Assembly: GCA_963641945.1 (NCBI GenBank)
Contig: CAVIDW010000003.1
Coordinates: 16,874 to 80,873 of the forward strand
From: a bacterium
Lineage (GTDB): Bacteria > Bacillota_I > Bacilli_A > RF39 > UBA660
Direction of reading: 5' to 3'
Length of the DNA: 64,000 nt
A model generated the notes under the pieces. The model was given only the letters and a program-made list of their open reading frames with translations. It had not been told where the DNA came from and did not search any database. Position 1 is the first letter of the stretch, and each line of letters opens with the position of its first letter. Below are positions 1 through 64,000 of the stretch, in pieces. The position numbers and the translations under genes were made by a program.

Positions 1-1638
1 AGACTATTAAAAAGTTATTTAATTAGTCCATCAAAAAGTAAAGAAGAAATAATAAGAAGACAAAATCTAACAGAAAAATTAATAAATGAATTCTTGATCA
101 AAAGTGAGTTAACTAGCTTATTATTTGAAATATATGATTTAGAAAGATTAACTGGTAAAGTAGCTTGTGGAACACTAAATGCAAGAGATGTACTTCAACT
201 TAAAAATAGTTTAAAAGTATTACCAAGTATAAATGAAATATTAAAGAAATTAGATTTAGAAGAAATAGAAACATTTAAAGATTTATATATATTATTAGAT
301 AATTCAATCAAAGAAGATGTACCACTTACTATTAAAGAAGGTGGAATAATAAAAGATGGATTCAATCAAGAAATAGATGAATTAAGAAGTATTAAATTAA
401 ATGGAAAAGATTTTATATCTAAATTTGAAGAATCAGAAAAAGAAAGAACAGGTATAAAAGGATTAAAGATTGGATTTAATAAAGTATTTGGTTATTATAT
501 TGAAGTACCAAAAGGACAAGTTCATTTAGTAAAAGAAGAATTCCAATATGATAGAAAACAAACAATATCTAATTGTGAAAGATATATAACACCACTATTA
601 AAAGAAAAAGAGAATTTAATACTAAATGCTGAAGATAGAATAAACAGTTTAGAATATGATGTATTCTGTCAAATAAAAGATGAAATTAAAAAACATATTT
701 CATCACTACAAAAAGTAAGTGCAAGAATAGCATATTTAGATGTAATACAATCATTCTCAACTATCGCAGAAGAACATAATTTTGTTAAACCAGAAATTAA
801 TGTTGAACATATAGTTGAAGTAATAGGTGGTAGACATCCAGTAGTTGAAAGCGTTATTACAAGTGAATACATAGACAATGATGTAATACTTGATAACAAT
901 ACAAACATTCTAATAATAACAGGTCCTAATATGAGTGGTAAAAGTACTTATATGAGAGAAATGGGAATAATAGCTGTATTAAATCAAATTGGTTCATTTG
1001 TGCCAGCTAAAAAATGTAATTTACCTATATTTGATAAGATATTTACTAGAATAGGTGCTAGTGATGACTTAGTAGGTGGAGAAAGTACATTCATGGTAGA
1101 AATGAAAGAAAGTGCAAATGCTCTTAGAAATGCTACAGAAAATAGTTTAGTTTTATTTGATGAATTAGGACGTGGAACTAGTACTTATGATGGAATGAGT
1201 TTAGCAGGTTCTATAATTGAATATATTAGTAATCATATAAAATGTAAAACAATGTTTTCAACTCACTATCATGAATTAACAGACTTAGAAAATAAACTAC
1301 CTGGTATAAAGAATGTTCATGTATCAATAGATGAAACAGATGGATGCGTTACATTCCTTCATAAAGTTATGGATGGATGCGTAGATAAAAGTTATGGTAT
1401 AAATGTTGCTAAATTAGCAGACCTACCAGAAGAAGTAATAACAAAAGCAAATGAATTACTTGAAATGTATGAAAGTAATGATCACAAAAAGAATACAAAA
1501 AGGGTTAAACAATTTTCATTAGATTTAAAAGAAGAAAAGAAAGATGAATTAAGAGAATTTTTAAGTAAAGTTAATCCATTAGAAATAACACCAATTGAAG
1601 CACTAAATATATTAGATCAAATGAAAAAAATATCATAA
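1..1638 (+). CDS. mutS: DNA mismatch repair protein MutS, 5'-truncated by window edge
   Basis: The frame is open from nt 1. Walker A reads GPNMSGKST, followed by DELGRGTSTYDG, STHYHEL and a FLHKV-type C-terminal region. Confidence 0.95.
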   Translation, partial: RLLKSYLISPSKSKEEIIRRQNLTEKLINEFLIKSELTSLLFEIYDLERLTGKVACGTLNARDVLQLKNSLKVLPSINEILKKLDLEEIETFKDLYILLDNSIKEDVPLTIKEGGIIKDGFNQEIDELRSIKLNGKDFISKFEESEKERTGIKGLKIGFNKVFGYYIEVPKGQVHLVKEEFQYDRKQTISNCERYITPLLKEKENLILNAEDRINSLEYDVFCQIKDEIKKHISSLQKVSARIAYLDVIQSFSTIAEEHNFVKPEINVEHIVEVIGGRHPVVESVITSEYIDNDVILDNNTNILIITGPNMSGKSTYMREMGIIAVLNQIGSFVPAKKCNLPIFDKIFTRIGASDDLVGGESTFMVEMKESANALRNATENSLVLFDELGRGTSTYDGMSLAGSIIEYISNHIKCKTMFSTHYHELTDLENKLPGIKNVHVSIDETDGCVTFLHKVMDGCVDKSYGINVAKLADLPEEVITKANELLEMYESNDHKKNTKRVKQFSLDLKEEKKDELREFLSKVNPLEITPIEALNILDQMKKIS

Positions 1639-1656
1639 TTTTAATGGAGGGTTTTG

Positions 1657-2271
1657 ATGAAAGAAAATACAGAAAATTATTACATTGAAGGTTTCTTGCC
1701 ACCAGAAGCAGAAGAATTAATAAAAAATGAAATGGAAAGAAATTTTAATTCCACCAAAATTGAAGATATAATCAAAGAAAGAGAAGAAGATTTACGTTTA
1801 ATAGATGAAAGTTTTAAAGCAATAGATACAGACTTCAAAATGGTTAATAAAAGTAGAAAAGAAATTACTTACTCATTATGCATATCCATAATTTATATTA
1901 GTGTATTAAAGTTATTTAAGTCTATGATAAATGATCTTGATTTAGTAGAAGAGTTAGGTAAATTAATAGATAAGATATCATCTGCTTATAAAGAAATAGT
2001 AAGTCAAAGAGAAGTAATGATTATAGTAAGAGATGCATATAAAAGATTAAAGAGTCTAGAAATATATGAATGTAATGGAGACATTAGTGATTTACTTGTA
2101 TTAATGTATGAAAAAGATAGAATTATTCATTCAGATGTATTAAATGAAATTAGAATGACCACATCAAGAATAAAAGGTTTTAGTACATCAAAAGGAGAAA
2201 ATAAAGAGTTAGCTAAAATTAATAGTAAAATAGATAAATCATTAACCAGATTAGGATTAGTAAAGGAGTAG
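1657..2271 (+). CDS. hypothetical acidic helical protein (first of three tandem genes after mutS)
   Basis: ATG at 1657 lies 5 nt after the GGAGGG RBS (the track began at the TTG at 1654). I recognised no family motif. The C-terminus reads LTRLGLVKE. Confidence 0.6.
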   Translation: MKENTENYYIEGFLPPEAEELIKNEMERNFNSTKIEDIIKEREEDLRLIDESFKAIDTDFKMVNKSRKEITYSLCISIIYISVLKLFKSMINDLDLVEELGKLIDKISSAYKEIVSQREVMIIVRDAYKRLKSLEIYECNGDISDLLVLMYEKDRIIHSDVLNEIRMTTSRIKGFSTSKGENKELAKINSKIDKSLTRLGLVKE

Positions 2272-2274
2272 AAT

Positions 2275-2853
2275 ATGAAAGAATCAACTGGACAATGTGA
2301 AATGGACATTAATGAATTATTTGGTCTTGAACCTGTAGATATTGAAGGCATATTATCAAACCCAAATGCCACAATAGAAGAAATGATAAGTGCTTATGAT
2401 TATACAACAGTACTTAATAATATTCAGTTCGCAGCACTAAATTCTATGTTAAACGCAGTAACAAAAGAAAAGAAATTTATTATTAAAAGACTAAAATTAC
2501 TAGCACTTAAAATCAAAACAAGAAGAATATTTAGTAAAGAAAATATAGAAGAGTTAACTCAACTTTTAGAAGATATAAATTATTATATTCAAGATATTAA
2601 AAATGATTATGAGTTAATCCAAGAAATAAGAGGATTGTATAAAGAATTAGTTAAATATACATTTAGTTATCACAATGAAGAATTAGCTGCTATTATAAAA
2701 TATTATATTGATAAATTTGAGATTATTTATAATGAAGTGTTTCAAATATATGAAAGTCCTAAGGATTATGTAAGATTAGATTTTAGTACAGATGAACTTG
2801 ATGCATTAAATAAAGATATTTTAAGATTAGGATTAGGTGTTAAACATGAGTAA
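2275..2853 (+). CDS. hypothetical acidic helical protein (second of three)
   Basis: ATG lies 3 nt after the previous stop, with an AGGAG RBS. The C-terminus reads ILRLGLGVKHE. Confidence 0.6.
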   Translation: MKESTGQCEMDINELFGLEPVDIEGILSNPNATIEEMISAYDYTTVLNNIQFAALNSMLNAVTKEKKFIIKRLKLLALKIKTRRIFSKENIEELTQLLEDINYYIQDIKNDYELIQEIRGLYKELVKYTFSYHNEELAAIIKYYIDKFEIIYNEVFQIYESPKDYVRLDFSTDELDALNKDILRLGLGVKHE

Positions 2854-3499
2854 AGATAATAAAAAGCTAGTAGCTCACATAAATGAACCAATGTATGATG
2901 ATATTGAAGGTTTTGAAGGAAAAAGTTATAGGTCATCACTTACAGATGAAACTATAGAAGAATTAACTGATTTTGAAGGTAAAACTATTTATGAAACATT
3001 AGAGATGTATAAGAAACTAAAAGAATATATCGCATCAGATTTTGAAGCGTTAGAAGAATACTTTTATTCAAGTAAAGAAATGTTAAAAGACTCAAATAAA
3101 ATAATGAGAAGAAACTATATTATTATGAGAATTACTGCATTAAAATATACAATTTTAATTGATGAGGAACTAGTAAAAGAATATTTAAAAATAGCTGCAT
3201 TAGCTCTAAAAAACATTGAAGAAGAAAAGAAAGATAGAGAACTTATTACTAAACTAGAAATCTATTTAGAAACTCTAAAAGCAAGAGGTATAACTTGTTT
3301 TGAACAAGATTTCCTAGACATATTAGCTTATATAACAGATAAAGTAACAATGAGTTTTGATAACTTTAATAGAGTATGTGACAATCTATCAATAAGACTT
3401 CAAGGTATAAGCAGTAGTAGTCCAAAAGATATAGATGAATTTTATAGTGAAAAAAATGAAAAAATAGATGTAATAGTTAAAAAACTTGGTATCAAATAA
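2846..3499 (+). CDS. hypothetical acidic helical protein (third of three)
   Basis: ATG at 2846 overlaps the upstream stop by 8 nt (the track began at the GTG at 2837). The C-terminus reads VKKLGIK. Confidence 0.6.
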   Translation: MSKDNKKLVAHINEPMYDDIEGFEGKSYRSSLTDETIEELTDFEGKTIYETLEMYKKLKEYIASDFEALEEYFYSSKEMLKDSNKIMRRNYIIMRITALKYTILIDEELVKEYLKIAALALKNIEEEKKDRELITKLEIYLETLKARGITCFEQDFLDILAYITDKVTMSFDNFNRVCDNLSIRLQGISSSSPKDIDEFYSEKNEKIDVIVKKLGIK

Positions 3500-3570
3500 G
3501 GTGTAATTATTTACATCCTTTTTAAATTGAATAAAATATTATTTATTGATATACTAATAATGAGGTTATT

Positions 3571-4140
3571 ATGGATGGAATAAGTATTGGAGTTAAAAAA
3601 ATAGTAAAAATATGTTTTATACCATTAGTAGTTATAATACTTTTAATGTTTTTTAGTGGAATTGATAATGAAATAAATAATAAGTTTGTTATAACATTAA
3701 ATAATAATGAATTATTATCTAGAGTAGATACAGAATATGTAGAAATAATATTTAAAAAAATAGGTGGTAATACATATAATAAACAAGTTAATTCTAGCAG
3801 TGAATACTTTAATAAAATTAATTCTTCAAATAAATATATATTAGATGTAAAAGAATATGAAATATATGGCAAATATGGACATAGAGAATCATATAATAGC
3901 ATTGATAGCGTGAATGGAACATCAAAACTAATTACAGATAATAATAAAACAATGATGGTTCAAAAAGACAATAAAATTATATATGAAGATAAATTTAAAA
4001 ATGATGTTACAAGTTTAATTACAGAAAATGGAAGATACTTCTTTCATGTATATACAAGTCAAAAGAGAAGTAGTTCTCCATTTGCTTACATGGATACAAG
4101 TCTTCACTTTAATGTATTGGTAGGTGAAACAGATGAATAA
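3571..4140 (+). CDS. hypothetical membrane-anchored protein
   Basis: Single N-terminal hydrophobic helix (FIPLVVIILLMFF). I recognised no family motif. Confidence 0.5.
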   Translation: MDGISIGVKKIVKICFIPLVVIILLMFFSGIDNEINNKFVITLNNNELLSRVDTEYVEIIFKKIGGNTYNKQVNSSSEYFNKINSSNKYILDVKEYEIYGKYGHRESYNSIDSVNGTSKLITDNNKTMMVQKDNKIIYEDKFKNDVTSLITENGRYFFHVYTSQKRSSSPFAYMDTSLHFNVLVGETDE

Positions 4141-4486
4141 GAAAATCTTTTATGCTCTTGTAACTGTAGTTACTATATTAGTTATAGTCTTAATAAAAAT
4201 ATATTTTTATAATTTAGATAAAAAATGGTATAAAAAAATAGATTATAATAGTTATGTGTTAATTATAAATGATATACATAATAAATATCCTAATTTATTT
4301 AAATTTGATGAAAATAATGATGCCATTATGACTGTAGAAGAATTAGTTACAAAACAAGATGATATAGAATTTGATATCGCACATGATAAAGATGGTAACA
4401 TGTGTATAGGTTATTTTATAGTATCAAAAGTAGGAGAAGGTATTGACATAGATGCATCTCATATGTGTGATATGATAAACTACTAA
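4133..4486 (+). CDS. hypothetical membrane-anchored protein
   Basis: ATG at 4133 follows an AGGTGA RBS and overlaps the upstream stop. N-terminal TM helix. Confidence 0.5.
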   Translation: MNKKIFYALVTVVTILVIVLIKIYFYNLDKKWYKKIDYNSYVLIINDIHNKYPNLFKFDENNDAIMTVEELVTKQDDIEFDIAHDKDGNMCIGYFIVSKVGEGIDIDASHMCDMINY

Positions 4487-4498
4487 AATAAAAAAATC

Positions 4499-5437
4499 CT
4501 AATTATTTAGGATTTTTTCAGTGTTTTTAAAATTAATTTTAGCTATTTTATATAATTCTTCTTTTCCATACTTTTTAACTATTTCACGTCCAACATCATC
4601 AACTTTATCACTAGCACCTTTAAGAATATTTATTTTATATTTCTCACTTAATTTATCCATTTCATTTAAGAATAAATATCTACTTATAACACTAGCAGCT
4701 GCAACACTTAAATGTTTGCTTTCACCTTTAGTTAGAAAAGTTATTTTAGTAACTTTATCCTGAATGTTTTCTTGTTTCAAATAACTAAAGTAACTTCTAG
4801 GAGTAGTAAATTGATCAACAATAATTTTATGATAAGGAATTCCTTTATTAGAAAGTTCAAACAAAACTCTATTGTGTAGTATTGCTTTAACTTTATTCAT
4901 ATTAAATCCCTTATTAGCCATGTCATTATATTTTGGATTAGATAAAGTAAATGTTACATAAGGTAACTTATCCATAAGAATTGGAGCACATCTACGAATT
5001 TTATCATCCGTCATTTTCTTAGAATCCATTATTTTTAAATCTTCAAGCAATTTTCTAGTATTTTTATCAACTAGAGTAGCAGTAACTATGATAGGACCAA
5101 AATAATCTCCAGTACCAACTTCATCACTACCAATAGCATCATAATAGTAATAAGTCTTATCATCTTCTTTATTTTCTTTAGCTTTTATTTCAGAATCAAT
5201 ATCTCTATTATTAAAGTGACTTTCTAAATCTTTCCACATATTAGCGTCAATATCAGCACTAATTCCTTGAAACATAACTTTACCACTTTCATATAAAGTA
5301 ATAACTGTACCACCTTCATCAGCTTGAAAAATAGAGTAAGGAGGTTTCTTATCTCTTCTAAGTAAATCATAATATTCAATCATTTTTTCTTTAATATTAT
5401 CACTTACTTTAAATACTATTGTTTTTTGTTCTGCCAT
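4499..5437 (-). CDS. rnhC: ribonuclease HIII
   Basis: 312 aa with an N-terminal TBP-like domain, then the DEVGTGDYFGP catalytic motif typical of RNase HIII. Confidence 0.85.
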   Translation of the reverse strand: MAEQKTIVFKVSDNIKEKMIEYYDLLRRDKKPPYSIFQADEGGTVITLYESGKVMFQGISADIDANMWKDLESHFNNRDIDSEIKAKENKEDDKTYYYYDAIGSDEVGTGDYFGPIIVTATLVDKNTRKLLEDLKIMDSKKMTDDKIRRCAPILMDKLPYVTFTLSNPKYNDMANKGFNMNKVKAILHNRVLFELSNKGIPYHKIIVDQFTTPRSYFSYLKQENIQDKVTKITFLTKGESKHLSVAAASVISRYLFLNEMDKLSEKYKINILKGASDKVDDVGREIVKKYGKEELYKIAKINFKNTEKILNN

Positions 5438-5594
5438 AAAATCACTTCCAAAAATATTTTATCAAAAAAACATAACTTTTACTAGAAAAATATATTTCTT
5501 ATGTTATAATGAAAATGAGGTAATAATAATGTTAAGACTTTTATAATTAACATGTTTTACCCATGTTAATTTTTTTATATGAGGAGTATTATAT

Positions 5595-6323
5595 ATGAAA
5601 AGAGCAAAGATAATTGTAATTGAAGGAACAGATGGTTCTGGAAAAGAAACACAAAGTAAAAAAGCAGAAAAATATTTAATTGATAATGGATTTAAAGTCA
5701 AAAGATACTCTTTTCCAATATATAATTCTCCTACTGGAAAAATAGTTGGTGCTTCTTATTTAGGAAAACCAGAATTAGGTGAAAGTGTTTTTCCAGAAAC
5801 ATCAGCATCTGTTGATCCAATAGTAAGTAGTCTTTATTATGCGGCAGATAGAAGATATAATTTTTTAAAAGAAATTGAAGAAGATATATATAAGAATGAT
5901 TATATTATTTTAGATAGATATACTACATCTAATATGGGACATCAAGCAGGAAAGGCTAAAACTAAAAAAGAAAAAGATAAAATACTAGATTTTATAGAAA
6001 AATTAGAATTTGATTTATGTGAATTACCAAGACCAGATATTGTAGTATTCCTACATATGCCATATGAAGCAACTATAGAACTTAGAAAAGATAGAGTAGC
6101 TGGAGATGGAAATGAAAATAACCCAGAACATTTAATAAACGCAGAAAAAACATATTTATATATTGCAAAGAAATATAATTGGAAAAACATAAATTGTATT
6201 AAAACAAAAAAATATACTTCACTTAGTGATATTAAATCAATAGATGAAATAAGTCTAGAAGTAATAGACACAATTAAAAACGTTAAAGCAGAAAATAAAA
6301 TATCAAAAATGGAGAGATTTTAA
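5595..6323 (+). CDS. tmk: thymidylate (dTMP) kinase, long form
   Basis: IVIEGTDGSGKETQ P-loop and a DRY motif. GAGGAG RBS. Confidence 0.85.
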   Translation: MKRAKIIVIEGTDGSGKETQSKKAEKYLIDNGFKVKRYSFPIYNSPTGKIVGASYLGKPELGESVFPETSASVDPIVSSLYYAADRRYNFLKEIEEDIYKNDYIILDRYTTSNMGHQAGKAKTKKEKDKILDFIEKLEFDLCELPRPDIVVFLHMPYEATIELRKDRVAGDGNENNPEHLINAEKTYLYIAKKYNWKNINCIKTKKYTSLSDIKSIDEISLEVIDTIKNVKAENKISKMERF

Positions 6324-6892
6324 TGAATAAAAAAACTATAGTTATAGATATGGATGATGTCATAACAACAGAAACACTAACTGGAGTAATAAATGAGTAT
6401 TTAGGAACAAATTATAAAGAAGATGATTTTACTGAATTTTATAAACAAGATGTAGTACCTGACAAAGAAGCATTTTTTAAATATTTTCTTACAAAGAGTG
6501 AATATAATTATGGAAAAATTACTCCAAATGCAGTAGAAGTAATAAAAGAATTAAGTGAGAAATATGAAGTATTTATCGGAACATCTTTTATTTTTAAAGA
6601 AATAGTAAATGAAAGTGGAATACTAGTTAAAAATAAATATGATTTTTTAATAAAAAATTTTCCATTTCTTGACCCAATGAATTTTGTATTTGTTGGTAAC
6701 AAATCAATATTAAAAAGTGATATTAAAATTGATGATAAAATAGAAAATTTAGTTAATGGAGATATTAAAATATTATTTACAGCTTATCATAATAAAAATA
6801 TAAGCGATGAAGAATTAAAGAATCAAGGAATTATAAGAGCTAAAGATTGGTTAGATATTAAAAAAATATTATTAGAAAGTGGGGAAGAGTAA
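6323..6892 (+). CDS. HAD-superfamily 5'(3')-deoxyribonucleotidase-like protein (NT5C family)
   Basis: DMDDV motif I at the N-terminus and about 190 aa in size. The start overlaps the tmk stop. Confidence 0.6.
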   Translation: MNKKTIVIDMDDVITTETLTGVINEYLGTNYKEDDFTEFYKQDVVPDKEAFFKYFLTKSEYNYGKITPNAVEVIKELSEKYEVFIGTSFIFKEIVNESGILVKNKYDFLIKNFPFLDPMNFVFVGNKSILKSDIKIDDKIENLVNGDIKILFTAYHNKNISDEELKNQGIIRAKDWLDIKKILLESGEE

Positions 6893-6893
6893 T

Positions 6894-7796
6894 ATGGCCA
6901 AATGGGACAAAGAATATTTAAAACTTTGTAAAAAAATATTAAAAGAAGGAGTAGAAGTAGAAAATAGAACTGGTATTAATACTATTAAAATCCCAGCTTA
7001 TAGTTTTGAATTTGATTTGGAAAAAGAATTTCCTTTTTTAACTACAAAACAATTATTTTATAGACAAGCAATTTTAGAAATGCTATGGATTTTTCAAGCT
7101 CAAAGTAATGATGTAAGATGGTTACAAGAAAGAAATGTACATATTTGGGATGAATGGGAAATAGATGAAGACGGACTATGGAAAGCAACACAAATGGTAC
7201 CAGATGGAAACGGAAAACTAGTAAAAAAAGAAATAGTAAAAGATTTTGGAAAAGAGTGGGCTCATACTATTGGAACAGCGTATGGATGGATAGTAAGAGA
7301 ATATGATCAAATGAATAAATTAATAAATACAATTAAAACAAATCCAACAGACAGAAGAATGATTATTAATTTATGGCAAAATAAACATTTAGATACAGCA
7401 GTTCTACCATCATGTGTTTGGTCTTCAGAATGGGATGTAACTAATGGACACTTAAACGCATATGTTCATCAAAGAAGTTGTGATGTACCATTAGGTCTTC
7501 CATTTAATGTAACACAATATTCAGTATTATTATATATGATTGCACATGTAACAGGACTTAAACCAGGAAAACTTTATTGGAGTATTAAAGATGCACATAT
7601 TTATGTAAATCAAATAGATGGAATAAAAGAACAAATAAGAAGAGGAAAAGAATTAGAAGATTTACCAGCTCCAAAACTTTGGCTAAACCCTGAAATAAAA
7701 GACTTTTATGATTTTGATAATAGTTCAGATTTAAAAGATATAAAAGTATTAGAATATAAACATCACGGAAAAATATCTTTTCCAATAGCACAATAG
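6894..7796 (+). CDS. thyA: thymidylate synthase ThyA (B. subtilis ThyA / phage phi3T-like subtype)
   Basis: RRMIINLWQ, LPSCVW catalytic Cys, HQRSCDVPLGLPFNV, and a C-terminal NPEIKDFYDF resembling B. subtilis ThyA. I prefer the ATG at 6894 over the track's GTG at 6879. Confidence 0.9.
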   Translation: MAKWDKEYLKLCKKILKEGVEVENRTGINTIKIPAYSFEFDLEKEFPFLTTKQLFYRQAILEMLWIFQAQSNDVRWLQERNVHIWDEWEIDEDGLWKATQMVPDGNGKLVKKEIVKDFGKEWAHTIGTAYGWIVREYDQMNKLINTIKTNPTDRRMIINLWQNKHLDTAVLPSCVWSSEWDVTNGHLNAYVHQRSCDVPLGLPFNVTQYSVLLYMIAHVTGLKPGKLYWSIKDAHIYVNQIDGIKEQIRRGKELEDLPAPKLWLNPEIKDFYDFDNSSDLKDIKVLEYKHHGKISFPIAQ

Positions 7797-7804
7797 GTGA
7801 TTTT

Positions 7805-8290
7805 ATGAGTTATACAATAATCGCAGCTATAGGAAAAAATAGAGAATTAGGAAAAAATAATGATTTGATTTGGCATCTACCAGGAGATTTAAAATTCTTC
7901 AAAGAAACAACAACAGGTCATTCAATAATAATGGGAAGAAAAACTCTAGAATCTCTTCCAAAACTATTACCAAATCGTCATCATATAGTATTATCAAGCA
8001 AAGATGATTTTAGTAGTGAAATAGAACATTATAAAACAATGAAAGAATTATTAGTTAATTTAAAAGATAGAAAAGAAGAGTTCTTTGTTATAGGTGGAGG
8101 AAGCATATATAAAGAATTTATACTAATCGCTAATAAAATGTATTTAACAGAAGTAGAAGAAGAATGCCCAGAGGCTGATACATTCTTTCCAAAATTTAAC
8201 CCATTAGAATGGACAAGAGATGTCATTAAAGAAAATGAAAACAATGGTATAAAATATAAACATGTTTTATATATTAAAAAACAAAAATAG
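7805..8290 (+). CDS. folA: dihydrofolate reductase
   Basis: IAAIGKNRELGKNNDLIWHLPGDLKFFKETT, IMGRKT and VIGGG motifs. Confidence 0.9.
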   Translation: MSYTIIAAIGKNRELGKNNDLIWHLPGDLKFFKETTTGHSIIMGRKTLESLPKLLPNRHHIVLSSKDDFSSEIEHYKTMKELLVNLKDRKEEFFVIGGGSIYKEFILIANKMYLTEVEEECPEADTFFPKFNPLEWTRDVIKENENNGIKYKHVLYIKKQK

Positions 8291-8308
8291 CATAAATTAT
8301 GCTGTTTT

Positions 8309-8336
8309 AAAAGGAAGTTTCAAAAACTTCCTTTTT
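8309..8336. terminator. bidirectional intrinsic terminator between folA and the convergent small gene
   Basis: An 11-bp stem (AAAAGGAAGTT / AACTTCCTTTT) with a 5-nt loop, flanked by T runs on both strands. A second small hairpin (AGCAT..ATGCT) lies at 8289-8303. Confidence 0.75.
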
Positions 8337-8517
8337 AGTTATTGTTATTGTTGAAGAATCCAACTCCAAAAATAATTACCAATAATATAAATAAAACTAA
8401 TATAATAGCTGATCCATATCCAAATCCATAACCATAATTACCACCATTATAATAACCAGGATAAGAATTCATACACATGTTATTTCCATATCCACTATTA
8501 TATCCATAATAATTCAT
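8335..8517 (-). CDS. tiny Gly/Tyr/Asn-rich membrane protein, YjcZ-like sporulation protein family
   Basis: 60 aa: a GY/GN-rich N-terminus followed by the hydrophobic stretch AIILVLFILLVIIFGVGFF, as in the YjcZ tiny-TM family. AGGAGG RBS. Confidence 0.55.
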   Translation of the reverse strand: MNYYGYNSGYGNNMCMNSYPGYYNGGNYGYGFGYGSAIILVLFILLVIIFGVGFFNNNNN

Positions 8518-8633
8518 AATTTACCTCCTTATTATCTATATTATTGTATGGAATAAATGCCTTTATTGACACAACAAACTAATTATACAATTTACAATTT
8601 CTACAATATTTATTATAATTATATTGATATAAT

Positions 8634-9827
8634 ATGAAGAAAAATAATAAAAAAATTTATATTTTTAAATATATGAATAAACCAATACTTATTTTAAGTA
8701 TAATTTTTGCTTTGCTGGGATCGTTATTTATATTAGAAGCTTCAAGTATATCAGCAGTATTAAGATATAAATTAGACACATATTATTTTTTTAGAAGACA
8801 ATTAGAAGTTATTGGTGCATCACTAGTAGCAGGCTTTTTAATTATAAAATTATTTCCAACTAAAACATATAAAGCAATTTCATTAATTTTTTCATTTATA
8901 TTTATTGGCTTATTATTAGCAGTATTTATAAAGAATAAAGTTATAACAACCGATGTTAGTGAAGTTACATTAAAAATTGGTGGATTTAGTCTGCAACCAG
9001 CAGAATTTTTAAAAGTATTTTTAATAATGTATATGGGATGTTTCTTTGGCTCATGGATAAATAATTCAAATAGAAAAAAATGGTCCTATATTATTCCATT
9101 ATGCATTTGTGCAGCTGCGTGCATCTTAATATTAGCAGGTGGAGATTATGGTAGTGCTGCATTAATGATTGCATTATTTGCATTAATATTTATAAGTCTT
9201 CCATATAAAGAAAAATATTTTACAGGATTAAAATTCATAGCAGTGTTTGGTTTAGTATTAGCAATACTAGTACTAAAGTTTTCATATAAATTAATTCCTG
9301 AAGAAACATTAGAATCTTCACCAAGACTTAATAGACTTCTATATACAAATCCATGTGATAGATATGAAGAAAGTTCAGGTTATCAAGTATGTAATGGTTA
9401 TATTGCTATTGACAATGGTGGCTTAAAAGGAGTAGGAGTAGGAAACTCAATTCAAAAATATTTATATTTACCAGAAAGTCATACAGACTTTATATTTCCA
9501 ATAATAGTTGAAGAGTTTGGCGTACTAGCAGGAATGGTTATAATACTTGCTTATATTTGGCTTATTTATTTAATATTTAAAGTAGCTGTTAACTGTTATG
9601 AATTACAAAATTCAATAATATGTTATGGAATAGGAATATATATAATGCTACATGTATTTGTTAACTTAGGCGGTGTTTTAGGAGTCATACCACTAACAGG
9701 AGTACCACTACCATTCTTGAGCTATGGAGGTAGTTTCTGCTTGGTGCTTATTTGTTCTTTAGCAGTAGTACAAAGAATACATATAGAAAATCAAGTAGAA
9801 AAAAGGCGAAAATTAGCAAATAATTAG
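8634..9827 (+). CDS. SEDS-family peptidoglycan glycosyltransferase (FtsW/RodA/SpoVE)
   Basis: Polytopic membrane protein with PESHTDFIF and PLPFLSYGGS motifs. Confidence 0.85.
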   Translation: MKKNNKKIYIFKYMNKPILILSIIFALLGSLFILEASSISAVLRYKLDTYYFFRRQLEVIGASLVAGFLIIKLFPTKTYKAISLIFSFIFIGLLLAVFIKNKVITTDVSEVTLKIGGFSLQPAEFLKVFLIMYMGCFFGSWINNSNRKKWSYIIPLCICAAACILILAGGDYGSAALMIALFALIFISLPYKEKYFTGLKFIAVFGLVLAILVLKFSYKLIPEETLESSPRLNRLLYTNPCDRYEESSGYQVCNGYIAIDNGGLKGVGVGNSIQKYLYLPESHTDFIFPIIVEEFGVLAGMVIILAYIWLIYLIFKVAVNCYELQNSIICYGIGIYIMLHVFVNLGGVLGVIPLTGVPLPFLSYGGSFCLVLICSLAVVQRIHIENQVEKRRKLANN

Positions 9828-9927
9828 AAAAAGCCTAGACAATAAGGCCTTTTTGTGTTATTATTATATCGCTTAATCCGCTGCATTATGTGTATGATTA
9901 AAGAAAGCACAAAGGAGGATAGATCGT

Positions 9928-10266
9928 ATGAATTTAGTCGATAAGATTAATAAGAAACAAATTAATCCTAATGTTCCAGCATTTCAAGTTGGAGACACTG
10001 TAAGAGTAGATGTTAAAATCAAAGAAGGTAAAAGAGAAAGAATCCAAGCATTCGAAGGAATTGTAACTGCTCGTAAGGGTGGAAGTGTTTCTGAAACATT
10101 TACTGTAAGAAAGAAAAGTGGAAACGTTGGTATTAATAGAGTTTTCCCAGTTAATAGTCCTTTAATCGATAAGATAACAGTAGTTAAAAAAGGTAAAGCT
10201 AGAAGAGCTAAACTTAACTTCTTAAAGGGTATTACAGGTACATTCAAACTAAAAGAAAGAAATTAG
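9928..10266 (+). CDS. rplS: 50S ribosomal protein L19
   Basis: FQVGDTVRVDVKIKEGKRERIQAFEGIV signature. AAGGAGG RBS. Confidence 0.95.
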   Translation: MNLVDKINKKQINPNVPAFQVGDTVRVDVKIKEGKRERIQAFEGIVTARKGGSVSETFTVRKKSGNVGINRVFPVNSPLIDKITVVKKGKARRAKLNFLKGITGTFKLKERN

Positions 10267-10309
10267 GTTTTAAACCTAATTTTTTATTAAAGAATAGAAA
10301 GGAATATAT

Positions 10310-10804
10310 ATGAAAAAAATTTGGAATGAAATTAAAGATTATATATTTATTATTATAGCAGTAGTTTTAATACGTACATTTATTATAACTCCAGCCATAG
10401 TAGATGGTGGAAGTATGGATAATACTTTAGAAAATGGACAGCTAGTATTAATAAATAAATTTATTTATAGGTTTGATGATATTAATAGATTTGATATAGT
10501 AGTAATAAATAATGATGAAGACTCAGATAAAATAATTAAAAGAGTAATAGGTCTTCCAAATGAAATAATTGAATATAGAGATAATGTTTTATATATAAAT
10601 GGTAAAAAAGTCGAAGCTGAAATAGGTTTTATTGAAACAGAAGACTTTATAGCTAAAACAGGAGCAAATGAATATTTTGTTTTAGGAGACAATAGACCAA
10701 TATCTAAAGATAGTAGATATTTTGGTAGTTTCAAAAAAGATGACATAATAGGAAGAGTAACTATAAGATTATATCCATTTAGTAAATTCGGTTTGGTAAA
10801 ATAA
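10310..10804 (+). CDS. lepB: signal peptidase I (P-type, S26A)
   Basis: N-terminal TM helix, GGSMDNTL (catalytic Ser box), KRVIGLPNE, GDNRPISKDSR. Confidence 0.9.
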   Translation: MKKIWNEIKDYIFIIIAVVLIRTFIITPAIVDGGSMDNTLENGQLVLINKFIYRFDDINRFDIVVINNDEDSDKIIKRVIGLPNEIIEYRDNVLYINGKKVEAEIGFIETEDFIAKTGANEYFVLGDNRPISKDSRYFGSFKKDDIIGRVTIRLYPFSKFGLVK

Positions 10805-10818
10805 AAAAGGAGAATGTT

Positions 10819-11145
10819 ATGGAAAAAATATTTAATAAGTTAGTAAGGGATAATATTCCAGAAATAATAAAAAGTAAAAATGAAACTCCATATATTAGAA
10901 TATTATCAGATAATGAATATAAAAGAGAGTTATTTAGAAAATTAACTGAAGAATGTAATGAAGTAATAAGCACTAGTAAAAAGGATGAATTATTAGAAGA
11001 ATTAGCTGACGTCTTAGAAGTAATTAAAGCACTTTCAAAAACTGAAAATGAAAGTTTAGAAAAAATAATAGAATTAGCAGAAGAAAAAGCTAAAATTAAA
11101 GGTGCTTTTAACTCAAAAATCTTTTTAGAAAAAACAAGTGATTAA
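10819..11145 (+). CDS. MazG-like / phosphoribosyl-ATP pyrophosphohydrolase-like NTP pyrophosphatase
   Basis: KLVRDNIPEII N-terminus and EELADVLEV metal-binding helix. Confidence 0.6.
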   Translation: MEKIFNKLVRDNIPEIIKSKNETPYIRILSDNEYKRELFRKLTEECNEVISTSKKDELLEELADVLEVIKALSKTENESLEKIIELAEEKAKIKGAFNSKIFLEKTSD

Positions 11146-11283
11146 AAATATATTATTAGCAGGCAAACAATTAAAAGAAAATATTATAAAGTTTTAATTG
11201 AATAAACCTGCTTTTTTATAATTTAATAAATAAGAAAAATAAATATAATTATCATGTATAGAAAATAGTAAGAGGATTATAAT

Positions 11284-11848
11284 ATGTATGATTTTAAAAA
11301 ATAAAAAACAGTGCCAAAAATTTATATAGTCATTCTTTTCTTAATAATGCTTACATGTTTATTTTCTAGTACTCTCACTTGATAATTATTTCAAAAAAAT
11401 AATTGCCAAAAATTATAACATAACAATCAATAAAAAAGTAGAAAATGAAAAAAGTATGAAAATATCATTGATAACAGATTTACATTTAGGTTATAATACA
11501 ACATTATCACATATCAAAAATATGGTCTTGAAGTAGAAAAAAGACTACAGAAGAACTTTTAGAAAATGGAGATAAAACAAAACCAATATTTGTTTTAGAT
11601 CATGAACAATATGAATTAGAAGAATTATCAAATAATGGCGTAGATTTAGATTTATCAGGACATACTCATAATGGTCAAGTGTTTTCATCAAATATATTAT
11701 TAAACTTATATTGAAAATTGCACATGGTTTATTAAAAATAAATAATATGTATAGTGTAGTAACAAGTGGTATTGGAGTGTATGGACCAAATATGAGAGTT
11801 GGAGCAACCACAGAAGTAGTAAATATTAAAATAAAATTTAAGGAGTAG
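11284..11848 (+). pseudogene. decayed membrane metallophosphoesterase (paralogue of 26325..27389)
   Basis: Recognisable fragments ISLITDLHLGYNT and LDLSGHTHNGQV lie in different frames, interrupted by multiple stops and deletions. Confidence 0.75.
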
Positions 11849-11850
11849 AT

Positions 11851-12558
11851 ATGAATATAAAAAAGAAAATATTATTAATTATATTAACTATTACAGCAAT
11901 ATTTTCTTTTGCTAAAATAATTATTTATTATATAAACTCATACCAAAATAAAAAAACAAATCTAGAATTAATAGAAAAATCAATTAAAAAAATAGACAAT
12001 AAATTTAAAATAAATTATTCAAAAATAAATAATGAAGATGTAGTCGGATGGATTATAATGAATCAAAATAAAATAAATTATCCAATACTTAAATCAAATG
12101 ATAATAATTTCTATCTAACAAGAGATTATAATAAAAAAAATAATCAATCTGGAAGTATATTTATGGACTTTAGAAATAATGATTTTAAAGATAAAAATAC
12201 AGTCATATATGGACATTCTATGTTAGATGGAACAATGTTTGGTTCATTAAGAGAAATGTTTAAAAAAGGCTATTTTGACATTAAAAACAATAACTATATA
12301 AAAATATATGATTTAAATTCCAAAGAAACAACATATCAAATATTTAGTTACTACATTATTGATACAGAAGACTATTATATAACAACATCATTTACTACAG
12401 AAGAGCAATATAAAGCATTCATAGATAAAATAGCAAAAAGAAGTTATAAAAATTTTACCATCAAAATAGATACAACAGATCAAATACTAACGCTATCAAC
12501 TTGTAGTAGTAATAATAAAAGAAAAGTAATTCACGCAGTAAAATTAAGTAAAGAATAA
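11851..12558 (+). CDS. srtB: class B sortase
   Basis: N-terminal TM helix, NFYLTRDYN, TVIYGHSM and LTLSTCS catalytic Cys motif. Confidence 0.8.
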   Translation: MNIKKKILLIILTITAIFSFAKIIIYYINSYQNKKTNLELIEKSIKKIDNKFKINYSKINNEDVVGWIIMNQNKINYPILKSNDNNFYLTRDYNKKNNQSGSIFMDFRNNDFKDKNTVIYGHSMLDGTMFGSLREMFKKGYFDIKNNNYIKIYDLNSKETTYQIFSYYIIDTEDYYITTSFTTEEQYKAFIDKIAKRSYKNFTIKIDTTDQILTLSTCSSNNKRKVIHAVKLSKE

Positions 12559-12624
12559 TAAGTAGATTTATGACAATAAGTCTACTTTTCCTATTAAGAA
12601 ATATATATATTAATAGGTGACTTA

Positions 12625-13227
12625 ATGCAAAACATAATAATAAATATATTAAATGATTTTGGTTATCTAGGAATTTTTTTACTTATAACAATTGAAAACT
12701 TATTTCCACCAATTCCATCAGAATTAATACTTTTATTTGGCGGATTCATGACAACTTACACTAAATTAACTATATTTAAAATGATAATATTTTCAAGCCT
12801 AGCATCATTATTTGGATCAATAATTCTTTATTGCATAGGAAAAATATTTAGCAAAGAAAGACTTAAGAAAATTATATCTGGAAAAGTAGGTAAAGTATTA
12901 AGACTCAAAGAAAGTGATATTGATTCTTCTAATAAATGGTTTGATACAAAAGGTCAAAAAACAGTATTCTTTTGTAGATTTATTCCATTAATAAGAAGCA
13001 TAATAAGCATACCGGCAGGTATGAATGAAATGTCTATGATAAAGTTTATATCTTACACTTTACTAGGTTCACTAATATGGAACTCTATATTAATAATAAT
13101 TGGTTCAATAGTAGGTGAAAACTGGATAAATATTTTAAATATATTAGATATTTATTCAAAATACATACTTATTTCATTAGGAATAATATTAATGATAAAA
13201 ATAATAATATTTTATAGAAAAAAGTAA
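12625..13227 (+). CDS. DedA family membrane protein
   Basis: ENLFPPIPSELILLFGG, and FIPLIRSIISIPAG with the typical DedA re-entrant motif. Confidence 0.8.
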   Translation: MQNIIINILNDFGYLGIFLLITIENLFPPIPSELILLFGGFMTTYTKLTIFKMIIFSSLASLFGSIILYCIGKIFSKERLKKIISGKVGKVLRLKESDIDSSNKWFDTKGQKTVFFCRFIPLIRSIISIPAGMNEMSMIKFISYTLLGSLIWNSILIIIGSIVGENWINILNILDIYSKYILISLGIILMIKIIIFYRKK

Positions 13228-13315
13228 AAGATAAAAAAGGATTCTACATAGTAAATAAAAATATAGCACTTATAAGTTTTAAAAAAATATTCTAATTTTA
13301 AATATAGATAAATAT

Positions 13316-13720
13316 TTAATCATCACTTTTAGTATCTATTAAATAACTGAAGTATTCAGTCTTACCGCTTAAAACATCATCATAAAAGTTTTGCTTCCAA
13401 TGTACAAAATCTATTGATTCTTGAATTTGTTTTTTCTTAAGTTCTAATTCTTTAAGTTTTAAATCAAGAATTTCTTTTCTCTCTCTTATACTAGATTTTC
13501 CTTTTAAACAAAGATTTAAATATGTTTTTATTTCAGATATGCTCATACCACAATTTTTAAGACATGAAAGAGAATTTATCCAGTTAATATCATTATCATC
13601 AAATACACGATAATTATTTTTATTTCTTTTAACATTTGGAATAAGTCCTTCATTACAATAATATTTTAATGTGTCATAACTTAAATTAGTTTTTTCACAT
13701 ACTTGCTTCATACTATACAT
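13316..13720 (-). CDS. MerR family transcriptional regulator
   Basis: N-terminal HTH (MKQVCEKTNLSYDTLKYYCNEGLIP..YRVFDDNDINW) and a coiled-coil dimerisation helix. I prefer the ATG at 13720, which has a GGGGTG RBS. Confidence 0.85.
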   Translation of the reverse strand: MYSMKQVCEKTNLSYDTLKYYCNEGLIPNVKRNKNNYRVFDDNDINWINSLSCLKNCGMSISEIKTYLNLCLKGKSSIRERKEILDLKLKELELKKKQIQESIDFVHWKQNFYDDVLSGKTEYFSYLIDTKSDD

Positions 13721-13757
13721 ATTTTTACACCCCATAAATAAATTTTATAAAAAACTA

Positions 13758-13788
13758 TTGACCGTGAGTAACTCACGAGTGATATATT
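13758..13788 (+). promoter_or_regulatory. MerR-type promoter with 19-bp spacer and operator palindrome
   Basis: TTGACC (13758-13763), a 19-nt spacer and TATATT (13783-13788). The perfect palindrome CGTGAGT-A-ACTCACG (13763-13777) fills the spacer. It sits directly between the divergent merR gene and the reductase operon. Confidence 0.8.
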
Positions 13789-13832
13789 TAAATGGTACAT
13801 AAAAAGTGTATTTTTGTCAAGGAGGAGATTAT

Positions 13833-14723
13833 ATGGAATATGTAAAACTAAATAATGGTGTTGAAATGCCAATATTAGGATTTGGTGTTTATCAAATACC
13901 ACCTGAAGAAACAAAAGAATGTGTACTTAATGCTATTAAAGTAGGTTTTAGAAGCATTGATACAGCACAAAGTTATTTTAATGAAGAAGAAGTAGGCGAA
14001 GCAATATCTGAATGTGGAGTACCAAGAAAAGAACTATTTATTACAACAAAAGTATGGATTGATAATTATGGTTATGAAAAATGTAAAAAATCAATAGAAG
14101 AATCTTTGAAGAAATTAAAAACTGATTATATTGATTTAGTATTACTTCATCAACCATTTAGTGATTATTATGGTGCATATAGAGCATTAGAAGATTTATA
14201 TGAAGAAGGCAAGATAAGAGCAATAGGTGTATCTAATTTCTATCCAGATAGATTAAGTGATATGTGTTTATTTGATAGAAAAATAGTACCAACAGTAAAT
14301 CAAGTAGAAACAAACCCATTTAATGCACAATTTAAAGCACAAGAAAATATGGAAAAGTATGGAGTACACATTGAAGCATGGGCACCATTCGGAGAAGGAA
14401 GAAATGATTTATTTGAAAATGAAGCTTTAGTTAGCATCGGTAAGAAATATAATAAGAGTTCAGCTCAAGTAGTACTTAGATGGTTAATTCAAAGAGGAGT
14501 TATTATCGCATGTAAATCAACTCATATAGAAAGAATGAAAGAAAACTTTAACGTCTTTGATTTTAGCCTTTCAAAAGAAGACATGAAAGAAATAAATTCC
14601 TTAGATACAACTGATAGTTTATTCTTTAATCATCAAGACCCTAAAATGGTTGAATGGTTTGATAATATTGTAAAAGTTAGACATAATAATAAAGATTGTA
14701 GAAAGGAAAAAAAGAATTGGTAA
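13833..14723 (+). CDS. aldo/keto reductase
   Basis: MPILGFGV, IDTAQSY, LVLLHQP, VNQVE. ATG at 13833 follows an AAGGAGG RBS. Confidence 0.9.
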   Translation: MEYVKLNNGVEMPILGFGVYQIPPEETKECVLNAIKVGFRSIDTAQSYFNEEEVGEAISECGVPRKELFITTKVWIDNYGYEKCKKSIEESLKKLKTDYIDLVLLHQPFSDYYGAYRALEDLYEEGKIRAIGVSNFYPDRLSDMCLFDRKIVPTVNQVETNPFNAQFKAQENMEKYGVHIEAWAPFGEGRNDLFENEALVSIGKKYNKSSAQVVLRWLIQRGVIIACKSTHIERMKENFNVFDFSLSKEDMKEINSLDTTDSLFFNHQDPKMVEWFDNIVKVRHNNKDCRKEKKNW

Positions 14724-14727
14724 AATT

Positions 14728-15333
14728 ATGAAAAAGAAATTAATATTTATAGGAATTATGGTAGTTATCATAGTAGCAGTAGTAATATTTGTTATTATGA
14801 CTAAAAATAGAGAAAACAATGAAGTTAAAACTGACTTTAAAGGCGATGAAAAAATATTAGTAGTATATTATTCAGCTCAAAATCATACAGAAGCAGTAGC
14901 TCAAAAAATAGCTAGAGAATTAAATGCAGATATATTTGAAATTGAGCCAGTAGAAGAGTATACAAGTAATGATTTAAATTATAGTGATAGTAATTCAAGA
15001 GTATCAAAAGAACATAATGATGAATCTCTAAGAAATATTGAATTAAAACAAACTGCTGTAGACAATTGGAAAGATTATGATATAGTATTAATTGGTTATC
15101 CAATTTGGTGGGGAATAGCTGCTTGGCCAGTAAATAACTTTGTTAAAGAAAATGATTTCACTGAAAAAACAGTTATACCATTCTGTACATCAGCAAGTTC
15201 TGGAATGGGAAATAGCGCTGAACTATTAAAAGAAATGAGTAATGGTGGAAATTGGGAAAATGGAAAAAGATTTTCTTCAAATGCAAGTGACTCAGATATA
15301 AAAGAATTAACTAACAAAATAAAGGAGAAGTAA
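14728..15333 (+). CDS. flavodoxin-like protein with N-terminal membrane anchor
   Basis: TM helix, then ILVVYYS..T, and IGYPIWWG typical of the flavodoxin_4-like family. Confidence 0.7.
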   Translation: MKKKLIFIGIMVVIIVAVVIFVIMTKNRENNEVKTDFKGDEKILVVYYSAQNHTEAVAQKIARELNADIFEIEPVEEYTSNDLNYSDSNSRVSKEHNDESLRNIELKQTAVDNWKDYDIVLIGYPIWWGIAAWPVNNFVKENDFTEKTVIPFCTSASSGMGNSAELLKEMSNGGNWENGKRFSSNASDSDIKELTNKIKEK

Positions 15334-15334
15334 T

Positions 15335-15841
15335 ATGAAAAGTTTAGTAATTTATTTTTCCCACACTGGTGAAAATTACATGAGTGATGGAATAAGAAAT
15401 ATTGATAAAGGAAACACTGAAATAGTCGCAGAAAATATAAAAGAATTAACAAATGCTGATTTGTTTAAAGTAGAAACTGTTAAAGACTATCCATATAAGT
15501 ATAATGAATGTTGTGATGTAGCAAAAGAAGAATTATCATCAAATTATAGACCAGAATTAAAAAATGCTTTGAATAATTTAGACAATTATGATGTTATATA
15601 TATTGGAGGTCCAATATGGTGGGGACATTATCCATGTGCAATATTCACTGCATTAGAAAATTTAGATTTTACATCTAAAATAGTAAAACCATTCTCAACT
15701 CATGAAGGTTCAGGGGCAGGTCACATTATGGAAGATGTAAATAAATATTGTAAAGGTGCAATTATTAAAGAACCTTTAGCTATCAGAGGAAGTAACGCAA
15801 CCACATCAAAAGAAGTGCTAAAAGAATGGTGTGAAAAGTAG
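15335..15841 (+). CDS. flavodoxin-like protein
   Basis: LVIYFSHTGEN and GGPIWWG motifs. Confidence 0.7.
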   Translation: MKSLVIYFSHTGENYMSDGIRNIDKGNTEIVAENIKELTNADLFKVETVKDYPYKYNECCDVAKEELSSNYRPELKNALNNLDNYDVIYIGGPIWWGHYPCAIFTALENLDFTSKIVKPFSTHEGSGAGHIMEDVNKYCKGAIIKEPLAIRGSNATTSKEVLKEWCEK

Positions 15842-15875
15842 ATACAATTACATTTAGAGAAAGAAGGAATATAAA

Positions 15876-16196
15876 ATGATTAAACAAACAGCTGGTAGAG
15901 ATAGTTTAGGAGAATTTGCTCCTGCTTTTGCTCACTATAACGATGATATTTTATTTGGAGAAAACTGGAATGATAAAGGAATTGATTTAAAAACAAGATG
16001 TATTATAACAGTAGTGGCTCTAATGTCTTCAGGTATAACTGATAATTCATTAAGATATCATTTAGAAAATGCAAAAAAGAATGGTGTAACAAAAGAAGAA
16101 ATGGCTTCAATTATAACACATACAGCTTTCTATGTTGGATGGCCTAAAGGATGGGCTGTATTTAATTTAGCAAAAGAGGTTTATAAGGAAGATTAA
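15876..16196 (+). CDS. carboxymuconolactone decarboxylase (CMD) family protein
   Basis: LGEFAPAF..YNDDILFGENW..LDLKTRCII pattern. Confidence 0.75.
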   Translation: MIKQTAGRDSLGEFAPAFAHYNDDILFGENWNDKGIDLKTRCIITVVALMSSGITDNSLRYHLENAKKNGVTKEEMASIITHTAFYVGWPKGWAVFNLAKEVYKED

Positions 16197-16197
16197 T

Positions 16198-16686
16198 ATG
16201 AAAAGAATAATTATTTATTATAGTTATACTGGCAATACTAAAATGATTGCTAATAAATTAAAAGAAGAATTAAATTGTGATTTATTAGAGCTAACACCAC
16301 AAACTCCATTTAGTGAGGATTATGATGAAGTAGTAAATGAATATCAAAATAATTCAATAAATAATAGAGAAGTACCAATAAATGATATAAATATAAATTT
16401 AAATGATTATGATGAAGTAATTATAGGTACACCAGTTTGGTGGTATACAATTTCACCAGTAGTGACAGCGTTTTTAAAACAAAATGATTTATCAAATAAG
16501 AAAGTTTATATGTATGCAACTAATGCAGGATGGTTAGGTCACACATTTAAAGATTTTATTAAATTATGTTCTTCTGGAAAAGAAAGCAATTGTAAAAACA
16601 TAGTTTTTGATTCAGCAGACTTAAATAAATTAATTACATCACAAAAAGAAATAAATGCGTGGGCACAAGAAATAAAAGGAGAATAA
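16198..16686 (+). CDS. flavodoxin-like protein
   Basis: IIYYSYTGNT and GTPVWWYT motifs. Confidence 0.7.
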   Translation: MKRIIIYYSYTGNTKMIANKLKEELNCDLLELTPQTPFSEDYDEVVNEYQNNSINNREVPINDININLNDYDEVIIGTPVWWYTISPVVTAFLKQNDLSNKKVYMYATNAGWLGHTFKDFIKLCSSGKESNCKNIVFDSADLNKLITSQKEINAWAQEIKGE

Positions 16687-16687
16687 T

Positions 16688-17113
16688 ATGAATAAAGAAG
16701 AATTTGATAAAGTAAACGTTTTTGGATTAGGAGAACCAAATAAAAATTATGCACAATATTTTATAGGCAACTCATGTCTTCAACCATTAACAAATCCAAA
16801 TGAAACAGTATTTTTAGCTAATGTAACTTTTGAACCAAGCTGTAGGAATAATTGGCATATTCATCATTCTACAAAAGGTGGAGGTCAAATATTAGTATGT
16901 ACAGCAGGCTATGGTTGGTATCAAGAAGAAGGAAAAAAAGCAATCGGTTTAGAACCAGGAAAAGTCATTACAATTCCCGCAAACGTAAAACATTGGCATG
17001 GAGCTAAAAAAGATTCTTGGTTTAGTCATATTGCAATAGAAGTTCCAGGAGAAAATACTTCAAACGAATGGTGTGAACCTGTAAGTGATGAAGAATACAA
17101 TAAATTAAATTAA
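16688..17113 (+). CDS. cupin domain protein
   Basis: NNWHIHH..GGQIL..PANVKHWHGA..DSWFSHIA motif set. Confidence 0.75.
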   Translation: MNKEEFDKVNVFGLGEPNKNYAQYFIGNSCLQPLTNPNETVFLANVTFEPSCRNNWHIHHSTKGGGQILVCTAGYGWYQEEGKKAIGLEPGKVITIPANVKHWHGAKKDSWFSHIAIEVPGENTSNEWCEPVSDEEYNKLN

Positions 17114-17150
17114 AAAAATTATTTCAATTGAAATCGAGGTTATATAAAAT

Positions 17151-17370
17151 ATGTTAAAAAAATACAAAAGATTTATTAGAAAAAGTATTAAATTTTGATT
17201 ATTATCTATGTTTAGGAGTTGGAGATGATTTTTTAGTAATTGTAAACAATCAAAGCTCTTTAAAACTTGTACCAGTAGTGGATGAAGATAATAAGGATGT
17301 ATTAGAAGATATTGAAAATGAATACTTAATAAAAGAAATAGAAAATATCATAAAAAGAAAAGAAGACTAA
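17151..17370 (+). pseudogene. small hypothetical gene disrupted by a frameshift in an A7 run
   Basis: The ATG-initiated frame stops after 15 codons. The +1 frame is open to 17370 (..DLLEKVLNFDYYLCLGVGDDFLVIV..). One extra A in the A7 tract would join them. Confidence 0.45.
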
Positions 17371-17483
17371 AAAATATTGACACATAAGTAAATAAAATGT
17401 TAATCTATTATCAATAAAAAGAAAATGTATGTTTTATGATATTTGCAGTTAAAGTTGCGCAAGTATTTATTGTGATAGATTGG

Positions 17484-17518
17484 GAATATTGTAAAAAAAT
17501 ACAATATTCTTTTTCTTT
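17484..17518 (+). terminator. intrinsic terminator/attenuator hairpin in the leader of the queC stub
   Basis: Perfect 10-bp stem (GAATATTGTA / TACAATATTC) with an A6 loop, then TTTTTCTTT, immediately before the AGGAGG RBS. Confidence 0.65.
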
Positions 17519-17531
17519 AGAAGGAGGAATT

Positions 17532-17726
17532 ATGAAAAAAGCAATAGTTGCTATAAGCGGAGGAATTGATAGCGCAGTTGTATCTGCAATCGCAAAAAGT
17601 GAAGGATATGAACTTTATTTCTTAACTGTTAATTATGGACAAAAAAATCTAAAAAAGGAAATAAGTAATATTAAAAAGAAGCATAATTATTCTGGTAGGA
17701 TGATTTACTGCTTATTTTTTAAATAG
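17532..17726 (+). pseudogene. queC: 7-cyano-7-deazaguanine synthase QueC, N-terminal stub only
   Basis: MKKAIVAISGGIDSAVVSAIAKSEGYELYFLTVNYGQ (PP-loop SGGxDS) for about 45 aa. After that the similarity is lost and an early stop follows. Confidence 0.7.
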
Positions 17727-17747
17727 ATTTAAAAAATCATTGCATGA

Positions 17748-18140
17748 TGGTATACAATTTCACCAGTAGTGATTACATTCTTAAAACAAAACGATTTATC
17801 AAATAAGAAAGTTTATATGAATGCAACTAATGTAGGATGGTTAGGTCACACATTTAAAGATTTTATTAAATTACGTCTTAAAGGATAATATGAATAAAGA
17901 AGAATTTAATAAAGTAAATGCTTTTGGATTAGGAGAACTAAATAAAAACTATTCACAATATTTTATAGGCAATTCATATCTTCAAACATTAACAAATCCA
18001 AATGAAACAGTATTTTTAGCTAATGTAACTTTTGAACCCTGAAAAAATACTCCAAACGAATGATGTGAAGCTGTAAGTGATGAAGAATATAATAAATTAA
18101 ATTAAAAAAATTATTTCAATTGAAATCGAGGTTATATAAA
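17748..18140 (+). repeat. decayed partial duplicate of 16441..17149 (3' end of third flavodoxin plus cupin gene)
   Basis: Long runs of near-identical nucleotides to the parent copy, with two internal deletions and a TGG to TGA change at 18061. The shared 3' tail reads ATTATTTCAATTGAAATCGAGGTTATATAAA. Confidence 0.85.
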
Positions 18141-18190
18141 GTAAATGGACAAACTGAAATTTTTTGTCTATTTACTTTATTTTTTTATTT
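18141..18190 (+). terminator. intrinsic terminator
   Basis: A 13-bp stem (GTAAATGGACAAA / TTTGTCTATTTAC, one G-U pair) with a 9-nt loop, followed by a T-rich tract. Confidence 0.7.
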
Positions 18191-18253
18191 GATATAATTA
18201 ATCTAGATAATAAGGGAAGACTTATTATACTAAGAAGGAAGGGAGAAAAAAGA

Positions 18254-19498
18254 ATGAGTAGTATTCATGTAACAAGCGAAATCGGAAAGTTAAAGAAAGT
18301 ATTACTTCATAGACCTGGTAATGAATTATTAAATTTAACACCAGATACATTAGGAGAATTACTTTTCGATGACATTCCATATTTGGAGGATGCTCAGAAA
18401 GAACATGATGCATTTGCTGCAGCTCTAAGAGAGAATGGAGTAGAAGTTGTTTATCTTGAAGATTTAGTTGCTGATGTTATTAAAGATGATAACGTTCGTA
18501 CTAAATTTATTAAACAATTTATTAAAGAAGCAGGAATACATACTATTAAATATCGTAATCTAGTTTTTAGCTTCTTAGATGATATCAAAGATCCAAAACA
18601 ATTAGTATTACAAACGATGGAAGGTATTCAAATTAAAGATCTACCAGCTCATAAAAGAGATGTTGAAAAAACTCTTGTTGATTTAGTTGATGCTCCAGAA
18701 AAGTTTATTGCAGCACCTATGCCTAACTTATATTTCACTAGAGATAATTTTGCTAGTGTAGGTGAAGGGGCTAATTTAAATCATATGTATTCAGTAACTA
18801 GAAATAGAGAATGTATTTATGCTGAATATGTTTTTAAATACTATGAAGGCTTAAAAGACACACCTTTATATTACAATAGAGGATATCATTGGCATACTGA
18901 AGGTGGAGATGTTCTAAATATTAATGAACATATTGTAGCTATCGGTATTTCACAAAGAACAGAAGCAGCAGCTATTGATCAAATTGCTAAAAACTTCTTT
19001 AAGGATGAAACTTGCAAAATTGATACAATTTTAGCATTTAGTATTCCTGAATCAAGAGCTTTCATGCATTTGGACACTGTATTTACTCAAATTGATAAAT
19101 ACACATTTACATATCATCCTGGTATTTCTGAAACACTTCAAGTTTACGAAATTACTGAAGGCTACGATCCTACAACTTATGAGGATTTAAATGTTAAAGA
19201 GGTTACTGGTTCATTATCAGAAATCTTAGAAAAATATTTACATCACGAAGTGACACTTATTCCATGTGCTGGAGGAGACAAAGTTGCTTCTGAAAGAGAG
19301 CAATGGAATGATGGATCTAATACTTTATGTATTGCTCCTGGTGTTGTAGTTGTATATGATCGTAACAATGTTACAAACCAAGTTTTACGTGACGCTGGGC
19401 TAAAGGTAATTGAAATACATGGCGCTGAATTGGGGCGTGGTCGTGGTGGACCAAGATGTATGTCTATGCCATTAGTAAGGGAGGACGTTAAATGGTAA
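18254..19498 (+). CDS. arcA: arginine deiminase
   Basis: [18 protein letters not shown]-terminus and [11 protein letters not shown]-terminal catalytic Cys motif. ATG at 18254 follows a GGAAGGGAG RBS. Confidence 0.95.
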
Positions 19499-20487
19499 AC
19501 TTAAAAGGAAGAGATTTCCTAAAACTTTTGGATTATACTCCAGAAGAAATCAGACATTTATTAAATGTAGCAATTGATTTAAAAAGAAAGAAACGTAATG
19601 GTGAACCTCATCGTTACTTAGTTGGAAAACAAATAGCAATGATATTTGAAAAAGATTCAACTAGAACAAGATGTGCTTTTGAAGCAGGAGCACATGATTT
19701 AGGTATGCAAGCAACATATCTAGGACCAACTGGATCTCAAATGGGTAAAAAAGAAACTATTGAAGATACAGCTCGTGTTTTAGATAAAATGTATGATGGT
19801 ATTGAATATCGTGGCTTTGGTCAAGAAATAGTAGAGAGCTTAGCTAAATATAGTAAAGTTCCTGTATGGAATGGTTTAACAAATGAATTTCATCCAACAC
19901 AAATGTTAGCTGATGTAATGACTATTCAAGAAGAATTTGGAGACCTAAAAGGTCGTAAATTAGTTTTCTGTGGAGACGCAAGAAATAATGTTGGAAATTC
20001 TTTAATGGTTGTTAGTGCTAAACTTGGTATGAACTTTGCATGTTGTGCACCAAAAAATCTATGGCCAGAAGAATCTTTAGTTAATAAGTGCAAGCAAATA
20101 GCAGCTGAAACAGGTGCAACAATTACACTGACTGAAGACATTATGGAAGGTACTAAGAATGCAGACGCAATCTATACAGATGTTTGGGTATCTATGGGAG
20201 AACCAATGGAATTATGGCAAGAAAGAATTAAACTTTTAAAACCATATCAAGTTACAATGCAAGTTATGAATAATGCTAAAGAAAACGCAATATTCCTACA
20301 TTGCTTACCTTCTTTCCACAACAATGAGACTACTATAGGTAAAGAAATCGAAGAAAAATTTGGAATTAAAGAAATGGAAGTTACAGACGAAGTATTTGAG
20401 TCTAGTAAGTCTCGTGTCTTCGAAGAGGCTGAAAACAGACTTCATACTATTAAAGCTGTAATGTTGGAGACTTTAAAAGATGAGTAA
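19492..20487 (+). CDS. arcB: ornithine carbamoyltransferase (catabolic)
   Basis: [17 protein letters not shown] and HCLPSFH motifs. The start overlaps the arcA stop. Confidence 0.95.
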
Positions 20488-22864
20488 AATTGTTATTGCA
20501 TTAGGTGGAAATGCATTAGGAAAAAAACCAGAAGAACAACAATCAGTAATTGAAAAGACTGTTAAACATTTGGTTGATATCATTGAGTCTGGAAATGAAA
20601 TTGTAATAACCCATGGAAATGGTCCACAAGTTGGTATGATTTATGAATCAATGAAAGGTGATAACATACCATTTGCAGAAAGTGGAGCAATGTCTCAAGG
20701 ATATATTGGATATCAATTACAACAAACCCTAAAAGATGAATTAGACAAACGTGGTATCAAAAAAAGCGTTGTTACTGTTGTAACACAAGTCGAAGTAGAT
20801 AAAAAAGATCCTGCTTTCGACAATCCAACAAAACCAATTGGAGCATTTTTAACTAAAGAAGAAGCAGAAGCAAAAAGAAAGATAGACAAAGCAATCTATA
20901 AAGAAGATGCAGGAAGAGGATATCGTAAAGTAGTTGCTTCTCCAAAACCAAAGAAAATTCTTGAGTTAAATACAATTGAAAAATTAATGAATGAAGGCAC
21001 TATTGTTATTGCTTGTGGTGGAGGTGGAATTCCAGTAATCAAAACAAAAGAAGATGGTTATGAAGGAATTGATGCTGTAATCGATAAAGATAGAACAAGT
21101 GCTTTACTAGCAAAAGAAATCAATGCTGATAAATTATTAATTTTAACTGATGTAGAAAAAGTTTGCATCAATTATAAAAAAGAAAATGAAACTCAAATTG
21201 ATAAAATGTCAGTAGCTGAAGCTCGTGTATCAATGAGACATGAAGAATTTAAAGAAGGCAGCATGTTACCAAAAGTAGAAGCTGCAGTTGACTTTGCTAA
21301 ATCTACAGAACATGAAGCAATAATTACTTCATTAGATAAAGCAGGCGAAGCACTAGAAGGAAAGAATGGCACATTAATTTATAAGGATCAAGTTAAAAAA
21401 GAACCTGAAAAGAAACGTGCTTCATTCTCATTAAGTGCATTTACAATTATATTATTATTAATATTTATTTTAGCACTATTAACACATTTACTACCATCAG
21501 CTGTTATGAGCGAAGGTGAATTAGTAAATGGTAGTGGAGTAGTAGGTGCTACATTAGCACAAACTCTATTAGCACCAGTTCAAGGATTTGGCGATGCTAT
21601 TGATATTTGTGTATTTATCCTAATTTTAGGAGCATTCTTAAATATAGTTAATTCAACAAAATCAATTGAAACAGGAATTCAAGTTTTAATTAAAAAATTA
21701 CATGGAAAAGAATTAGTATTAATTCCAATTCTTATGACATTATTCTCAATTGGTGGAACAACATATGGAATGCTAGAAGAAACTGTAGGTTTCTATGCAT
21801 TACTTGCTGTAACAATGGTAGCAGCAGGAATGGATACAGTTGTATCTTCTGCAATAGTTCTTTTAGGAGCTGGATCTGGTGTTTTAGGTTCAACAGTTAA
21901 CCCATTTGCTGTAGGTGTTGCTGTTGATGCAGCTAAATCAGTATTACCAGAAGGAACAGTTATTAGTCAAGGAACAATTATTGCTTTAGGCGCAATATTA
22001 TGGATAACAACATTAGTTATTTCAATATTATTTGTAATGTCTTATGCTAAAAAAGTAATTAAGAAAAAAGGTTCAACAATATTAAGTCTTCAAGAACAAA
22101 AAGCTATGGAAGCCACATATGGTGAAGATGAAATACAAAAAGATGTTGCTTTAACTGGAAAACAAAAAGCTACATTATTACTATTTGCATTTACATTTAT
22201 TATCATGATTATAAGCTTTATTCCATGGGAAGACTTTGGAATTACATTCTTTGCTGAACATAAGATTTTAGGTTTATCTTGGTTAGCAGGTTGTCCAATA
22301 GGTCAATGGTATTTCCAAGAAGCAACATTATGGTTCTTAATTATGACTATCGTTATTGCAATTGTTAACGGTATGAAAGAAAAAGAAATTGTTGATAAAA
22401 TTGTTGATGGTGCTGATGACATGGTTGGCGTAATTTTAATTATTGCCGTAGCTCGTGGTGCTTCAATATTAATGAAAGAAACATATTTAGATAATTATTT
22501 AATTTATAATGTAGCTGAAATGTTAAAACAAGTGCCAAAAGGAGTATTTGCTCCATTAAATTATATTTTCCATACAGTTTTATCAGTGCTTGTACCATCA
22601 AGTAGTGGTTTAGCAACATTATCTGCTCCAATTATGGCTCCACTTGCAAATCAAGTAGGATATAGTGTTGAAGCAACATTAATGGGTATGGTAGCCGCAA
22701 ATGGATTTGTAAACTTATTTACACCAACTTGTGGAGCAATTATGGGAGGCTTAGCATTAGCAAAAGTAGAATATACTACATGGATTAAATGGGTAACTAA
22801 AGTATTAGTTGTAATATTTATAGTAAATATTGCTGTTCTAACACTCGCAATGCTAGTTTTATAA
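20480..22864 (+). CDS. arcC: carbamate kinase fused in frame to a YfcC/ArcD-type (C4-dicarboxylate anaerobic carrier-like) membrane transporter
   Basis: Residues 1 to about 305 are carbamate kinase ([29 protein letters not shown]). A short [11 protein letters not shown] linker follows, then about 480 aa of polytopic membrane protein whose start resembles YfcC-family N-termini. It is a single uninterrupted ORF. Confidence 0.8.
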
Positions 22865-22874
22865 AAAAACATTT

Positions 22875-22902
22875 AAAAGGGAGTTTTAAAAACTTCCTTT
22901 TT
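22875..22902 (+). terminator. intrinsic terminator after the ADI operon
   Basis: An 11-bp stem (AAAAGGGAGTT / AACTTCCTTTT) with a 5-nt loop and a T run. It is nearly identical in sequence to the terminator at 8309. Confidence 0.75.
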
Positions 22903-22928
22903 ATGTTAATATTACAATAGGTGAGAAT

Positions 22929-24374
22929 ATGAAAAAGAAAACGATTTCTATCTTAACTATGATAGTATTAACATTTAGCTTCTTTTTTAATGCTTTTACG
23001 ATGAAAGTTTTATCAAAAGAAGATGAATTAATTCTAGTAACTGAAGCTGGTTTTGCCCCATATGAATATTATAAATCAGGTAATATAGTTGGAGTTGATA
23101 TAGATATAGCAAAAAGAATTGCAGAAAAAATAAATAAAAAATTAGTAATTAAAGATGTCGCATTTGATTCAATTATTAGTGAAGTAAAAACTGGGAAAAG
23201 TGATTTAGGTGCAGCTGGAATATCATATACAGAAGAAAGAGCTTTAGAAGTTGATTTCACAATAAATTATGCTGCTTCAAAACAAGTAATAATTGTAAAA
23301 AATAATAGTGATATTACTGGTTCAGATAATTTATATGGTAAAGTAGCAGTACAACTTGGAACAACAGCAGATACATATCTTACAGAAAATTATAGTGCTT
23401 TAGATATAGTTAGAGAAAAAAAGTTTTTATCAGCAATAGAAGACTTAAAAAATGATAAAGTTAATGCAGTTGTAATGGATGAATTACCTGCTCAAAAATT
23501 AATAAACGAAGACATGAAAATACTAAAGACTCCATTAGTAGTAGATAATTACGGAATGGTAGTTGCTAAAGGAAATACTGAATTATTAAACGCATGCAAT
23601 GAAGTAATAAGAGAAATGCAAGAATCAAATGAAATTGATAAATTAATATTATCTCATATGGGAATAGATAATATAGAAGATAAAAATCAAACAATAATAG
23701 ATAGATTCTATAAAAGCGTTATTTATGATGGAAGATATAAATATATTTTGGAAGGTCTAAAAAATACACTTATAATTGCTTTAGGAGCAGTTATAATTGG
23801 TGTGATTTTAGGAACAGTACTTGCTTTAATTAGAAACTATCACGAGAACACTAATAAACTTTATATATTAAATGCATTATCTAAATTTTATATAACAGTT
23901 ATTCGAGGAACACCGAGTATTCTTCAATTAATGATAATTTATTACGTAATATTTAAAACAACATCAATAAATATAATACTGGTTGGAATCTTATCATTTG
24001 GTATGAATAGTGCAGCATATGTAGCAGAAATTATAAGATCAGGATTAAATTCGGTTGATGATGGTCAAAAAGAAGCAGGATATGCACTTGGACTTGAATA
24101 TAAAAAAGTTATGGCATATATTGTATTTCCACAAGCATTAAAAAATATTCTTCCAGCACTAGGAAATGAATTTATAACATTAGTAAAAGAAACATCAGTT
24201 GGAGCTTATATCGGAATAGTTGAATTAACAAAAGCCAGTGATATCATCGCATCACGTACATATGATTATTTCTTCCCATTAATATTAATCGCAATTATTT
24301 ATTTAGCAATCACTTATGGATTAAGTAAATTAGTTGGTATGATGGAAAAGAGGTTAGACAATGTTAGAAGTTAA
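22929..24374 (+). CDS. amino acid ABC transporter, fused substrate-binding protein/permease
   Basis: Signal/TM segment, a type-3 SBP-like N-terminal half, and a C-terminal permease with an EAA-type loop (EAGYALGL..FPQALKNILPALGNEF). Confidence 0.85.
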   Translation: MKKKTISILTMIVLTFSFFFNAFTMKVLSKEDELILVTEAGFAPYEYYKSGNIVGVDIDIAKRIAEKINKKLVIKDVAFDSIISEVKTGKSDLGAAGISYTEERALEVDFTINYAASKQVIIVKNNSDITGSDNLYGKVAVQLGTTADTYLTENYSALDIVREKKFLSAIEDLKNDKVNAVVMDELPAQKLINEDMKILKTPLVVDNYGMVVAKGNTELLNACNEVIREMQESNEIDKLILSHMGIDNIEDKNQTIIDRFYKSVIYDGRYKYILEGLKNTLIIALGAVIIGVILGTVLALIRNYHENTNKLYILNALSKFYITVIRGTPSILQLMIIYYVIFKTTSINIILVGILSFGMNSAAYVAEIIRSGLNSVDDGQKEAGYALGLEYKKVMAYIVFPQALKNILPALGNEFITLVKETSVGAYIGIVELTKASDIIASRTYDYFFPLILIAIIYLAITYGLSKLVGMMEKRLDNVRS

Positions 24375-25092
24375 AAATTTAGAGAAAACCTTTGGTAAAA
24401 AGAAAGTATTAAAAGACATTAATTTTAAGATTGATAAAGGTGATGTAATAGGTATCATTGGCCCTTCAGGATGTGGTAAATCAACTCTTTTAAGATGTAT
24501 AAACCTTTTAGAAATTCCATCTTCTGGTACAATTATATTTGAAGAAAATAATATAAATTATCATCATAATTTAGAATCTATACGTAAGAAAATAGGAATG
24601 GTATTTCAATCATTTAATTTATTTAATAATATGACTGTTATTGAAAATATAATTCTAGCACCAACAAAGTTAGGAATATTAACTAAAGAAGAAGCAATCA
24701 AAAAAGCAAATAAATTATTAAAGAAAATAAATCTTTTAGATAAAAAAGATTTTTATCCAGAAGAACTTTCAGGTGGTCAAAAACAAAGAATAGCTATCAT
24801 AAGAGCATTATTAATGGAACCAGATTTAATGTTATTTGATGAGCCAACATCAGCACTTGACCCGGAAATGATAGGCGAAGTTACTGATTTAATGCGTGAA
24901 ATTGCATTAGGTGGAATGACTATGATAGTAGTGTCACATGAAATGAACTTTATTAAGAATTTTACTACTAAAGTGTTATTTATGGATGAAGGTAAAATAA
25001 TTGAAGAAAATACTCCAGAAGAATTATTTAATAATCCAAAAGACAAAAGACTAAAAGAATTCCTATCAGTATTAAATGAAAATAAGGCTTAA
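24361..25092 (+). CDS. amino acid ABC transporter ATP-binding protein
   Basis: GPSGCGKST, LSGGQKQRIAI, LMLFDEPTSALD. Confidence 0.9.
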   Translation: MLEVKNLEKTFGKKKVLKDINFKIDKGDVIGIIGPSGCGKSTLLRCINLLEIPSSGTIIFEENNINYHHNLESIRKKIGMVFQSFNLFNNMTVIENIILAPTKLGILTKEEAIKKANKLLKKINLLDKKDFYPEELSGGQKQRIAIIRALLMEPDLMLFDEPTSALDPEMIGEVTDLMREIALGGMTMIVVSHEMNFIKNFTTKVLFMDEGKIIEENTPEELFNNPKDKRLKEFLSVLNENKA

Positions 25093-25138
25093 AAAAGCCT
25101 TTTTAGTTTGATATAATAAATTATATAAGGAGAATAAA

Positions 25139-25597
25139 ATGAATAAAATAACCCCGGCAGAATTAACTGACAGAGGCATATGCCCAACATGCTATAACAA
25201 AGAACATAATAATAAATTATATGGAGATAACACAGATAAAATATTATTTGAAAATGATATTTTTGAATGTTTTTTAGTTGGTAATCCAAGATGTGAAGGC
25301 CATACAGCAATAAGCACTAAAACACACTACAAAGATATGATGGAAGCACCAGATGATGTCATTAAAGAAATATTTTTATTTTCAAAAAAATGTATGAATA
25401 TATTAAAAGAAGTATATAAATCAGAAAGTGTATACTTATGTACCATGTGTGATGGTCCTATGAATCACTTTCATGTTCAATTAATACCAAGATATAGTTA
25501 TGAAAAAAGAGGATCAAAAAACTTTGTAAAAGAAAGACAAGAATACAAAGAAGATAAAGAAAAAATAAATAAACTAAGAGAATTATTAAAAAAGTAA
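25139..25597 (+). CDS. HIT-superfamily protein with HxHxQ variant motif
   Basis: NHFHVQLIPR sits at the position of the histidine triad. The N-terminus carries CPTC. Confidence 0.6.
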   Translation: MNKITPAELTDRGICPTCYNKEHNNKLYGDNTDKILFENDIFECFLVGNPRCEGHTAISTKTHYKDMMEAPDDVIKEIFLFSKKCMNILKEVYKSESVYLCTMCDGPMNHFHVQLIPRYSYEKRGSKNFVKERQEYKEDKEKINKLRELLKK

Positions 25598-25608
25598 GTA
25601 GTGATAAT

Positions 25609-26313
25609 ATGAATAAGTATTTAAAAGAAACAAAACTATTAAATTATTCCTCTAAATCAATTCAAGATTTAATACAAGAAAAGAAGTGGAAAGATTTAGA
25701 TGATTTTAATAAGATAAAAGAAATATATAATTTTGTAAGAGATGATATTCTATTTGGCTATAATAAAAGTGATAATATTACAGCAGAACAAGTATTAAAA
25801 GATGGTTATGGTCAATGTAATACAAAAGGAATATTATTTATGGCTTTATTAAGAGCAGTAAATATCAAATGTAGAATTCATGGATTTACTATTGATAAAA
25901 AACTTCAAAAAGGTGCAATGACCAATTTTGTATATAAAAGTGCCCCAAATAATATAATACATAGTTGGGTAGAAGTCTTTTATAAAGAAAAATGGTATGA
26001 ATTAGAAGCATTTATTTTAGATAAAAAATATTTAAATAAATTACAAGAAAAATTTAAGAATAATAAAGAATTTTTTGGTTATGGAGTAGCAGTAAAAAAT
26101 TTTAGTAATTTAAATATTGATTGGAATGAAAATAATACATATATTCAAAGTGAAGGAATAAATAATGATTATGGTATTTACGATTCACCAGATGAATTTT
26201 TTGAAAAATATAGTCAAAATTTATCTAAGATTAAAACACTTTTATATCAAAATATAGGGAGACATCTAATGAATTACAATGTAAATAGAATAAGAAATAG
26301 TAAAAAGGGGTAA
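25609..26313 (+). CDS. transglutaminase-like cysteine peptidase domain protein
   Basis: GYGQCNTKGILFMALLRAV (Cys) and HSWVEV (His) motifs. Confidence 0.7.
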   Translation: MNKYLKETKLLNYSSKSIQDLIQEKKWKDLDDFNKIKEIYNFVRDDILFGYNKSDNITAEQVLKDGYGQCNTKGILFMALLRAVNIKCRIHGFTIDKKLQKGAMTNFVYKSAPNNIIHSWVEVFYKEKWYELEAFILDKKYLNKLQEKFKNNKEFFGYGVAVKNFSNLNIDWNENNTYIQSEGINNDYGIYDSPDEFFEKYSQNLSKIKTLLYQNIGRHLMNYNVNRIRNSKKG

Positions 26314-26324
26314 GGAGAAATAAT

Positions 26325-27389
26325 ATGTTGTGGATACTAATAATGATATTTTCTATATTATTTTTTATATTTGGAATAATTTATATGTGCAAGAGTATTA
26401 GTAAGTTTGGTATTAAAAATAAATTTATTCCTTATCTTATAGTAGCAATTTTAACTTTAATACTCACATTAATATTAAATTTTATTAGTACAGTTATTAT
26501 AATTATTCATTATTTAATTGTTTGGTTATTTATGGATTTTGTATTTTTAATAGTTAAAAAAATATCAAAAAAAGAATTAAAACATTATTGTGCAGGTATT
26601 ATAACTATAATTTTTATACCTTTATATATAGGAATAGGTATATATAATGCATATCATGTATTAGAAACAGACTATAGTTTTAAAACTGATAAAATTAATA
26701 ATAAATATAAAATAGCTTTAATTTCAGATAGTCATATGGGAACTACATTTAATGCAGATAAATTTTATGAATACTTAAAAGATATAGAAAAGAATAAACC
26801 TGATATAATTCTAATAGCTGGTGATTTTGTAGATGATAAAACCACTAAAGAAGAAATGATTAAGTCTTGTGAGTATTTAGGAAAAACAAAAACAAAATAT
26901 GGTATTTATTTTGCTCATGGAAATCATGATAAAGGTTATTACGGAAATTTAAGAGGATATTCAAGTAATGATTTGGAAAACGAATTAACTAAAAATAATA
27001 TTAAAGTATTAAAAGATGAAAGCGTTTTAATAAACAATGATTTATATATAATAGGAAGAAAAGATTTTGAAGATACAAGTAGATTAAATGTTAATGATTT
27101 AGTTAAAAAAATAGATAAAAGTAAATATATGATAGTAATGAATCATCAACCAACAGATTATTATAATGAATCAAATAGTGGAGTTGACTTAGTAGTGTCA
27201 GGACATACTCATGGTGGTCAATTAATACCATTAAATTTAATTAACACACTTGTAAGTGACAATGATGCAGTGTATGGATACAAAAAAATAAAGAATACAA
27301 ACTTTATAGTTACATCAGGAATATCAGACTGGGAAATAAAAATTAAAACAGGATGTATTGCAGAATATGTAATAATAAATATTAATTAA
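26325..27389 (+). CDS. membrane-anchored metallophosphoesterase (YkuE-like)
   Basis: Several N-terminal TM helices, then ISDSHMG, GDFVDD, GNHD and SGHTHGGQ. Confidence 0.85.
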   Translation: MLWILIMIFSILFFIFGIIYMCKSISKFGIKNKFIPYLIVAILTLILTLILNFISTVIIIIHYLIVWLFMDFVFLIVKKISKKELKHYCAGIITIIFIPLYIGIGIYNAYHVLETDYSFKTDKINNKYKIALISDSHMGTTFNADKFYEYLKDIEKNKPDIILIAGDFVDDKTTKEEMIKSCEYLGKTKTKYGIYFAHGNHDKGYYGNLRGYSSNDLENELTKNNIKVLKDESVLINNDLYIIGRKDFEDTSRLNVNDLVKKIDKSKYMIVMNHQPTDYYNESNSGVDLVVSGHTHGGQLIPLNLINTLVSDNDAVYGYKKIKNTNFIVTSGISDWEIKIKTGCIAEYVIININ

Positions 27390-27431
27390 CATTAAAAAAT
27401 ATGTTACAATTTCATATAGAGGACTTTATAG

Positions 27432-27929
27432 GAGAAAATTATTAAAATATTTATAATTGAATCTTTAATAGGAATAATAGTATTTACAATATTAGTATTA
27501 ATTATTGGAACTAATCCACTAAATACGATAAATGATTATCCCCCAAAAATAATAGAATGATGTAAAGAACTTAAATTAATTACTGATAATCAGTTACCAA
27601 TGTCAAAAAGAGTAATATTAAGAAAACTATTTACTACAATCTTATTCTTAATTGCATTTGTAATTATTATATATAAATTTAATAGAGCAAGAACATTTGC
27701 AAAAGGTTTTTTAATAAGTTATGGTATTTGGAATGTAATTGATTGGTATGATGCATTTATATTAGATTGTCTTTATTTTTGCCATAATAAAAGATTTATA
27801 ATACCAGAAACAGAAGATTTGATTGACTCGTATCATGACTATATGTTTCATATAAAAGGAAGCTTAAAAGGAATGATTATAGGATTTCCAATATGTATAA
27901 TAATAGGTATAATAATAAAGATGATTTGA
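27432..27929 (+). pseudogene. membrane protein gene with no ATG start and an in-frame TGA
   Basis: The frame reads EKIIKIFIIE..NDYPPKIIE-TGA(27558)-CKELKLI..MSKRVIL and continues into the 27600 ORF. An AGGAG sits upstream but no canonical start follows it. Confidence 0.45.
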
Positions 27930-27962
27930 TTTATCAAGCAAAACGAAAGTGAGAAATGATTT

Positions 27963-28665
27963 ATGAAAGAAAAGGATTTAGATATTGATTTAACATGTCA
28001 TGTAGTTTATTCAAAAGAATGTAAAAAAGAAATAAAAAAAGTTATAGAAAAACATTATAATGAAAGAGAAAGAACATTAATTTGGAAAAAAGTACAAACA
28101 AAATATGTAGAGTTTTTAAAATCATTTAGAACTGATTTAGGTGGAAAAAAGAACTTTCATAATTGTAAAGGTGGAACTTATGATTGTATTGCCATAGCAA
28201 GCTATTATGTTGTATGTAAAGATAAAACATCATTAGAAGAACTTGAAACAATAGAAAAAAAGCATATTATTACCATCATTTAAAAAATTGAAATTTGTTG
28301 ATATAAATAAACCTTTATTTAAAAAGTTAATGTATATTGCATTCAAAAAAGCACTTTGCAGATGCAATAAGTGGAATGACTATAAAATGCATTTAGATGA
28401 TTATAATAAAGAAAAACCACTTTCATATGATTTTACTGAGTGTCCTGTAGCAAGGTTTGCTAAAGAAAATGACTTACTAGAGATTATGCCTGCATTTTGC
28501 AATCCTGATTATGACGCGATGGAGTTAATACATGCCAAACTTATTAGAAAAACAACTTGCTCTAATGGTAAAATGTGTGATTATGTAATTTGCGGCGATA
28601 AGGATCCATATATAAAAGGGCATAAAGAATACATTGATAAAATAGGATATAAAAGAAATAAATAG
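27963..28665 (+). pseudogene. L-2-amino-thiazoline-4-carboxylate hydrolase-like family protein, frameshifted in an A7 run
   Basis: Two ORFs (27963..28283 and 28288..28665) can be joined by a 1-nt shift in the A7 tract at 28255-28261 (..IEKSILLPSFKKLKFVD..). The C-terminal half carries CPVARFAKE..MPAFCNPDYD..CDY, as I remember the family. Confidence 0.55.
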
Positions 28666-28679
28666 AAAGAAGAAAAAGT

Positions 28680-28844
28680 ATGAAAAAAAATATAATTAAG
28701 ATAATGATGATGATTTTTGGAATAGGAATTTTAGATTGGGGAATTATTACAGAAATAGATGGAATAGGAAGATTTGCTATGCTTTTATTTGGTACATTAT
28801 TTACAATAATTGCGTGTATTATTCCATTTAAAAAGAAAAATTAG
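28680..28844 (+). CDS. small (54 aa) two-helix membrane protein
   Basis: Not in the ORF track because it is under 60 aa. ATG follows a GAAAGAAGAAAAAG purine tract. It has two hydrophobic segments. Confidence 0.4.
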   Translation: MKKNIIKIMMMIFGIGILDWGIITEIDGIGRFAMLLFGTLFTIIACIIPFKKKN

Positions 28845-28945
28845 ACTAAGTTATTTTTGCAAAAAAATTTTATTGAATTTTTGTACAAAATGTGTTATGT
28901 TTATAATGAAAAATAAAAAATAGGGAAATAATGTAGGAGAAAAAA

Positions 28946-31435
28946 ATGAAGAAAGAAAATGAAAAAATACCATTTAATATTTTTTCTGAAAAGAATTTAA
29001 AGATACTTGCCATGACAGGTATTATAGTTGCAAGTCCATTTATTCTTGCAGGTTGCTCTGAAGGTAAAGATGGGTCTAATGGAGAAGATGGAACAAAAAT
29101 TTTAGCTGGTTTAAGTTATAACGAATTTACAGATGCTAAAGCAGGTGATTACTTTATTGACACTGATGACTATATTTTGTATACAAAGACTACAAACGAT
29201 TGGGAAGTTGTAATGAGAAACTTTGGAAAGCCTGGAACAAATGGAAAAGACGGTAAGGATGGACAAGATGGCACAAATGGAAAAGACGGTCAAACAGTAA
29301 CAGTTTCAATTAATAGTAAAGGTTATTGGGTTATTAATGGCAAAACAACAACTACAAAAGCAACTGGTAAAGACGGAAACACACCATATATTAATAGTGA
29401 TGGTTACTGGTATATTGGTAATACTTCAACTGGTGTTAAAGCACAAGGTGAACAAGGATCACAAGGCAATGTAGGCAAATCTGCTTTTGAACTTTATAAA
29501 GAAGAAAATCCTGAATTTAACGGTACACTTCAAGATTGGTTAGAATCTTTGAAAGGTCAAAGCGGAGAAAAAGGACAAGATGGTACAAGCGTATACATTG
29601 GTTATGATGGATATGTTTGGAATGGTAAAACAAAAACAAAATATAAATTGCAAACTGACGAAACAACTAAAACAAATGTTTTTGAAGATACAATTGAAGT
29701 ATCAAATGCAATGAAAAAATATTTTGATTATGAATATGTTGATTTATCATCAAATACTATTGCTTTAATGCAATATTACAAACCAAATGCTCAAATGACA
29801 ATTTATGGAAAAACTTTTGTAACTGAAATTCAGGTTGTAAGTGAAGAAGATGGCACTTTATATATTGGTAAGGCAAAAGTAAGTGATATAGTAAATGCAA
29901 GAACAAATGGAACCAAACTTAAAGCAACAACAACATCATATAATGTTTCAGCAGGAGAGAATACAATAAAATTTAATGCTCCTTTGGAACTTGCTGAAGG
30001 TGAAACACTTGTTTTAGGTGGAAGTGGTTCCACAGCAAAATTATATGTTGCAAAAAATATTCCAGAAAATGATGAAGTAGGAAACTTTACACTAATAAAT
30101 GGAAAAACAAATACAAGTATAATAAGTAAAACAGGTAAATATGCTGATACATTGGCTGTAATGGTAAAAGCAAAGGCTGTTGCTGAAACTGTAACTGCTA
30201 TATTTGAAAACTTTGATACAGAATATGTAGCTGATGATGTTACAGCAGCAGTTGTACTTGAATATGCACCATTCAAATATAATAGTTCTTATGATTCAAA
30301 CTTTTCTGGCCAAACTATAACAAAGATTGGTGCTTATATGGATGAAAATAATGCAGCAAGTGGTGAGAACCCATATATGACAGTATATAAAATTAAAACA
30401 TCAACAACAAGTAATTTCGCAGAAAATGCTCTACAAGAAGTCAAAGTTTACTTCCCTGAAAATGCTACCGAAGGTTCTTTAGTTTATGCAGATTGTAATA
30501 TTGTTTTAGGAGATGATGAAACAATTGCATTCGGTAAAAGTGATGATACATTTATTTGGAGATTTAAAGGAGTAAATAGTGGTGGCAATTTAATGAATAA
30601 TGATGGTACCCTAGGTCCAAAAGCAGCACTCGTATTTGATATTTATGGAAAGAAAACAATTGAAAAAGATTATGCTACACATTTAACAGAATTAAATGAA
30701 AAAGAATCAACTAAAGCTTTACAAAATGCATTAAAAGGTAAAAATTTATCAATTCTAGGTGATAGCATTTCTACATTTGATGGATATTCAAATGATAGTA
30801 CAAATACAAACTCTACAATTGGTAGTAACTATGTATCATATGGAACAAGTGGAAGAGATTTAACCCTTTCATCAGTTAATGATACATGGTGGATGCAAAC
30901 AGCTAATATAACAGGAATGAATGTATTAGTTAACAACTCTTATGGTGGAAGCAAAGTTACTGATACTTCTAATACTTCAGCAAATGCCTTAACTCGTGCA
31001 CAAAATCTTCATGATAATACTGGAAAAAATGCAAATACAAATCCTGATATAATTGCTGTTTATTTAGGAATAAATGATTTTATCAATAGAGTTTCAAGCA
31101 CAGATTTTGCTACTGCATATGATAAAATGATTGCACAAATTAGAACAACTTATGGAAAAAATGTTAAGATATTTGTATTCACACATGTTACTTATGGATC
31201 AGTTGGTGATAATAATGCAACACTATTAGCATATAACACTGCTATAAAAGAAACTGCAAGTAAATATAATTGCGTTGTAGTTGACTATGCAAATAGTGGA
31301 GTAAAAAGTTCTAACCTTTCAACATATATGCTAGATAGTTCTCATCTTCATCCAAATGAAAAAGGTATGGACATTATTTCCGATTGCTTCTTGGATGCAC
31401 TTAAAAAAACTTATGTAACAAATTCTGGTAATTAA
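28946..31435 (+). CDS. surface lipoprotein with collagen-like G-X-Y tracts and C-terminal SGNH/GDSL hydrolase domain
   Basis: Lipobox ILAGC. GKDGSNGEDG and GTNGKDGKDGQDGTNGKDGQ triplet runs. SAFELYKEENPEFNGTLQDWLESLKG, a tail-fibre-like motif. SGNH blocks GDSIS, GINDF and DSSHLHP. Confidence 0.75.
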   Translation: MKKENEKIPFNIFSEKNLKILAMTGIIVASPFILAGCSEGKDGSNGEDGTKILAGLSYNEFTDAKAGDYFIDTDDYILYTKTTNDWEVVMRNFGKPGTNGKDGKDGQDGTNGKDGQTVTVSINSKGYWVINGKTTTTKATGKDGNTPYINSDGYWYIGNTSTGVKAQGEQGSQGNVGKSAFELYKEENPEFNGTLQDWLESLKGQSGEKGQDGTSVYIGYDGYVWNGKTKTKYKLQTDETTKTNVFEDTIEVSNAMKKYFDYEYVDLSSNTIALMQYYKPNAQMTIYGKTFVTEIQVVSEEDGTLYIGKAKVSDIVNARTNGTKLKATTTSYNVSAGENTIKFNAPLELAEGETLVLGGSGSTAKLYVAKNIPENDEVGNFTLINGKTNTSIISKTGKYADTLAVMVKAKAVAETVTAIFENFDTEYVADDVTAAVVLEYAPFKYNSSYDSNFSGQTITKIGAYMDENNAASGENPYMTVYKIKTSTTSNFAENALQEVKVYFPENATEGSLVYADCNIVLGDDETIAFGKSDDTFIWRFKGVNSGGNLMNNDGTLGPKAALVFDIYGKKTIEKDYATHLTELNEKESTKALQNALKGKNLSILGDSISTFDGYSNDSTNTNSTIGSNYVSYGTSGRDLTLSSVNDTWWMQTANITGMNVLVNNSYGGSKVTDTSNTSANALTRAQNLHDNTGKNANTNPDIIAVYLGINDFINRVSSTDFATAYDKMIAQIRTTYGKNVKIFVFTHVTYGSVGDNNATLLAYNTAIKETASKYNCVVVDYANSGVKSSNLSTYMLDSSHLHPNEKGMDIISDCFLDALKKTYVTNSGN

Positions 31436-31484
31436 ATAATAAAACTGAAAATACAAAAGTAGTTTGGTTTTAGATATTCTTGTT

Positions 31485-31511
31485 AAGATAGCATGAAAAT
31501 GCTATCTTTTT
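31485..31511 (+). terminator. intrinsic terminator
   Basis: Stem AAGATAGCAT / ATGCTATCTT with a GAAA loop and a T run. Confidence 0.8.
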
Positions 31512-31620
31512 GTGAGAAAAAATAATAAAGAATCTATTAAAATATTTTATCTCACATAGAAAATTGAATTAGTGCTAGCTAGAAAATAGAGGTATAGCAT
31601 GAGAGCATTAAATAAATTAA

Positions 31621-32091
31621 AGCAGGATTATTGATTATGAAAACAAATTTAAAAGTGAAAATTATAAAACACATAAACAAGTTTTAAATAATGAGAAAGA
31701 TTGGATAATAACTGATAATCATCATAAAGAATTAGTGTCTGAAGAGATATTTGAGAAAGTACAATTAATGATGAAAAAGTCTAATGATTCAAAAGATATA
31801 TTTTCTGGTTATTTAAAATGTGCTGATTGTAAAAGTGCTATGTACTTAAAATCTGGTAAAAACAAAAATTATTATTGTGGTAGAAATAGAATTTATGGAG
31901 TATGTTCAAATCATTCTATAAGAGAAGAATATATTAAAAATGAATTATTAGAACAATTAAATTTAAGAAATATTGATGGTAAGAAATTTAATAAATTAAC
32001 AAGAAATACAATAGTGAAATATGTAGATAATATATATGTTAATGAAGACAAGACTTTAGAAATAGTCTTAAAGTATGAAAATAAAATTTAA
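31621..32091 (+). pseudogene. large serine recombinase, C-terminal fragment only (mobile-element remnant)
   Basis: The frame is open from 31621 with no start codon. It reads ..KDWIITDNHHKELVSEEIFEKVQ.., then a Zn-ribbon (CADCKSAMYLKSGKNKNYYCG..GVCSNH) and a C-terminal tail. The catalytic resolvase domain is absent. Confidence 0.7.
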
Positions 32092-32139
32092 ATTATGATA
32101 TAATAAAAAGGTAATTTTACGTATGAGGAGTTGATATAA

Positions 32140-33012
32140 ATGAAAGAAAACAATGAGGCGTTGCAAAAAAGCCAAATAAACTGGTATCCAGGACATATGG
32201 CTAAAACAAGAAGAGAAATAATGGATGTTATATCACTAATAGATGTAGTAATTGAAGTTATTGATTCAAGAATACCATGCAGTTCTAGAATACCTGATTT
32301 AAATAAAGTAACTAGAGAAAAACAAAATATAATTGTATTTAATAAATATGATTTATGTGACAAAGAAGAAACTAATAAATGGATTAGTAAATATCAAAGT
32401 GAAGGATATATTTGCGTTACTTGTGATTCAAAGAATTCTAATGACTATAAAAAGGTAATAAGTGAAGTAAATGTTTTAATGAGCAAAGTTAATCAAAAAA
32501 GATTATTAAAAGGCTTGTTGCCTAAAAAAGCTAAATGTCTTGTTATTGGTGTTCCTAATGTTGGAAAGAGTACATTAATTAATAAATTAGCTGGTAGAAA
32601 TATAGTAGGAGTAGGTAACAAACCAGGGGTAACTAAACAATTAAGTACTATAAAAATAAATGAATTTATGGATCTGGTAGATACTCCAGGAATTCTATGG
32701 CCTAAATTTAATAGTCAAGAGTTAGCTTTAAATTTAGCAAGTATGACAATCATTAAAGAAGAAATATTAACTATTGAAGAAGTTGCTATTCATATATTAA
32801 AGAAATTAGATATGTTCTATAAAGATATATTAAAAAAAGAATTTGGAATATCTTACTATAATGATGATGAAGTAGAAGAACTATTTGAAATAATTTCTAA
32901 ATATAAAAACATTCCTGTAAATGGAGAAGTTAATTATGAAAGAGTAAGTACTTTAATAGTAAATACAATCAAACAAGAAAAGATAAAAAACATCACATTT
33001 GATAGATTATAA
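32140..33012 (+). CDS. rbgA: ribosome biogenesis GTPase A (YlqF/RbgA)
   Basis: INWYPGHMAKT, circularly permuted G motifs NKYDL .. GVPNVGKSTLIN .. DTPG. Confidence 0.9.
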   Translation: MKENNEALQKSQINWYPGHMAKTRREIMDVISLIDVVIEVIDSRIPCSSRIPDLNKVTREKQNIIVFNKYDLCDKEETNKWISKYQSEGYICVTCDSKNSNDYKKVISEVNVLMSKVNQKRLLKGLLPKKAKCLVIGVPNVGKSTLINKLAGRNIVGVGNKPGVTKQLSTIKINEFMDLVDTPGILWPKFNSQELALNLASMTIIKEEILTIEEVAIHILKKLDMFYKDILKKEFGISYYNDDEVEELFEIISKYKNIPVNGEVNYERVSTLIVNTIKQEKIKNITFDRL

Positions 33013-33016
33013 AAAT

Positions 33017-33040
33017 AAGCACATAATTATATATGTGCTT
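33017..33040. terminator. bidirectional hairpin between convergent genes
   Basis: A 9-bp stem (AAGCACATA / TATGTGCTT) with a 6-nt loop. A/T runs flank it on both sides. Confidence 0.6.
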
Positions 33041-33068
33041 TTAATGTACAAAAAAACATAACTTTTAA

Positions 33069-33680
33069 TTATGCTTTTTGTTCGAAACTTATATTCGCAT
33101 TGATTTTAAATGAATCTGCACTATTAGTGGCGTTAGTATCACTTTCGTCATTCATTTGTTCATTTTCACCTTCATACCATTCAAAATATACTCTAATGGT
33201 AAATGGTTTAAAACTGAAGTTTTCTGTTGTATTATCAAAATCTAATGTGTTTGTTATGCTTGTTCCTTCTAAGTTGATTACTTCTAATTCATCTCCTTCA
33301 GTATAATCATCAGGAATAATAGAGTATTTAGTAATCATCAAATCAGGAATGTTTTCATTTTCTATTGATAGGTTAATTGTATAATTAAATGATACTTCTA
33401 CATTAGACGGATCAATATCGATATCAAAGTGCCCCTTAGATGTTGGTGCAACTGTATTTGATTTGATATTATTATTTGCTTCAATAACAGGTTCAAAACT
33501 TATTTCAGAACTATTACCAGCAGTTATATCATTTTGATTAACCAAGATTTGCCATTTAGCAAATAAAATATCAATATTACCAGTTGTTCCAGATACATAT
33601 CTTGAATAAGTATTGCTCATTAAACACATTGAAATTGAGGCAGAAATTAATAAAAATAGAAAACAAATTTTCTTTGCCAT
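33069..33680 (-). CDS. TasA/camelysin-like secreted protein with SipW-cognate-type signal peptide
   Basis: I prefer the start MAKKICF, which has an AGGAG RBS. The signal ends ..NTYS/RYVSGTT. The beta-rich body ends ..INANISFEQKA, comparable to the TasA C-terminal FSFEATQ. Confidence 0.6.
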   Translation of the reverse strand: MAKKICFLFLLISASISMCLMSNTYSRYVSGTTGNIDILFAKWQILVNQNDITAGNSSEISFEPVIEANNNIKSNTVAPTSKGHFDIDIDPSNVEVSFNYTINLSIENENIPDLMITKYSIIPDDYTEGDELEVINLEGTSITNTLDFDNTTENFSFKPFTIRVYFEWYEGENEQMNDESDTNATNSADSFKINANISFEQKA

Positions 33681-33840
33681 ATAAGTCCCTTTTCTCCTTT
33701 TTTCTAATCTAATTATAAAATCATATGGTTTTGCTCTCAATATTTCGAAATCAATATTACACTAAACTTTACATTAATTTTGAAAAACAAAGTGTAAAAT
33801 TGAAGTTAATCTATATGTAAAACAAAAAACATAATTATGA

Positions 33841-33870
33841 TTGACAATTATTATCTTTTACGTGTATAAT
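33841..33870 (+). promoter_or_regulatory. sigma-A-like promoter for the 33915 gene cluster
   Basis: TTGACA (33841-33846), an 18-nt spacer and TATAAT (33865-33870). Confidence 0.55.
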
Positions 33871-33914
33871 TGTAATGTAAAATAGATAAGAATATTATTA
33901 TAGAGGTTATGACT

Positions 33915-34631
33915 ATGAAGAAAGAAATTACCGTTGGTGTTGATAAAGTTAAAAGAAGAAAAAGAATTAAAAAGATAGCCAAGCTTATCATATTAATATT
34001 ATTTATACTTCTAATTTTACTTTACTTTGTTATGGGTATAATATATAACAATGGAAATTTCAGCATAACGCTTGATAAGAACCTTTATTTTGAAAGAGGA
34101 ATAATCATGTATGATGATCCGACTTACAAAGTATATAGGGAAGAACTACAAGCCCCGGCAGTTGATTATTTTGATAATATATCATATAAATGGTTGCCAG
34201 ATGATATAGATGAAATAGATGGCTCTCATAATGGTAAAAATTATGTTGCTTATACATTTTACGTAGAAAATACAGGTACTGATACATCAGACTACTGGAC
34301 AGAAATAATAATTGACGATGTTGTTAAAAATGTAGATGAAGCCGTAAGAATAAGAATATATAAAAATGGTGAGTATGTAACTTATGCTAAAATTGGTTCT
34401 AATGGTCAACCTGAAAAAAATACAGTTGCATTTGAAAGCAATGATTTAGTTGCAATGAATCATATTGAAAATTTTGGTCCAGGCCAAGTTGACAAATATA
34501 CAATTGTAATGTGGGTTGAAGGAAGCGATCCAGAATGTACAGATAATATTCTTGGGGGAGAAATTAAAGTACATATGGAATTTAATTCAGAATTTGTAGA
34601 AGTTGTAGGAAAAGAGAAGAAAAAAGATTAA
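33915..34631 (+). CDS. membrane-anchored protein sharing the core fold signature of the 36623/38183/39897 family
   Basis: N-terminal Lys-rich segment plus a TM helix. YVAYTFYVENTGT and KYTIVMWVEGSDPECTDNILGGEIKVHMEF parallel YVAFDLFVKNFSG and IRVYIYIEGQDIDNYDL..ISVAFGF in the paralogues. Confidence 0.55.
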   Translation: MKKEITVGVDKVKRRKRIKKIAKLIILILFILLILLYFVMGIIYNNGNFSITLDKNLYFERGIIMYDDPTYKVYREELQAPAVDYFDNISYKWLPDDIDEIDGSHNGKNYVAYTFYVENTGTDTSDYWTEIIIDDVVKNVDEAVRIRIYKNGEYVTYAKIGSNGQPEKNTVAFESNDLVAMNHIENFGPGQVDKYTIVMWVEGSDPECTDNILGGEIKVHMEFNSEFVEVVGKEKKKD

Positions 34632-34647
34632 AAAGGAGAAAAAGAAT

Positions 34648-34785
34648 ATGGAAGAGAGTACAATTAATTTCGATATTTCTAAATTAACACTTAAAGAGTT
34701 AATAGAAGTATATGAAAAAATAAATTTATTTATAAAATACTTAGAAGATAATAGACTAGAACAAGAAGGAGAAAAACATGAATAA
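34648..34785 (+). CDS. 45-aa acidic micro-protein, translationally coupled to the next gene
   Basis: AAAGGAGAA RBS with a 7-nt spacer to the ATG. The stop overlaps the downstream ATG (ATGAATAA). Not in the ORF track. Confidence 0.4.
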   Translation: MEESTINFDISKLTLKELIEVYEKINLFIKYLEDNRLEQEGEKHE

Positions 34786-36400
34786 CTTTTTAGATTTTAT
34801 AAACGAAGATATAGAAGCAAAAAAAACTTTATTATCCTCTATGCCTACAAACAACAAAACAAATGTAAAAAAATATAACGAAAAAATAGACTCGACCATT
34901 GAAACATATAATGAATACAAAGAAAATATAAAAAAATATTTAAAAGCTAAGTCAGAAACATTTGAAGAAAAAGAAAAGAAAGACTCAAAAGATATAGAAT
35001 CATTAAAAAAGAAAGTAAAAGCATTAAAACATTTAGTTGTAATTTTGAATCCATTAAATACATATATAGAAAAATTAGAAATAGATGATTTAATGTTTGA
35101 CATTAAAAACTATTCAAGTATTTCTTTTGATAAATTAAATGAAATATTTAATACTTTAATAGATATATTTGCTTCTGCTGATATAAAACTTGAAAGTGAA
35201 AACTTTAATACAACTTATTATGTTCAAAAATATATGTCAGCATTATTTAAAATAAGAAATCAAAAATCTAAAGATTATAGTGAACTATCAGATACATTTG
35301 AAAAAATATATTGGTTTAATCCAGAAATTATAGAGCATATAGAATTGAATTTTAGAATATTATTAAAGAAAAATGATAAACAATTTAAAATATATATATC
35401 AAAATTAACAAAAAAATTAATGGAAGAATATAATATAGAAGATTACGAAGATGCAAAAAAGAAATATAAAGAAGCGTATAATGAATTAGAAAACTCACAA
35501 AAAGAAGATGTAAATGATCTTATAGATTTAGCAAAAAAAGGTACGATTGATATAAAAAATTATTTTGAGGATAGCAAATATAGAATTTCAACTTATGAAG
35601 CATTAATTATTAATCAGGAAAATAATGATGAGAGTAGATTTTATAAATCACTTGAAAAATTAAAACAAAATGCCTTGGAATATCGCAATTACACAAATTA
35701 CAAAGTGGTTTTTGATAATTTTAAAGAAGAATATCCAGTTACAACAAAAGAATTTGATAGTAGTAAACTAAAAGAATTAGAAACTAGTATTAATGAAAAA
35801 GAAGAAGAATTAGAAAAAATAAATAAAAAGATTTTTGCTAAAGATGGAAAAGAAGAAAAAAAGATTTTTGAATTTGCATCTAAAAAGAATGAAGAATCAT
35901 TAAAAAAATTGAAAATTGAATCTGTTAAAATAGCAAAAGAAATATATGATCTATATCAAGTATATGATAAAGAAAAAATCAAAGAAATGATTACGCCAAA
36001 TATAAGCAGTACAACTTTAATAGATGATGTATTAAAAATATATGCAAGTTTTAATTATTATAGAAAGAATGCTATAGAAAAAGCATTAAAAATTGATAAT
36101 TATAATGAGTTATTAATTGAAGACAAAAAATTTAAAGATTTTGCAGCTAACCCAAATAATATCGTTATAAATGGAATTTATTTATATGAAGAAAGTGATG
36201 TACCTAAAATAATTACAAATAAATATAGATTTGAAAATATAAATGTTCATGAAGATGAAGTATCTGATAATATAGATGCACTTTTAGAAAAAATAAATTT
36301 TGCACTAAGAGTAAATGTTATAAATAATGGTGAGTTAAATGTAGAAAAAATATGGTTTATTAAAGAAGTAGACTCATTATTAAATAATACGAAAAAATAG
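34778..36400 (+). CDS. 540-aa Lys/Glu-rich, predicted cytoplasmic coiled-coil protein, unknown function
   Basis: No signal peptide or TM helix. Strong heptad-like K/E/L content. I recognised no family motif. Confidence 0.55.
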   Translation: MNNFLDFINEDIEAKKTLLSSMPTNNKTNVKKYNEKIDSTIETYNEYKENIKKYLKAKSETFEEKEKKDSKDIESLKKKVKALKHLVVILNPLNTYIEKLEIDDLMFDIKNYSSISFDKLNEIFNTLIDIFASADIKLESENFNTTYYVQKYMSALFKIRNQKSKDYSELSDTFEKIYWFNPEIIEHIELNFRILLKKNDKQFKIYISKLTKKLMEEYNIEDYEDAKKKYKEAYNELENSQKEDVNDLIDLAKKGTIDIKNYFEDSKYRISTYEALIINQENNDESRFYKSLEKLKQNALEYRNYTNYKVVFDNFKEEYPVTTKEFDSSKLKELETSINEKEEELEKINKKIFAKDGKEEKKIFEFASKKNEESLKKLKIESVKIAKEIYDLYQVYDKEKIKEMITPNISSTTLIDDVLKIYASFNYYRKNAIEKALKIDNYNELLIEDKKFKDFAANPNNIVINGIYLYEESDVPKIITNKYRFENINVHEDEVSDNIDALLEKINFALRVNVINNGELNVEKIWFIKEVDSLLNNTKK

Positions 36401-36418
36401 TTTTAAAACTATTTTTTT
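36394..36418 (+). terminator. AT-rich palindromic terminator
   Basis: The AAAATAGTTTT/AAAACTATTTT palindrome overlaps the stop and is followed by a T run. Confidence 0.5.
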
Positions 36419-36467
36419 ATATGTAAAAAAATTAATAACATAATTCTACAAAAATCGATTTTTGGAA

Positions 36468-36496
36468 TTGACTTTTAATTATTCATATAATATAAT
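36468..36496 (+). promoter_or_regulatory. sigma-A-like promoter upstream of the major TasA-like paralogues
   Basis: TTGACT (36468-36473), a 17-nt spacer and TATAAT (36491-36496). It would give a roughly 120-nt leader. Confidence 0.55.
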
Positions 36497-36622
36497 TTAT
36501 ATATAATATGACAGTAAGAATAAAATGACTGTTGTATAATTGTGTAAGTAAAATTAAAAATATTATTCTAGAGAATATTTTTATTTTGCAAATTTAGTTA
36601 GTAAAGGAGAAGGAAAGATAGT

Positions 36623-38107
36623 ATGGCTAAAAAGAACAAAAAATACACAAAAAGAGTAAAGAATCTTGTTGTTATTTGTACACTTAGTTCATTAGTATTT
36701 ATCGTTACAACATTTGCATGGTTTATTGGTATGCGTACTGTTAACGTTTCTACTTTTGATGTATCAATTGCAACTACAGATTCATTATTACTATCATTAG
36801 ATGGTAAAAAATGGGATACTACTGTTTCAATTAACAGTACAAACTACAACGATACAGTAGATACTGTATATGTTGGAAATGCCAATACATGGAGTGATGG
36901 TGGATTAATTCCAATGTCTTCAATTGGCGAGATGGATGCAACAGCATCAAGAATGAAACTTTATCAAAAAGCTAGTTTAACTAAAACAGCAGGTGGCTAT
37001 AGATTAATGGCTAGCCGTGTTGATAATCACACAACGACTGTTGATGGCTTAAATTGGCAATACAATGAAGCAAAAGGATATGTTGCTTTTGACTTATTTG
37101 TTAAAAACTTCTCAGGGGTAGAATATTATACAGAAAATAATGAGGCTAATGAAGAGTCAATTTATTTAACTACTGATTCAGAAGTTAAGGTTGCAGCTGA
37201 TGGAGTAGCAAATACTGGTATTGAAAACTCAGTGAGAATTGCGTTTGCTCAAATTGGTAGAGTAATTGCAACAACAAGTGATCCTACTACAATTACAAGC
37301 ATTACATGTAATGGAGGAGGAAGTGTTACTGGAATTTGCCGTACTGCTCAAATTTGGGAACCAAATGAAGATAAACACGTAGCTGGAGCAATTAGCTATT
37401 ACAATACTTCTTGTAAAAAGAGAACGGGAGATAATGTCTTTACTGATGGAACTTATAGTGGAACATGCGGAACCGTTAATAATGATACAGCATATCCAAC
37501 ATATGCAATTGCTAAAGAAATTGCAGATGGAACGGTTGTTGATGTATATGATGGAGAAAAATATAATGGTTATACAACAACATCAACTGGTGCTGAAGCA
37601 TATTTGAATGCATATGATACATTCACAGATGCTGAAAAAATGGAACAAGGTGTACTTAGAAATGAATTTCTTACTTTAGCACCAAATAGTATTACTAAAA
37701 TTAGAGTTTATATCTATATTGAAGGACAAGATATTGACAACTATGATTTAGCATCTATTGGAAAGAAAATATCAGTTGCATTTGGATTTACTAAAGATAG
37801 ATTTGATTATAGTGAAGATGATGAATATCTTGCTAATGTTGTAGCAAATGATACAACTGCACCAACAATTACAATTATTAGAGATGATTTTGCTGAGGAT
37901 ACATTAACATTAGCTTTAAATGCTACATTTAATGCTCTAGATGGTGTAACTGCAACTGATGCTGAAGAAGGAGATATTACTGCAAGAGTTAGCGTTGTAA
38001 ATAATACTGTTAATACAGCAAAAGCTGGAGATTATATTGTTTCATACATAGTAAGTGACTGGGCAGGAAATTATACACAAAAAGATATTGCTGTCAAAGT
38101 ACAATAA
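36623..38107 (+). CDS. secreted TasA-like family protein with SipW-cognate-type signal and C-terminal bacterial Ig-like (DUF5011-like) domain
   Basis: The signal reads ..IVTTFA/WFIGMRTVNV. Conserved Cys pairs are present, along with IRVYIYIEGQDIDNYDL. The C-terminus (PTITII..LDGVTATDAEEGDIT..AGDYIVSYIVSDWAGN) resembles a DUF5011-type Ig domain. Confidence 0.65.
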   Translation: MAKKNKKYTKRVKNLVVICTLSSLVFIVTTFAWFIGMRTVNVSTFDVSIATTDSLLLSLDGKKWDTTVSINSTNYNDTVDTVYVGNANTWSDGGLIPMSSIGEMDATASRMKLYQKASLTKTAGGYRLMASRVDNHTTTVDGLNWQYNEAKGYVAFDLFVKNFSGVEYYTENNEANEESIYLTTDSEVKVAADGVANTGIENSVRIAFAQIGRVIATTSDPTTITSITCNGGGSVTGICRTAQIWEPNEDKHVAGAISYYNTSCKKRTGDNVFTDGTYSGTCGTVNNDTAYPTYAIAKEIADGTVVDVYDGEKYNGYTTTSTGAEAYLNAYDTFTDAEKMEQGVLRNEFLTLAPNSITKIRVYIYIEGQDIDNYDLASIGKKISVAFGFTKDRFDYSEDDEYLANVVANDTTAPTITIIRDDFAEDTLTLALNATFNALDGVTATDAEEGDITARVSVVNNTVNTAKAGDYIVSYIVSDWAGNYTQKDIAVKVQ

Positions 38108-38131
38108 AAACAATAAATTATAAAATAAATG

Positions 38132-38159
38132 GTAAAGAGTAAATAAAATTACTCTTTAC
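38132..38159 (+). other. 11-bp hairpin between the two tandem paralogues (possible partial terminator/processing site)
   Basis: GTAAAGAGTAA / TTACTCTTTAC with a 6-nt loop and no clear U tract. Confidence 0.4.
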
Positions 38160-38182
38160 TAAAATATATGAAAGGAAAAAAT

Positions 38183-39781
38183 ATGGCAAAAAGAAATAAA
38201 AAACAACAAAGACGTGTCAAAAACCTTGCATTAGTATTTACTTTAACTACAATTGTTTTAGTTACATCTACATTTGCATGGTTTATTGGTATGCGTACTG
38301 TTAATGTTGATGAATTTGATGTTACAATTGCAGCAGTTGATGGATTGTCTCTTTCTTTAAATGGAACTGATTGGACAGAAAAGTTGTCTGTTAGCAAAGA
38401 AGCAGCAAATTATGATGGAAACACTAATGTTTGGGCAGAAAAGGGGCTAATTCCTATGTCTACAATTGGTGCATTAGATGATAATTCATCTACAATGAAA
38501 CTATTCCAAAAAGCAAGTTTAACTAAAACTGATGGTGGTTATAGATTACTTGCTAGCCGTGTAAATAATTATACAGAAACAGATGGAAAATATAATGAAG
38601 GTGATGGATATGTTGCATTTGACTTATTCATTAAAAACCTTTCTGGAGAAGAGTACTATATAGAAGATAATATAGCAAATGAAGAAGCAATTTATTTAAC
38701 AAATGATTCTTCAGTTAAAGTTTCAACAAGTGGTGGAATAGCTGGCACAGGAATTGAAAATTCAGTAAGAGTAGCATTCGCTCAAATTGGTAGAGTAATT
38801 GCAACAACAACTAATGCTGATATTATCAGAGGATTGAAATGTACTGGTGAGGCTACTGAACTTACAGATCCAACAGGAATTTGTCGTACAGCACAAATTT
38901 GGGAACCAAATGATAGAAACCACGTAGCAGGTGCAATCGAATATTATAGTGAATCTTGCAAAACAAGAACTGCAGATGGATATGGAGATACTAAATGTAA
39001 AGCAATTACTGATGGACTTGCATATTCAACATATGCTATATCTGAAGTAATAACATATAAGGATGGAGAAAACTTATTACCAGTTGTAGATGTATATGAT
39101 GGAGCAGATTATAATGGTTATGCGGGTTCAACAAAACTTCAAGCTGTTGATACATTTACAGATAGTGAAAAGTTATTAGCTGGAACTGCTAGACAAGATT
39201 TTATGACATTAGCTCCAAATAGTATTACTAAAGTTAGAGTTTATGTATATATTGAAGGTCAAGATATTGACAACTATGACTTAGCACAAATTGGTAAGAA
39301 GATATCAATTAACTTTGGATTTACTAAACAAAGATTTAATGAAGATGATATAAATTACACTGGTGATAATACTAATGAAGGTGATGGACCATTTGTAGCA
39401 AATGGAGATGGAACTTATAAACAAGCAAATGATACTACTAAACCATACATTGTATTAACTGGTGAAGGCATTACAAATGACACATTAACTATAACTAAAG
39501 GCACTGACTTTAGTACACTTTCAATAACTGCTAAAGCATATGATAAGGTTTCTACATATGAGGAAGGAACAGATGATGAAGGAAATAAAACTTACAATGT
39601 AACAACAACAGTAAATAATGAATTAACATGTGCTGATGCAACAAAAGGTGGAGCTGGATGTATTACTGAATCTGGTACTGTAAATACTGCAGTTGCAGGT
39701 ACTTACCAAGTTGTATACTCAGTTAAAGATACATCTGGAAATCTTGGTACTAAAGTATTAAATGTAGTTGTAAATGAATAG
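38183..39781 (+). CDS. secreted TasA-like family protein, tandem paralogue of 36623, with C-terminal Ig-like domain
   Basis: I prefer the start MAKRNKKQQRRVKNL, which parallels the paralogue's MAKKNKKYTKRVKNL. The signal reads ..VTSTFA/WFIGMRTVNV. The C-terminus reads ..AGTYQVVYSVKDTSGN. Confidence 0.65.
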   Translation: MAKRNKKQQRRVKNLALVFTLTTIVLVTSTFAWFIGMRTVNVDEFDVTIAAVDGLSLSLNGTDWTEKLSVSKEAANYDGNTNVWAEKGLIPMSTIGALDDNSSTMKLFQKASLTKTDGGYRLLASRVNNYTETDGKYNEGDGYVAFDLFIKNLSGEEYYIEDNIANEEAIYLTNDSSVKVSTSGGIAGTGIENSVRVAFAQIGRVIATTTNADIIRGLKCTGEATELTDPTGICRTAQIWEPNDRNHVAGAIEYYSESCKTRTADGYGDTKCKAITDGLAYSTYAISEVITYKDGENLLPVVDVYDGADYNGYAGSTKLQAVDTFTDSEKLLAGTARQDFMTLAPNSITKVRVYVYIEGQDIDNYDLAQIGKKISINFGFTKQRFNEDDINYTGDNTNEGDGPFVANGDGTYKQANDTTKPYIVLTGEGITNDTLTITKGTDFSTLSITAKAYDKVSTYEEGTDDEGNKTYNVTTTVNNELTCADATKGGAGCITESGTVNTAVAGTYQVVYSVKDTSGNLGTKVLNVVVNE

Positions 39782-39845
39782 TAAATACATAAAATCAATT
39801 CAAAATATACTAACTATATGGTTATGTTAGCAATATATAAATATT

Positions 39846-39874
39846 AAAGAATAATCACAAGTTGGTTATTCTTT
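39846..39874 (+). terminator. hairpin terminator (weak U tract)
   Basis: Stem AAAGAATAATC / GGTTATTCTTT (one G-U pair) with a 7-nt loop. Confidence 0.5.
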
Positions 39875-39896
39875 AATTGTTTATAGGAGGCTTTAG

Positions 39897-41012
39897 GTGA
39901 AAAATAAAAAAGATGTCAAAAACAATAATAAAAGCACAAAGCAAAAAAAAATTAAGATATTAAATGATAAAAAAAGAACAAGAATATTGTTTTGCATTAC
40001 AGTACTTCTTACAATCTTGCTAATATCTTCAACATATGCTTGGTTTAAAGCATCTCTTAATGTAAAGGTTAAGTTTATAAATATGAAAGTATCTACAGAT
40101 AGTGGTCTATTTATATCATTAGATGGTGTCAACTTTTCCAGTGAAATAGAAGTATCAAGAGAATCAATTATGGAAGATATTAATGATATTTATCCAAATC
40201 ATACAAATCAATGGGCATCAAGTGGACTTTGGACAGTCTCATCAAATGGAATAGAAAATTCTAATTCAGATAAGTTTAATTTATTTTATGGTGAACTTGG
40301 TAAATATCGTAGTGGAGAGAAAAAAGGCCAAAGATATTTATCTACAATGAAGATAGATGAAAGTAAAAAACAATCATGGAATAGATATATTGCTTTTGAT
40401 ATATTTTTAAAGAATGTAAGTGGTTCACCAAAAAGTGATAATTTATACTTAACTGAAGAGACATATTTTCAATTTGAAGATGGATATTTAGAAGGTTTAG
40501 AAGAAGATGATAGAGTTGAAATGGAAGGAATAATGAATTCTATTAGGCTTGGAATTGTAAGAATAGGTGATACTACTCTTAATGCTGATAAAGACACAAT
40601 TCAAAATTTAAAATGTAATAATAATTGTAAAACTATAATATATGAACCATTTAGTACTTCGCATACAGAAAAATCAATTGAAGATGCTGCTGAATATGGA
40701 ATTACAATGAGTAATGGAGAGTATATTCCAACTTATGGAGTATATAGTGAAGGAATATATTTAAATCATAAGAGTTGTTACTTTAATTCTGGAGTTTCAA
40801 TTGATACAGAACATTTTGCTCTACAAAAAACAATAAAAGATTCAAATTTAGATGATCCAATATTTCAATTACCAAATGGTATAACAAAATTACGTGTATA
40901 TATTTGGTTAGAAGGACAGGATATAGATAGTTTAGAAACACATTCAACAGGTGCTCCTATAGATGTTGGATTAGACTTTATAAAAGACTTATCAGGTTAT
41001 GAAGGATATTAG
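39897..41012 (+). CDS. secreted TasA-like family protein (third paralogue, no Ig tail)
   Basis: GTG start after an AGGAGG RBS. The signal reads ..ISSTYA/WFKASLN. It shares YIAFDIFLKNVSG and LRVYIWLEGQDIDSLE with the paralogues. Confidence 0.6.
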   Translation: MKNKKDVKNNNKSTKQKKIKILNDKKRTRILFCITVLLTILLISSTYAWFKASLNVKVKFINMKVSTDSGLFISLDGVNFSSEIEVSRESIMEDINDIYPNHTNQWASSGLWTVSSNGIENSNSDKFNLFYGELGKYRSGEKKGQRYLSTMKIDESKKQSWNRYIAFDIFLKNVSGSPKSDNLYLTEETYFQFEDGYLEGLEEDDRVEMEGIMNSIRLGIVRIGDTTLNADKDTIQNLKCNNNCKTIIYEPFSTSHTEKSIEDAAEYGITMSNGEYIPTYGVYSEGIYLNHKSCYFNSGVSIDTEHFALQKTIKDSNLDDPIFQLPNGITKLRVYIWLEGQDIDSLETHSTGAPIDVGLDFIKDLSGYEGY

Positions 41013-41030
41013 TAAAGGAAGTGATAAAAA

Positions 41031-44000
41031 TTGACAAGATTAAATTATAAAAAAATTATATATCTTTTAATTACGTTAATTTTTATAATGGGTATTACTA
41101 TTGCTATTCCTTCATTAGCAAGATATAAAAATAGAGTAAACACAGAAATAAATGTATGGGATGGAACTGTAGCAACCAGTTTCAAAAGTGGAGAAGGCAC
41201 AGCTTCATCTCCATATATAATTTCAAATGGTAGTGAACTTGCTTATCTTTCTGATTCATTAAAGGCAAACAATTATGAAGGTATTTACTTTAAAATATCT
41301 AGTGATATTGTTTTAAATGATGGAAAATTTAATTATGAAGATAATAAATACATATATGAAAAAGACAATAATAAATATTATATAAAAGATGATAAATATT
41401 ATAGTGATATTGGATATACAAGCGAAGTTGGCTCATTAAATATTTTAAATTCACTAGAAGGATTTAAAGGTACATTTAATGGAGATTCCCATGTAATATC
41501 AGGATTATATATGTATAATGATGAATCAGCTTTATTTAAAAGTTTAAATGGAAAAGTAGAAAAATTATATATTAAAAATTCTCTTTTAACGGGAAATAAA
41601 GCTGCATCACTAGTAACAAATTCTACTTCATCAATTATAAATGAAATACTATTTGATGGATTTGTTATTAGTAATGCAGAAAGTAAGATAAAAAATGGAA
41701 CAATTTCTATTGATACAATAGAATTAAACAATAATTCAAAGACAATAACTATAAATATAGATGATAGTATAGAAAGTTATAATAATATTAGTTCAATTAC
41801 AGTAAATGGTGACTATAATATAGATACTAATAATGGTTCTGTTTTAATAAACGAAACACCTGTAACTGATAATCATTTTGAAATAACTACAACAAATAAA
41901 TATTTTACAATTACTGCTAGTTCTACAGAAATAACTAATATTGGATTTGATAATGTATCATATGAAATAACTTATAATGATAATATGGCTAGTGGAATAG
42001 CGTTAAACGTTACCAACACTGAACTTACAAATATTATCAATAAAGGAAAAATATATTCTAATAATGTTTCAAGTGGAATAGTTGGAATATTAAATAACTC
42101 AAATTTAACTAATGCTTATAATAATGGAGTAGTAAATACTTTAGGTGGAATAACTTCATATATAACAGGAAGTTCTAGTTTAATTAATGTATATAATACT
42201 TATGAAGAAACATCTTTGATTAATATAATAGAAAATTCAAATTTAAATATAATTGGCTCTTTTAATACATCAAATATTAAACCAATAAATAATAATATTA
42301 ATTCAGTATTAAGTATCCAAGACTCATATATAGTTGATAGTTCTTTAGACAGTACATCTAGTTTTACCATAAAAACGATAGAAGAATTAAAATCAGAAAA
42401 TATGAAGAATATATTCCATGAATATATTTCACTTGATGACTTAAATTCAAATATAGATAATGCTTGGATATATGAAAATGATAGTTATCCACTTTTATTT
42501 AATGATGATATAACTAATGGAATTGCAACTCTTCATATTAAAACATATTCATATGATAATTTTAGTAATGTTTTAGAGACATTTAATTATAAAGATAATG
42601 TTTCATTTGGTATAGAAGATAATGATGAATTAAATCCTAGTAGTAAATATTATTATATTCATAATAGTAATACGCCTCTATCAAAAACAGAACTTGAAAG
42701 CATTGAAAATTGGATAGAATATAATCAAATACAAACAATATCTGAAGAAGGAAATTATATAGTATATGTTAAACTAGTAAATAATAATAAAACATATTAT
42801 ATAAATTCAGATGTATTTGCTATTGATAAAACTATTCCAAGTGTTACATTAACATTAGATAATAATGTATGGAATTCATTAAATACCGAATTAAATACAA
42901 TAGATATAGATGGCGAAAAGGCATTTACAATTGATGCTGTTGACTTACTATCAGGAGTTAAATCAATAAAATATTATTTATCAAAAAATATATTAAGTGA
43001 AACAGAATTAAGTAGTGTAGAGTGGATTACTTATGATGAAAATGCAAAAATTAAAGATTTAGGTAAATATATCATATATGTAAAAGTAAGTGATAAAGTT
43101 TCAAATGAAACAATAATAAATAGTGATTATATAAATTATGATGGATATAAATTAACTATAACATCTGGTAATCATTTGAATAGTAATTTAAATATAACAG
43201 ATAAATCTAAATTAAAATTTAAATTTATATATGATGGAGAAAACAATGTATCTGGAACACATAGTTTAGTTTCAAACACACTATTGCCAAATGGAACAAT
43301 AATAACATTAAATGATCAAAATAAAATATATGAACATATAGTTGATAACATTTCAAACAATTATGGATATGAAACTAATAATTATGCTACATATAATTTT
43401 GTACTATTTAAAGAAAAAAATAAATATAATGATACTTACTATCAAGAAAGTAATAGCGTTGGAGTAGAAAATATAGAAGTTACAATAGACTTTAAAAATA
43501 CAAATTTAACAAATAATTTAGAAAATGTTACATTATCATTAAATATTGGCAATGATAGAAAAACACTACAAAGTAACATTAAAGAATTTAATGTATATAT
43601 AGATAGTGATGCTACACTTGAATTAACATCAACTTATGACAATAAAGAAATAGAATTTAATATAGATTCAACTATAAGTATAGAGTTATCTAGTGGTGTT
43701 AAATATGCTACCAAAGATTCACAATCAGTTTTAGATACAACATATGAAGATAAAATGCAGGGCATTGCAATTAAATTACTTGATAGCAATAATAATATTT
43801 TAGATAAAACATATTTAGAAAAATTAGTATTTACTATAGATGGAATAAATTATACACCAGATAATGATAATATAATAAGAATCCCATTTAGTGATACAAC
43901 ATCATTAACAACAAAATCATTATTAATTACAACATCAAAAAGTGATTTAAATCTAACTGAAGATAATATAAATATAGAAATATCTAATTATATCTCATAT

Positions 44001-44444
44001 GATGGAAAGTACTATAATGAATTAAATAACAGCATTATAATTCCAGTTGTAATAACAAATAATAATAAAACAACAACTGATTATGAATTTAGTATTACAG
44101 TAGCAGATGAATCAAGAATAATAAATAAGAAAGATGAAAGTACTACATTAGATTTTGATATTGTTACCAAAAACATAATAAATCCTACAATTAAAGTTTC
44201 ATTATATAAAAAAGATAAATTAACAGCATATGATCAAACATACAATATAGTTGACTTAAAAGAATATACAACATCCACATTACAATCTTTTACTACAAAT
44301 GTATATTTGACAGATATAAATGATACATTTACTTTAAATTTAATACCTAGTAAATTTGAAAGCAATGGATATAAATTTGTATTTGATTTATATAGTGATA
44401 ATGTAAAAATAAATACTATAGAAAAGTATTTTATTGCTAAGTGA
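41031..44444 (+). CDS. 1137-aa Asn/Ile-rich secreted giant protein with SipW-type signal, beta-helix-like N-terminal region and tandem Ig-like modules
   Basis: TTG start after an AGGAAG RBS. The signal reads ..AIPSLA/RYKNRVN. GEGTASSPYIISNGSELAYL..YFKISSDIVLNDG is typical of passenger/beta-helix adhesins. Two repeated ..EL.S(I/V)EW(I).Y..I...G.YI(V/I)YVK modules follow. Confidence 0.6.
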   Translation: MTRLNYKKIIYLLITLIFIMGITIAIPSLARYKNRVNTEINVWDGTVATSFKSGEGTASSPYIISNGSELAYLSDSLKANNYEGIYFKISSDIVLNDGKFNYEDNKYIYEKDNNKYYIKDDKYYSDIGYTSEVGSLNILNSLEGFKGTFNGDSHVISGLYMYNDESALFKSLNGKVEKLYIKNSLLTGNKAASLVTNSTSSIINEILFDGFVISNAESKIKNGTISIDTIELNNNSKTITINIDDSIESYNNISSITVNGDYNIDTNNGSVLINETPVTDNHFEITTTNKYFTITASSTEITNIGFDNVSYEITYNDNMASGIALNVTNTELTNIINKGKIYSNNVSSGIVGILNNSNLTNAYNNGVVNTLGGITSYITGSSSLINVYNTYEETSLINIIENSNLNIIGSFNTSNIKPINNNINSVLSIQDSYIVDSSLDSTSSFTIKTIEELKSENMKNIFHEYISLDDLNSNIDNAWIYENDSYPLLFNDDITNGIATLHIKTYSYDNFSNVLETFNYKDNVSFGIEDNDELNPSSKYYYIHNSNTPLSKTELESIENWIEYNQIQTISEEGNYIVYVKLVNNNKTYYINSDVFAIDKTIPSVTLTLDNNVWNSLNTELNTIDIDGEKAFTIDAVDLLSGVKSIKYYLSKNILSETELSSVEWITYDENAKIKDLGKYIIYVKVSDKVSNETIINSDYINYDGYKLTITSGNHLNSNLNITDKSKLKFKFIYDGENNVSGTHSLVSNTLLPNGTIITLNDQNKIYEHIVDNISNNYGYETNNYATYNFVLFKEKNKYNDTYYQESNSVGVENIEVTIDFKNTNLTNNLENVTLSLNIGNDRKTLQSNIKEFNVYIDSDATLELTSTYDNKEIEFNIDSTISIELSSGVKYATKDSQSVLDTTYEDKMQGIAIKLLDSNNNILDKTYLEKLVFTIDGINYTPDNDNIIRIPFSDTTSLTTKSLLITTSKSDLNLTEDNINIEISNYISYDGKYYNELNNSIIIPVVITNNNKTTTDYEFSITVADESRIINKKDESTTLDFDIVTKNIINPTIKVSLYKKDKLTAYDQTYNIVDLKEYTTSTLQSFTTNVYLTDINDTFTLNLIPSKFESNGYKFVFDLYSDNVKINTIEKYFIAK

Positions 44445-44456
44445 GGATGTGCGTAA

Positions 44457-44993
44457 ATGAAATATAAAATATTAAAATTATTAATAATTGCAGCACTAGC
44501 AGTATTTGGACTAGGTATTACATATTCAATATTTAGTTCAAATACACTAGCTTCTGGTGATCAAAAAATAGCAAAATTTATTTTTAATGCTGAAGAAGTA
44601 GATAAACTTTCTATCCCTATTACCGACTTAAAACCAGGATATACAAATGATTTTGATTTTTCAGTTAGTAATAGTAAGGACGAAAAAATAAGTGATGTAA
44701 CAATAGAATATCAAATGACTATAAAAACATTTCATTTGGTACCATTAAATATAGAATTATATAAAGTAGATGGAGAAAGTGAAACATTACTTATAACATG
44801 TGATGAAACATTTTCAAGAAATGAAGATAATGAACTTGTATGTAATCTTCCAATAGAAGAATTAGATTATCAAAAAGAAATCAAAAATAATTATAGATTG
44901 AAAATATCTTTCCCAGAAGAATATAATGATGAAGTATATTCTAATTTAGTAGATTATATTGATATTGAAATAAAAAGTTGGCAAAAGGTATAG
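44457..44993 (+). CDS. small TasA/camelysin-like secreted protein
   Basis: The signal reads ..GLGITYS/IFSSNT. LKPGYTNDFDFSVSN parallels TasA LKPGDKLTKDFQFEN. Confidence 0.6.
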   Translation: MKYKILKLLIIAALAVFGLGITYSIFSSNTLASGDQKIAKFIFNAEEVDKLSIPITDLKPGYTNDFDFSVSNSKDEKISDVTIEYQMTIKTFHLVPLNIELYKVDGESETLLITCDETFSRNEDNELVCNLPIEELDYQKEIKNNYRLKISFPEEYNDEVYSNLVDYIDIEIKSWQKV

Positions 44994-45004
44994 AAAGGAA
45001 TATT

Positions 45005-45880
45005 ATGAAAAAGAAAAAAAGTTTATTATTAATTCTAATCATATTAGCTAGTTTCTTATTCATAAGTTCTATTTCCTTAGCTAAATATGTATCAAATAAA
45101 GTATGGAATCAATATTTAAAATCACAAGGTTTTTACTTTGAAAGCGAAAATTTATCAACTACAGGTAAGACAACAGTAAATACTTTATGGAATGGTTCAC
45201 AAGTAGATTTAGTTATACAAAATAATAATTTGAATCAAATAACGGATACTGATATAGAATATGAAATGACTTGTAGTATAGAAGGTGAGCAAAATGATTC
45301 ATTAAAATGTTTATCAAATGGAAAAGATACATATATTGGTACATTATCTGCTACAAGTACATGTGTAAATGATTCTAATATTGATACAAGCACCTTAACT
45401 AAAACAGAATGTGAATTAGGAGGATATACTTGGCAAAATATGATTGCTAAGAATGACTTATATTTTGAAATAGTTAAAACAGATGAATCGTATGAATTAA
45501 GTGATGTAACAGTAAATGTAACCATTACGAGTAAAAAGCCATACAAAAAAACATTAAAAGGAACGTATATATTAAAGTATAATAATATTGAAGATGGAAT
45601 AGTAACATCATCTTATAAAAATTATACTGATTATAATAGATTAACTATAACAAATTCATATGATACAAATAAATGTATAAATATTTCATATGATGGGAAT
45701 ACAAAAACATTAGATGTTGATTCTAGTCTAGCTAAAGGTTCTAATCAAGAAGGCAATATTAATGAAATGGAATTTATTATAAAAGGTAAAACTAGTGAAA
45801 GTTTTATAGTATATGATAGTAGTGAAGAATTAACTGATAACTTTGTTATTAGTGTTATAGATGAATGTAAAGGTAGTTGA
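45005..45880 (+). CDS. secreted Cys-containing protein with SipW-type signal
   Basis: ATG at 45005 (MKKKKSLLL..). The signal reads ..SSISLA/KYVSNKV. Several Cys residues sit in the mature part. Confidence 0.55.
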   Translation: MKKKKSLLLILIILASFLFISSISLAKYVSNKVWNQYLKSQGFYFESENLSTTGKTTVNTLWNGSQVDLVIQNNNLNQITDTDIEYEMTCSIEGEQNDSLKCLSNGKDTYIGTLSATSTCVNDSNIDTSTLTKTECELGGYTWQNMIAKNDLYFEIVKTDESYELSDVTVNVTITSKKPYKKTLKGTYILKYNNIEDGIVTSSYKNYTDYNRLTITNSYDTNKCINISYDGNTKTLDVDSSLAKGSNQEGNINEMEFIIKGKTSESFIVYDSSEELTDNFVISVIDECKGS

Positions 45881-45922
45881 TATTAATTTTCAACTGTGAT
45901 AATATAGAATAGGTGGTAATGT

Positions 45923-46447
45923 ATGAAAGTATTAAATGCAATAAAAAAATTTTTTCTAGGAGTTTTAACATTTGTGTTCTTTGTTTACGCGATTGCAATG
46001 ACATTTCTATTATTAAATTTTAATGATTACGGAGTTACAGAAGTTGGGGATACATCTGTAATTATAATTAAAGATAAAATATCTAATGAAAATTATAAAA
46101 AAGGTGACATTGTACTTGTAGAAAATAAGCAAATGAAGAATATACAAGTAGGAGATGAGTTATTTGCTTATAGAATTGATTCTAAAGGTGCTGCAAATAT
46201 TGAAATAGGAACAGTTGGTCAAGTACATTTAGATAGCGAAGCAGTTACTTTTGAAAATGGAGACTCTTACTCATATGAATTCTTAATCGGAGAAGGAACT
46301 AAAACTATTGGTAGTTTTGGAACATTCTTGGGACTAGTCGAATCTAAATGGGGATTCTTATTCACAGTACTAGTACCAAGTTTCATATTCTTTGTATATA
46401 ATCTATATGCATTAATCGTAGAAATAAAATACGGAGATGAAGAATAA
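45923..46447 (+). CDS. SipW-like bitopic membrane protein lacking recognisable catalytic motifs (possible pseudo-peptidase)
   Basis: SipW-like size and topology (N-terminal and C-terminal TM helices) and a KGDIVLV..VGDELFAY beta-core pattern. GSMxP and THR(I/V) boxes are absent. Confidence 0.4.
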   Translation: MKVLNAIKKFFLGVLTFVFFVYAIAMTFLLLNFNDYGVTEVGDTSVIIIKDKISNENYKKGDIVLVENKQMKNIQVGDELFAYRIDSKGAANIEIGTVGQVHLDSEAVTFENGDSYSYEFLIGEGTKTIGSFGTFLGLVESKWGFLFTVLVPSFIFFVYNLYALIVEIKYGDEE

Positions 46448-46448
46448 T

Positions 46449-46474
46449 AAATACGAATTAATTCGTATTTTTTT
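46449..46474 (+). terminator. intrinsic terminator
   Basis: Palindrome AAATACGAATT/AATTCGTATTT followed by a T run. Confidence 0.75.
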
Positions 46475-46566
46475 ATTTTAAAAAAACAGTTTATATGATA
46501 ATATAAATATATAAATATGTAATAAAGAAAATTTGCAAATAAAGTATTAAAGAAAGGAGGAAATAT

Positions 46567-46989
46567 ATGAAAAAATATTTAGCAATAACGTTTTTTGTAC
46601 TAACAATTGCAATTGTAACAAATTATGTCATAGTGAAAGCAGCAACATATCCATCGCCAGTAGGAACTTCATTCAGCAAAGAACTTGACAAAAACCAAGC
46701 ACAATACACATTTTGGAGAACAAAAACAAACTATTCAAGACAAACTTATGAAAACTTAGATGCTTTTACAAAATTAACAGATCCATGTCCTAATTGCAAA
46801 ATAGGTGCTAAACCATTTTTAGATAATGGTGATTTTCATTCTGGTATTGTAACAACATTAGGACATGTTGGAAAATTTAGTTCAACGTCTTCCACACCAG
46901 GAAATTACAGATTAAGCGTATGGAGAGTTGATGCAACATTGTTAACCACTTATCATTCTGCTCTTTGGACAATGAACAGTAATAATTAA
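46567..46989 (+). CDS. small secreted protein (140 aa) with CPNC motif
   Basis: Sec-type signal ..VIVKA/ATYPSP and AGGAGG RBS. I recognised no family motif. Confidence 0.6.
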   Translation: MKKYLAITFFVLTIAIVTNYVIVKAATYPSPVGTSFSKELDKNQAQYTFWRTKTNYSRQTYENLDAFTKLTDPCPNCKIGAKPFLDNGDFHSGIVTTLGHVGKFSSTSSTPGNYRLSVWRVDATLLTTYHSALWTMNSNN

Positions 46990-47039
46990 TAACAAAATAT
47001 AATGCAAATTTTCTTTATTTTAATTAATGGAGTGAAAAA

Positions 47040-47921
47040 ATGAAAAAAATAATATTTAATAATATACCTTTAATAATCAGTTTTTTATTTTTATTTTCAT
47101 TAGTTGTTTATGGACATTTGGAATATAAGAATGAGGTTCAAGGGATAAATGATACATATAATAAATATGTTACGGAATGTTCTCTATCCAATTTTGAAGA
47201 TGAAGAATATATAAGTTATTGCAATGATTTACTAGAAGACAAATATTATCCTAATTTTTTTTCAGAAGTTAGCTATATAATACATACAGTTAATTATATA
47301 TCAATGGTTTTATTTTTCACAGTAAGTATGCCAAGCTTATATTATATCTCAAAATATTTAAAAAATGGGATCATAAAAAACGAACTAACAAGAAAAACTT
47401 TTAAAAAATGTAAAATAAATTTACTTGCTATTTCATATAAAGGTGCATTAATATTACCTATAATTGCAATTGTAATGTTTGTTTTAAGTTATGCAAATAC
47501 AAAAACATTTGAAACATTTAACATGCAAGATATTATCTGGGAAAATTCGACTACAGCAAATCCATATTTATTTATAATAATGTATTTAATAAATATTACA
47601 ATCCATTCTATATTGTATTGTAATATATCATTATGCATAGTTAGAAAAAAACATAATTATTATGTTTCATCAATATTGTCTTACCTAACATTTATTGCAA
47701 TTGAATTGATACTAGAGCTAGGAATAAACACTATATTATTTGGAAAAATATTTAAAATAAACCTAGGTGTAATATTAAGTATATTTAATGTATTAGCATT
47801 TAATGACAGCTATGGAGTTTTGGCACCACTTGTAGTTCCAACTATTATGCTATGTATATCATATGTATTCTTATATTTTATGTATAAAGATAAAGAAAAA
47901 TTAATTATAGATTGTAATTAG
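47040..47921 (+). CDS. polytopic membrane protein, ABC-2-type permease-like
   Basis: TM1, then an extracytoplasmic loop, then about five further TM helices. It lies adjacent to the ABC ATPase. Confidence 0.5.
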   Translation: MKKIIFNNIPLIISFLFLFSLVVYGHLEYKNEVQGINDTYNKYVTECSLSNFEDEEYISYCNDLLEDKYYPNFFSEVSYIIHTVNYISMVLFFTVSMPSLYYISKYLKNGIIKNELTRKTFKKCKINLLAISYKGALILPIIAIVMFVLSYANTKTFETFNMQDIIWENSTTANPYLFIIMYLINITIHSILYCNISLCIVRKKHNYYVSSILSYLTFIAIELILELGINTILFGKIFKINLGVILSIFNVLAFNDSYGVLAPLVVPTIMLCISYVFLYFMYKDKEKLIIDCN

Positions 47922-47929
47922 GAGTTAAA

Positions 47930-48574
47930 ATGAAAATTGAATTTAAAAATGTTAATAAAAATTTTAAAAAAGTTGAGATATTGAAACAGATTAATTTAAA
48001 ATTCGAAACTGGAAATGTATATGGAATCTATGGTAGAAATGGCAGTGGTAAGAGTGTATTTTTGAAGATGATTGCAGGGTTTATGCTTCCGACGAGCGGA
48101 GAAATACTTTTTGATGGTGAAAATTTAAATTTTAAAAATGAATTTCCGAAAGATTTGAGAGCATTAATAGAAAATCCATCATTTTTCCCAGATTTAACTG
48201 GATTTGAAAATTTAAGATTATTAGCTAAAATACAAAATAGGATAGGAGATAACGAAATATTAGCAGCATTAGATATAGTTAACTTAACAGATGAAAAAGA
48301 TAAAAAATACAGTAAATACTCTTTAGGAATGAAACAAAAATTAGGAATAGCTCAAGCAATAATGGAAAATCCTAAAATATTAATATTAGATGAGCCATTC
48401 AATGGAATAGAGGAAAAAACAGTCAAAAAAATAATTGATTATCTAAATGAAATTAAAAAAGATAGAATAATAATAATAAGTACACATATTATAGAAGATC
48501 TGCATAAATTAACAGAAAAAATATATTATTTTGATAATAAGGAAGTTTATGAAAATATTAAAAAACAGAGTTGA
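47930..48574 (+). CDS. ABC transporter ATP-binding protein
   Basis: GRNGSGKSV Walker A, YSLGMKQKLGIAQAI signature and ILILDEPFNG Walker B. Confidence 0.85.
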   Translation: MKIEFKNVNKNFKKVEILKQINLKFETGNVYGIYGRNGSGKSVFLKMIAGFMLPTSGEILFDGENLNFKNEFPKDLRALIENPSFFPDLTGFENLRLLAKIQNRIGDNEILAALDIVNLTDEKDKKYSKYSLGMKQKLGIAQAIMENPKILILDEPFNGIEEKTVKKIIDYLNEIKKDRIIIISTHIIEDLHKLTEKIYYFDNKEVYENIKKQS

Positions 48575-49286
48575 ACAAATTCTAACCGTCAAGGATCATG
48601 TCTTAATATATTTGATTATTGTATTAGGGGTGTGTATACCGACATTTTCAGGACTAGCTAGCGAAAATTTTTGGGTAAGATTATATAGTATTAACACGAC
48701 TCCAATTTATTTAACAATGTTTTATTTATCTACAGGGTTATTCACTATGTATTCAATAAAGAACTATTGCTTAGAATACAATATACTGATAAGAAATACA
48801 AATTATAAGCAAATGATAGATGATAGTTTAAAAGTAATAATATTTGGGACAATATTTTTAAATATTATAGGTTTACTTTTAACTATAGCTGGAGCAGTAA
48901 TTTTCTGTTATAACGATTTTTCGGTAATTTCTCATCCGATATATAATATATCATTTATAAGTTACATGTTATTTTTTGCCTTAAGAGGGTTGACTATCTC
49001 CTGCATAATAAATGTAACGTTATATTTGTTATATATGCTATTTAAGGACTACGCAAATATAATTTTGATTGCAATTTGTTCAAGCTTTACAGCATTACCA
49101 TCTAAATCAGTAAAAATATTGCATTTTTATAACATGCCATTGTTGTTTCATAACTATTATTTTAATATAGAATATTCAACATTTTATTTAGAAATATTAT
49201 GTTCAACTATCGAGACGTTACTATTAATAGGAATATGCAAATTATTATATTATTTTGCGATAAAGAAGAAAAGAGACATTATATGA
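48549..49286 (+). CDS. polytopic membrane protein (putative ABC-2 permease component)
   Basis: ATG at 48549 follows an AAGGAAG RBS and overlaps the ATPase 3' end. About six TM helices. Confidence 0.5.
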   Translation: MKILKNRVEQILTVKDHVLIYLIIVLGVCIPTFSGLASENFWVRLYSINTTPIYLTMFYLSTGLFTMYSIKNYCLEYNILIRNTNYKQMIDDSLKVIIFGTIFLNIIGLLLTIAGAVIFCYNDFSVISHPIYNISFISYMLFFALRGLTISCIINVTLYLLYMLFKDYANIILIAICSSFTALPSKSVKILHFYNMPLLFHNYYFNIEYSTFYLEILCSTIETLLLIGICKLLYYFAIKKKRDII

Positions 49287-49912
49287 AAATACAATCTAAA
49301 ATATTATTAGAAAGATTCAAAAAGAATATTTTGTATATTACAATATACTTTATAAGCTTAATATTTGGAGTAATACTGTTTTATTTAAGAAACAAACAAA
49401 TAGAATTTAATATAGATGAATTCTTAGTACTTATTAATTTTCCAAAATTCTCAAATTTAAGTTACTTATATGAATTAATTAAAATATATGAAATTGGATT
49501 ATTAGTGTATTTAGTATATGACTATTATACTTATGATTTAAATTATTCATTAGATAATATTATGATAAGAGAAAGTGTAAATAAATGGTATTTAAATAAA
49601 ATAATAATATTCAGTATATTTATAACTTTATTTAAAATATTTGAAGTATCAATATTATATTTAATTCATAGTAGTGAAGTATCATTTGATATTAATTTTT
49701 ATATCTATTCAATCATATTTGATATATTTATTTTATTAATCATCACAACATTATATAACTATAGAAGAAGCATTTTAAACTATATATTTTTATCAATAAT
49801 ATTAATTTATATATATTTAAGATTTAATGTAATAATAGTTCTTATTTTGTCTATAATTATCGCTATTTTTAATTATAAAACATTAAATTTCACCAAGAAT
49901 TTTACTGAATAA
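49283..49912 (+). CDS. polytopic membrane protein (putative ABC-2 permease component)
   Basis: ATG at 49283 forms an ATGA overlap with the upstream stop. About six TM helices. Confidence 0.5.
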   Translation: MKIQSKILLERFKKNILYITIYFISLIFGVILFYLRNKQIEFNIDEFLVLINFPKFSNLSYLYELIKIYEIGLLVYLVYDYYTYDLNYSLDNIMIRESVNKWYLNKIIIFSIFITLFKIFEVSILYLIHSSEVSFDINFYIYSIIFDIFILLIITTLYNYRRSILNYIFLSIILIYIYLRFNVIIVLILSIIIAIFNYKTLNFTKNFTE

Positions 49913-49916
49913 AATG

Positions 49917-49938
49917 AACTAGACTTTAGTCTAGTTTT
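49917..49938 (+). terminator. hairpin terminator after the ABC module
   Basis: AACTAGAC-TTTA-GTCTAGTT followed by TT. Confidence 0.55.
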
Positions 49939-49960
49939 AATATAAATTTTTCTATTATTA

Positions 49961-49989
49961 TTGCATGAATTTTGTTAATATGGTAGAAT
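49961..49989 (+). promoter_or_regulatory. promoter with extended -10 for the 50021-56688 operon
   Basis: TTGCAT (49961-49966), a 17-nt spacer and TGgTAGAAT (49981-49989). Confidence 0.6.
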
Positions 49990-50020
49990 TAATAAAGTAA
50001 AAAGATAGTAGGGTAAGAGT

Positions 50021-52144
50021 ATGAAAAAAATGAATAAAGTTGTTGAAAAAGTAGCAAATGTATCATTAAATATACTAATCGGAATATTTGCAATCATATT
50101 GCTTATATTTATATATAAAGGATTTCAAGTTAAAATTTTAAAGAATGATTTTAATTTCTTTGGATATACAATGTTTGAAGTTCAAACAGGAAGTATGAAA
50201 AGTTATATTAATGCTGGAGATTGGGTAGTAGTAAAACTTACAAAGGATGTAGATATTAATGATGTCATTACATTTAAGCAAGATGGAAATAATATTACAC
50301 ATAGGGTAATTGAAATATATAATGGAACCTATATTACCAAAGGGGATGCTAATAATTCGAAAGATGACCCAATAGATCAAAGTCAAATAATTGGAAAGGT
50401 AGTGAAAGTTCTTAGCGGATTTGGAATACTGCGAAAAACAATATTTAATCCAGCAGTAATAATTGCTTTAATAATAACTTTGTTATTATTTAATTTAACT
50501 TTTAAGAATGATGTGGAAAGTATGAAAAAGAAAAAACAAATAAGAATTATAGTAAATAAGATAATAAATCTCTTTAAAAATATTAAGAAAGATGAATTTA
50601 GTGATTTGGATAAATTTGATGAATCTAAGAAAGAAAGAATAGAAGAAGAAAAAATCATCAAGCAAGAAATACTTGATGAGGGTGACATTCAAAAAGAGCC
50701 AAAGAAAGAAGAACTAAGTAAAACATCAATGTTTAGAGTTGTTAGTGTTAGAAAAGAAGGACATAAACCTAAAGAAGAATCAAAAATAGAAGAAAAAATT
50801 GAAGCAGATGAAGAAATAATTGAATCAGAAAAAACTCCTGAGCAAATTGAAGAAGAATTAAGTAAAACTTCTATGTTTAGAATAATTAAAGCTGATACAA
50901 GTGATATAGACAAAAAAATAAAAAAGATAATTAAAAAAGAAAAAAAGGAAAATAAAGATAATAACGTCTATACAGTAACTCTAGAAGCAGAAAAAGTAGT
51001 TAAAAAACTTGATAAAAATATGGGAAAAAACGAAAGAAGTGAAAAGAGTGAATCTATAAATTCAAATGATTTAAAAATCAAAACATATAATACAAAAGCT
51101 AAGACAATAATAGAAAAAGCAATTAAAGTAAAAAAACTAGAAATAAATCAAGTAATCGATGTTATATTAGAAGGTCAAAAATCATATGTAATTAAATCAA
51201 GTTTTAGAACAGACTTTATAGATGCATATATTACTAGTAAATATTATTTGGCAGAAAATTCAAATAGTATTGGTGATGTAAAAGAATCTATCAGTGCTTT
51301 AAGTAAAAAACTAACAAAGAAGAACATTAGAGATGAAAAACAAAAGTTAATTATTAAAACATATGAAGATTTAATGCTTTTATATTCAAATATTGATAAA
51401 TACAATAAAGATGAAGAAAATAGAATAACTTTTTATCAAAAGACATTAAGAAAATATAGTAATTGGGATATAGAATATATTAATTATTTAGTTTATAGAA
51501 TTATTGAAATACAAAATAAATGTTTAGATGAAATGGAAGAAAGTTATAAAAAACTAGAAACAGATACATTTGAAATAACATTTAATAAAATATCAAATAA
51601 TAAAGATTTATATTCAGCAGTATTAAATCATAATATATCATTTAGTAGTGTATATAGCGATTATATAGTTGATAAAACATATAATGAAGGAATCGTATCA
51701 GAAGATAAAGTAGTAGTTCTTATAACATTATTATCAAGTAGAATTGCAAAAGATATAACGAACTATGATTATAATAAAAAATATGTAGTTTATATGCCAA
51801 GCGGATTATATGAAAAAGAAAAGAAAATGGCTGGATTATTAAAATTAATTGAAGATGAATATGCTAAAAATCATATCTATATATTATTAGATGCTAATAC
51901 GTTGATATTGAACAAGAAAATAACAACGAATCTTAAAAAACAAGGATATAATTTTGCAGTTGTATTAAATGATGAAAGCAAAATTAATGAAAAAAACATA
52001 GGTGCATTGTATTTAGCAGATTATATATTTGTAAGTAAAGATATTAAAAACATATCAAATATAATTGGAGAAGTACCTAATGAACTTTTAGAAAAAATTG
52101 TAAAAGAAAATATAAAAAAATTGGGTGATTTTGGAGGCGAATAA
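50021..52144 (+). CDS. SipW-type (ER-type S26B) signal peptidase fused to a ~540-aa cytoplasmic extension
   Basis: The N-terminal ~160 aa comprise a TM helix, QTGSMKS (Ser box), ITHRVIE (His box), TKGDANNSKDDP (Asp box) and a second TM helix. A K/E-rich linker with duplicated EELSKTSMFR(V/I) follows, then a globular domain of about 330 aa of unknown family. Confidence 0.7.
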   Translation: MKKMNKVVEKVANVSLNILIGIFAIILLIFIYKGFQVKILKNDFNFFGYTMFEVQTGSMKSYINAGDWVVVKLTKDVDINDVITFKQDGNNITHRVIEIYNGTYITKGDANNSKDDPIDQSQIIGKVVKVLSGFGILRKTIFNPAVIIALIITLLLFNLTFKNDVESMKKKKQIRIIVNKIINLFKNIKKDEFSDLDKFDESKKERIEEEKIIKQEILDEGDIQKEPKKEELSKTSMFRVVSVRKEGHKPKEESKIEEKIEADEEIIESEKTPEQIEEELSKTSMFRIIKADTSDIDKKIKKIIKKEKKENKDNNVYTVTLEAEKVVKKLDKNMGKNERSEKSESINSNDLKIKTYNTKAKTIIEKAIKVKKLEINQVIDVILEGQKSYVIKSSFRTDFIDAYITSKYYLAENSNSIGDVKESISALSKKLTKKNIRDEKQKLIIKTYEDLMLLYSNIDKYNKDEENRITFYQKTLRKYSNWDIEYINYLVYRIIEIQNKCLDEMEESYKKLETDTFEITFNKISNNKDLYSAVLNHNISFSSVYSDYIVDKTYNEGIVSEDKVVVLITLLSSRIAKDITNYDYNKKYVVYMPSGLYEKEKKMAGLLKLIEDEYAKNHIYILLDANTLILNKKITTNLKKQGYNFAVVLNDESKINEKNIGALYLADYIFVSKDIKNISNIIGEVPNELLEKIVKENIKKLGDFGGE

Positions 52145-52146
52145 TT

Positions 52147-53709
52147 ATGAATACATTCTTACGATTTTTTTACGAATTTATATCAATATTTTTTGATGGA
52201 GTAGAAAAAATTGTAAAAGGCTTTATAAATGGCTTTATGCAAATGTTTAATTATGGAGATTATAAACAAATAATAAGCAATTATAAAGGAAGTTTTAGTG
52301 GAATAGAATGGGTATTTGTAGGATTAGGTGTGGCATTTTTTGTTCTCCTAGTTGGAGCAATTTTAGTACTTATATTTATGGGTATTAGAAAAATATTTAG
52401 ACTTAGAAAAGAGAAATTAAATCAAGATGAATTATTAGATGAAATTGGGGAACTAAATGATAAAGTTAAGCAATTGATGAAAGAAAAAGATGAATTAATG
52501 GCCATGAAAGTTTCTCAATTAGGATTAAATCCAAAAGATGAGCCAACAGAAGAACAAAAAGAAGAAAATAAAAATGCTGATGGTTATACTGAAGAAGAAC
52601 AAAATACAGAAGACCTTGATGAAGCTGGAAATGTTCGTTTTCCTAAACTTGTTAGAATCGATCAAGAATATAAGAATTATAAAATTAAAAATTATAATAA
52701 CAACTTCTCTTTAGAAGAATTAATAGATAACTTTAGATGTTTTGCTGCAAGTCAACTTCATTTATATTATGAAGCACATTTGTTAAGAGCATTCATTGGA
52801 GGTCTTGCTTGTGGTAAATTAATTATCTTACAAGGTATTTCTGGTACAGGTAAAACATCTTTAGCATATGCTTGGGGTAAATTTGTTAAAAATGATTCAT
52901 GCGTAGCATCAGTTCAACCATCATGGAGAGATAAAACTGAATTACTTGGATACTTTAATGAATTTACTAAAAAGTTTAACGAGTCAAACGTTTTAGAAGA
53001 GTTATACTTAGCCGGATATGATGATAATGTTCATACAATAATACTTGATGAAATGAATATAGCCAGAGTTGAATATTATTTTGCAGAAATGCTATCTATA
53101 TTAGAATTACCTCAAAGAAGTGAATGGCAGATTGAACTTGTATCTACAATATGGCCAGATGATCCAAAAAGGTTGGATAAAGGAAAACTTCATTTACCTG
53201 GAAACTTATGGTATATTGGAACAATCAATAATGATGACTCAACATTTATGGTAACAGATAAAGTATACGATAGAGCAATGCCTATTGATATAAATAAAAA
53301 GATAGATCCATTTGAATGTAGAGAACAAGAAGCAGTTGCTATAAACTCAAGTTATTTAGAAAGTTTATTTAAACAAGCATTCGAAGATCATAAATTATCA
53401 CAAAAATCAATTAAAATGGTTGAAGAAATTGATAATTATGTTATCGCTCATTTTAGAGTTGCATTTGGTAATCGTATTATGAAACAATTAAGAGACTTTA
53501 CAGCAGTTTATGTAGCTAGTGGTGGAGATGAAGTAGAAGCAATAGACTATTTTCTAGCACAAAAAGTATTAAGAAAATTTGACCAATTAAATATTGCTCA
53601 AATAAGAGATGAAATAGATGGTTTTATTAAATATCTTGATGCATCAACTGGTAAAGGCAAAATGAAAGAATGTATTGCATTTTTAGAAAGATTAAAGAAA
53701 TCAGTTTAG
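52147..53709 (+). CDS. membrane-anchored McrB-family AAA+ GTPase homologue
   Basis: TM helix (WVFVGLGVAFFVLLVGAILVLIFMGI) followed by RKIFRLRKEK, then a coiled coil. The core is McrB-like: ILQGISGTGKTS, VQPSWRDKTELLGYF, IILDEMNIARVEYYFAEMLSILE, NLWYIGTINNDDS (NxxD), YDRAMPIDI. Confidence 0.75.
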   Translation: MNTFLRFFYEFISIFFDGVEKIVKGFINGFMQMFNYGDYKQIISNYKGSFSGIEWVFVGLGVAFFVLLVGAILVLIFMGIRKIFRLRKEKLNQDELLDEIGELNDKVKQLMKEKDELMAMKVSQLGLNPKDEPTEEQKEENKNADGYTEEEQNTEDLDEAGNVRFPKLVRIDQEYKNYKIKNYNNNFSLEELIDNFRCFAASQLHLYYEAHLLRAFIGGLACGKLIILQGISGTGKTSLAYAWGKFVKNDSCVASVQPSWRDKTELLGYFNEFTKKFNESNVLEELYLAGYDDNVHTIILDEMNIARVEYYFAEMLSILELPQRSEWQIELVSTIWPDDPKRLDKGKLHLPGNLWYIGTINNDDSTFMVTDKVYDRAMPIDINKKIDPFECREQEAVAINSSYLESLFKQAFEDHKLSQKSIKMVEEIDNYVIAHFRVAFGNRIMKQLRDFTAVYVASGGDEVEAIDYFLAQKVLRKFDQLNIAQIRDEIDGFIKYLDASTGKGKMKECIAFLERLKKSV

Positions 53710-53720
53710 GAGTGAATTAA

Positions 53721-54842
53721 ATGGCAAAGACAAGTATAGAAATTGACAAAGAAATAAAAAAACAATGTAATCTTTTTCTAAAAAATACAGAATCAAATAT
53801 GCATTATCTTGCAGATTTAGATAATACATTAAGTTCTACAAAATGGTTAGAAATAATGGAAGAAACATTTCCATATTTAGATACATATATTAGAGCTCCA
53901 AAAGTAGCATTAATTACTGAAACAGAAACACAACCCATTGAAAAAGCAAAAAAAATTGGAGTAGAAAGTGTTAAAGATTTAGCAAAACATAGTAATTATA
54001 TTGAAAATGTAGTTAGTGATAAAGATATTAAACCATCAAAAATACTTGTCTTACTTCGTGAAGAAACATACAATACATACGAGAATAGATTTATTTATAC
54101 ATTGGTTCATGAAACTTTAAGATTTATAATTTTAATGGAAGAAAAACTAAAAAAATTAGAATCAAAAGATCAAAAACAATTAGAGTATACATCTAATACA
54201 AATAATGGAAAAGATAAAATTAAAATATGCTTAAGAATCAGTGCTGTTGAAATAGATAAAGGATCAAAAAATAGTGATTTTGAAGCACAAGTTAGTAATA
54301 TCAAAAAAAGATTAAAATTACTAAAGGAATATATAACTTTATGGCAAAGATGTGAAATGATGGAATCACTTAAAAAAGCACATGTTCCATTTGTAACATC
54401 TCCAATTAAAAAGACTAATTTAATATTAAAAAATCCAAACTTTAAAGAAGCAACAAAACTATGGAATTTTTTAATGAATTACTTAGATAATGAATCAAAT
54501 AAAAATAAACTATATGATACAAATGGTAATCAATTCTTAAGAAATATATTAGATGAATCATTTTTGATGGATTATTATGTATTAGATGCAATCTCAAATA
54601 TAAGAAAGAATCAAAGAGATAAGCTTACACAATATGCTGTATTAATGATTAGTGAACAAGTTAAAAAATCAATGGAAATATTACTATATAATGGAATAAA
54701 GGTATCTGAAGAAAAACTATTACAAATGGTAAATATAGAAATAAATAATGATAAAAGTAAAATGGCACTAGGAAGTAGTGATATAAAGAAAAAATTTGAA
54801 AAAGAAATGAATGAATACCTGGCAAAGGTTCAAAATTTATAG
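53721..54842 (+). CDS. McrC-like (N-terminal domain only) partner protein with no recognisable PD-(D/E)xK nuclease motif
   Basis: It occupies the McrC position 12 nt after the McrB-like gene. ETYNTYENRFIYTLVHETLRFI resembles the McrC EDTLANRIIKSTL region, and LKNPNFKEATKLWNFLMNY is also present. I see no D..(D/E)xK motif equivalent to IIDAKYY. Confidence 0.5.
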   Translation: MAKTSIEIDKEIKKQCNLFLKNTESNMHYLADLDNTLSSTKWLEIMEETFPYLDTYIRAPKVALITETETQPIEKAKKIGVESVKDLAKHSNYIENVVSDKDIKPSKILVLLREETYNTYENRFIYTLVHETLRFIILMEEKLKKLESKDQKQLEYTSNTNNGKDKIKICLRISAVEIDKGSKNSDFEAQVSNIKKRLKLLKEYITLWQRCEMMESLKKAHVPFVTSPIKKTNLILKNPNFKEATKLWNFLMNYLDNESNKNKLYDTNGNQFLRNILDESFLMDYYVLDAISNIRKNQRDKLTQYAVLMISEQVKKSMEILLYNGIKVSEEKLLQMVNIEINNDKSKMALGSSDIKKKFEKEMNEYLAKVQNL

Positions 54843-54851
54843 GAGCAAATA

Positions 54852-55424
54852 ATGAAAAAAATAAAAAATAATAAAGTACTAAAAATTATACTTAAAGTTA
54901 TTAAAGCTTGTATAATTATAACATTAATAGCATTTATATTAGTTGTTTTTTTACAAAGATTCAGTAATAATAAATTATCATTATTTAACTATAGAATCTT
55001 TGCAGTAGCAACTGGTTCTATGCAACCAAAATATAATATTGGTGATGTATTAATATCAAAAGATGTAGATCCAAGTAAATTAAAAGTTGGAGATAATATT
55101 AGTTATTTAGGAACTAAATCAAATTTTAAAGGAAAAGTTATAACGCACCAAATAGTTAAAATTGAAACAGATGAAAATGGTAAATTATTATTCTATACAA
55201 AAGGTATAGCAAATCTAGTAGAAGATCCAGTAGTTGAAGAAGGTCAAGTGTATGGAAAAGTTATTTATAAAACAATTTTATTATCATGGTTATATAAATT
55301 TGTTAGTACAAGTACTGGGTTTGGATTAATAATAGTTATTCCAATAATAATAATTATTGGATATGAAATACTTGCAACATTACTAGAAAAAAAGGAAGAA
55401 GAAATTAACTCAAAAAGAAAATAG
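54852..55424 (+). CDS. SipW-type signal peptidase homologue with altered Asp box
   Basis: N- and C-terminal TM helices, ATGSMQPKY (Ser box) and ITHQIVK (His box). TKGIANLVEDP stands where SipW has KGDNN. Confidence 0.7.
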   Translation: MKKIKNNKVLKIILKVIKACIIITLIAFILVVFLQRFSNNKLSLFNYRIFAVATGSMQPKYNIGDVLISKDVDPSKLKVGDNISYLGTKSNFKGKVITHQIVKIETDENGKLLFYTKGIANLVEDPVVEEGQVYGKVIYKTILLSWLYKFVSTSTGFGLIIVIPIIIIIGYEILATLLEKKEEEINSKRK

Positions 55425-55440
55425 AAAAGGAGGCACAAAA

Positions 55441-56688
55441 ATGAAAAAAAGACATAAATTATATATAAAACTTAATTTAGTTTCATTAATTTTCATTGTT
55501 GTGTCTTTAATTTTTACAACACTTGCATGGTTTGCATATAGTGGTTTATCTTCCTTAGATACAGAAATCGGTGTAAAAGCATGGTATATAGAATTAACTA
55601 AGAATGGCGAAGCAGTTGCTAATGATATAGTTATTTCAATTCCAACAATTTATCCAGGAATGGATACAATAACTGAAAAGATAAATATTGAAAATTTTGG
55701 TGATTCCGTTGCACAGGTAAAATATGAAATTTTATCAGCAAGAATACTTGACACTAAATATGATACAGAAAATGATAAAAGTATTGTTTCAGAAGATTTA
55801 GAAACATCATTATCTCATGATTATCCATTTCATATAAATATAAGTTTGAGTGATTATGTTGTTGATTCAAATGGTGGAACAGCAACATTTAAAGTAAGCG
55901 CATCTTGGCCATTAGATGGTGGAAATGACAGTGCTGATAGTGAATGGGGAACGAAAGCATATGAATTCTCTCAAGCAGAAAAAAATAAACAAGCAACTGA
56001 TTCAAATTATGCTATAGACTCACCAATTCAAGTTGTAATAAAAGTAAGTGCTGAGCAATATGTTGATAGTGATACATCAAGTTCAAGAGATTATGCATAT
56101 GGTAATACAATATTATATAATGTAGTAGCAGATGATTTTTGTTCTAAAGTTAGTGACACATGTATAAGTACAACAGTAATTGATGAAAACAATAAAATAG
56201 GCGATGAAACAATTACTGTAATACCAAATATATTAACAAAATTTACAGAGGCAACTTATGATAATTATAATAATACATTAAATAGTATTACTTCAAACTG
56301 GAATGTAGAATATAGAGCTTTAACAGCAGATGATGTATTAAAAATTATTTCAAGAGATATAGAATCATCAAATATGATTAGTTCTTCATTATCTAATATA
56401 ATAATTGGAAAAATGAATTCATCAGAATTAATAAATCAAACATTGAACAATGCAGTTTTACTAGATGGACATTTTGAATTTATTAATGATAATTTTAAAT
56501 TTTTATATAATTCTTCAAGTACATGTTATTGGACAATGACAGAATATAATACAAGTAAAGGTTACGCTTTCTCAAAGATAGATAGTAGTAAATCTAAATT
56601 ATATGGAGAAAATAAAACCACTTCTTGTCAAGTATTACCAGTAATAATAATAACAAAAAAAGAAATTATAAAGGAAGAAAATGGTTAA
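55441..56688 (+). CDS. TasA-like secreted protein with SipW-cognate-type signal and extended C-terminal domain
   Basis: The signal reads ..IFTTLA/WFAYSGLS. IYPGMDTITEKINIENFGDSVAQVKYEI and IQVVIKVSAEQY are TasA-like strands. Confidence 0.6.
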   Translation: MKKRHKLYIKLNLVSLIFIVVSLIFTTLAWFAYSGLSSLDTEIGVKAWYIELTKNGEAVANDIVISIPTIYPGMDTITEKINIENFGDSVAQVKYEILSARILDTKYDTENDKSIVSEDLETSLSHDYPFHINISLSDYVVDSNGGTATFKVSASWPLDGGNDSADSEWGTKAYEFSQAEKNKQATDSNYAIDSPIQVVIKVSAEQYVDSDTSSSRDYAYGNTILYNVVADDFCSKVSDTCISTTVIDENNKIGDETITVIPNILTKFTEATYDNYNNTLNSITSNWNVEYRALTADDVLKIISRDIESSNMISSSLSNIIIGKMNSSELINQTLNNAVLLDGHFEFINDNFKFLYNSSSTCYWTMTEYNTSKGYAFSKIDSSKSKLYGENKTTSCQVLPVIIITKKEIIKEENG

Positions 56689-56707
56689 AAAAATAACCAT
56701 TTTTTTA
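56681..56707 (+). terminator. intrinsic terminator closing the 50-56.7 kb operon
   Basis: ATGGTTA-AAAAAA-TAACCAT followed by T7. It overlaps the stop codon. Confidence 0.7.
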
Positions 56708-56743
56708 TGTAAAAAATTTTGTGTGAAAATTTTATTTTAAGTG

Positions 56744-56772
56744 TTTACATTTTTAATTTTTACTCTTATAAT
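56744..56772 (+). promoter_or_regulatory. sigma-A-like promoter for lon
   Basis: TTTACA (56744-56749), a 17-nt spacer and TATAAT (56767-56772). Confidence 0.55.
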
Positions 56773-56805
56773 AAATACCCATAAGACGAGGAGGCAGGCA
56801 TACAA

Positions 56806-59121
56806 ATGATTAAAAGCAATTTACCAGTTATCTTGTTAAAGAACCTAGTCTTACTACCTCACCAAGAAGTTAGAGTTGAAATTAAAAGTGAAGTAAGTAA
56901 AAAAGTCACTGAAATTTCCTCAATTTATCATGATAATGAAGTATTAGTTGTATGTCCTCTAAATTCACTTGAAGAAAAACCAGATATTTCAGATTTGCCT
57001 AGAATCGGAGTAGTCGGTAAAATAAAAAATGTTATTGAATTACCAAATGGAAATAAAAGAATAATTATTTCTGGCCTTTATAGAGTAAAAGTAATAAGTT
57101 ATGTAAATTATACAAATGAAGAAGACATTTTAGACAGTATTATAACAAATATAGACATGCATGATGCAGAAATAGAAGAAACTGCATATCATAGAAAATT
57201 AATAAATGAATTAGAAAATTATGTTAGCAAAAATCCGTTCATAACCAATTCTATTATGTCTATGGTAAAAGGAAATATATCACTTGATAAACTAACTGAT
57301 ATAATAGGTGCATTTTTACAATTATCTTTTGATAAAAAATTATCATTAATGCTTGATAGTAGTCCAATAAGTAGAAGTAAAACTTTAATAAAAGAATTAG
57401 CTATAGAAAGTGCAGTAATAGATTTAGAAGGACACATAGAAACTGAAATCAAAAAAGGATTAGATGATACTCAAAAAGAATTTATATTAAAAGAAAAATT
57501 AAAAGTAATCAAGAATGAATTAGGTGAATCTAATACAAAAGATGAAGATGTAATTAATTATAGAGATAAAGTAAAATATGGAGAATATCCAGATAGAATA
57601 AAGATTAAATTAATTAGTGAAATTGAAAGATATAATGCTTCTAGTGAAATGAGTCCAGATGCAGGTATAATTAGAAATTATATTGAGTATTTATTACAAA
57701 TACCATGGTATTATGAAACTAAAGATGAAAAAGATTTACTGAAAATAGAAAAGAAACTAAATACTTCTCACTATGGAATGCAAAATGTTAAAAATAGAAT
57801 AATCGAATACATTGCAGTTAAAAGTATTTCTCCAGACATAAATAGTCCAATATTATGTTTAGTTGGTCCTCCTGGAGTAGGTAAAACAACATTCGCAGAA
57901 TCAATTTCCCATGCATTAAATAGAAATTTTGTAAAGATATCTCTAGGAGGAATGAGCGATTCAGCAGAATTAAATGGACATAGACGAGCATATATAGGTT
58001 CTAACCCAGGAAAAATTGTTACATCATTAATAAAATGTGGAAGTAAAAATCCAGTATTTCTATTAGATGAAGTTGATAAATTAAAAAAAGATTACAAAGG
58101 AGACCCAGCATCTACATTACTTGATATTTTAGATGTAAGTCAAAACAAAAGATTCACAGATAACTATGTAGATGAAGAAATAGATTTAAGTAAAGTATTA
58201 TTTATATTAACAGCAAATGATATAACAAGCATTCCAGTAGCCTTGTTAGATAGATTAGAAATAATAAGCCTAACAGGCTATACTGAAGAAGAAAAATTGT
58301 ATATAGCAGAAAATTATTTAATACCATCTATTCTAAAAAAACATGGATTAAAAAATAATGTCATAAAATTTGAAACAGAAACAATAAGAAAAATAATTTC
58401 AAATTATACAAGTGAATCAGGTGTCAGAGAATTAGAAAGATGTATTAATAAAATAATAAGAAAAGTTATTACAGAACATATAAAAACAAGTAGAAAAATA
58501 GTAAGCGTCAGAATACATGATGAAGATTTAATAAAATATTTAGATCAAGAACTATATTTAAGTAGTGATTACAAAGAAATAACTACTGAAGGAGAAGTAA
58601 GAATAGTGGCATGTACAACACTTGGAGGAGCAATTCTTGATATAGAATGCAGTGATTTTAAAGGAACTGGAAAATACACATTCACAGGATCACTTGGAGA
58701 TGTAACTAAAGAAAGTATTGAAGTATCAATAAGTTATATAAAAAGTAACGCTAAAAAATTTAAAATAAATGAATCATTTTTTTCAGAAAAAGACATTCAT
58801 ATTCATTTTACAGAAGGTGGAATATCAAAAGATGGCCCATCTGCAGGAATTGCAATAACAACAGCTATATTATCTTTAATTAAATCGAAAGTTGTTACAA
58901 GCAACATATCCATGACTGGTGAAATAACTTTAAAAGGTGATATATTAAAAGTAGGCGGAATAAAAGAAAAAGTAATGGCATGCAAAAAAAATAAAATTAC
59001 AACCCTATATATTCCAAAAAGTAATCAACGAGATATAGAATTTTTAGACAAAAATTTAAAAGAAGGAATAGATTTTAAGTATATAGAAAACTATATAGAA
59101 ATATATAATGATCTATTTTAG
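56806..59121 (+). CDS. lon: ATP-dependent Lon protease (LonA)
   Basis: LON N-domain, GPPGVGKTT, LLDEVDK and the KDGPSAGIA catalytic Ser motif. Confidence 0.95.
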   Translation: MIKSNLPVILLKNLVLLPHQEVRVEIKSEVSKKVTEISSIYHDNEVLVVCPLNSLEEKPDISDLPRIGVVGKIKNVIELPNGNKRIIISGLYRVKVISYVNYTNEEDILDSIITNIDMHDAEIEETAYHRKLINELENYVSKNPFITNSIMSMVKGNISLDKLTDIIGAFLQLSFDKKLSLMLDSSPISRSKTLIKELAIESAVIDLEGHIETEIKKGLDDTQKEFILKEKLKVIKNELGESNTKDEDVINYRDKVKYGEYPDRIKIKLISEIERYNASSEMSPDAGIIRNYIEYLLQIPWYYETKDEKDLLKIEKKLNTSHYGMQNVKNRIIEYIAVKSISPDINSPILCLVGPPGVGKTTFAESISHALNRNFVKISLGGMSDSAELNGHRRAYIGSNPGKIVTSLIKCGSKNPVFLLDEVDKLKKDYKGDPASTLLDILDVSQNKRFTDNYVDEEIDLSKVLFILTANDITSIPVALLDRLEIISLTGYTEEEKLYIAENYLIPSILKKHGLKNNVIKFETETIRKIISNYTSESGVRELERCINKIIRKVITEHIKTSRKIVSVRIHDEDLIKYLDQELYLSSDYKEITTEGEVRIVACTTLGGAILDIECSDFKGTGKYTFTGSLGDVTKESIEVSISYIKSNAKKFKINESFFSEKDIHIHFTEGGISKDGPSAGIAITTAILSLIKSKVVTSNISMTGEITLKGDILKVGGIKEKVMACKKNKITTLYIPKSNQRDIEFLDKNLKEGIDFKYIENYIEIYNDLF

Positions 59122-59147
59122 AAGGAACTTGTGTTCCTTTTTCTTTT
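59122..59147 (+). terminator. intrinsic terminator after lon
   Basis: AAGGAAC-TTGT-GTTCCTT followed by a T-rich run. Confidence 0.8.
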
Positions 59148-59194
59148 GTTCTAAATATATGATTACCTCATATATTTAACTGAAAGGAGAATAT

Positions 59195-59878
59195 ATGAAA
59201 GAAATTATTCCATTAAAAAAAGATATTATTTTTAAAACTAAAATAGGAGAACTAACAAATATTAGTTTAGATCATGATTATAAAATTAATGAAGATATTA
59301 TAGAAGGTACAGTAGTAATAAGTGGTACATATAAACTAACTGAAGCAAGTGTTCAAGAAGAAGAATTCTATTACACAATTCCATTTAGTGTAGCTATATC
59401 AAAAAGAATAGATAAAGATACTATTAATATAGAAATAGATGACTTTAAATATGAACCTTTAAAAGATGTTTTAAAAGTAAATATAGATTTGCTTATTACA
59501 TGTGATGAAAAAGAATCATTAGAAAGTATGCTTAGTAAAGAAGAAAATATAATTGAAGAAAGTGAAGATGATAAAGAAATGAAAAAAGATGATTTAGATG
59601 ATTATATAGATAACTATTTTAATAGTGAAGAAGTTAAAAAAGAAGAAAATATCAAAGAAAGCAAAATTAAAATAGAAGATAATATTAGTAATATAACTAA
59701 TAATTTTGTTAATGAAAATAAATACTATACATACAAAGTTTATATAGTAAGAAGTGGAGATACTATAGAAAATATATGTAATAAATATAATACAACTTTA
59801 GAAGAATTAAAACTTTATAATAATATAGGTGAATTAAATGTAGGAGATAAAATAATTATCCCACAAGTAAATGACTAA
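59195..59878 (+). CDS. SpoVID-like protein (SPOCS-like N-terminal domain, acidic linker, C-terminal LysM)
   Basis: N-terminal ..GELTNISLDHDYKINEDIIEGTVVISGTY.., an acidic E/D/K linker, and C-terminal LysM (YKVYIVRSGDTIENICNKYNTTLEELKLYNN..VGDKIIIP). Confidence 0.5.
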   Translation: MKEIIPLKKDIIFKTKIGELTNISLDHDYKINEDIIEGTVVISGTYKLTEASVQEEEFYYTIPFSVAISKRIDKDTINIEIDDFKYEPLKDVLKVNIDLLITCDEKESLESMLSKEENIIEESEDDKEMKKDDLDDYIDNYFNSEEVKKEENIKESKIKIEDNISNITNNFVNENKYYTYKVYIVRSGDTIENICNKYNTTLEELKLYNNIGELNVGDKIIIPQVND

Positions 59879-60692
59879 ATATAAAAATAGTGTTCTAATA
59901 GAAGATAAAGTAGTAAAAAAGAAGTATAAAAAAGATTTATTAGAATTATATGACTTTCTTGAAAGTAGAAATTTTGATAATTTTCCAAAAGTAATAGATA
60001 ATGATGAAGAATATATACGAAGTGAATTCATAGAAAGCAAACCACATCATGAAATGACTAAAGGAGTAGAATTTATAAAAGTTGTTTCACTTCTACATTA
60101 TAAAACTCTTTACTTTAAAGAAATAAATAAAAGCAAGTATAAAAATATTTATAATAAATTATCTAGTAATATAGAATATCTAAAAGAACATTATTTGAAT
60201 ATTATAGAAAGCATTGAAGAAGAAGTATATATGTCCCCATCTCACTACTTATTTGCTAGAAATTATTCTGTTATAGATAGTTCACTAAAATATGCTAAAA
60301 GTGAATTAGATAAATGGTATAAAAAAGTAGAAAATAAAACAAAAGAAAGAGTATGTACTAATCACAATAATCTTTCACTAGAACATTTTATATACAGGGA
60401 TAAAGGTTATCTATTAAGTTTTGATAACTATTTGGTTGATACTCCTATTTTAGATTTATATAAATTTTATAGAAAAGAAGGCTATAAACTAGACTTTAAT
60501 TATTTACTTGATATTTATAGTGAAAACTTAACACTTTTAGAAGAAGAGAGAATGCTCTTTAATGTTTTAATTTCTATTCCTCCTAAAATAGAAATGATTA
60601 AAAATGAATACTATAACACTATTAATATAAGTGATAGTTTAAAATATATTTACAGTGGAATAGATGTAGTTAATAAGAAAGAGGAATCATAA
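59871..60692 (+). CDS. CotS/YsxE-like phosphotransferase-fold protein, possibly catalytically degenerate
   Basis: It overlaps the spoVID-like stop, as in the B. subtilis spoVID-ysxE operon. The kinase-like region reads VCTNHNNLSLEHFIY..LLSFDNY where HGDxxxxN and DFD are expected. Confidence 0.4.
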   Translation: MTKYKNSVLIEDKVVKKKYKKDLLELYDFLESRNFDNFPKVIDNDEEYIRSEFIESKPHHEMTKGVEFIKVVSLLHYKTLYFKEINKSKYKNIYNKLSSNIEYLKEHYLNIIESIEEEVYMSPSHYLFARNYSVIDSSLKYAKSELDKWYKKVENKTKERVCTNHNNLSLEHFIYRDKGYLLSFDNYLVDTPILDLYKFYRKEGYKLDFNYLLDIYSENLTLLEEERMLFNVLISIPPKIEMIKNEYYNTINISDSLKYIYSGIDVVNKKEES

Positions 60693-60701
60693 ATGATGAA
60701 T

Positions 60702-60725
60702 GCACACAATTATAAGTGTGCTTTT
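60702..60725 (+). terminator. intrinsic terminator
   Basis: GCACAC-AATTATAA-GTGTGC followed by TTTT. Confidence 0.6.
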
Positions 60726-60820
60726 AAAATGCTTGAAATTATTCTTTAGACTAGTTTTTTTTCTTACTTTGTGATATAATTCCAATAGCGATTTAAACTT
60801 TTAAAGGGAGAGATGATATA

Positions 60821-62470
60821 ATGAGTAAAATAAATATAATGAGTTTAGGTGGCCTAAATGAAAATGGTAAAAACATATATACAGTTAATATAGATGGTAA
60901 AATTTTAATATTTGATTGTGGTATTAAGTATGCACCAGATAAAGTATATGGAATAGATTATGTAATTCCTGATTTTTCTTATCTAGTAAAAAATAAAGAA
61001 AATATTGTAGGATTATTTATATCACATCCACATCATGAAAATATGGGAGCATTAACAGATTTATTGAAACTAATACCAGAATTACAAGTATATGCTTCAC
61101 CTTATACATGTGAAATAATTAAGATGCAATGTGCAGAAGAAAAAGTTCAAATTAAGAATTTAAATGTAATTCCTGTTCATAAAAAAATTAACTTTAAAAA
61201 CTTTAGTGTATTTCCATTCAATGTAACACATAGTAGTCCAGAAACATATGGATTTTCAGTTAATACAGAAGATGGAGCTATAGTTTATATGGCAGACTTT
61301 GTAATAGATCCAACTATGGGTGGACATTATGATATGGATTTAGGAAAATTAGCATATATTGGAAAACAAGGCGTACTTTGTTTGATGGCAGAAAGTGTTT
61401 TTGCCGAAAAGAAAGGACACACAAGTCCAAATCATAAACTAGAAGGATTCTTTAAAAAGTTAGTAGACAAACAAGAAGGAAGAATCATATTTACTGTTTT
61501 ACCATTACATATATATACTATTCAAGAAATATTTAATTCAATAAAAGGAAAAGATAGAAAAGTAGTTATAATGGGAAAAGAACTACATTCAATAGTTAAT
61601 TTATGTATCAAAACAGGATATCTAAATGTAGATGAAAATTTAATTGGTAACTTAACAGACTTAAAAAATGATAATACAATAATTTTAATCAGTAATGATA
61701 GAGAAGCACCATATAGTAATATAAACAGAATATTAGCTGGTCATGATAAATTTATTACATTAGAACAAACTGATACAATATGTTTTGCTGAACCAAGTTA
61801 TGATGCATATGAAAAAATGCTTGTTAAAATTATGAATGAATTGGCTATTAAAGGAGTTAATATTGCACCAATACCAAAAGATAAAAGTGTAAGACATCAT
61901 GCTTCAAGTGAAGATTTAATGTTATTAGTTAAATTATTTAATCCTAAATACTATATGCCTATAAAAGGAGAATACAGATATCAAGTAGTAAATGGTGATT
62001 TAGCTCACGAAGTAGGAGTACCAACAGAAAATATATTACTAAAAGAAAATGGTTACATTGTTACATTTGAAAATGGTAAATTAGTAGATAACTTTGATAG
62101 AGTATTCGTAGATGATATATTAATTGATGGAAAAAGTAGTGAAGATGTAGGAGAATTAGTACTTAAAGATAGAGAATTACTTGGAGAAAATGGTTTAGTA
62201 TTAATATCAGCTACATTAAGTAAAAAAGATAAAAAAATACTAGTAGGTCCAGAAATAATGACAAGAGGATTTATTTATCAAAAAGATAATATGGATATAA
62301 TAGATGAAATTAAAAGAATAAGTTTAGAAAATATAAATGAAAATACATTTAATGAAAAATATGCTGATTATGTTAAAATAAGAAACGAAATGCGTGAAAA
62401 AGTAGGAGCTTATTTATTTAAAACTACTCAATGTAAACCAGTTATTTTAACGGTTATACAAGAAATATAA
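60821..62470 (+). CDS. rnj: ribonuclease J family protein (metallo-beta-lactamase/beta-CASP) with non-canonical motif II
   Basis: 549 aa with RNase J architecture. GGLNENGKN, then ISHPHHENMG where RNase J1 has THGHEDHIG. HASSEDL is also present. Confidence 0.8.
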   Translation: MSKINIMSLGGLNENGKNIYTVNIDGKILIFDCGIKYAPDKVYGIDYVIPDFSYLVKNKENIVGLFISHPHHENMGALTDLLKLIPELQVYASPYTCEIIKMQCAEEKVQIKNLNVIPVHKKINFKNFSVFPFNVTHSSPETYGFSVNTEDGAIVYMADFVIDPTMGGHYDMDLGKLAYIGKQGVLCLMAESVFAEKKGHTSPNHKLEGFFKKLVDKQEGRIIFTVLPLHIYTIQEIFNSIKGKDRKVVIMGKELHSIVNLCIKTGYLNVDENLIGNLTDLKNDNTIILISNDREAPYSNINRILAGHDKFITLEQTDTICFAEPSYDAYEKMLVKIMNELAIKGVNIAPIPKDKSVRHHASSEDLMLLVKLFNPKYYMPIKGEYRYQVVNGDLAHEVGVPTENILLKENGYIVTFENGKLVDNFDRVFVDDILIDGKSSEDVGELVLKDRELLGENGLVLISATLSKKDKKILVGPEIMTRGFIYQKDNMDIIDEIKRISLENINENTFNEKYADYVKIRNEMREKVGAYLFKTTQCKPVILTVIQEI

Positions 62471-62483
62471 GGAAGTGTAAAAA

Positions 62484-63608
62484 ATGATATATTTAGATTA
62501 TAGTGCTACTACTCCAGTAGATGAAAGAGTATTAGATTCTTATTGCAAAGTTACTCGTGAATTTATAGGCAATGCTAATTCAATTCATACTCTTGGAATG
62601 AAATCAAAAGAATTATTAATGCAAGCAACTAATCAAATAGCAGATATATTAAATTGTCATCCAAAAGAATTAATATTCACAAGTGGAGCAAGTGAAAGTA
62701 ATACTACTGCTATAAAAGGAGTAGCATTTAGATATGTAAAAAAAGGTAAACATATAATAACATCAAAGCTAGAACATAAAAGTGTTTTAGAAGTAATGGG
62801 TTATTTAAGCAGTATTGGATATGAAGTAGACTTTGTAAATATTCTTCCTAATGGACAAATAGATTTACATCATTTAGAGAGCCTTATAAGAGAAGATACT
62901 ATATTAGTAAGTATTTGTGCAGTTAATTCAGAGACAGGCTTTAAACAACCTCTAAAAACAATAAGACAAGTTATTAATAAAAAGAATCCAAATGTTATAT
63001 TCCATAGTGACTTAACACAAGCATTAGGAAAAACAAAATTCTATTTAAGCGATTTAGATCTAGCTTCATTCTCATCACATAAAATATATGCTCCTAAAGG
63101 AATAGGAATATTATACAAAAGAAGAGATTTACAAATAGACACATTAATCTATGGTACAACAGAAAATTGTCCATTCAGAGGAGGAACACCTGCATTACCA
63201 TTAGTTGTTTCATTTTCAAAAGCAATGAGATTAATGTATGATAAATTAGACTCAAATATAAAAAAATGTGAAAAATTAAAATCAGAATTATTGAAAGGAC
63301 TTTCAAAATACCCAATTCAAATAAATTCAAATGAATTATGCGTTCCTCAAATAGTTAACTTTAGTTTAATGAAAATTAAATCTGAAACATTTGTACATGC
63401 TTTAGAAAAATATGAAATATATGTTTCAACTACAACTGCATGCTCTTCATTAGAAGAAAGCGTTGTATTAAAAGCATTAGCTAATGGTAATAAAGATGTA
63501 TCAACTACTTCAATAAGAGTAAGTTTATCACATTTAACTACTATGGAAGAAATACAAAAATTCTTAAGTGTATTTGATAAAGTATGGAATGAATTATTAT
63601 TAAAATGA
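62484..63608 (+). CDS. cysteine desulfurase (class V aminotransferase, NifS/IscS-like)
   Basis: YLDYSATTP, SSHKIYAPKGIG (PLP Lys) and a C-terminal region. It is followed by thiI. Confidence 0.85.
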   Translation: MIYLDYSATTPVDERVLDSYCKVTREFIGNANSIHTLGMKSKELLMQATNQIADILNCHPKELIFTSGASESNTTAIKGVAFRYVKKGKHIITSKLEHKSVLEVMGYLSSIGYEVDFVNILPNGQIDLHHLESLIREDTILVSICAVNSETGFKQPLKTIRQVINKKNPNVIFHSDLTQALGKTKFYLSDLDLASFSSHKIYAPKGIGILYKRRDLQIDTLIYGTTENCPFRGGTPALPLVVSFSKAMRLMYDKLDSNIKKCEKLKSELLKGLSKYPIQINSNELCVPQIVNFSLMKIKSETFVHALEKYEIYVSTTTACSSLEESVVLKALANGNKDVSTTSIRVSLSHLTTMEEIQKFLSVFDKVWNELLLK

Positions 63609-64000
63609 ATAGAGTAATATTAATAAAATATGGTGAATTAACTACTAAAAAAGATAATAGAAATTTCTTTATTAAAACATTAAAAAAGAATATTTTTGAA
63701 AAATTATCTTCTTTTGATTTTGAAATACAAGAAGACTATTATAGAATGTTTATTTTTCCAAAAGAAGAAGATATTGATTTTATTGTAAATAAACTTCAAA
63801 ATATATTTGGAATTCATGAAATAGTAGTTGCTATAAAAGATGAAGATACTAGTGAAAAAAACATTGAATCTTTATGTTTAGATGTGCTAAAAGAAGAAAA
63901 ATTTAAGACTTTTAAAGTAGTTACTAATAGAAGTGATAAAAACTATCCAATAAAATCGATGGAAATGAATAATATTTTAGGAAGTTATATTCTAAAAAAT
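63605..64000 (+). CDS. thiI: tRNA 4-thiouridine synthase ThiI, 3'-truncated by window edge
   Basis: ILIKYGELTTKKDNRNFF N-terminal ferredoxin-like/THUMP signature. The ATG forms an ATGA overlap with the upstream stop. Confidence 0.8.
   Translation, partial: MNRVILIKYGELTTKKDNRNFFIKTLKKNIFEKLSSFDFEIQEDYYRMFIFPKEEDIDFIVNKLQNIFGIHEIVVAIKDEDTSEKNIESLCLDVLKEEKFKTFKVVTNRSDKNYPIKSMEMNNILGSYILKN

Follow-up and report, generated by a model that had tools for sequence, protein, structure and literature searches.

Several described surface-fibre systems can be compared with the locus presented here. The tapA-sipW-tasA operon of Bacillus subtilis (TasA fibres; PDB 8AUR, 5OF1) likewise encodes a dedicated archaeal/ER-type signal peptidase together with its substrates. 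In TasA, residues 28-38 act as the donor strand and the P2' residue, F29, is buried in the subunit that follows; TapA, whose body is not of the TasA kind, supplies such a strand too (PMC9674648). A further report states that LepB cleaves poorly when the P2' residue is aromatic and that TasA, with Phe at P2', requires SipW (PMC10269814). The Clostridium perfringens operon sipW-bsaA-bsaB-bsaC has a non-TasA substrate, and multi-paralogue operons of the TasA family are known and have been proposed to yield heteropolymers via donor-strand exchange (PMC11580942). The archaeal bundling pili AbpA and AbpX are reported as very divergent beta-sandwich subunits that follow the same N-terminal donor-strand principle (PMC9245690, bioRxiv 10.64898/2026.01.04.697558).

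The window, i.e. the whole 64,000-nucleotide stretch of DNA that was analysed, originates from an uncultured low-GC gut-type bacterium. In sequence terms, positions 33069-56688 are one conserved 14-gene system (Table 1), extending past position 46447, where the original prediction had ended the locus, and including the SipW-type peptidase genes L and M and the dead homologue J, which that prediction left unmentioned. The gene order B-D(n)-F-C-G-H-I-J-L-AAA-DUF2357-M-N-A was found again in 71 loci of MAGs of uncultured Bacilli/'Mollicutes'. Where adjacency was observable, H lies directly 3' of G in 36/36 cases, I after H in 34/34, J directly after I in 30/30, AAA+ directly after L in 8/8, the DUF2357 gene after AAA+ in 5/5, M after the latter in 5/5 and N after M in 4/4. 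A D-type gene follows B in 50/56 cases, and A lies after N on the opposite strand in 4/5 loci. A lineage-specific ABC-transporter insertion splits the cluster at 46567-49912.

With eight junction proteins and 14 genes the locus exceeds, as had been claimed, the two-substrate system of B. subtilis. It also differs from that system in having two active-type peptidases and a dead one, one of the peptidases being fused to a cytoplasmic domain of ~550 aa, and in encoding a membrane AAA+ protein, a DUF2357 protein and a cytoplasmic 540-aa protein. As in the C. perfringens operon (BsaA/TasA family), a SipW gene is accompanied by several substrates including a non-TasA one, whereas here a vWA protein, a sortase and an LPxTG partner are all missing, and neither the 14-gene scale nor the cytoplasmic/ATPase module has a counterpart there.

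Table 1. Features of the cluster, in positions of the window; a slash marks the predicted cleavage site.
Feature	Coordinates	Strand	Description	Evidence or remark
A	33069..33680	-	small secreted protein, 203 aa from internal ATG, TYS/RYVSGTT	ORF 33069-33740 reaches TTG at 33740; probable start 33680
Promoter-like site	33841..33870	+	perfect sigma-70-type consensus TTGACA-18-TATAAT, upstream of B	consensus match only
B	33909..34631	+	membrane-anchored short relative of the D/E/F core	TM 27-45, hhalign
C	34778..36400	+	conserved 540-aa protein without TM, predicted cytoplasmic	no known relatives
Promoter-like site	36468..36496	+	TTGACT-17-TATAAT in 222-nt gap 5' of D	consensus match only
D	36623..38107	+	major protein, 494 aa, TFA/WFIGMRT	beta-rich core and C-terminal Ig-like DUF5011
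E	38168..39781	+	D paralogue, 51% identity, TFA/WFIGMRT	probable start 38183
F	39897..41012	+	divergent D/E paralogue without Ig-like domain, TYA/WFKASLN	27-29% identity
G	41031..44444	+	1137-aa secreted protein, SLA/RYKNRVN	GGL[IV]G (GLUG-like) and Ig-like repeats
H	44457..44993	+	178-aa protein, TYS/IFSSNT	camelysin/TasA similarity
I	44978..45880	+	secreted protein, about 291 aa, SLA/KYVSNKV	probable start 45005
J	45923..46447	+	catalytically dead SipW-type signal-peptidase homologue, two TMs	alignment, hhalign
L	50021..52144	+	SipW/archaeal-type signal peptidase with ~550-aa cytoplasmic extension	TIGR02228, Sec11
AAA+	52147..53709	+	membrane-anchored McrB-like protein	TM 62-80
DUF2357	53721..54842	+	McrC N-terminal-like protein without TM	3' of AAA+ in 5/5 cases
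M	54852..55424	+	SipW/archaeal-type signal peptidase, 190 aa	TIGR02228, TGSMQP ... ITHQ
N	55441..56688	+	415-aa secreted protein, TLA/WFAYSGL	directly 3' of M

All eight ORFs listed in the original prediction were present with the junctions quoted there. In each, a basic N-terminus is followed by a single hydrophobic segment and the junction [ST]-[FYLW]-[AS]/x-[FYW]: positions -3 and -1 are small, -2 is aromatic or Leu, and P2' is aromatic. A scan of the 72 window ORFs of at least 100 aa, with a pattern devised post hoc on data already seen ([ST][FYLW][ASG].[FYW], with a basic N-terminus and, right before the motif, a hydrophobic stretch of 15 residues), picked precisely these eight and none outside the cluster. 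The proposed likeness to the TasA junction was confirmed, the same pattern being found in 117/117 TasA-family proteins tested, mostly as TWA/AF; tapA-sipW-tasA shows the same T-aromatic-A/x-aromatic form. Orthologues retain the junction gene by gene: TYA/WF in 48/56 D-type proteins, TYS/RY or TYS/KY in 15/15 A-type proteins, and mostly TYS/xF in 35 H-type proteins, with AYS/FF in two. In the A family, where the junction reads TY[AS]/[KR]Y, just six columns are invariant among 94 diverse representatives with a mean identity of 30%, the P2' Tyr being one of them. In NCBIfam scans (E<=0.1) none of the eight matched a SipW-cognate signal-peptide family. As far as sequence can tell, the junction of the eight is of the TasA/camelysin (SipW-cognate) type, and cleavage is predicted. 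No recognised wall anchor was found in any of the eight; B is the sole membrane anchor in the set of surface proteins that it forms with them.

The assignment of L and M to the archaeal/ER-type (S26B) signal peptidases, with predicted intact catalytic Ser and His, is well supported. Both pass the TIGR02228 cut-off of 51.85 bits, L with 66.8 and M with 82.8 bits, both have an N- and a C-terminal TM, and in the alignment the catalytic Ser of the GSM box and a His instead of Lys are kept (TGSMQP...ITHQ in M, TGSMKS...ITHR in L). The peptidase part of L, whose best PDB match is Sec11, comprises residues 1-155 with the GSM serine and the THR histidine; no known fold could be assigned to the extension. 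J is homologous to M and L (hhalign 96% probability, E 3.8e-9, 159 columns), but fails the TIGR02228 cut-off with only 16.8 bits. Neither the GSM serine nor the His nor the GDxN box is present in J, KDKISN and IEIGT standing at the Ser and His positions, and its serine is not conserved, being Ala in locus L001. A separate housekeeping LepB-type enzyme is encoded at 10310.

Proteins of the D/E/F type occur in 2-7 tandem copies per locus. D proteins are 55-60% identical between distant MAGs and have four conserved cysteines, and F aligned to D with 100% hhalign probability. With a confident AlphaFold model of the D core (~370 aa, beta-rich; pLDDT 86, pTM 0.89) as query, Foldseek found nothing significant in PDB (best E 0.26) or BFVD, and TasA was not among the 50 PDB matches listed, although a remote jelly-roll likeness with large insertions can escape Foldseek. 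The PDB search likewise returned no similarity to AbpA/AbpX. No sequence similarity of D/E/F to TasA was detected, and no PF12389 is on record for D homologues. At Foldseek sensitivity, the main subunits would appear to lack the TasA-like fold that had been predicted for them, an outcome which the original prediction itself had named as speaking against it. The D-core model leaves WFIGMRT, with which the mature chain begins, unpacked over its 7 residues (pLDDT of about 50); among positions 1-10 of mature D, 8 are conserved to at least 90%. A full-length model of the D/E/F type has a helix spanning the junction (residues 2-38), and after removal of the signal peptide no wall- or membrane-binding module was found in D/E/F.

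The original prediction was right in regarding the ORF at 33909 (given there as 33915) as membrane-anchored and related to the major proteins. Mature B aligned to D with 55% hhalign probability over 91 columns and to F with 42%, and two motif pairs of the B/D type were noticed by eye, YVAYTFYVENTG / YVAFDLFVKNFSG and MWVEGSD...IKVHMEF / YIYIEGQD...ISVAFGF. Its TM is very hydrophobic (3.4 vs 1.7-2.8 in the junction proteins) and it has no cleavage motif in the form of a small-x-small junction. B is a candidate anchor or nucleator.

Of the camelysin/TasA-like subunits that had been proposed, only H could be retained, and weakly; no such similarity was detected in the other proteins. H shares with camelysin/CalY (PF12389, Peptidase_M73) a GxTYS/xFxS junction, an LKPGD..F.F.N motif and a C-terminal ...IEIKSWQ. 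The window copy scored 16.6 bits, under the gathering cut-off of 22.5, while 17/33 orthologues match PF12389 (E<=0.1; best E 3.6e-6), the match spanning only the first ~90 residues, signal peptide included. After removal of the signal peptide, only a 33-column motif match remained for H (73% probability), and the H-family profile found no match to the mature TasA chain in PDB. For D, F, B, A, I, N and G, profile-profile comparisons with TasA with signal peptides removed were null (0.2-19% probability), N giving a motif-level match only (6%); with signal peptides kept, inter-family probabilities were high, largely owing to the signal peptide and junction. PF12389 was matched by 0/29 I proteins, 0/19 A and N proteins and 0/94 A representatives. 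A belongs to a large, uncharacterised family (989 clusters at 50% identity, E<=1e-3) with no Pfam match. N, whose position after M resembles the sipW-tasA gene pairing, could be placed in no known family; for its 672 homologues no Pfam domain is recorded, PF12389 included. I has conserved cysteines and falls into no known family. G appears adhesin-like: an OmpL47-type Ig-like domain was found at 629-694 (E 2e-6, under cut-off), SGGLVG/SGGLIG repeats could be seen by eye in the family consensus, and the family has no Pfam match.

The AAA+ protein is the most conserved of the cluster (62-73% identity across loci), its N-terminal membrane anchor included. It aligned to PDB McrB 6hz4 (E 6e-5) and to PDC-M26A, a defence candidate in PADLOC (E 3.7e-37), and scored 23.8 bits against the NCBIfam McrB cut-off of 637; on these comparisons it is classed as McrB-related and not as a McrB equivalog. 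The neighbouring gene encodes a McrC-type DUF2357, in which no clear D..(D/E)xK nuclease motif was seen by eye among the invariant columns. Protein C, present in 51/71 loci and usually placed between F and G, had no consistent Pfam match and no PDB match.

From the genes we infer, with about an even chance of being right, that the cluster would build a cell-surface multi-subunit polymer by SipW-type processing and N-terminal strand donation; among the relatives of the TasA fibre systems it would probably rank as a new and more complex one. L and/or M would cut behind the A/S, baring W-F... on D, E, F and N, and [KR]-Y... or x-F... on G, I, A and H. The new N-terminal strand would then enter the beta-sandwich of a neighbour, chaining subunits into a fibre as in TasA, BsaA and archaeal AbpA. 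D/E/F are the presumed bulk subunits, with their tandem copies, their own promoter-like site at 36468..36496 and the strong AAGGAG ribosome-binding site 3' of it, before D; the total count of promoter-like sites in the region does not exceed the shuffled expectation. B, an uncleaved membrane-anchored mini D core, could serve as base or nucleator, and G, whose large GLUG/Ig-like body carries a donor-type N-terminus, as a TapA-like starter or adhesive cap; TapA, with its donor-strand-like N-terminus and different body, is comparable to both G and B. H, I, A and N would be minor subunits, J may hold on to the junction and leave it intact, and the extension of L, the AAA+ protein with its DUF2357 partner and C might form a cytoplasmic control or energy module. 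The specific and conserved junction, the peptidases encoded alongside, the recurring gene order, the WFIGMRT segment, unpacked in the model yet highly conserved, the resemblance of H to camelysin/TasA and the eight proteins' want of a wall anchor, with the anchored B ahead of D, speak for such a polymer; the D core without a PDB match and the null TasA comparisons speak against it. To our knowledge TasA systems need no ATPase, so AAA+, DUF2357 and C are not explained by the TasA analogy.

The lack of a TasA-like match for the D core also suits a less probable reading, in which the eight are SipW substrates that form no donor-strand fibres, D/E/F being an S-layer-like coat or independent adhesins or binding proteins of reduced-genome Bacilli, the junction a peptidase requirement only and B a separate membrane protein. 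The SipW-associated BsaC is a non-fibre vWA protein (PMC11580942), the Ig-like DUF5011 domain of D is common in surface proteins generally, and the identity between D proteins and their four cysteines fit a lattice protein as well. A coat or adhesin would, however, have to do without a wall- or membrane-binding module once the signal peptide is off, and B is a truncated D core encoded beside D. Conservation moreover reaches 8-10 residues beyond the cut site, into the segment unpacked in the model, whereas a peptidase normally reads less than that. It is quite improbable that the hydrophobic segments stay uncleaved, which would make D/E/F and the others type II signal-anchored surface proteins and AWF/[KR]Y a membrane-interface or partner-binding element, e.g. 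for J. The helix running through the junction, the hydrophobic spans of 18-23 residues and the conservation of a non-catalytic homologue that could bind without cutting would agree with this, but two SipW-type peptidases with intact catalytic residues are conserved in the cluster, the -3/-1 small-residue rule holds in all eight proteins and their orthologues, and the true anchor B is far more hydrophobic and lacks the motif. TasA signal peptides share the same form and are cleaved.

That the AAA+/DUF2357 pair (52147-54842) is a McrBC-type defence module which merely lies inside the cluster and has no part in the surface structure is unlikely, even though McrB and PDC-M26A are the best matches of the AAA+ protein and DUF2357 is the McrC-type N-terminal domain. 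A membrane anchor and coiled-coil N-terminus here replace the DNA-binding domain of McrB, that anchor is conserved in the protein of highest conservation in the cluster, and the partner, unlike McrC, is without an evident nuclease motif. Defence islands are usually less stable in position; the pair here sits between the two signal-peptidase genes L and M wherever visible (8/8, 5/5, 5/5), though D identity between these loci is only about 50-60%.

Translation of the window confirmed the eight junction-bearing proteins of the original prediction (A, D, E, F, G, H, I and N) and their junction sequences, save for details of start and strand (see table). Each carries a single N-terminal hydrophobic segment. 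A scan pattern devised after the data had been seen (basic N-terminus, hydrophobic 15-mer, then [ST][FYLW][ASG].[FYW]) picks exactly these eight among the 72 ORFs of at least 100 aa in the whole window. A search with B. subtilis TasA (query verified against PDB 8AUR) retrieved 117 proteins of the TasA family, and the pattern is present in every one of them, chiefly as TWA/AF, the slash marking the proposed cut site. The junction is kept in the orthologues of every one of the eight genes, the P2' residue is aromatic in all eight proteins, and in the A family (94 representatives, mean identity 30%) the P2' Tyr is one of six invariant columns. According to one report, an aromatic P2' residue leads to poor LepB cleavage, and TasA, with Phe at P2', is SipW-dependent (PMC10269814). 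In TasA fibres the donor strand is formed by residues 28-38, with F29, the P2' residue, within it (PMC9674648). The junction motif offers a simple means of listing SipW substrates in metagenomes.

Positions of the features discussed, in window coordinates (single numbers are starts)
Feature	Position	Remarks
Three acidic ORFs	1654-3499	192-220 aa
LepB-type peptidase	10310	outside the cluster
Carbamate kinase-like fusion	20480-22864	794 aa
Lipoprotein-like protein	28946-31435	829 aa
Recombinase-like ORF	31735-32091	118 aa
Conserved cluster	33069-56688
A	33069-33680	minus strand; ORF 33069-33740, probable start ATG at 33680
B	33909	membrane-anchored
C	34778
D	36623	junction-bearing
Hairpin	38132-38159	D-E gap
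E	38168	junction-bearing; probable internal start 38183
F	39897	junction-bearing
G	41031	junction-bearing
H	44457	junction-bearing
I	44978	junction-bearing; probable internal start 45005
J	45923-46447	peptidase homologue
Inserted block	46567-49912	small secreted protein, ABC transporter
L	50021-52144	SipW-type peptidase
AAA+ protein	52147	McrB-like
DUF2357 protein	53721	McrC N-terminal domain
M	54852-55424	SipW-type peptidase
N	55441	junction-bearing

L and M both pass the cut-off (51.85 bits) of the archaeal/SipW-type model TIGR02228, with 66.8 and 82.8 bits, respectively, and both retain the GSM serine and the His in the alignment. Sec11 was the best PDB match of the L family, and an ordinary LepB-type peptidase is encoded outside the cluster. 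In hhalign J is recognised as a homologue of L and M (96%, E 3.8e-9, 159 columns); aligned with them it shows neither the Ser nor the His nor the GDxN box, and judged by its sequence J is a dead peptidase. L is extended by approximately 550 aa, a cytoplasmic part of no recognised type, and a Pfam scan of its family gave no informative domain. The cluster seen in the original prediction is real; the intact enzymes L and M and the dead J had been overlooked. It is a well supported prediction that the SipW-type peptidases of the cluster process all eight proteins.

The extent of the cluster was assessed on 71 loci retrieved with the D family as probe, onto which all window proteins were then mapped. 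The MAGs with related loci belong to uncultured 'Bacilli', 'Mollicutes' and 'Tenericutes' and stem from gut, rumen and digesters; the window itself (G+C approximately 25%) is near-identical to a contig of MAG GCA_963651815.1. The recurrent order is B-D(n)-F-C-G-H-I-J-L-AAA-DUF2357-M-N-A, with A on the minus strand. Where the contig permits a check, adjacency was found for G-H in 36/36, H-I in 34/34, I-J in 30/30, J-L in 15/21, L-AAA in 8/8, AAA-DUF2357 in 5/5, DUF2357-M in 5/5, M-N in 4/4 and N-A in 4/5 cases. The order in the window is a rotation of this, A lying upstream of B and N at the far end. This gene order shows a larger conserved unit than the one first proposed, which ended at 46447. 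The block between J and L is an insertion, found otherwise only in the two closest relatives (L001 and L002). It begins with a 140-aa secreted protein with an ordinary VKA/A signal peptide, behind which come a membrane protein, the ABC ATPase (PF00005) and two further multi-TM proteins. The block may represent a bacteriocin or immunity-type cassette. In the near-identical public contig (L072) gene C looks split, which was dismissed as an artefact of the stored copy and not biology: within C that copy has N runs together with a short stretch of foreign appearance (8735-8770 and 9094-9137 of that contig), and these break up the public gene calls.

D, E and F are paralogues (51% and 27-29% identity) present in 2-7 copies per locus, and in 50 of the 56 cases B is followed by a D-type gene. 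As many as seven D/E-type genes stand in tandem behind a single B in L033, L035 and L029 (e.g. L033, 6244-18862). The alternating tandem order of such loci, D-E-D-E-D-E-F, suggests that the D-E pair was amplified as a unit. The hairpin in the D-E gap has an 11-bp stem but, lacking a T-run on the plus strand, does not qualify as a canonical terminator. Situated behind the gene of the major subunit, it may serve to stabilise the mRNA or in attenuation.

The search with D gave over 1,800 homologues (E<=0.001); for the best 120 of these, 49-100% identical to D, annotation goes no further than hypothetical or DUF5011. The AlphaFold model of full-length D (pLDDT 83) has a beta-rich core and a C-terminal Ig-like domain. 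Since Foldseek matches of the full-length model in PDB were confined to the Ig-like domain, the core (residues 33-405) was remodelled alone (pLDDT 86, pTM 0.89). This core gave nothing significant in PDB (best E 0.26, TM <0.2) or BFVD, and TasA was absent among the 50 PDB matches listed. PDB searches with single sequences (D, H and N) and with D- and H-family profiles likewise matched the core domains to neither TasA nor other proteins. The TasA-like fold predicted for the main subunits was thus not borne out at the sensitivity of Foldseek. The first seven mature residues of D, WFIGMRT, are unpacked in the model, notwithstanding at least 90% conservation at eight of the first ten mature positions. 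B has an uncleavable anchor, far more hydrophobic than the segments of the other proteins, and its ectodomain aligns with the D/F core over that core's C-terminal half (hhalign 55% against D, 42% against F), with shared motifs visible by eye. With its many homologues and a confident model without a known-fold match, the D family offers structural biology a well-defined target.

Similarity of H to camelysin/TasA is weak at the sequence level. Of 33 H orthologues, 17 match PF12389 (best E 3.6e-6); the copy in the window scores 16.6 bits, under the 22.5 cut-off. Alignment of H with the TasA family by hhalign gave 92% with the signal peptide and 73% over 33 columns for the mature regions only, corresponding to an LKPGD..F.F.N.G motif; the H profile found no mature TasA in PDB. 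With signal peptides included, hhalign values were 96% for H-I, 90% for A-I, 83% for G-I and 93% for F-N. Nearly all inter-family similarity was lost on mature regions, so that these high values are taken to reflect mainly the signal peptide and junction and are no proof of a common fold. Without their signal peptides, none of A, I, N and G was significantly similar to TasA, H or D, nor did deeper alignments of N and A reveal such a link. Pfam scans of these four families (the A family comprising 989 clusters) gave no domain, and when N, I and G were compared by profile in their C-terminal domains no relationships emerged. G contains Ig-like repeats and, by eye in the family consensus, GGL[IV]G repeats.

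Of the original interpretation as an expanded TasA-like fibre locus, the SipW-type junction is retained and is joined by intact peptidases within the cluster, while the TasA fold of the main subunits is not. Among SipW-dependent surface-polymer systems the cluster is best described as a new and far more complex variant. By analogy with TasA and from indirect features, we infer that its products would form fibres: the junction is that of TasA, a segment left unpacked in the D monomer model is strongly conserved, the bulk proteins are anchorless with the membrane-anchored mini-paralogue B encoded alongside, and G is a large body which, like TapA, shares only the donor-type N-terminus. Operons with several BsaA/TasA paralogues have already been described, as has BsaC, a SipW-associated protein that is not a TasA (PMC11580942), so that the concept as such has precedents. 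New here are the core of the D family, the pseudo-peptidase J, a peptidase fused to a cytoplasmic domain and the membrane-anchored McrB-like AAA+ module.

That D, E and F form a surface coat or act as adhesins is rather less likely; the Ig-like domain and the unmatched core of D speak for it, the conservation of the unpacked segment against it. It is very unlikely that the eight proteins remain as uncleaved signal anchors: two intact peptidases are encoded with them, and the anchor of B is far more hydrophobic than their own segments. A type IV pilin-like identity was rejected for want of a G/FTLIE-type prepilin site, and a sortase-assembled pilin because the cluster has neither LPxTG nor a sortase; for both of these, and for spore appendages, matching domains were absent.

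The AAA+ protein, membrane-anchored and 62-73% identical across loci, and its DUF2357 partner could be taken for a McrBC-type defence module embedded in the cluster. This is unlikely, as the fixed position of the pair argues against mere embedding, and no clear nuclease motif was seen by eye in the DUF2357 protein. In PADLOC the AAA+ protein matched the defence candidate PDC-M26A (E 3.7e-37), while the DUF2357 protein, L, C, B and J gave no match. Profile comparisons of the L C-terminal region, C, the AAA+ N-terminal region and DUF2357 gave no relationships. C has no TM segment and no known relatives, and its family no informative domain in a Pfam scan.

TasA-type fibres are the model of Gram-positive biofilm scaffolds and are thought to require no more than Sec, SipW and one accessory protein. 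The present cluster would be a much more elaborate version, in which numerous classes of subunit are accompanied by a base anchored in the membrane, a dead peptidase and a membrane ATPase. A bolder and rather doubtful reading is an undescribed, energy-dependent surface appendage machinery of uncultured reduced-genome Bacilli, with D as a new fold and J as an assembly factor. Such a machinery would be widespread in the 'Mollicutes-like' lineages of gut, rumen and digester; it would combine SipW-type processing with binding of the junctions by J, and L, through its large cytoplasmic domain, together with the McrB-like AAA+ protein and its McrC-like partner, might power fibre assembly, gating or retraction. 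We know of no TasA-type or other Gram-positive fibre system with such energy dependence. The literature search returned nothing on the system in RF39/RFN20/Mollicutes-type lineages, nor on PDC-M26. The hosts form a large group of uncultured Bacilli of these habitats.

Elsewhere in the window, just upstream of an rbgA-like GTPase gene and the cluster, the recombinase-like ORF resembles the zinc ribbon at the C-terminal end of a serine recombinase (PF13408, from the precomputed matches of the public contig) and is probably a mobile-element remnant. Collagen-like GKDGxDG repeats lie near the N-terminus of the lipoprotein-like protein (LAGC motif), whose C-terminal domain is a GDSL/SGNH hydrolase by Pfam. 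Directly after arginine deiminase and ornithine carbamoyltransferase genes lies an apparent fusion, recognised by eye, of a carbamate kinase (N-terminal ~310 aa) and a multi-TM transporter-like part. Downstream of a mutS-like gene, the three successive acidic ORFs look helical by eye and may be paralogues.

Follow-up and report, generated by a model that had tools for sequence, protein, structure and literature searches.

In a stretch of 64,000 nt of bacterial DNA (the window), a McrBC-derived GTPase pair is wired to SipW-type signal peptidases and TasA-type secreted proteins, a linkage put forward in the original prediction and borne out here by a conserved gene neighbourhood. We consider it probable that this GTPase module, which would no longer recognise DNA or include a nuclease, functions in building TasA-like surface fibres whose subunits are processed by SipW. 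The accompanying claim that no description of such coupling exists does not hold, because the accessible part of a published study already names the same association CoCoPALM (Bell, Makarova, Wolf and Koonin, eLife 2024, preprint 2023; PMC11090510). Judged by its sequence, the locus in the window is a member of this class and has its main features. Its McrB-like GTPase is of the NxD clade and begins with a transmembrane-plus-helix module, a DUF2357 homologue of McrC is encoded next to it, and genes of the signal-peptidase family accompany the pair. In related clostridial loci the McrC homologue additionally bears very long charged helices; coiled coils are minimal in the clade of the window, and the proteins of the window itself have short ones or none. 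In the accessible parts of PMC11090510, the description of CoCoPALM amounts to three sentences and gives no component list; neither an EAL-like partner or its SipW fusion nor a dead SipW paralogue, AWF motif or remote TasA homology is mentioned in the accessible text and supplements, and the accessible text gives no locus extent of ~33.9–56.7 kb with an ABC-transporter insertion.

The five-gene unit and its GTPase module

The five open reading frames P1 to P5 (Table 1) are separated by gaps of 2, 11, 9 and 16 nt, and a GGAGG-like ribosome-binding site lies 5' of the start codon in all five genes. Coordinates, ribosome-binding sites and flanking hairpins agree with the unit originally proposed. 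Its terminator, predicted at 56681, was recovered as a terminator-like hairpin with a T-run (56675-56706; –11.9 kcal/mol, z = –4.51, with 0 of 200 shuffled sequences as stable), marking the end of the unit. Another hairpin (49916-49937; –9.9 kcal/mol, z = –3.95, again matched by 0 of 200 shuffles) is probably the terminator of the upstream unit. The extended –10 promoter predicted at 49961 stood in part: its elements are present by sequence inspection (TTGCAT at 49961-49966, a 17-nt spacer, TG at 49981-49982 and TAGAAT at 49984-49989, reading TGgTAGAAT), but the –35 element is poor and such sites are hardly enriched in this 77% A+T DNA (126 observed versus 103 expected in a consensus scan). 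The site is absent from the consensus-scan list because its –35 hexamer agrees at 3 of 6 positions only; by its position alone, it is a plausible candidate promoter.

Table 1. Features of the locus, numbered along the window
Feature	Coordinates	Strand	Length	Basis or remark
Membrane-anchored protein	33909-34631	+	240 aa	one transmembrane segment
Soluble K/E-rich helical protein	34778-36400	+	540 aa	no transmembrane segment
Secreted paralogue 1	36623-38107	+		BLASTP among paralogues
Secreted paralogue 2	38168-39781	+		BLASTP among paralogues
Secreted paralogue 3	39897-41012	+		BLASTP among paralogues
Secreted protein	41031-44444	+	1137 aa	N-terminal transmembrane segment or signal
Secreted protein	44457-44993	+	178 aa	joint profile with P5
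Secreted protein	44978-45880	+	300 aa	hhalign
SipW-like pseudo-peptidase (predicted)	45923-46447	+	174 aa	two transmembrane segments; hhalign to P4 family
Inserted five-gene ABC-transporter cassette, outside the system	46567-49912	+		absence from relatives
Hairpin 3' of the cassette	49916-49937	+		folding energy versus shuffles
Promoter-like site, extended –10	49961-49989	+		read in sequence
P1	50021-52144	+	707 aa	open reading frame
P1 N-terminal module, SipW-type signal peptidase	50021-50515	+	residues 1-165	TIGR02228
P1 K/E-rich cytoplasmic linker	50516-51010	+	residues 166-330	sequence
P1C, modelled helical bundle and degenerate EAL-like alpha/beta barrel	51011-52144	+	residues 331-707	AlphaFold2, Foldseek
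P2, McrB-like AAA+ GTPase, membrane-anchored	52147-53709	+	520 aa	profile searches, transmembrane prediction
P3, McrC-like, DUF2357 N-domain	53721-54842	+	373 aa	profile searches
P4, stand-alone SipW-type signal peptidase	54852-55424	+	190 aa	TIGR02228, two transmembrane segments
P5, secreted two-domain protein	55441-56688	+	415 aa	AlphaFold2, joint profile
Terminator-like hairpin and T-run	56675-56706	+		overlaps P5 stop codon

From its N terminus, P2 comprises a conserved segment, a transmembrane region (~48-86) and a short helix of coiled-coil type (~84-125); an acidic linker then leads to the GTPase domain in the cytoplasm. One transmembrane segment was predicted, and the positive-inside rule places the GTPase at the cytoplasmic face. 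The motifs are Walker A (G230-T237), Walker B (D301-E302) and N361-x-D363-D364; in the family alignment N361 and D363 are invariant and D364 is at least 90% conserved. Matches to the E. coli McrB structure 6hz4 (E = 1e-4) and to NCBIfam McrB (1.7e-5), with AAA_5 found in 36 of 41 relatives, uphold the earlier description of P2 as a transmembrane McrB-like GTPase.

P3 matched DUF2357, the McrC N-domain, at 6.6e-10, as did all 27 family members tested, and no nuclease family matched any of these 27. Residues 250-373 of P3 contain neither an invariant column in the family alignment nor a D...(D/E)xK pattern, and Pfam and NCBIfam scans found no nuclease in any protein of the locus. The profile searches accordingly assign P2 and P3 to the McrB-like and DUF2357 families, not to unrelated ones, and P3 is McrC-like without a nuclease motif, as had been proposed. 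Like E. coli McrBC, the pair has an AAA+ GTPase core with Walker A and B motifs, an Asn/Asp signature and a DUF2357 partner encoded directly downstream. The pair differs in having NxD where McrBC has NxxD, in a membrane anchor that takes the place of the N-terminal DNA-binding domain, in a partner without the PD-(D/E)xK nuclease and in its setting within a secretion or fibre locus.

Signal peptidases, the EAL-like module and secreted proteins

The two ER-type signal peptidase homologues of the original prediction were recovered, P1 and P4 scoring 66.8 and 82.8 bits, respectively, against TIGR02228 (archaeal/ER-type signal peptidase I; curated cut-off 51.85). The P1 peptidase lies between two predicted transmembrane segments (7-41 and 136-165), with catalytic residues Ser58, His94 and Asp109; each of 120 family members has this Ser and His. 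In P4 the corresponding residues are Ser56 and His99, near-invariant in its family (118/137), and its GD(A/N)N motif has Ile in place of Asp. P1 and P4 are thus predicted to be two active, outward-facing peptidases. A further paralogue, encoded at 45923, aligned with the P4 family at an hhalign probability of 100% (E = 9e-42) and has neither the catalytic Ser nor the His: the SM motif is absent and an invariant Tyr occupies the presumed His position, columns that were mapped in its own family alignment and not pairwise against P4. Homologues occur in 56 of 84 related loci, and we regard this conserved member of the locus as a putatively dead SipW paralogue.

The linker of P1 holds a duplicated EELSKTSMFR(V/I)(V/I), kept only in the closest relatives (L001-L003). 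The AlphaFold2 model of the C-terminal module, P1C (pLDDT 79, pTM 0.79, built from 13 sequences), matched ~45 EAL-domain structures in Foldseek, including FimX, YdiV and LapD (probability 0.96-1.0, E = 2e-4 to 6e-2), with TM-scores of ~0.45-0.5. No EAL Pfam match was found in 25 family members; on the model, the C-terminal half of P1 has a degenerate EAL-like fold. Most relatives encode P1C on its own, in a gene directly preceding that of the GTPase. P1C lies immediately 5' of the P2 gene in 56 of 69 loci, 14 of which have it fused to SipW. The fusion in the clade of the window indicates that the cytoplasmic module and the peptidase very likely form one physical complex.

P5 was originally called TasA-like, which is the weakest of the domain assignments: P5 by itself matches nothing in Pfam or NCBIfam, but with a profile built jointly from P5 and the family of the 178-aa paralogue the first two PDB sequences were both TasA (8aur_A, E = 0.0022; 5of1_A, 0.0039). 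The P5 model (AlphaFold2, pLDDT 85.6) comprises a remotely TasA-like beta-sandwich (~50-206) and an extra alpha/beta domain (~220-405), the latter missing from shorter homologues (~200-270 aa) in other clades. Foldseek returned nothing below 1e-3 from the PDB, with the TasA fibre 8aur in third place (E = 0.015, probability 0.44). The 178-aa protein misses the cut-off of Pfam Peptidase_M73 (E = 0.007), a profile weakly touched by only 3 of 74 members, and its family aligns with P5 at an hhalign probability of 93.9%. Both proteins are remote relatives of TasA and camelysin at a marginal level of similarity; within the locus, the 178-aa protein comes closest to these two and is a candidate for the core subunit of the fibres. 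The 300-aa protein aligned with the 178-aa protein family (o44457; hhalign probability 95.7%) and is found in 50 of 84 related loci, usually just 5' of the P1C gene.

Three further secreted paralogues (36623, 38168 and 39897), with 51% and 27-29% identity among themselves, are candidate fibre or adhesin subunits; each signal-anchor ends in T(F/Y)AWF, with sTYAWF at least 80% conserved across 50-54 homologues, and the first two proteins carry a C-terminal bacterial surface Ig-like domain (PF16403 at 1e-9 and 1e-5). The signal-anchor of P5 ends in TLAWF, of which the AWF motif is conserved. The substrates have in common a (S/T)(Y/F)A↓WF cleavage motif with Phe at P2', in the style of TasA, and a conserved strand-like pattern just after it; no conserved cytoplasmic recognition motif was found in their N-terminal tails. 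Even the minimal variants L073 and L076 have GAT(F/Y)AYF-signal proteins nearby. The 1137-aa protein, with a weak OmpL47-type domain match and homologues of 1000-2400 aa in related loci, is possibly a tip or adhesin component. The C-terminal 40-45 residues of the 240-aa protein align with the o36623 and o39897 families (hhalign probability 97-98%), and therefore represent a motif common to the AWF proteins; its homologues occur in 42 of 84 related loci. The 540-aa protein has no Pfam or NCBIfam match and has homologues in 23 of 84; like the 240-aa protein, it counts as a conserved component of the locus.

The arrangement recalls B. subtilis tapA-sipW-tasA and B. cereus sipW-tasA-calY, in which an ER-type signal peptidase gene also stands beside substrate genes, and the likeness extends to Ala at P1 and Phe at P2' of the cleavage region and to remote TasA/camelysin sequence and fold similarity. 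In the accessible part of PMC10269814, TasA is reported with Phe at P2' and to require SipW. Unlike the Bacillus loci, the window has two to three peptidase paralogues, one of them predicted to be dead, more and larger substrates, and a GTPase/McrC-like/EAL-like cytoplasmic module with no Bacillus counterpart; the similarity to TasA itself is marginal.

Conservation and extent of the locus

We surveyed the 80 best-matching species-level genomes (uncultured Bacilli, 'Tenericutes', Erysipelotrichaceae and Clostridia); the occurrence of homologues was counted over 84 related loci. A McrC-like gene lies directly 3' of the P2 gene, within 100 nt of its end, in 71 of 73 testable loci, and a SipW-like gene follows within 2.6 kb downstream in 59 of 71. 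Among loci with 5 kb on both flanks, SipW-like peptidase genes and TasA-type substrate genes were each present in 45 of 46, so that the neighbourhood survey suggested by the original prediction found wide co-occurrence of the two gene sets. The system occurs in hundreds of gut Bacillota species.

The five-gene operon is real but was too narrowly drawn, since at least nine further upstream genes belong to the conserved system, a locus of ~23 kb (33909-56688) of which the five genes are the 3' part. Homologues of the cassette genes 46567 and 47040 were found in 0 of 84 related loci, and in window-type relatives the P1 gene is directly 3' of the pseudo-peptidase gene; the locus has therefore been split by an insertion in this genome.

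Role of the module and competing explanations

In the fibre pathway that we favour, precursors would be inserted by Sec and kept tethered by their signal-anchors, and the peptidases would cut after Ala, freeing an N-terminal strand for TasA-like donor-strand polymerisation. The GTPase hexamer may hold the McrC-like subunit in its pore, as McrBC does, and GTP hydrolysis could gate or power both the peptidase and the transfer of substrate, coupling cleavage with fibre growth. Degenerate EAL domains act as adaptors or second-messenger sensors in FimX and LapD, and the EAL-like domain might do either here; a GGDEF protein in a close relative shows that the clade has c-di-GMP signalling. To our knowledge, Bacillus TasA fibres need no NTPase, and the proposed GTPase role is for that reason without precedent among them. 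The GTPase-peptidase arrangement could be a functional analogue of the type IV pilus PilB/PilC/PilD core: in both, subunits tethered in the membrane would bear a conserved motif at the N terminus, a peptidase would be dedicated to them, and a hexameric NTPase would work at the cytoplasmic face alongside an accessory EAL-like domain (FimX in the pilus). This is analogy only, as no component is homologous, a Ser/His signal peptidase of the window system would cleave at the outer face, and the NTPase is a McrB-family GTPase rather than the PilB ATPase. A precedent for motor-coupled fibres of this sort is Clostridium perfringens BsaA, a SipW-processed polymerising matrix protein whose export reportedly needs an NTPase-driven, type IV pilus-associated apparatus (PMC11580942); there, however, the motor consists of type IV pilus proteins, and McrBC-like genes are absent.

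A secretion or quality-control machine that forms no polymer is less likely. The secreted proteins would then be independent adhesins, enzymes or wall proteins, and the ring would extract or clear the unusual signal-anchors after SipW cleavage, or block the peptidase until a signal comes in. Polypeptides are common targets of AAA+ rings; several substrates are large and multidomain with Ig-like domains typical of adhesins, P5 has its extra globular domain, and TasA homology is weak except in the small subunits. However, no substrates are more constant than the TasA-like subunits of 170-230 aa, of which a locus often has two or three copies, the small subunits with one very large protein resemble sets of major and minor subunits plus tip adhesin, and the pattern following the AWF site would correspond to the TasA donor strand.

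The original prediction had offered two readings, of which recruitment of a GTP-driven ring to a membrane protease or fibre pathway is the better supported. The other, an anti-phage or abortive-infection system in which the module senses infection and triggers membrane peptidases or secreted proteins as effectors, appears improbable. Characterised members of the McrB family are restriction enzymes, and P2 matches the PADLOC candidate-defence profile PDC-M26A (3.7e-37), but this match is limited to the GTPase core (149-332), and the other four proteins match no defence profile except for a transmembrane-region match to KwaA at 1e-3. The nearest named relatives, CoCoNuTs (CnuB/CnuC), belong to the same NxD branch, have McrC homologues often without an active nuclease and are predicted defence systems; as described in the accessible part of PMC11090510, they invariably occur with helicases and with HEPN or other nucleases, and their GTPase is fused to a long soluble coiled coil. 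The locus in the window, in contrast, has neither nuclease nor helicase, and a transmembrane segment stands where a nucleic-acid-binding N-domain would be expected. Its ~20 kb encode chiefly extracellular structural proteins amid chromosomal housekeeping genes (MutS, FtsW, the arginine deiminase pathway, Lon). Full-length relatives were found on 0 of 72,556 plasmids and 0 of 50,697 phages searched, and a GTPase identity of 47-69% across the best-matching 80 genomes with conserved order is unlike patchy, fast-evolving defence islands.

Chance adjacency, in which a McrBC remnant landed within a SipW/TasA cluster of this genome only, has a negligible probability and was rejected on the neighbourhood counts given above, on a gene set and gene order that recur, as far as contigs reach, in 80 of 80 species-level genomes, and on three lineage-specific layouts together with the fusion of a peptidase to the GTPase-adjacent P1C protein.

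Gene neighbourhood of the McrB-like GTPase

We recovered the five ORFs of the proposed transcription unit (P1 to P5 in gene order) at their predicted positions on the forward strand, with gaps of 2, 11, 9 and 16 nt and a GGAGG-like ribosome-binding site ahead of every ORF. The coordinates of all features in the window are collected in the table below. The terminator expected at the end of the unit corresponds to a hairpin (z = –4.5) that overlaps the stop codon of P5 and is followed by a T-run. A second hairpin follows the preceding gene (z = –3.95 against shuffled controls), and both bracketing hairpins fold far better than shuffled controls. The promoter of the original prediction can be read in the sequence; however, its –35 hexamer matches at only 3 of 6 positions, and promoter-like sites are barely enriched across this 23–27% G+C DNA. 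We regard it as a putative, unproven promoter whose position is sensible.

Positions of the features discussed (forward-strand coordinates of the window)
Feature	Position	Description
Arginine deiminase operon	18164-22864	ADI, then ornithine carbamoyltransferase, then a third ORF
Third ORF of this operon	20480-22864	794 aa
Upstream block	33909-46447	Nine genes: 240-aa membrane-anchored protein; 540-aa soluble helical protein; three AWF paralogues, two with Ig-like ends; 1137-aa secreted protein; 178-aa TasA/camelysin-like protein and its 300-aa relative; degenerate peptidase
Degenerate peptidase gene	45923-46447	174-aa SipW paralogue without catalytic Ser and His
ABC-transporter cassette	46567-49912	Five genes: 140-aa secreted protein; 293-aa polytopic membrane protein; ABC ATPase; two more membrane proteins
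ABC ATPase	47930-48574	Within the cassette
Hairpin after preceding gene	49916-49937	
Putative promoter	49961-49989	TTGCAT/17 nt/TGgTAGAAT
Five-ORF unit	50021-56688	P1 to P5
P1	50021-52144	SipW-type peptidase and P1C module
P1 linker	50516-51010	Residues 166-330
P2	52147-53709	McrB-like GTPase
P3	53721-54842	McrC-like protein
P4	54852-55424	SipW-type peptidase
P5	55441-56688	Secreted, remotely TasA-like
Terminator-like hairpin	56675-56706	

More than 8,000 relatives of the GTPase P2 were found in the database, of which the best 120 came from uncultured Bacilli and matched P2 along their whole length with 66–93% identity; 734 clusters at 50% identity were matched with E ≤ 1e-30. A scan of one genome per GTDB species gave at least 572 relatives; the 80 best loci (47–69% identity) were retained and belonged to MAGs labelled Bacilli, Tenericutes/Mollicutes, Erysipelotrichaceae, Clostridia, Oscillospiraceae or Ruminococcus. 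Every ORF of these loci was labelled by phmmer and then by family HMMs. A McrC-like gene lay within 100 nt downstream of the GTPase gene in 71 of 73 loci and a SipW-like gene within 2.6 kb downstream in 59 of 71, and in 56 of 69 the gene immediately upstream resembled P1C, the C-terminal module of P1 (residues 331–707). Among the 46 loci flanked by 5 kb or more on each side, a SipW-like gene was present in 45, and so were genes for AWF/TasA-type substrates (AWF proteins are secreted proteins whose signal-anchor ends in (S/T)(Y/F)AWF). The original prediction had proposed such a survey with the possibility in mind that the McrB-like pair had come to lie beside the SipW and TasA genes by chance insertion; this possibility is excluded because the gene set recurs.

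The layout of the locus varies among genomes. In the window type, one fused protein comprises a SipW peptidase and P1C; in the commonest type, P1C is a gene of its own (~325 aa), an extra peptidase lies upstream and P5 is shorter (~200–270 aa); in the clostridial type, a peptidase gene directly precedes the GTPase gene, and the McrC-like protein reaches 700–820 aa with a KEKAKEK-type charged helix. The difference between the first two types constitutes a Rosetta-stone fusion, an argument for the peptidase working in physical association with the cytoplasmic module. Four minimal loci contained only the genes for P1C (where upstream sequence exists), the GTPase and the McrC-like protein. In the two minimal loci inspected (L073 and L076), large proteins with a GAT(F/Y)AYF signal were encoded nearby, with no adjacent peptidase; a conserved soluble protein of ~417 aa belonging to no known family was also found there (L073:8919-13874 and L076:8916-13868).

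The conserved locus extends beyond the five-gene unit, since homologues of the nine genes of the upstream block accompany the GTPase in other genomes. In the window, the ABC-transporter cassette separates the last of these genes from P1, whereas in related loci the degenerate peptidase gene directly precedes the P1 gene. When the cassette proteins 46567 and 47040 were used as queries, no homologues were found in 84 related loci; the cassette therefore appears to be an insertion that splits a conserved locus. It is perhaps an immunity or export cassette, and the putative promoter upstream of P1 may owe its existence to this insertion.

The GTPase pair and its relation to named systems

P2 (520 aa) consists of a transmembrane segment (residues ~48–86), a basic stretch, an amphipathic helix of ~40 residues, an acidic linker and an AAA+ domain. 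This domain matched E. coli McrB structures (E = 1e-4) and the NCBIfam McrB model, Pfam AAA_5 was found in 36 of 41 relatives, and the PADLOC profile PDC-M26A matched the GTPase core only (3.7e-37). With its one strong transmembrane segment, P2 is therefore the membrane-anchored McrB-like protein that had been predicted. Under the positive-inside rule, the GTPase domain is predicted to be cytoplasmic (N-out/C-in), which would be the opposite of FtsB. Likeness of the N-terminus to FtsB, FtsL or DivIC was weak (NCBIfam FtsL_Actino, E = 0.009; Pfam DivIC in 2 of 41 relatives), and the N-terminal 150 residues matched no DNA-binding family in Pfam or NCBIfam. In an alignment of 41 sequences, T359, N361, D363, S365 and T366 were invariant and D364 was at least 90% conserved. 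Because the ungapped phmmer alignment of the E. coli motif NTAD with P2 spans N361 to D364, the NxD reading of P2 depends on D363 as the invariant Asp.

P3 (373 aa) contains DUF2357 (6.6e-10, over the cut-off), as do 27 of 27 relatives, none of which matched a nuclease family at E ≤ 0.1. Beyond position 248 no acidic or Lys residue is invariant, and the C-terminal 120 residues include no invariant column; PDB sequence searches returned nothing meaningful with the family profile and nothing with P3 alone. These results agree with the view that P3 is McrC-like and, as far as sequence comparison indicates, lacks a nuclease motif, though it may still have a degenerate nuclease fold. A heptad scan, too crude to decide the matter, detected no coiled coil in P3 and only a short helix in P2. 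In clostridial relatives (L075 to L084; for example, L075:11569-13743), the C-terminal 300–430 residues of the 700–820-aa McrC-like proteins are nearly pure KEKAKEK/ERIAREK charged helix, far longer than any in the window's clade. The idea that this extension represents a fused P1C was rejected, as it is a low-complexity charged helix.

We compared the locus with the named McrB-based systems. Canonical McrBC carries a modified-DNA-binding domain at the N-terminus of McrB, a PD-(D/E)xK nuclease on McrC and an NxxD signature, whereas the N-terminus of P2 is made up of a helix and an acidic linker preceded by a hydrophobic and a transmembrane segment, P3 appears to be devoid of the nuclease, and the invariant pair N361/D363 reads NxD. 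CoCoNuTs include an associated nuclease or helicase, and the window locus has neither. As for the PADLOC system PDC-M26, only the A-component profile matched, over the GTPase core, and P1, P3 and P5 had no PADLOC match.

The closest counterpart is the CoCoPALM class, which Bell et al. (eLife 2024, PMC11090510) describe as having an NxD-type McrB GTPase fused to an FtsB-like transmembrane/coiled-coil domain. The authors postpone its analysis to a later paper; the literature searched contained no such study. The original prediction knew of no description of a McrBC-type pair coupled to SipW and TasA; with the 2024 naming of CoCoPALM by Bell et al. (PMC11090510), this has been superseded. The window locus shares with the class the NxD(D/E) signature (N361 and D363, with D364 beside them), a transmembrane N-terminus, the adjacent DUF2357 gene (no more than 100 nt downstream of the GTPase gene in 71 of 73 loci) and signal-peptidase genes (two in the operon and a degenerate third upstream; at least one in 45 of 46 fully flanked loci). 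The N-terminus of P2 shows weak FtsB homology, and coiled coils are minimal in the window's clade although striking in the clostridial layout. In its main defining features, the window locus is thus a member of CoCoPALM.

Signal peptidases, the P1C module and secreted substrates

Both predicted ER-type signal peptidase homologues scored above the cut-off of TIGR02228, the ER/archaeal-type signal peptidase I family (P1, 66.8 bits; P4, 82.8 bits; cut-off, 51.85), and both possess the Ser/His pair of SipW-type enzymes. The peptidase module of P1 lies at the N-terminus between two transmembrane segments, and its Ser58 and His94 were invariant among 120 relatives. In P4 (190 aa), the catalytic Ser and His are conserved, and P4 is predicted to be a second active SipW-type peptidase. 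Because scores against the Bacillus SipW equivalog NF046067 fell far under its cut-off of 190 bits (P1, 49; P4, 72), we consider both proteins to be SipW-type rather than orthologues of SipW. Matches of P4 to KwaA (PADLOC, E ~1e-3, and NCBIfam) were dismissed, as they were confined to the transmembrane region. The degenerate peptidase encoded upstream has two transmembrane segments and an invariant Tyr in the motif read as the His position. Its presence in 56 related loci points to a pseudo-enzyme that may serve as a structural component or chaperone.

Between the peptidase and the 377-residue P1C, P1 (707 aa) has a K/E-rich cytoplasmic linker of ~165 residues. The linker contains the motif EELSKTSMFR(V/I)(V/I) in duplicate; it is conserved only in the nearest relatives (L001 to L003) and could be a short docking motif. 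P1C had no sequence-family match: Pfam searches with 25 members revealed no recurrent family and no EAL domain (PF00563 in 0 of 25, even at E ≤ 1), and the family profile found no EAL chain, and nothing meaningful, among PDB sequences. The AlphaFold2 model (pLDDT 79, pTM 0.79), whose alignment was shallow because the word-indexed homologue search gave only 13 P1C proteins, consists of a helical bundle and an alpha/beta barrel. For the barrel, Foldseek returned ~45 EAL-domain structures with very high match probabilities (E = 2e-4 to 6e-2; target-normalised TM-score ~0.45–0.51), among them those of FimX, YdiV and LapD, which are degenerate and non-catalytic. P1C therefore resembles EAL domains in its modelled fold, and not in sequence family or in catalytic or ligand-binding residues; K, Y, N and S predominate among its invariant residues. 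Since the canonical EAL residues are unrecognisable, we refer to the modelled module as a putative degenerate EAL-like domain.

The model of P5 (415 aa; pLDDT 85.6) begins with an N-terminal signal-anchor followed by a beta-sandwich, and has an additional alpha/beta domain. The original prediction had called it TasA-like, but P5 alone matched no family in Pfam or NCBIfam, and Foldseek with the full model found nothing below 1e-3, the TasA fibre ranking third (E = 0.015, match probability slightly under even); the two-domain model probably lowers the global scores. A joint profile of the P5 family and the family of the 178-aa upstream protein nevertheless retrieved TasA as the best two of 177,635 PDB sequences (8aur_A, 0.0022; 5of1_A, 0.0039), and hhalign related these two families with high probability. 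The 178-aa protein itself matched PF12389 (Peptidase_M73) at E = 0.007, under the cut-off, and only 3 of 74 family members matched PF12389 (best, 6.8e-4). Taken together, these matches justify the term TasA-like only at the level of remote superfamily similarity and not of family membership. Two ORFs, in L020 (375 aa) and L068 (417 aa), contain a SipW-like and a TasA-like domain (of the type of the 178-aa family or of P5) in one reading frame, and are either peptidase–substrate fusions or frameshift/assembly artefacts.

The motif (S/T)(Y/F)AWF was found at the end of the signal-anchor in P5 and the three upstream paralogues, and its conservation reached 80% or more in three substrate families. 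According to PMC10269814, TasA has a Phe at P2' and depends on SipW. AWF proteins likewise present a small P1 residue and a Phe at P2', and the motif is better evidence for SipW-type processing than is TasA homology, with the presumed cleavage position read from the motif. No conserved cytoplasmic motif beyond positive charge was detected in the N-tails of the substrates.

Fibre biogenesis and defence as possible functions

The original prediction had offered two interpretations, a GTPase recruited to a membrane protease/fibre pathway and a defence system. The coupling itself proved real and conserved, and we favour a role in fibre biogenesis over defence. Defence is disfavoured because the locus encodes mostly extracellular, structural-looking proteins and no recognisable nuclease, and lies among housekeeping genes (MutS, FtsW, the arginine deiminase operon, RbgA and Lon). 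Moreover, plasmid and phage collections yielded relatives only at the level of the GTPase core (at most 40% identity, in each case over less than 80% of the protein). The cytoplasmic GTPase is also more conserved (47–69% identity in the 80 species loci) than the secreted P5 (45–58% in all but the closest relatives), as would be expected for a machine compared with an exposed product.

In the favoured fibre-biogenesis reading, Sec would insert the precursors, which would be kept in place by their signal-anchors, and the SipW-type peptidases would cut at A|WF, thereby releasing an N-terminal strand with which the subunits could polymerise by donor-strand exchange, in the manner of TasA; both steps draw on family knowledge and the motif. 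The GTPase might then act as a membrane-anchored hexamer whose pore holds the McrC-like subunit, as in McrBC, and gate or drive this step through P1C, which would be tethered to or associate with the peptidase, and the EAL-like domain might serve as an adaptor or nucleotide sensor. Precedents exist by analogy only: Clostridium perfringens BsaA/SipW with type IV pilus proteins for the coupling of fibres to an NTPase (PMC11580942), and FimX–PilZ–PilB (from PDB titles) for an EAL-like regulator with an NTPase. A possible, if doubtful, reading of the whole locus is an uncharacterised Gram-positive surface-filament machine. In it, a McrB-type GTPase ring would work with a nuclease-less McrC 'camshaft' and a degenerate EAL-like adaptor linked to the signal peptidase, and the cleavage of TasA-like subunits and their donor-strand polymerisation would be mechanically coupled to GTP hydrolysis.

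If this were true, a motor known only from DNA restriction would have been re-used for building or gating extracellular fibres, as a pilus-assembly motor that hundreds of Bacillota species from gut and rumen possess. TasA-type fibres are not known to require an energy source, and GTPase-driven fibres would therefore represent a new principle in Gram-positive filament biogenesis. Given at least ~570 occurrences among genomes that each represent a species, chiefly from uncultured Bacilli and Clostridia of gut and rumen, the system may influence how abundant commensals adhere and behave in biofilms. The locus also warns that not every McrB/DUF2357 pair is a restriction or defence system. For the widespread CoCoPALM class, it provides several handles, namely the dead peptidase, the AWF motif, the remote TasA link and the peptidase/EAL-like fusion, the last of which bears on how a cytoplasmic module talks to the outside.

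Sizeable ORFs of the window (1-64000) are nearly all on the forward strand, and GC skew is positive throughout, with a monotonically rising cumulative skew; its 64 kb yielded no tRNA gene. These features fit a chromosomal segment on the leading strand of a low-G+C Bacillota genome. Contigs of related genomes measure 1.2–1.5 Mb. In the third ORF of the arginine deiminase operon, a single reading frame encodes both an amino-acid/carbamate-kinase domain and a DcuC-type anaerobic carrier, an unusual enzyme–transporter fusion.

Follow-up and report, generated by a model that had tools for sequence, protein, structure and literature searches.

A signal peptidase of the SipW type fused to a large cytoplasmic domain and encoded next to a McrB-like GTPase in uncultured Bacilli

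Why would a signal peptidase of the SipW type carry more than 500 further residues on the cytoplasmic side of the membrane, and what might these have to do with the GTPase gene that follows immediately downstream? The question is raised by a gene within a 64-kb stretch of DNA (here called the window), for which a first-pass annotation had described a full catalytic set and both transmembrane (TM) helices followed by about 540 residues. That description is accurate, with 546 residues now counted after the second TM helix.

50021..52144, + strand: the whole fusion gene, encoding a SipW-type peptidase, a tether and a cytoplasmic domain (family HMM, homologue alignment, locus survey)

The open reading frame encodes 707 aa, begins with ATG and contains a single stop, which is terminal. 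One explanation of such a gene, raised in the first-pass annotation itself, would be that a missed stop or a frameshift after the second TM helix has merged an ordinary SipW gene of ~190 aa with its separate downstream neighbour. Both halves do occur unfused in other lineages and short ORFs are found at this position in 3 of 66 loci, however in 63 of the 66 species-level genomes the complete gene is one unbroken ORF of 631-808 aa, the same architecture is present in more than 120 clustered database proteins of 670-800 aa from four data sources (JGI, ENA, NCBI and Logan assemblies), and both the tether and the motif within it show conservation and purifying selection. Because ~180 homologues are intact at full length (631-808 aa) in separate, independent assemblies, the fusion is not an assembly artefact; that reading is already refuted by the comparative data and has next to no chance of being correct. 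The fusion gene is confirmed as genuine and conserved, with homologues that share only 35-45% identity overall. A promoter scan 5' of the gene gave no signal above shuffled expectation in this AT-rich DNA.

The N-terminal part of the protein is readily recognised, residues 1-161 being an ER/archaeal-type signal peptidase (S26B; SipW/Sec11) with two TM helices.

50051..50119, + strand: TM helix 1, ~aa 11-33 (Kyte-Doolittle scan; AF2 helix 2-39)
50150..50425, + strand: extracytoplasmic S26B catalytic domain with S58, H94, D109 and D115 (TIGR02228, Pfam S24, alignment, PDB profile, Foldseek)
50435..50503, + strand: TM helix 2, ~aa 139-161 (Kyte-Doolittle scan; AF2 helix 144-161)

TIGR02228 matches residues 17-155 with 66.8 bits against a cutoff of 51.85 and Pfam Peptidase_S24 matches with 25.5 bits against 23.3; a PDB profile search with the fusion protein gave matches only to SEC11A/SEC11C, and Foldseek with the N-domain gave matches to the LexA/UmuD/SipA fold. 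The peptidase motifs read 'TGSM' (S58), 'ITHRV' (H94) and 'TKGDANNSKDDPID' (D109, D115), and all four residues are invariant in 54 aligned homologues as well as in 85 locus-derived sequences, which bears out the earlier view of a catalytically complete SipW-type enzyme. In SipW itself the catalytic residues are S47, H87 and D106, with no Ser-Lys dyad (PMC8767453). The Bacillus SipW equivalog model NF046067 gave 48.7 bits, below its cutoff of 190, and judged by these family matches the fusion peptidase is of the SipW type and is not an orthologue of Bacillus SipW.

Only two hydrophobic segments are found in the fusion protein (~11-33 and 139-161), each with Lys-rich flanks on its N- and C-terminal sides. 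A Lys-rich N-terminus, MKKMNKVVEK, precedes TM helix 1 and would be cytoplasmic by the positive-inside rule, and KNDVESMKKKKQIR directly follows TM helix 2 on the predicted cytoplasmic side. Hydropathy, charge distribution and the AF2 model together predict a topology in which the catalytic domain is outside whilst both termini and the 546-residue extension are in the cytoplasm, as the first-pass annotation had supposed. An extracellular location of the C-terminal domain was considered and rejected on the hydropathy and the Lys-rich flanks.

Between the peptidase and the C-terminal domain runs a long tether that contains a duplicated motif.

50504..51055, + strand: disordered K/E-rich cytoplasmic tether, aa 162-345 (pLDDT, composition, alignment)
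50708..50749, + strand: motif copy 1, EELSKTSMFRVVSV, aa 230-243 (repeat search, motif scan)
50852..50893, + strand: motif copy 2, EELSKTSMFRIIKA, aa 278-291 (repeat search, motif scan)

The AF2 pLDDT is below 50 over residues 189-345, and Lys makes up 22% and Glu 18% of the linker (165-345). Among homologues the tether varies in both length and sequence, the exception being the motif, which has the consensus E-[DE]-[DE]-L-S-K-T-S-M-F-R-V-I-S-V-D and is present in two copies. The string EELSKTSMFR occurs exactly twice in the fusion protein, at aa 230-239 (nt 50708-50737) and aa 278-287 (nt 50852-50881), in agreement with the first description of the K/E-rich linker. The copies are 48 aa (144 nt) apart and are both held within a 144-nt tandem duplication (50696-50744 against 50840-50888, 80% identity) in which a second pair of segments can also be recognised (50619-50655 against 50763-50799, 76% identity). 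As the motif is kept in homologues of such low overall identity its repetition is far beyond chance, and since the cores of the two copies differ only at 3 synonymous sites the tether and motif appear to be under purifying selection. A search for the motif in the SipW fusions of other genomes, which had been proposed at the outset, found it in 167 of 183 fused homologues, with the Thr 100% conserved and [FY] at +3 from it. It is present in none of the 38 standalone (unfused) C-domain proteins and, across 80 loci and the 64-kb window, in no ORF other than the fusion gene.

The C-terminal domain had been left as a globular region of ~330 aa that could not be assigned.

51062..51556, + strand: helical-bundle subdomain, aa 348-512 (AF2 model; no structural or sequence match)
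51569..52120, + strand: EAL-like alpha/beta barrel subdomain, aa 517-700 (AF2 model, Foldseek, conserved patch)

Residues 348-707 are predicted to form a helical bundle and an alpha/beta barrel (pLDDT 89.2, pTM 0.85; AF2 model m02661ff21ed0). When Foldseek was run against the PDB with this domain, as had been suggested, nearly all of the top 50 matches were EAL domains, with probability ~1.0, E-values from 2e-3 to 5e-2, TM-scores of 0.4-0.52 and an identity of ~10%. The high-probability neighbours are all EAL domains (Bd1971, FimX, LapD, MorA, PA3825, YahA and YdiV), and EAL domains were found again when the full-length fusion model was used as query; the helical bundle (348-512) gave no high-probability Foldseek match outside the EAL domains. 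At the level of sequence, the Pfam EAL model PF00563 matched neither the fusion protein nor 61 fused and standalone relatives at E<=10, and hhalign in global and local modes gave a probability of 0.1-0.2% against an alignment of E. coli PdeH, PdeK, PdeG, PdeL, BluF and YdiV, this EAL profile being shallow at 6 sequences. No EAL domain was found by a PDB profile search with the C-domain, and the C-terminal 540 residues gave nothing in Pfam, NCBIfam, PADLOC, PDB phmmer or PDB profile hmmsearch, two weak PDB matches of the C-terminal part (ApcF and phosducin-like; E 0.03-0.14) being taken as chance. The EAL-like assignment therefore comes from structure prediction alone.

It would also seem that the residues by which EAL domains work are lost. 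The mapping was made by eye, by strand order on alignments and without structural superposition, and on this basis the catalytic and metal residues (the Glu and Arg of EALxR, the Asn, ExxE, DDFG, the Lys of KxD and the Glu of EGVE) are not conserved; the corresponding positions read LNHNISF for EALxR, an invariant P593 at the Asn, 'LND/FNK' for DDFG and 'DYxFxD' for DxxKxD. What is conserved across the family is a patch on the barrel comprising L535, Y545-S546, G557, E561-D562-K563, Y588, K599, K602 and G642, the polar members of which (Y545, S546, E561, D562, K563, Y588, K599 and K602) are common to fused and standalone forms. Going by the order of secondary structure elements, this polar patch would lie at the ligand-binding site of EAL domains, in the loops and helices that come after strands 2 and 3. 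Relatives of the C-domain number 272 in an exhaustive search, and 38 of these representatives stand alone as proteins of ~330 aa. A region that could not previously be assigned can now be described, as a prediction, as a helical bundle plus an EAL-like barrel without the EAL catalytic residues, in a family of ~270 representatives for which there is no Pfam model.

An indication of what this domain may do comes from its genomic neighbours.

52147..53709, + strand: McrB-like GTPase of the AAA+ class, its N-terminus hydrophobic (TM) with a putative coiled coil (HMM, PDB alignment, synteny)
53721..54842, + strand: McrC N-terminal-domain (DUF2357) protein, 373 aa (Pfam PF09823, E 6.6e-10, residues 8-163 only)

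The McrB-like protein matches McrB NF008457 (E 1.7e-5) and the PDB McrB entry 6hz4 (E 1e-4), and has a Walker A motif GISGTGKT and a Walker B motif ILDEMN. Its GTPase signature I-N-N-D-D is aligned by HMMER without gaps to the N-T-A-D (NxxD) of E. coli and can equally be read as a shortened NxD and a second D, an arrangement that has been described for the CoCoPALM clade (Bell et al. 2024). The N-terminus is hydrophobic over ~56-80 and continues as a heptad-like charged stretch, for which the only match is a weak one to FtsL_Actino (E 0.0087, below cutoff). No nuclease domain was detected in the DUF2357 protein by a Pfam scan. The McrB-like gene, the Shine-Dalgarno sequence of which (GGAGG) lies within the last codons of the fusion gene, is the best conserved and slowest evolving of the cluster (median 65% identity), and it starts within 200 nt of the fusion gene in 64 of 66 loci, mostly at -3 to +5 nt, so that the placement first noticed in the window, immediately upstream of a membrane-tethered GTPase, recurs across these loci.

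Further evidence is provided by loci in which the two halves are separate. In all four unfused loci examined, the orthologue of the McrB-like gene (46-67% identity) is directly preceded by the gene for a standalone C-domain protein of ~330 aa; the DUF2357 gene comes next in L081 and L083, the contigs of L082 and L085 end inside or just past the McrB-like gene, and in L082 the SipW gene is separate from the C-domain gene. Because the C-domain stands alone elsewhere, and in each of these four loci directly upstream of the same McrB-like gene, the fusion can be read as linking peptidase and motor in the Rosetta-stone sense. The first-pass annotation had proposed a built-in regulatory or docking module; the docking or coupling of the C-domain to the downstream McrB-like GTPase is partly supported by this comparative genomics, that is by the synteny and by the unfused loci; gene adjacency and fusion imply functional linkage and not necessarily direct binding. 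The motif is absent from the unfused systems and is therefore not the primary link between C-domain and GTPase; likewise, the proposal of a contact between the motif and either the McrB ring or the McrC-like protein is weakened because the unfused trio of C-domain, McrB-like and DUF2357 proteins manages without a single copy.

These genes form part of a cluster of nine that is syntenic in ~50-70 species-level genomes and contains three SipW paralogues, camelysin-like secreted proteins and the McrB/McrC-like genes.

41031..46447, + strand: upstream half of the cluster, encoding a 1137-aa surface protein, a 178-aa camelysin/TasA-like protein, a 300-aa protein and a 174-aa SipW-like pseudo-peptidase (synteny)
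54852..55424, + strand: second SipW-type peptidase, 190 aa (TIGR02228, 82.8 bits; ortholog profile)
55441..56688, + strand: 415-aa secreted/anchored protein, putative SipW substrate (invariant TLAWFAYSG signal-anchor motif)

The upstream half is syntenic in 47-58 of 80 loci, and its 1137-, 178- and 300-aa proteins have N-terminal signal anchors. The 174-aa pseudo-peptidase (45923-46447) is a conserved paralogue that is without the Ser and His, and in the 190-aa SipW the Ser and His are conserved and the Asp of 'GD' is not. For the 178-aa protein, matches to Peptidase_M73 (camelysin) are weak and below the Pfam cutoff, being found in 7 of 13 orthologues with a best E of 6e-4, and its profile gave no TasA match against the PDB; the attempt to establish a TasA-like cargo likewise yielded nothing for the 415-aa protein. 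The weak camelysin matches, together with N-terminal motifs read by eye, suggest that the camelysin/TasA-like proteins would be substrates of the peptidases.

The nine-gene cluster matches the CoCoPALM systems that were named, not analysed, by Bell et al. (2024), who devoted one paragraph to them and deferred their analysis to a 'forthcoming publication'. No follow-up paper on CoCoPALM was found in the literature searched, and the supplementary text of Bell et al. (2024) contains nothing on CoCoPALM, EAL or SipW. The features in common are a McrB-like GTPase paired with an adjacent McrC-N (DUF2357) protein and an association with proteins of the signal peptidase family, of which there are three SipW-family genes here; a TM/coiled-coil (FtsB-like) N-terminal anchor on the GTPase may be another, judging by the hydrophobic and heptad-like stretch with its weak FtsL match. 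However, there is no mention in Bell et al. (2024) of a fusion of peptidase and cytoplasmic domain, of an EAL-like/helical accessory, of the tether motif or of camelysin-like cargo.

Analogies can also be drawn with individual proteins. Like SipW of B. subtilis, the fusion contains an S26B peptidase of the ER type, the triad of which is Ser-His-Asp. [quoted passage not shown] It is bifunctional, with a separate signalling role that needs its cytoplasmic C-terminal 20 residues (PMC8767453). In place of that 20-residue tail the protein described here has 546 cytoplasmic residues with a folded domain of 360 aa and repeated motifs, and it adjoins a McrBC-like module, which B. subtilis lacks. In Streptococcus pyogenes the signal peptidase homologue SipA/LepA (PDB 4n31) is essential for pilus polymerisation and works with sortases on LPXTG pilins. 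This is a precedent for the signal peptidase fold as a pilus assembly factor, the N-domain of the fusion having a Foldseek match to SipA and the cluster having its own catalytically dead paralogue; in contrast to the S. pyogenes system the cluster has no sortase, and the fusion retains its catalytic residues.

The best fold match for the predicted 517-700 region is with the degenerate EAL adaptors, which have similarly lost their catalytic residues: LapD controls the periplasmic protease LapG, FimX regulates the type IV pilus via PilZ, and YdiV/RflP binds FlhD without c-di-GMP. The parallel is that of a cytoplasmic EAL-like module tied to an extracytoplasmic protease or to the biogenesis of a surface appendage. 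Here, however, there is no detectable sequence homology and the c-di-GMP-binding residues are apparently not retained, nor is there a GGDEF, HAMP or PilZ partner, and a unique helical bundle stands before the domain, which is joined directly to the protease. With regard to E. coli McrBC, the GTPase core aligns to the McrB structures 6hz4, 6ut6 and 7vsr and its partner has the McrC N-terminal domain, but a putative membrane anchor replaces the DNA-binding domain, no nuclease domain was detected in the partner and the surrounding cluster is one of secretion/fibre genes. Neither the PD-(D/E)xK nuclease in McrC nor the DNA-binding N-domain in McrB that mark canonical McrBC is thus found here.

The best explanation, which we would hold to be somewhat more likely than not, is that the protein is an active SipW/Sec11-like peptidase outside the membrane, tethered to a cytoplasmic domain that docks on a McrBC-derived module of the CoCoPALM kind; the C-domain would be the third cytoplasmic component of that module, beside the McrB-like GTPase and the nuclease-less DUF2357 protein. 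The camelysin/TasA-like surface proteins encoded in the cluster would lose their SipW-type signal anchors to the peptidase domain, whilst the cytoplasmic domain would be docked on the McrB-like/McrC-like GTPase complex, so that there would be a physical coupling of subunit processing and fibre assembly outside the cell to a machine inside it that is driven or gated by GTP. The tether motifs E-[DE]-[DE]-LSKTSMFRVISVD may serve as extra, multivalent docking sites that are needed, or useful, only once the domain is tethered. We infer that the docking is physical, which proteins are the substrates, and what the GTPase and the motifs do.

A different possibility, compatible with this explanation, is that the EAL-like barrel senses a nucleotide, cyclic or linear, or another metabolite and switches the external peptidase on or off via TM helix 2, in the manner of LapD and LapG, with the McrB-like neighbour being incidental or downstream. 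The nearest structural neighbours do include the degenerate c-di-GMP receptors FimX and LapD, and the conserved polar patch of fused and standalone forms lies at the inferred EAL ligand site; against this, the metal and c-di-GMP residues are not conserved (by-eye mapping places the invariant Pro593 at the Asn position), there is no EAL signal at the sequence level, a disordered tether of 180 residues would be a poor allosteric conduit to TM helix 2, and the standalone C-domain is attached to no peptidase. We regard such a sensor as unlikely, and as more improbable still the proposal that the tether motifs recruit a general machine (the FtsZ-peptide readers of the divisome, Sec/SRP or an FHA-type phosphothreonine reader) which would site the peptidase within the cell. 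The invariant Thr with [FY] at +3 would suit such a role, there is a loose resemblance between the pattern acidic-acidic-L-x-K-T-x-hydrophobic-[FY]-R and the C-terminal peptide of FtsZ (E. coli DYLDIPAFLRK, read from the genome), the McrB-like partner appears to have an FtsB/FtsL-like TM segment and coiled coil (weak FtsL match; Bell et al. 2024), and unfused systems do without the motif. The resemblance to the FtsZ peptide however extends to only ~4 of 10 positions and the hallmark Pro is missing, and the conserved cluster has no FHA or kinase gene. A search for ftsZ and ftsA, by which the peptide of the lineage itself might be compared, found neither gene in the DNA searched.

The GTPase also invites comparison with anti-phage defence of the McrBC/CoCoNuT kind, with the peptidase fusion acting as a sensor or effector at the membrane: the GTPase is McrB-like, it matches the PADLOC candidate model PDC-M26A (E 3.7e-37), and defence is the predicted function of the CoCoNuTs, to which it is related (Bell et al. 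2024). In the McrC-like protein, however, no nuclease domain was detected, the McrB-like N-terminus is a putative membrane anchor in place of a DNA-binding domain, and secreted camelysin-like proteins and signal peptidases dominate the cluster. Whilst defence islands are usually patchy in their distribution, this cluster is syntenic and vertically conserved in ~64 or more species-level genomes with the GTPase as its slowest evolving member, and seven other proteins searched against PADLOC gave no significant match, the 190-aa SipW matching KwaA weakly (E 0.0014). A role in defence is, if anything, slightly harder to credit than recruitment of a general machine.

Returning to the coupling of an external peptidase to a McrBC-derived module, the fusion provides direct genomic (Rosetta-stone) evidence that a catalytically complete signal peptidase and a GTPase module act together and, in a system so far known only by name, it would tie the processing of secreted fibre proteins to a motor inside the cell. 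McrBC is the classic DNA restriction motor, and to our knowledge the CoCoPALM branch is the only proposed exaptation of McrBC to the cell envelope. A bolder version, which we offer tentatively and consider possible but doubtful, is that the cluster encodes an undescribed surface-fibre (pilus) machine, in which a repurposed McrBC-type GTPase motor in the cytoplasm would be coupled, mechanically or allosterically, to the processing and polymerisation of TasA/camelysin-like proteins on the outside via a helical/EAL-like adaptor welded to the peptidase, the LSKTxxFR motifs being multivalent latches that organise several peptidase units around a hexameric motor. The tether motif is in any case a sharply defined peptide that is amenable to experiment. 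Conservation of the system extends to ~100 species-level genomes, all of uncultured Bacilli of low GC from gut, rumen and digester, and it is therefore probably a major surface structure of that lineage.

The fusion gene of the window joins a SipW-type peptidase to a tether and a C-terminal domain, and it carries within the tether a short element that occurs twice:

50021-52144, + strand: fusion gene, ATG start, 707 aa, single terminal stop
50708-50737, + strand: EELSKTSMFR copy 1, aa 230-239, read from the sequence
50852-50881, + strand: EELSKTSMFR copy 2, aa 278-287, read from the sequence

A database search returned 420 relatives; the best 120 of these are almost all 670-800 aa in length, cover the full query at 36-94% identity and come from JGI, ENA, NCBI and Logan assemblies. 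When each GTDB species was represented by a single genome, the scan gave 104 relatives; 80 of them were retained as related loci, the hosts being nearly all MAGs from gut, rumen and digester samples that are labelled Bacilli, Mollicutes, Tenericutes or Bacillota. The first-pass annotation had named a missed stop or frameshift after the second transmembrane helix as what would make the long ORF an artefact; the ORF is uninterrupted (631-808 aa) in 63 of the 66 loci with a complete gene, therefore such an error is rejected, the chance of an artefact is negligible and the peptidase with its long extension is real.

The catalytic set claimed for the N-terminal part can be located as TGSM (S58), ITHRV (H94) and TKGDANNSKDDPID (D109, D115), four residues that are invariant among aligned homologues and match the Ser-His-Asp residues on which SipW depends (PMC8767453). 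The model for archaeal/ER-type signal peptidase I, TIGR02228, is passed with 66.8 bits against a curated threshold of 51.85, and the Bacillus SipW equivalog model scores 48.7 bits, below its cutoff of 190. Searching the PDB with a profile of 54 homologues matched the peptidase to human SEC11A/C only, and Foldseek matches for this part have the LexA/UmuD/SipA peptidase fold. Since TIGR02228 is passed and the invariant residues are equivalent to those of SipW, the N-terminal domain is very probably an active SipW-type enzyme. There are just two hydrophobic segments in the protein (~11-33 and ~139-161), both bordered by Lys-rich sequence on the predicted cytoplasmic side, and therefore the 546 residues that follow the second are predicted to be cytoplasmic, as had been proposed. 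B. subtilis SipW, with a second function that resides in a 20-residue cytoplasmic tail, is the nearest precedent.

Residues 340-707, the domain that had been left unassigned, were folded alone with a 61-sequence alignment; in the resulting confident model (pLDDT 89.2, pTM 0.85) a helical bundle (348-512) precedes an alpha/beta unit (517-700), which is made of an initial beta-hairpin and then five beta-alpha repeats. A Foldseek search of the PDB returned essentially EAL domains only, at a probability of ~1.0, including those of Bd1971, FimX, LapD, MorA, PA3825, YahA, MucR, BifA and YdiV, with E-values of 2e-3 to 5e-2, TM of at most 0.52 and ~10% identity; the full-length model gave the same picture. 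None of the 61 family members matched Pfam EAL at E<=10, PDB profile searches with the family gave no EAL match, and hhalign against six E. coli EAL domains gave probabilities of 0.1-0.2%. Mapping the strands in order, by eye, suggests that the metal- and c-di-GMP-binding residues are gone, with an invariant Pro593 at the position of the EAL Asn. Because the predicted fold resembles EAL domains, all sequence-level tests are negative and the ligand residues are apparently gone, we call the modelled domain EAL-like in predicted fold and do not assign it to the EAL family. Residues conserved in fused and standalone forms alike (Y545, S546, G557, E561, D562, K563, Y588, K599, K602 and G642) are placed in the loops and helices that follow strands 2 and 3, and the domain probably serves to bind a protein or a ligand, as modules of the YdiV/FimX/LapD type do.

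Residues 330-707 were searched exhaustively with HMMER against 1.84 billion representatives, which gave 272 relatives; the majority are SipW-fused, and 38 representatives are standalone proteins of ~330 aa. Four of the standalone genes were looked up on their contigs (L081, L082, L083 and L085), and each is followed directly by an orthologue of the McrB-like gene (46-67% identity to that of the window). DUF2357 comes next on L081 and on L083, and the contigs of L082 and L085 stop inside or just past the McrB-like gene. A separate gene for an ordinary-length SipW is present in L082. Of 66 fused loci, 64 have the McrB-like gene no more than 200 nt after the fusion gene, mostly at -3 to +5 nt, and in the window its GGAGG ribosome-binding site sits within the last codons of the fusion gene. 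As the C-terminal domain and SipW are separate genes elsewhere, the former beside the same McrB-like gene, the gene arrangement identifies the 707-aa protein as a Rosetta-stone fusion.

The tether (22% Lys, 18% Glu) is predicted to be disordered at residues ~189-345 (pLDDT <50) and is unalignable between homologues save for the motif. Both EELSKTSMFR copies, reported earlier and confirmed here, lie in a 144-nt tandem duplication and differ in their DNA at three positions, all synonymous. From 246 instances the consensus is E-[DE]-[DE]-L-[S/E/D]-K-T-[S/A]-[M/V/L]-[F/Y]-R-[V/I/M]-[I/V]-S-[V/A/I]-D, with Leu conserved in 99%, Lys in 97% and Thr and Arg in 100%. The suggested search of other SipW-fusion proteins, made with a motif HMM, was positive for 167 of 183, of which 130 have at least two copies, usually spaced by about 37 residues. 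The HMM matched none of the 38 standalone relatives, nor was the motif found in any other ORF of the window and the 80 loci, and on this distribution it is a genuine short linear motif, restricted to the tethered architecture.

A tblastn comparison of the window genes with the 80 loci showed a conserved nine-gene cluster. In gene order it consists of a 1137-aa surface protein, a 178-aa camelysin-like protein, a 300-aa protein and a 174-aa SipW-like protein and, beyond a variable gap, of the fusion gene, the McrB-like GTPase, a DUF2357 protein, a 190-aa SipW and a 415-aa protein. Features of this region are:

52147-53709, + strand: McrB-like GTPase, by alignment to E. coli McrB structures
41031-44444: cargo candidate, PSLARY
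44457-44993: cargo candidate, GITYSIF
44978-45880: cargo candidate, ISLAKY
55441-56688: cargo candidate, TLAWFAY (N-terminal basic stretch, hydrophobic helix and conserved aromatic motif in all four)
49917-49936: terminator-like hairpin at the end of the inserted block

The GTPase is the slowest-evolving member (median identity 65% versus 37% for the fusion), has a hydrophobic/coiled-coil N-terminus with a weak FtsL-like match, and carries the signature INNDD, readable as NxxD or NxD+D. In L083 (8988-10497) the McrB-like gene was called as two ORFs of 231 and 268 aa, together full-length, which could reflect a frameshift, a mistake in the assembly or a true split of the gene. The four non-enzymatic proteins (1137, 178, 300 and 415 aa) begin with signal anchors that end in T/S-L/Y-A/S-x-[YF]-like motifs and resemble TasA/camelysin signal peptides; the motifs are invariant in orthologues of the 178- and 415-aa proteins and may define where the three SipW paralogues cleave or recognise them. 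Sub-threshold camelysin (Peptidase_M73) matches occur in 7 of 13 orthologues of the 178-aa protein. L081 (951-2075; JGI metagenome 3300028242) encodes an active-type SipW joined via a third transmembrane helix to a camelysin-like extracellular domain, which looks like a peptidase joined to its own substrate.

The 174-aa protein (45923-46447) is without the catalytic Ser (no GSM) and His (no THR), as are 58 orthologues, and keeps a highly conserved C-terminal transmembrane region, S.WGFLF..P.F..YaLivEiKYG. It has the look of a conserved pseudo-peptidase and may act as a chaperone, by analogy with S. pyogenes SipA. The 190-aa SipW (54852-55424; 82.8 bits with TIGR02228) retains both Ser and His across 71 orthologues; its 'GD(N)N' Asp is lost (Ile in the window), the later 'eDP' Asp is kept, and its catalytic competence may be altered. 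Between the cluster halves, 46567-49912 encodes a small secreted protein of 140 aa, three membrane proteins that are polytopic, and an ABC ATPase (best match TIGR03740, lantibiotic protection, 175 bits, below cutoff), a block missing from almost all 80 loci. Downstream, at 56806-60692, are genes for Lon protease (739 bits with TIGR00763), for a LysM/SpoVID-like protein and for a spore-coat-kinase-like protein that resembles YsxE (81 bits, below cutoff); these genes are syntenic in just 2-4 related loci and hint that this lineage (GC ~25%) may sporulate.

Beyond the observed anatomy, conservation and fused/unfused gene pattern, we infer the docking, the substrates and the role of GTP hydrolysis in a mechanism in which the external SipW domain would process co-encoded fibre or adhesin precursors, and the cytoplasmic helical/EAL-like domain would dock on a membrane-anchored McrB-like/McrC-like GTPase complex. 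Docking would couple the processing and assembly of subunits outside the cell to a GTP-dependent machine inside it, with the tether motifs adding multivalent contacts. As a whole we consider this mechanism slightly better than an even bet. Comparative genomics (the fused/unfused pattern and McrB-like adjacency) favours the docking-module reading of the first-pass annotation; its further idea, that the motif contacts the McrB/McrC-like proteins, is weakened because unfused systems lack the motif.

That the C-terminal domain is a ligand-sensing, inside-out regulator resembling LapD, one of its structural neighbours, seems unlikely, and would be compatible with the docking mechanism. It is very unlikely that the motif serves to recruit general machinery, for example the divisome. 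The motif loosely resembles the FtsZ C-terminal peptide (E. coli DYLDIPAFLRK), which is only a lead, and neither ftsZ nor ftsA, sought for comparison, is present in the DNA examined. It is likewise very unlikely that the cluster is a defence system. The GTPase matches PDC-M26A, a PADLOC model for a phage defence candidate, at E 3.7e-37, a much stronger match than that to E. coli McrB (E 1.7e-5). A nuclease domain was not detected in the DUF2357 protein.

As judged from its sequences, the cluster matches the CoCoPALM-type system of Bell et al., who deferred its details to a later paper. Because the system type has already been named it is not categorically new; absent from the accessible literature are the peptidase-adaptor fusion, the tether motif, and the recognition that the adaptor is a third component, conserved, EAL-like and without a Pfam model. 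Of the evidence available, the fusion argues most strongly that the peptidase acts jointly with the McrB/McrC-like module.
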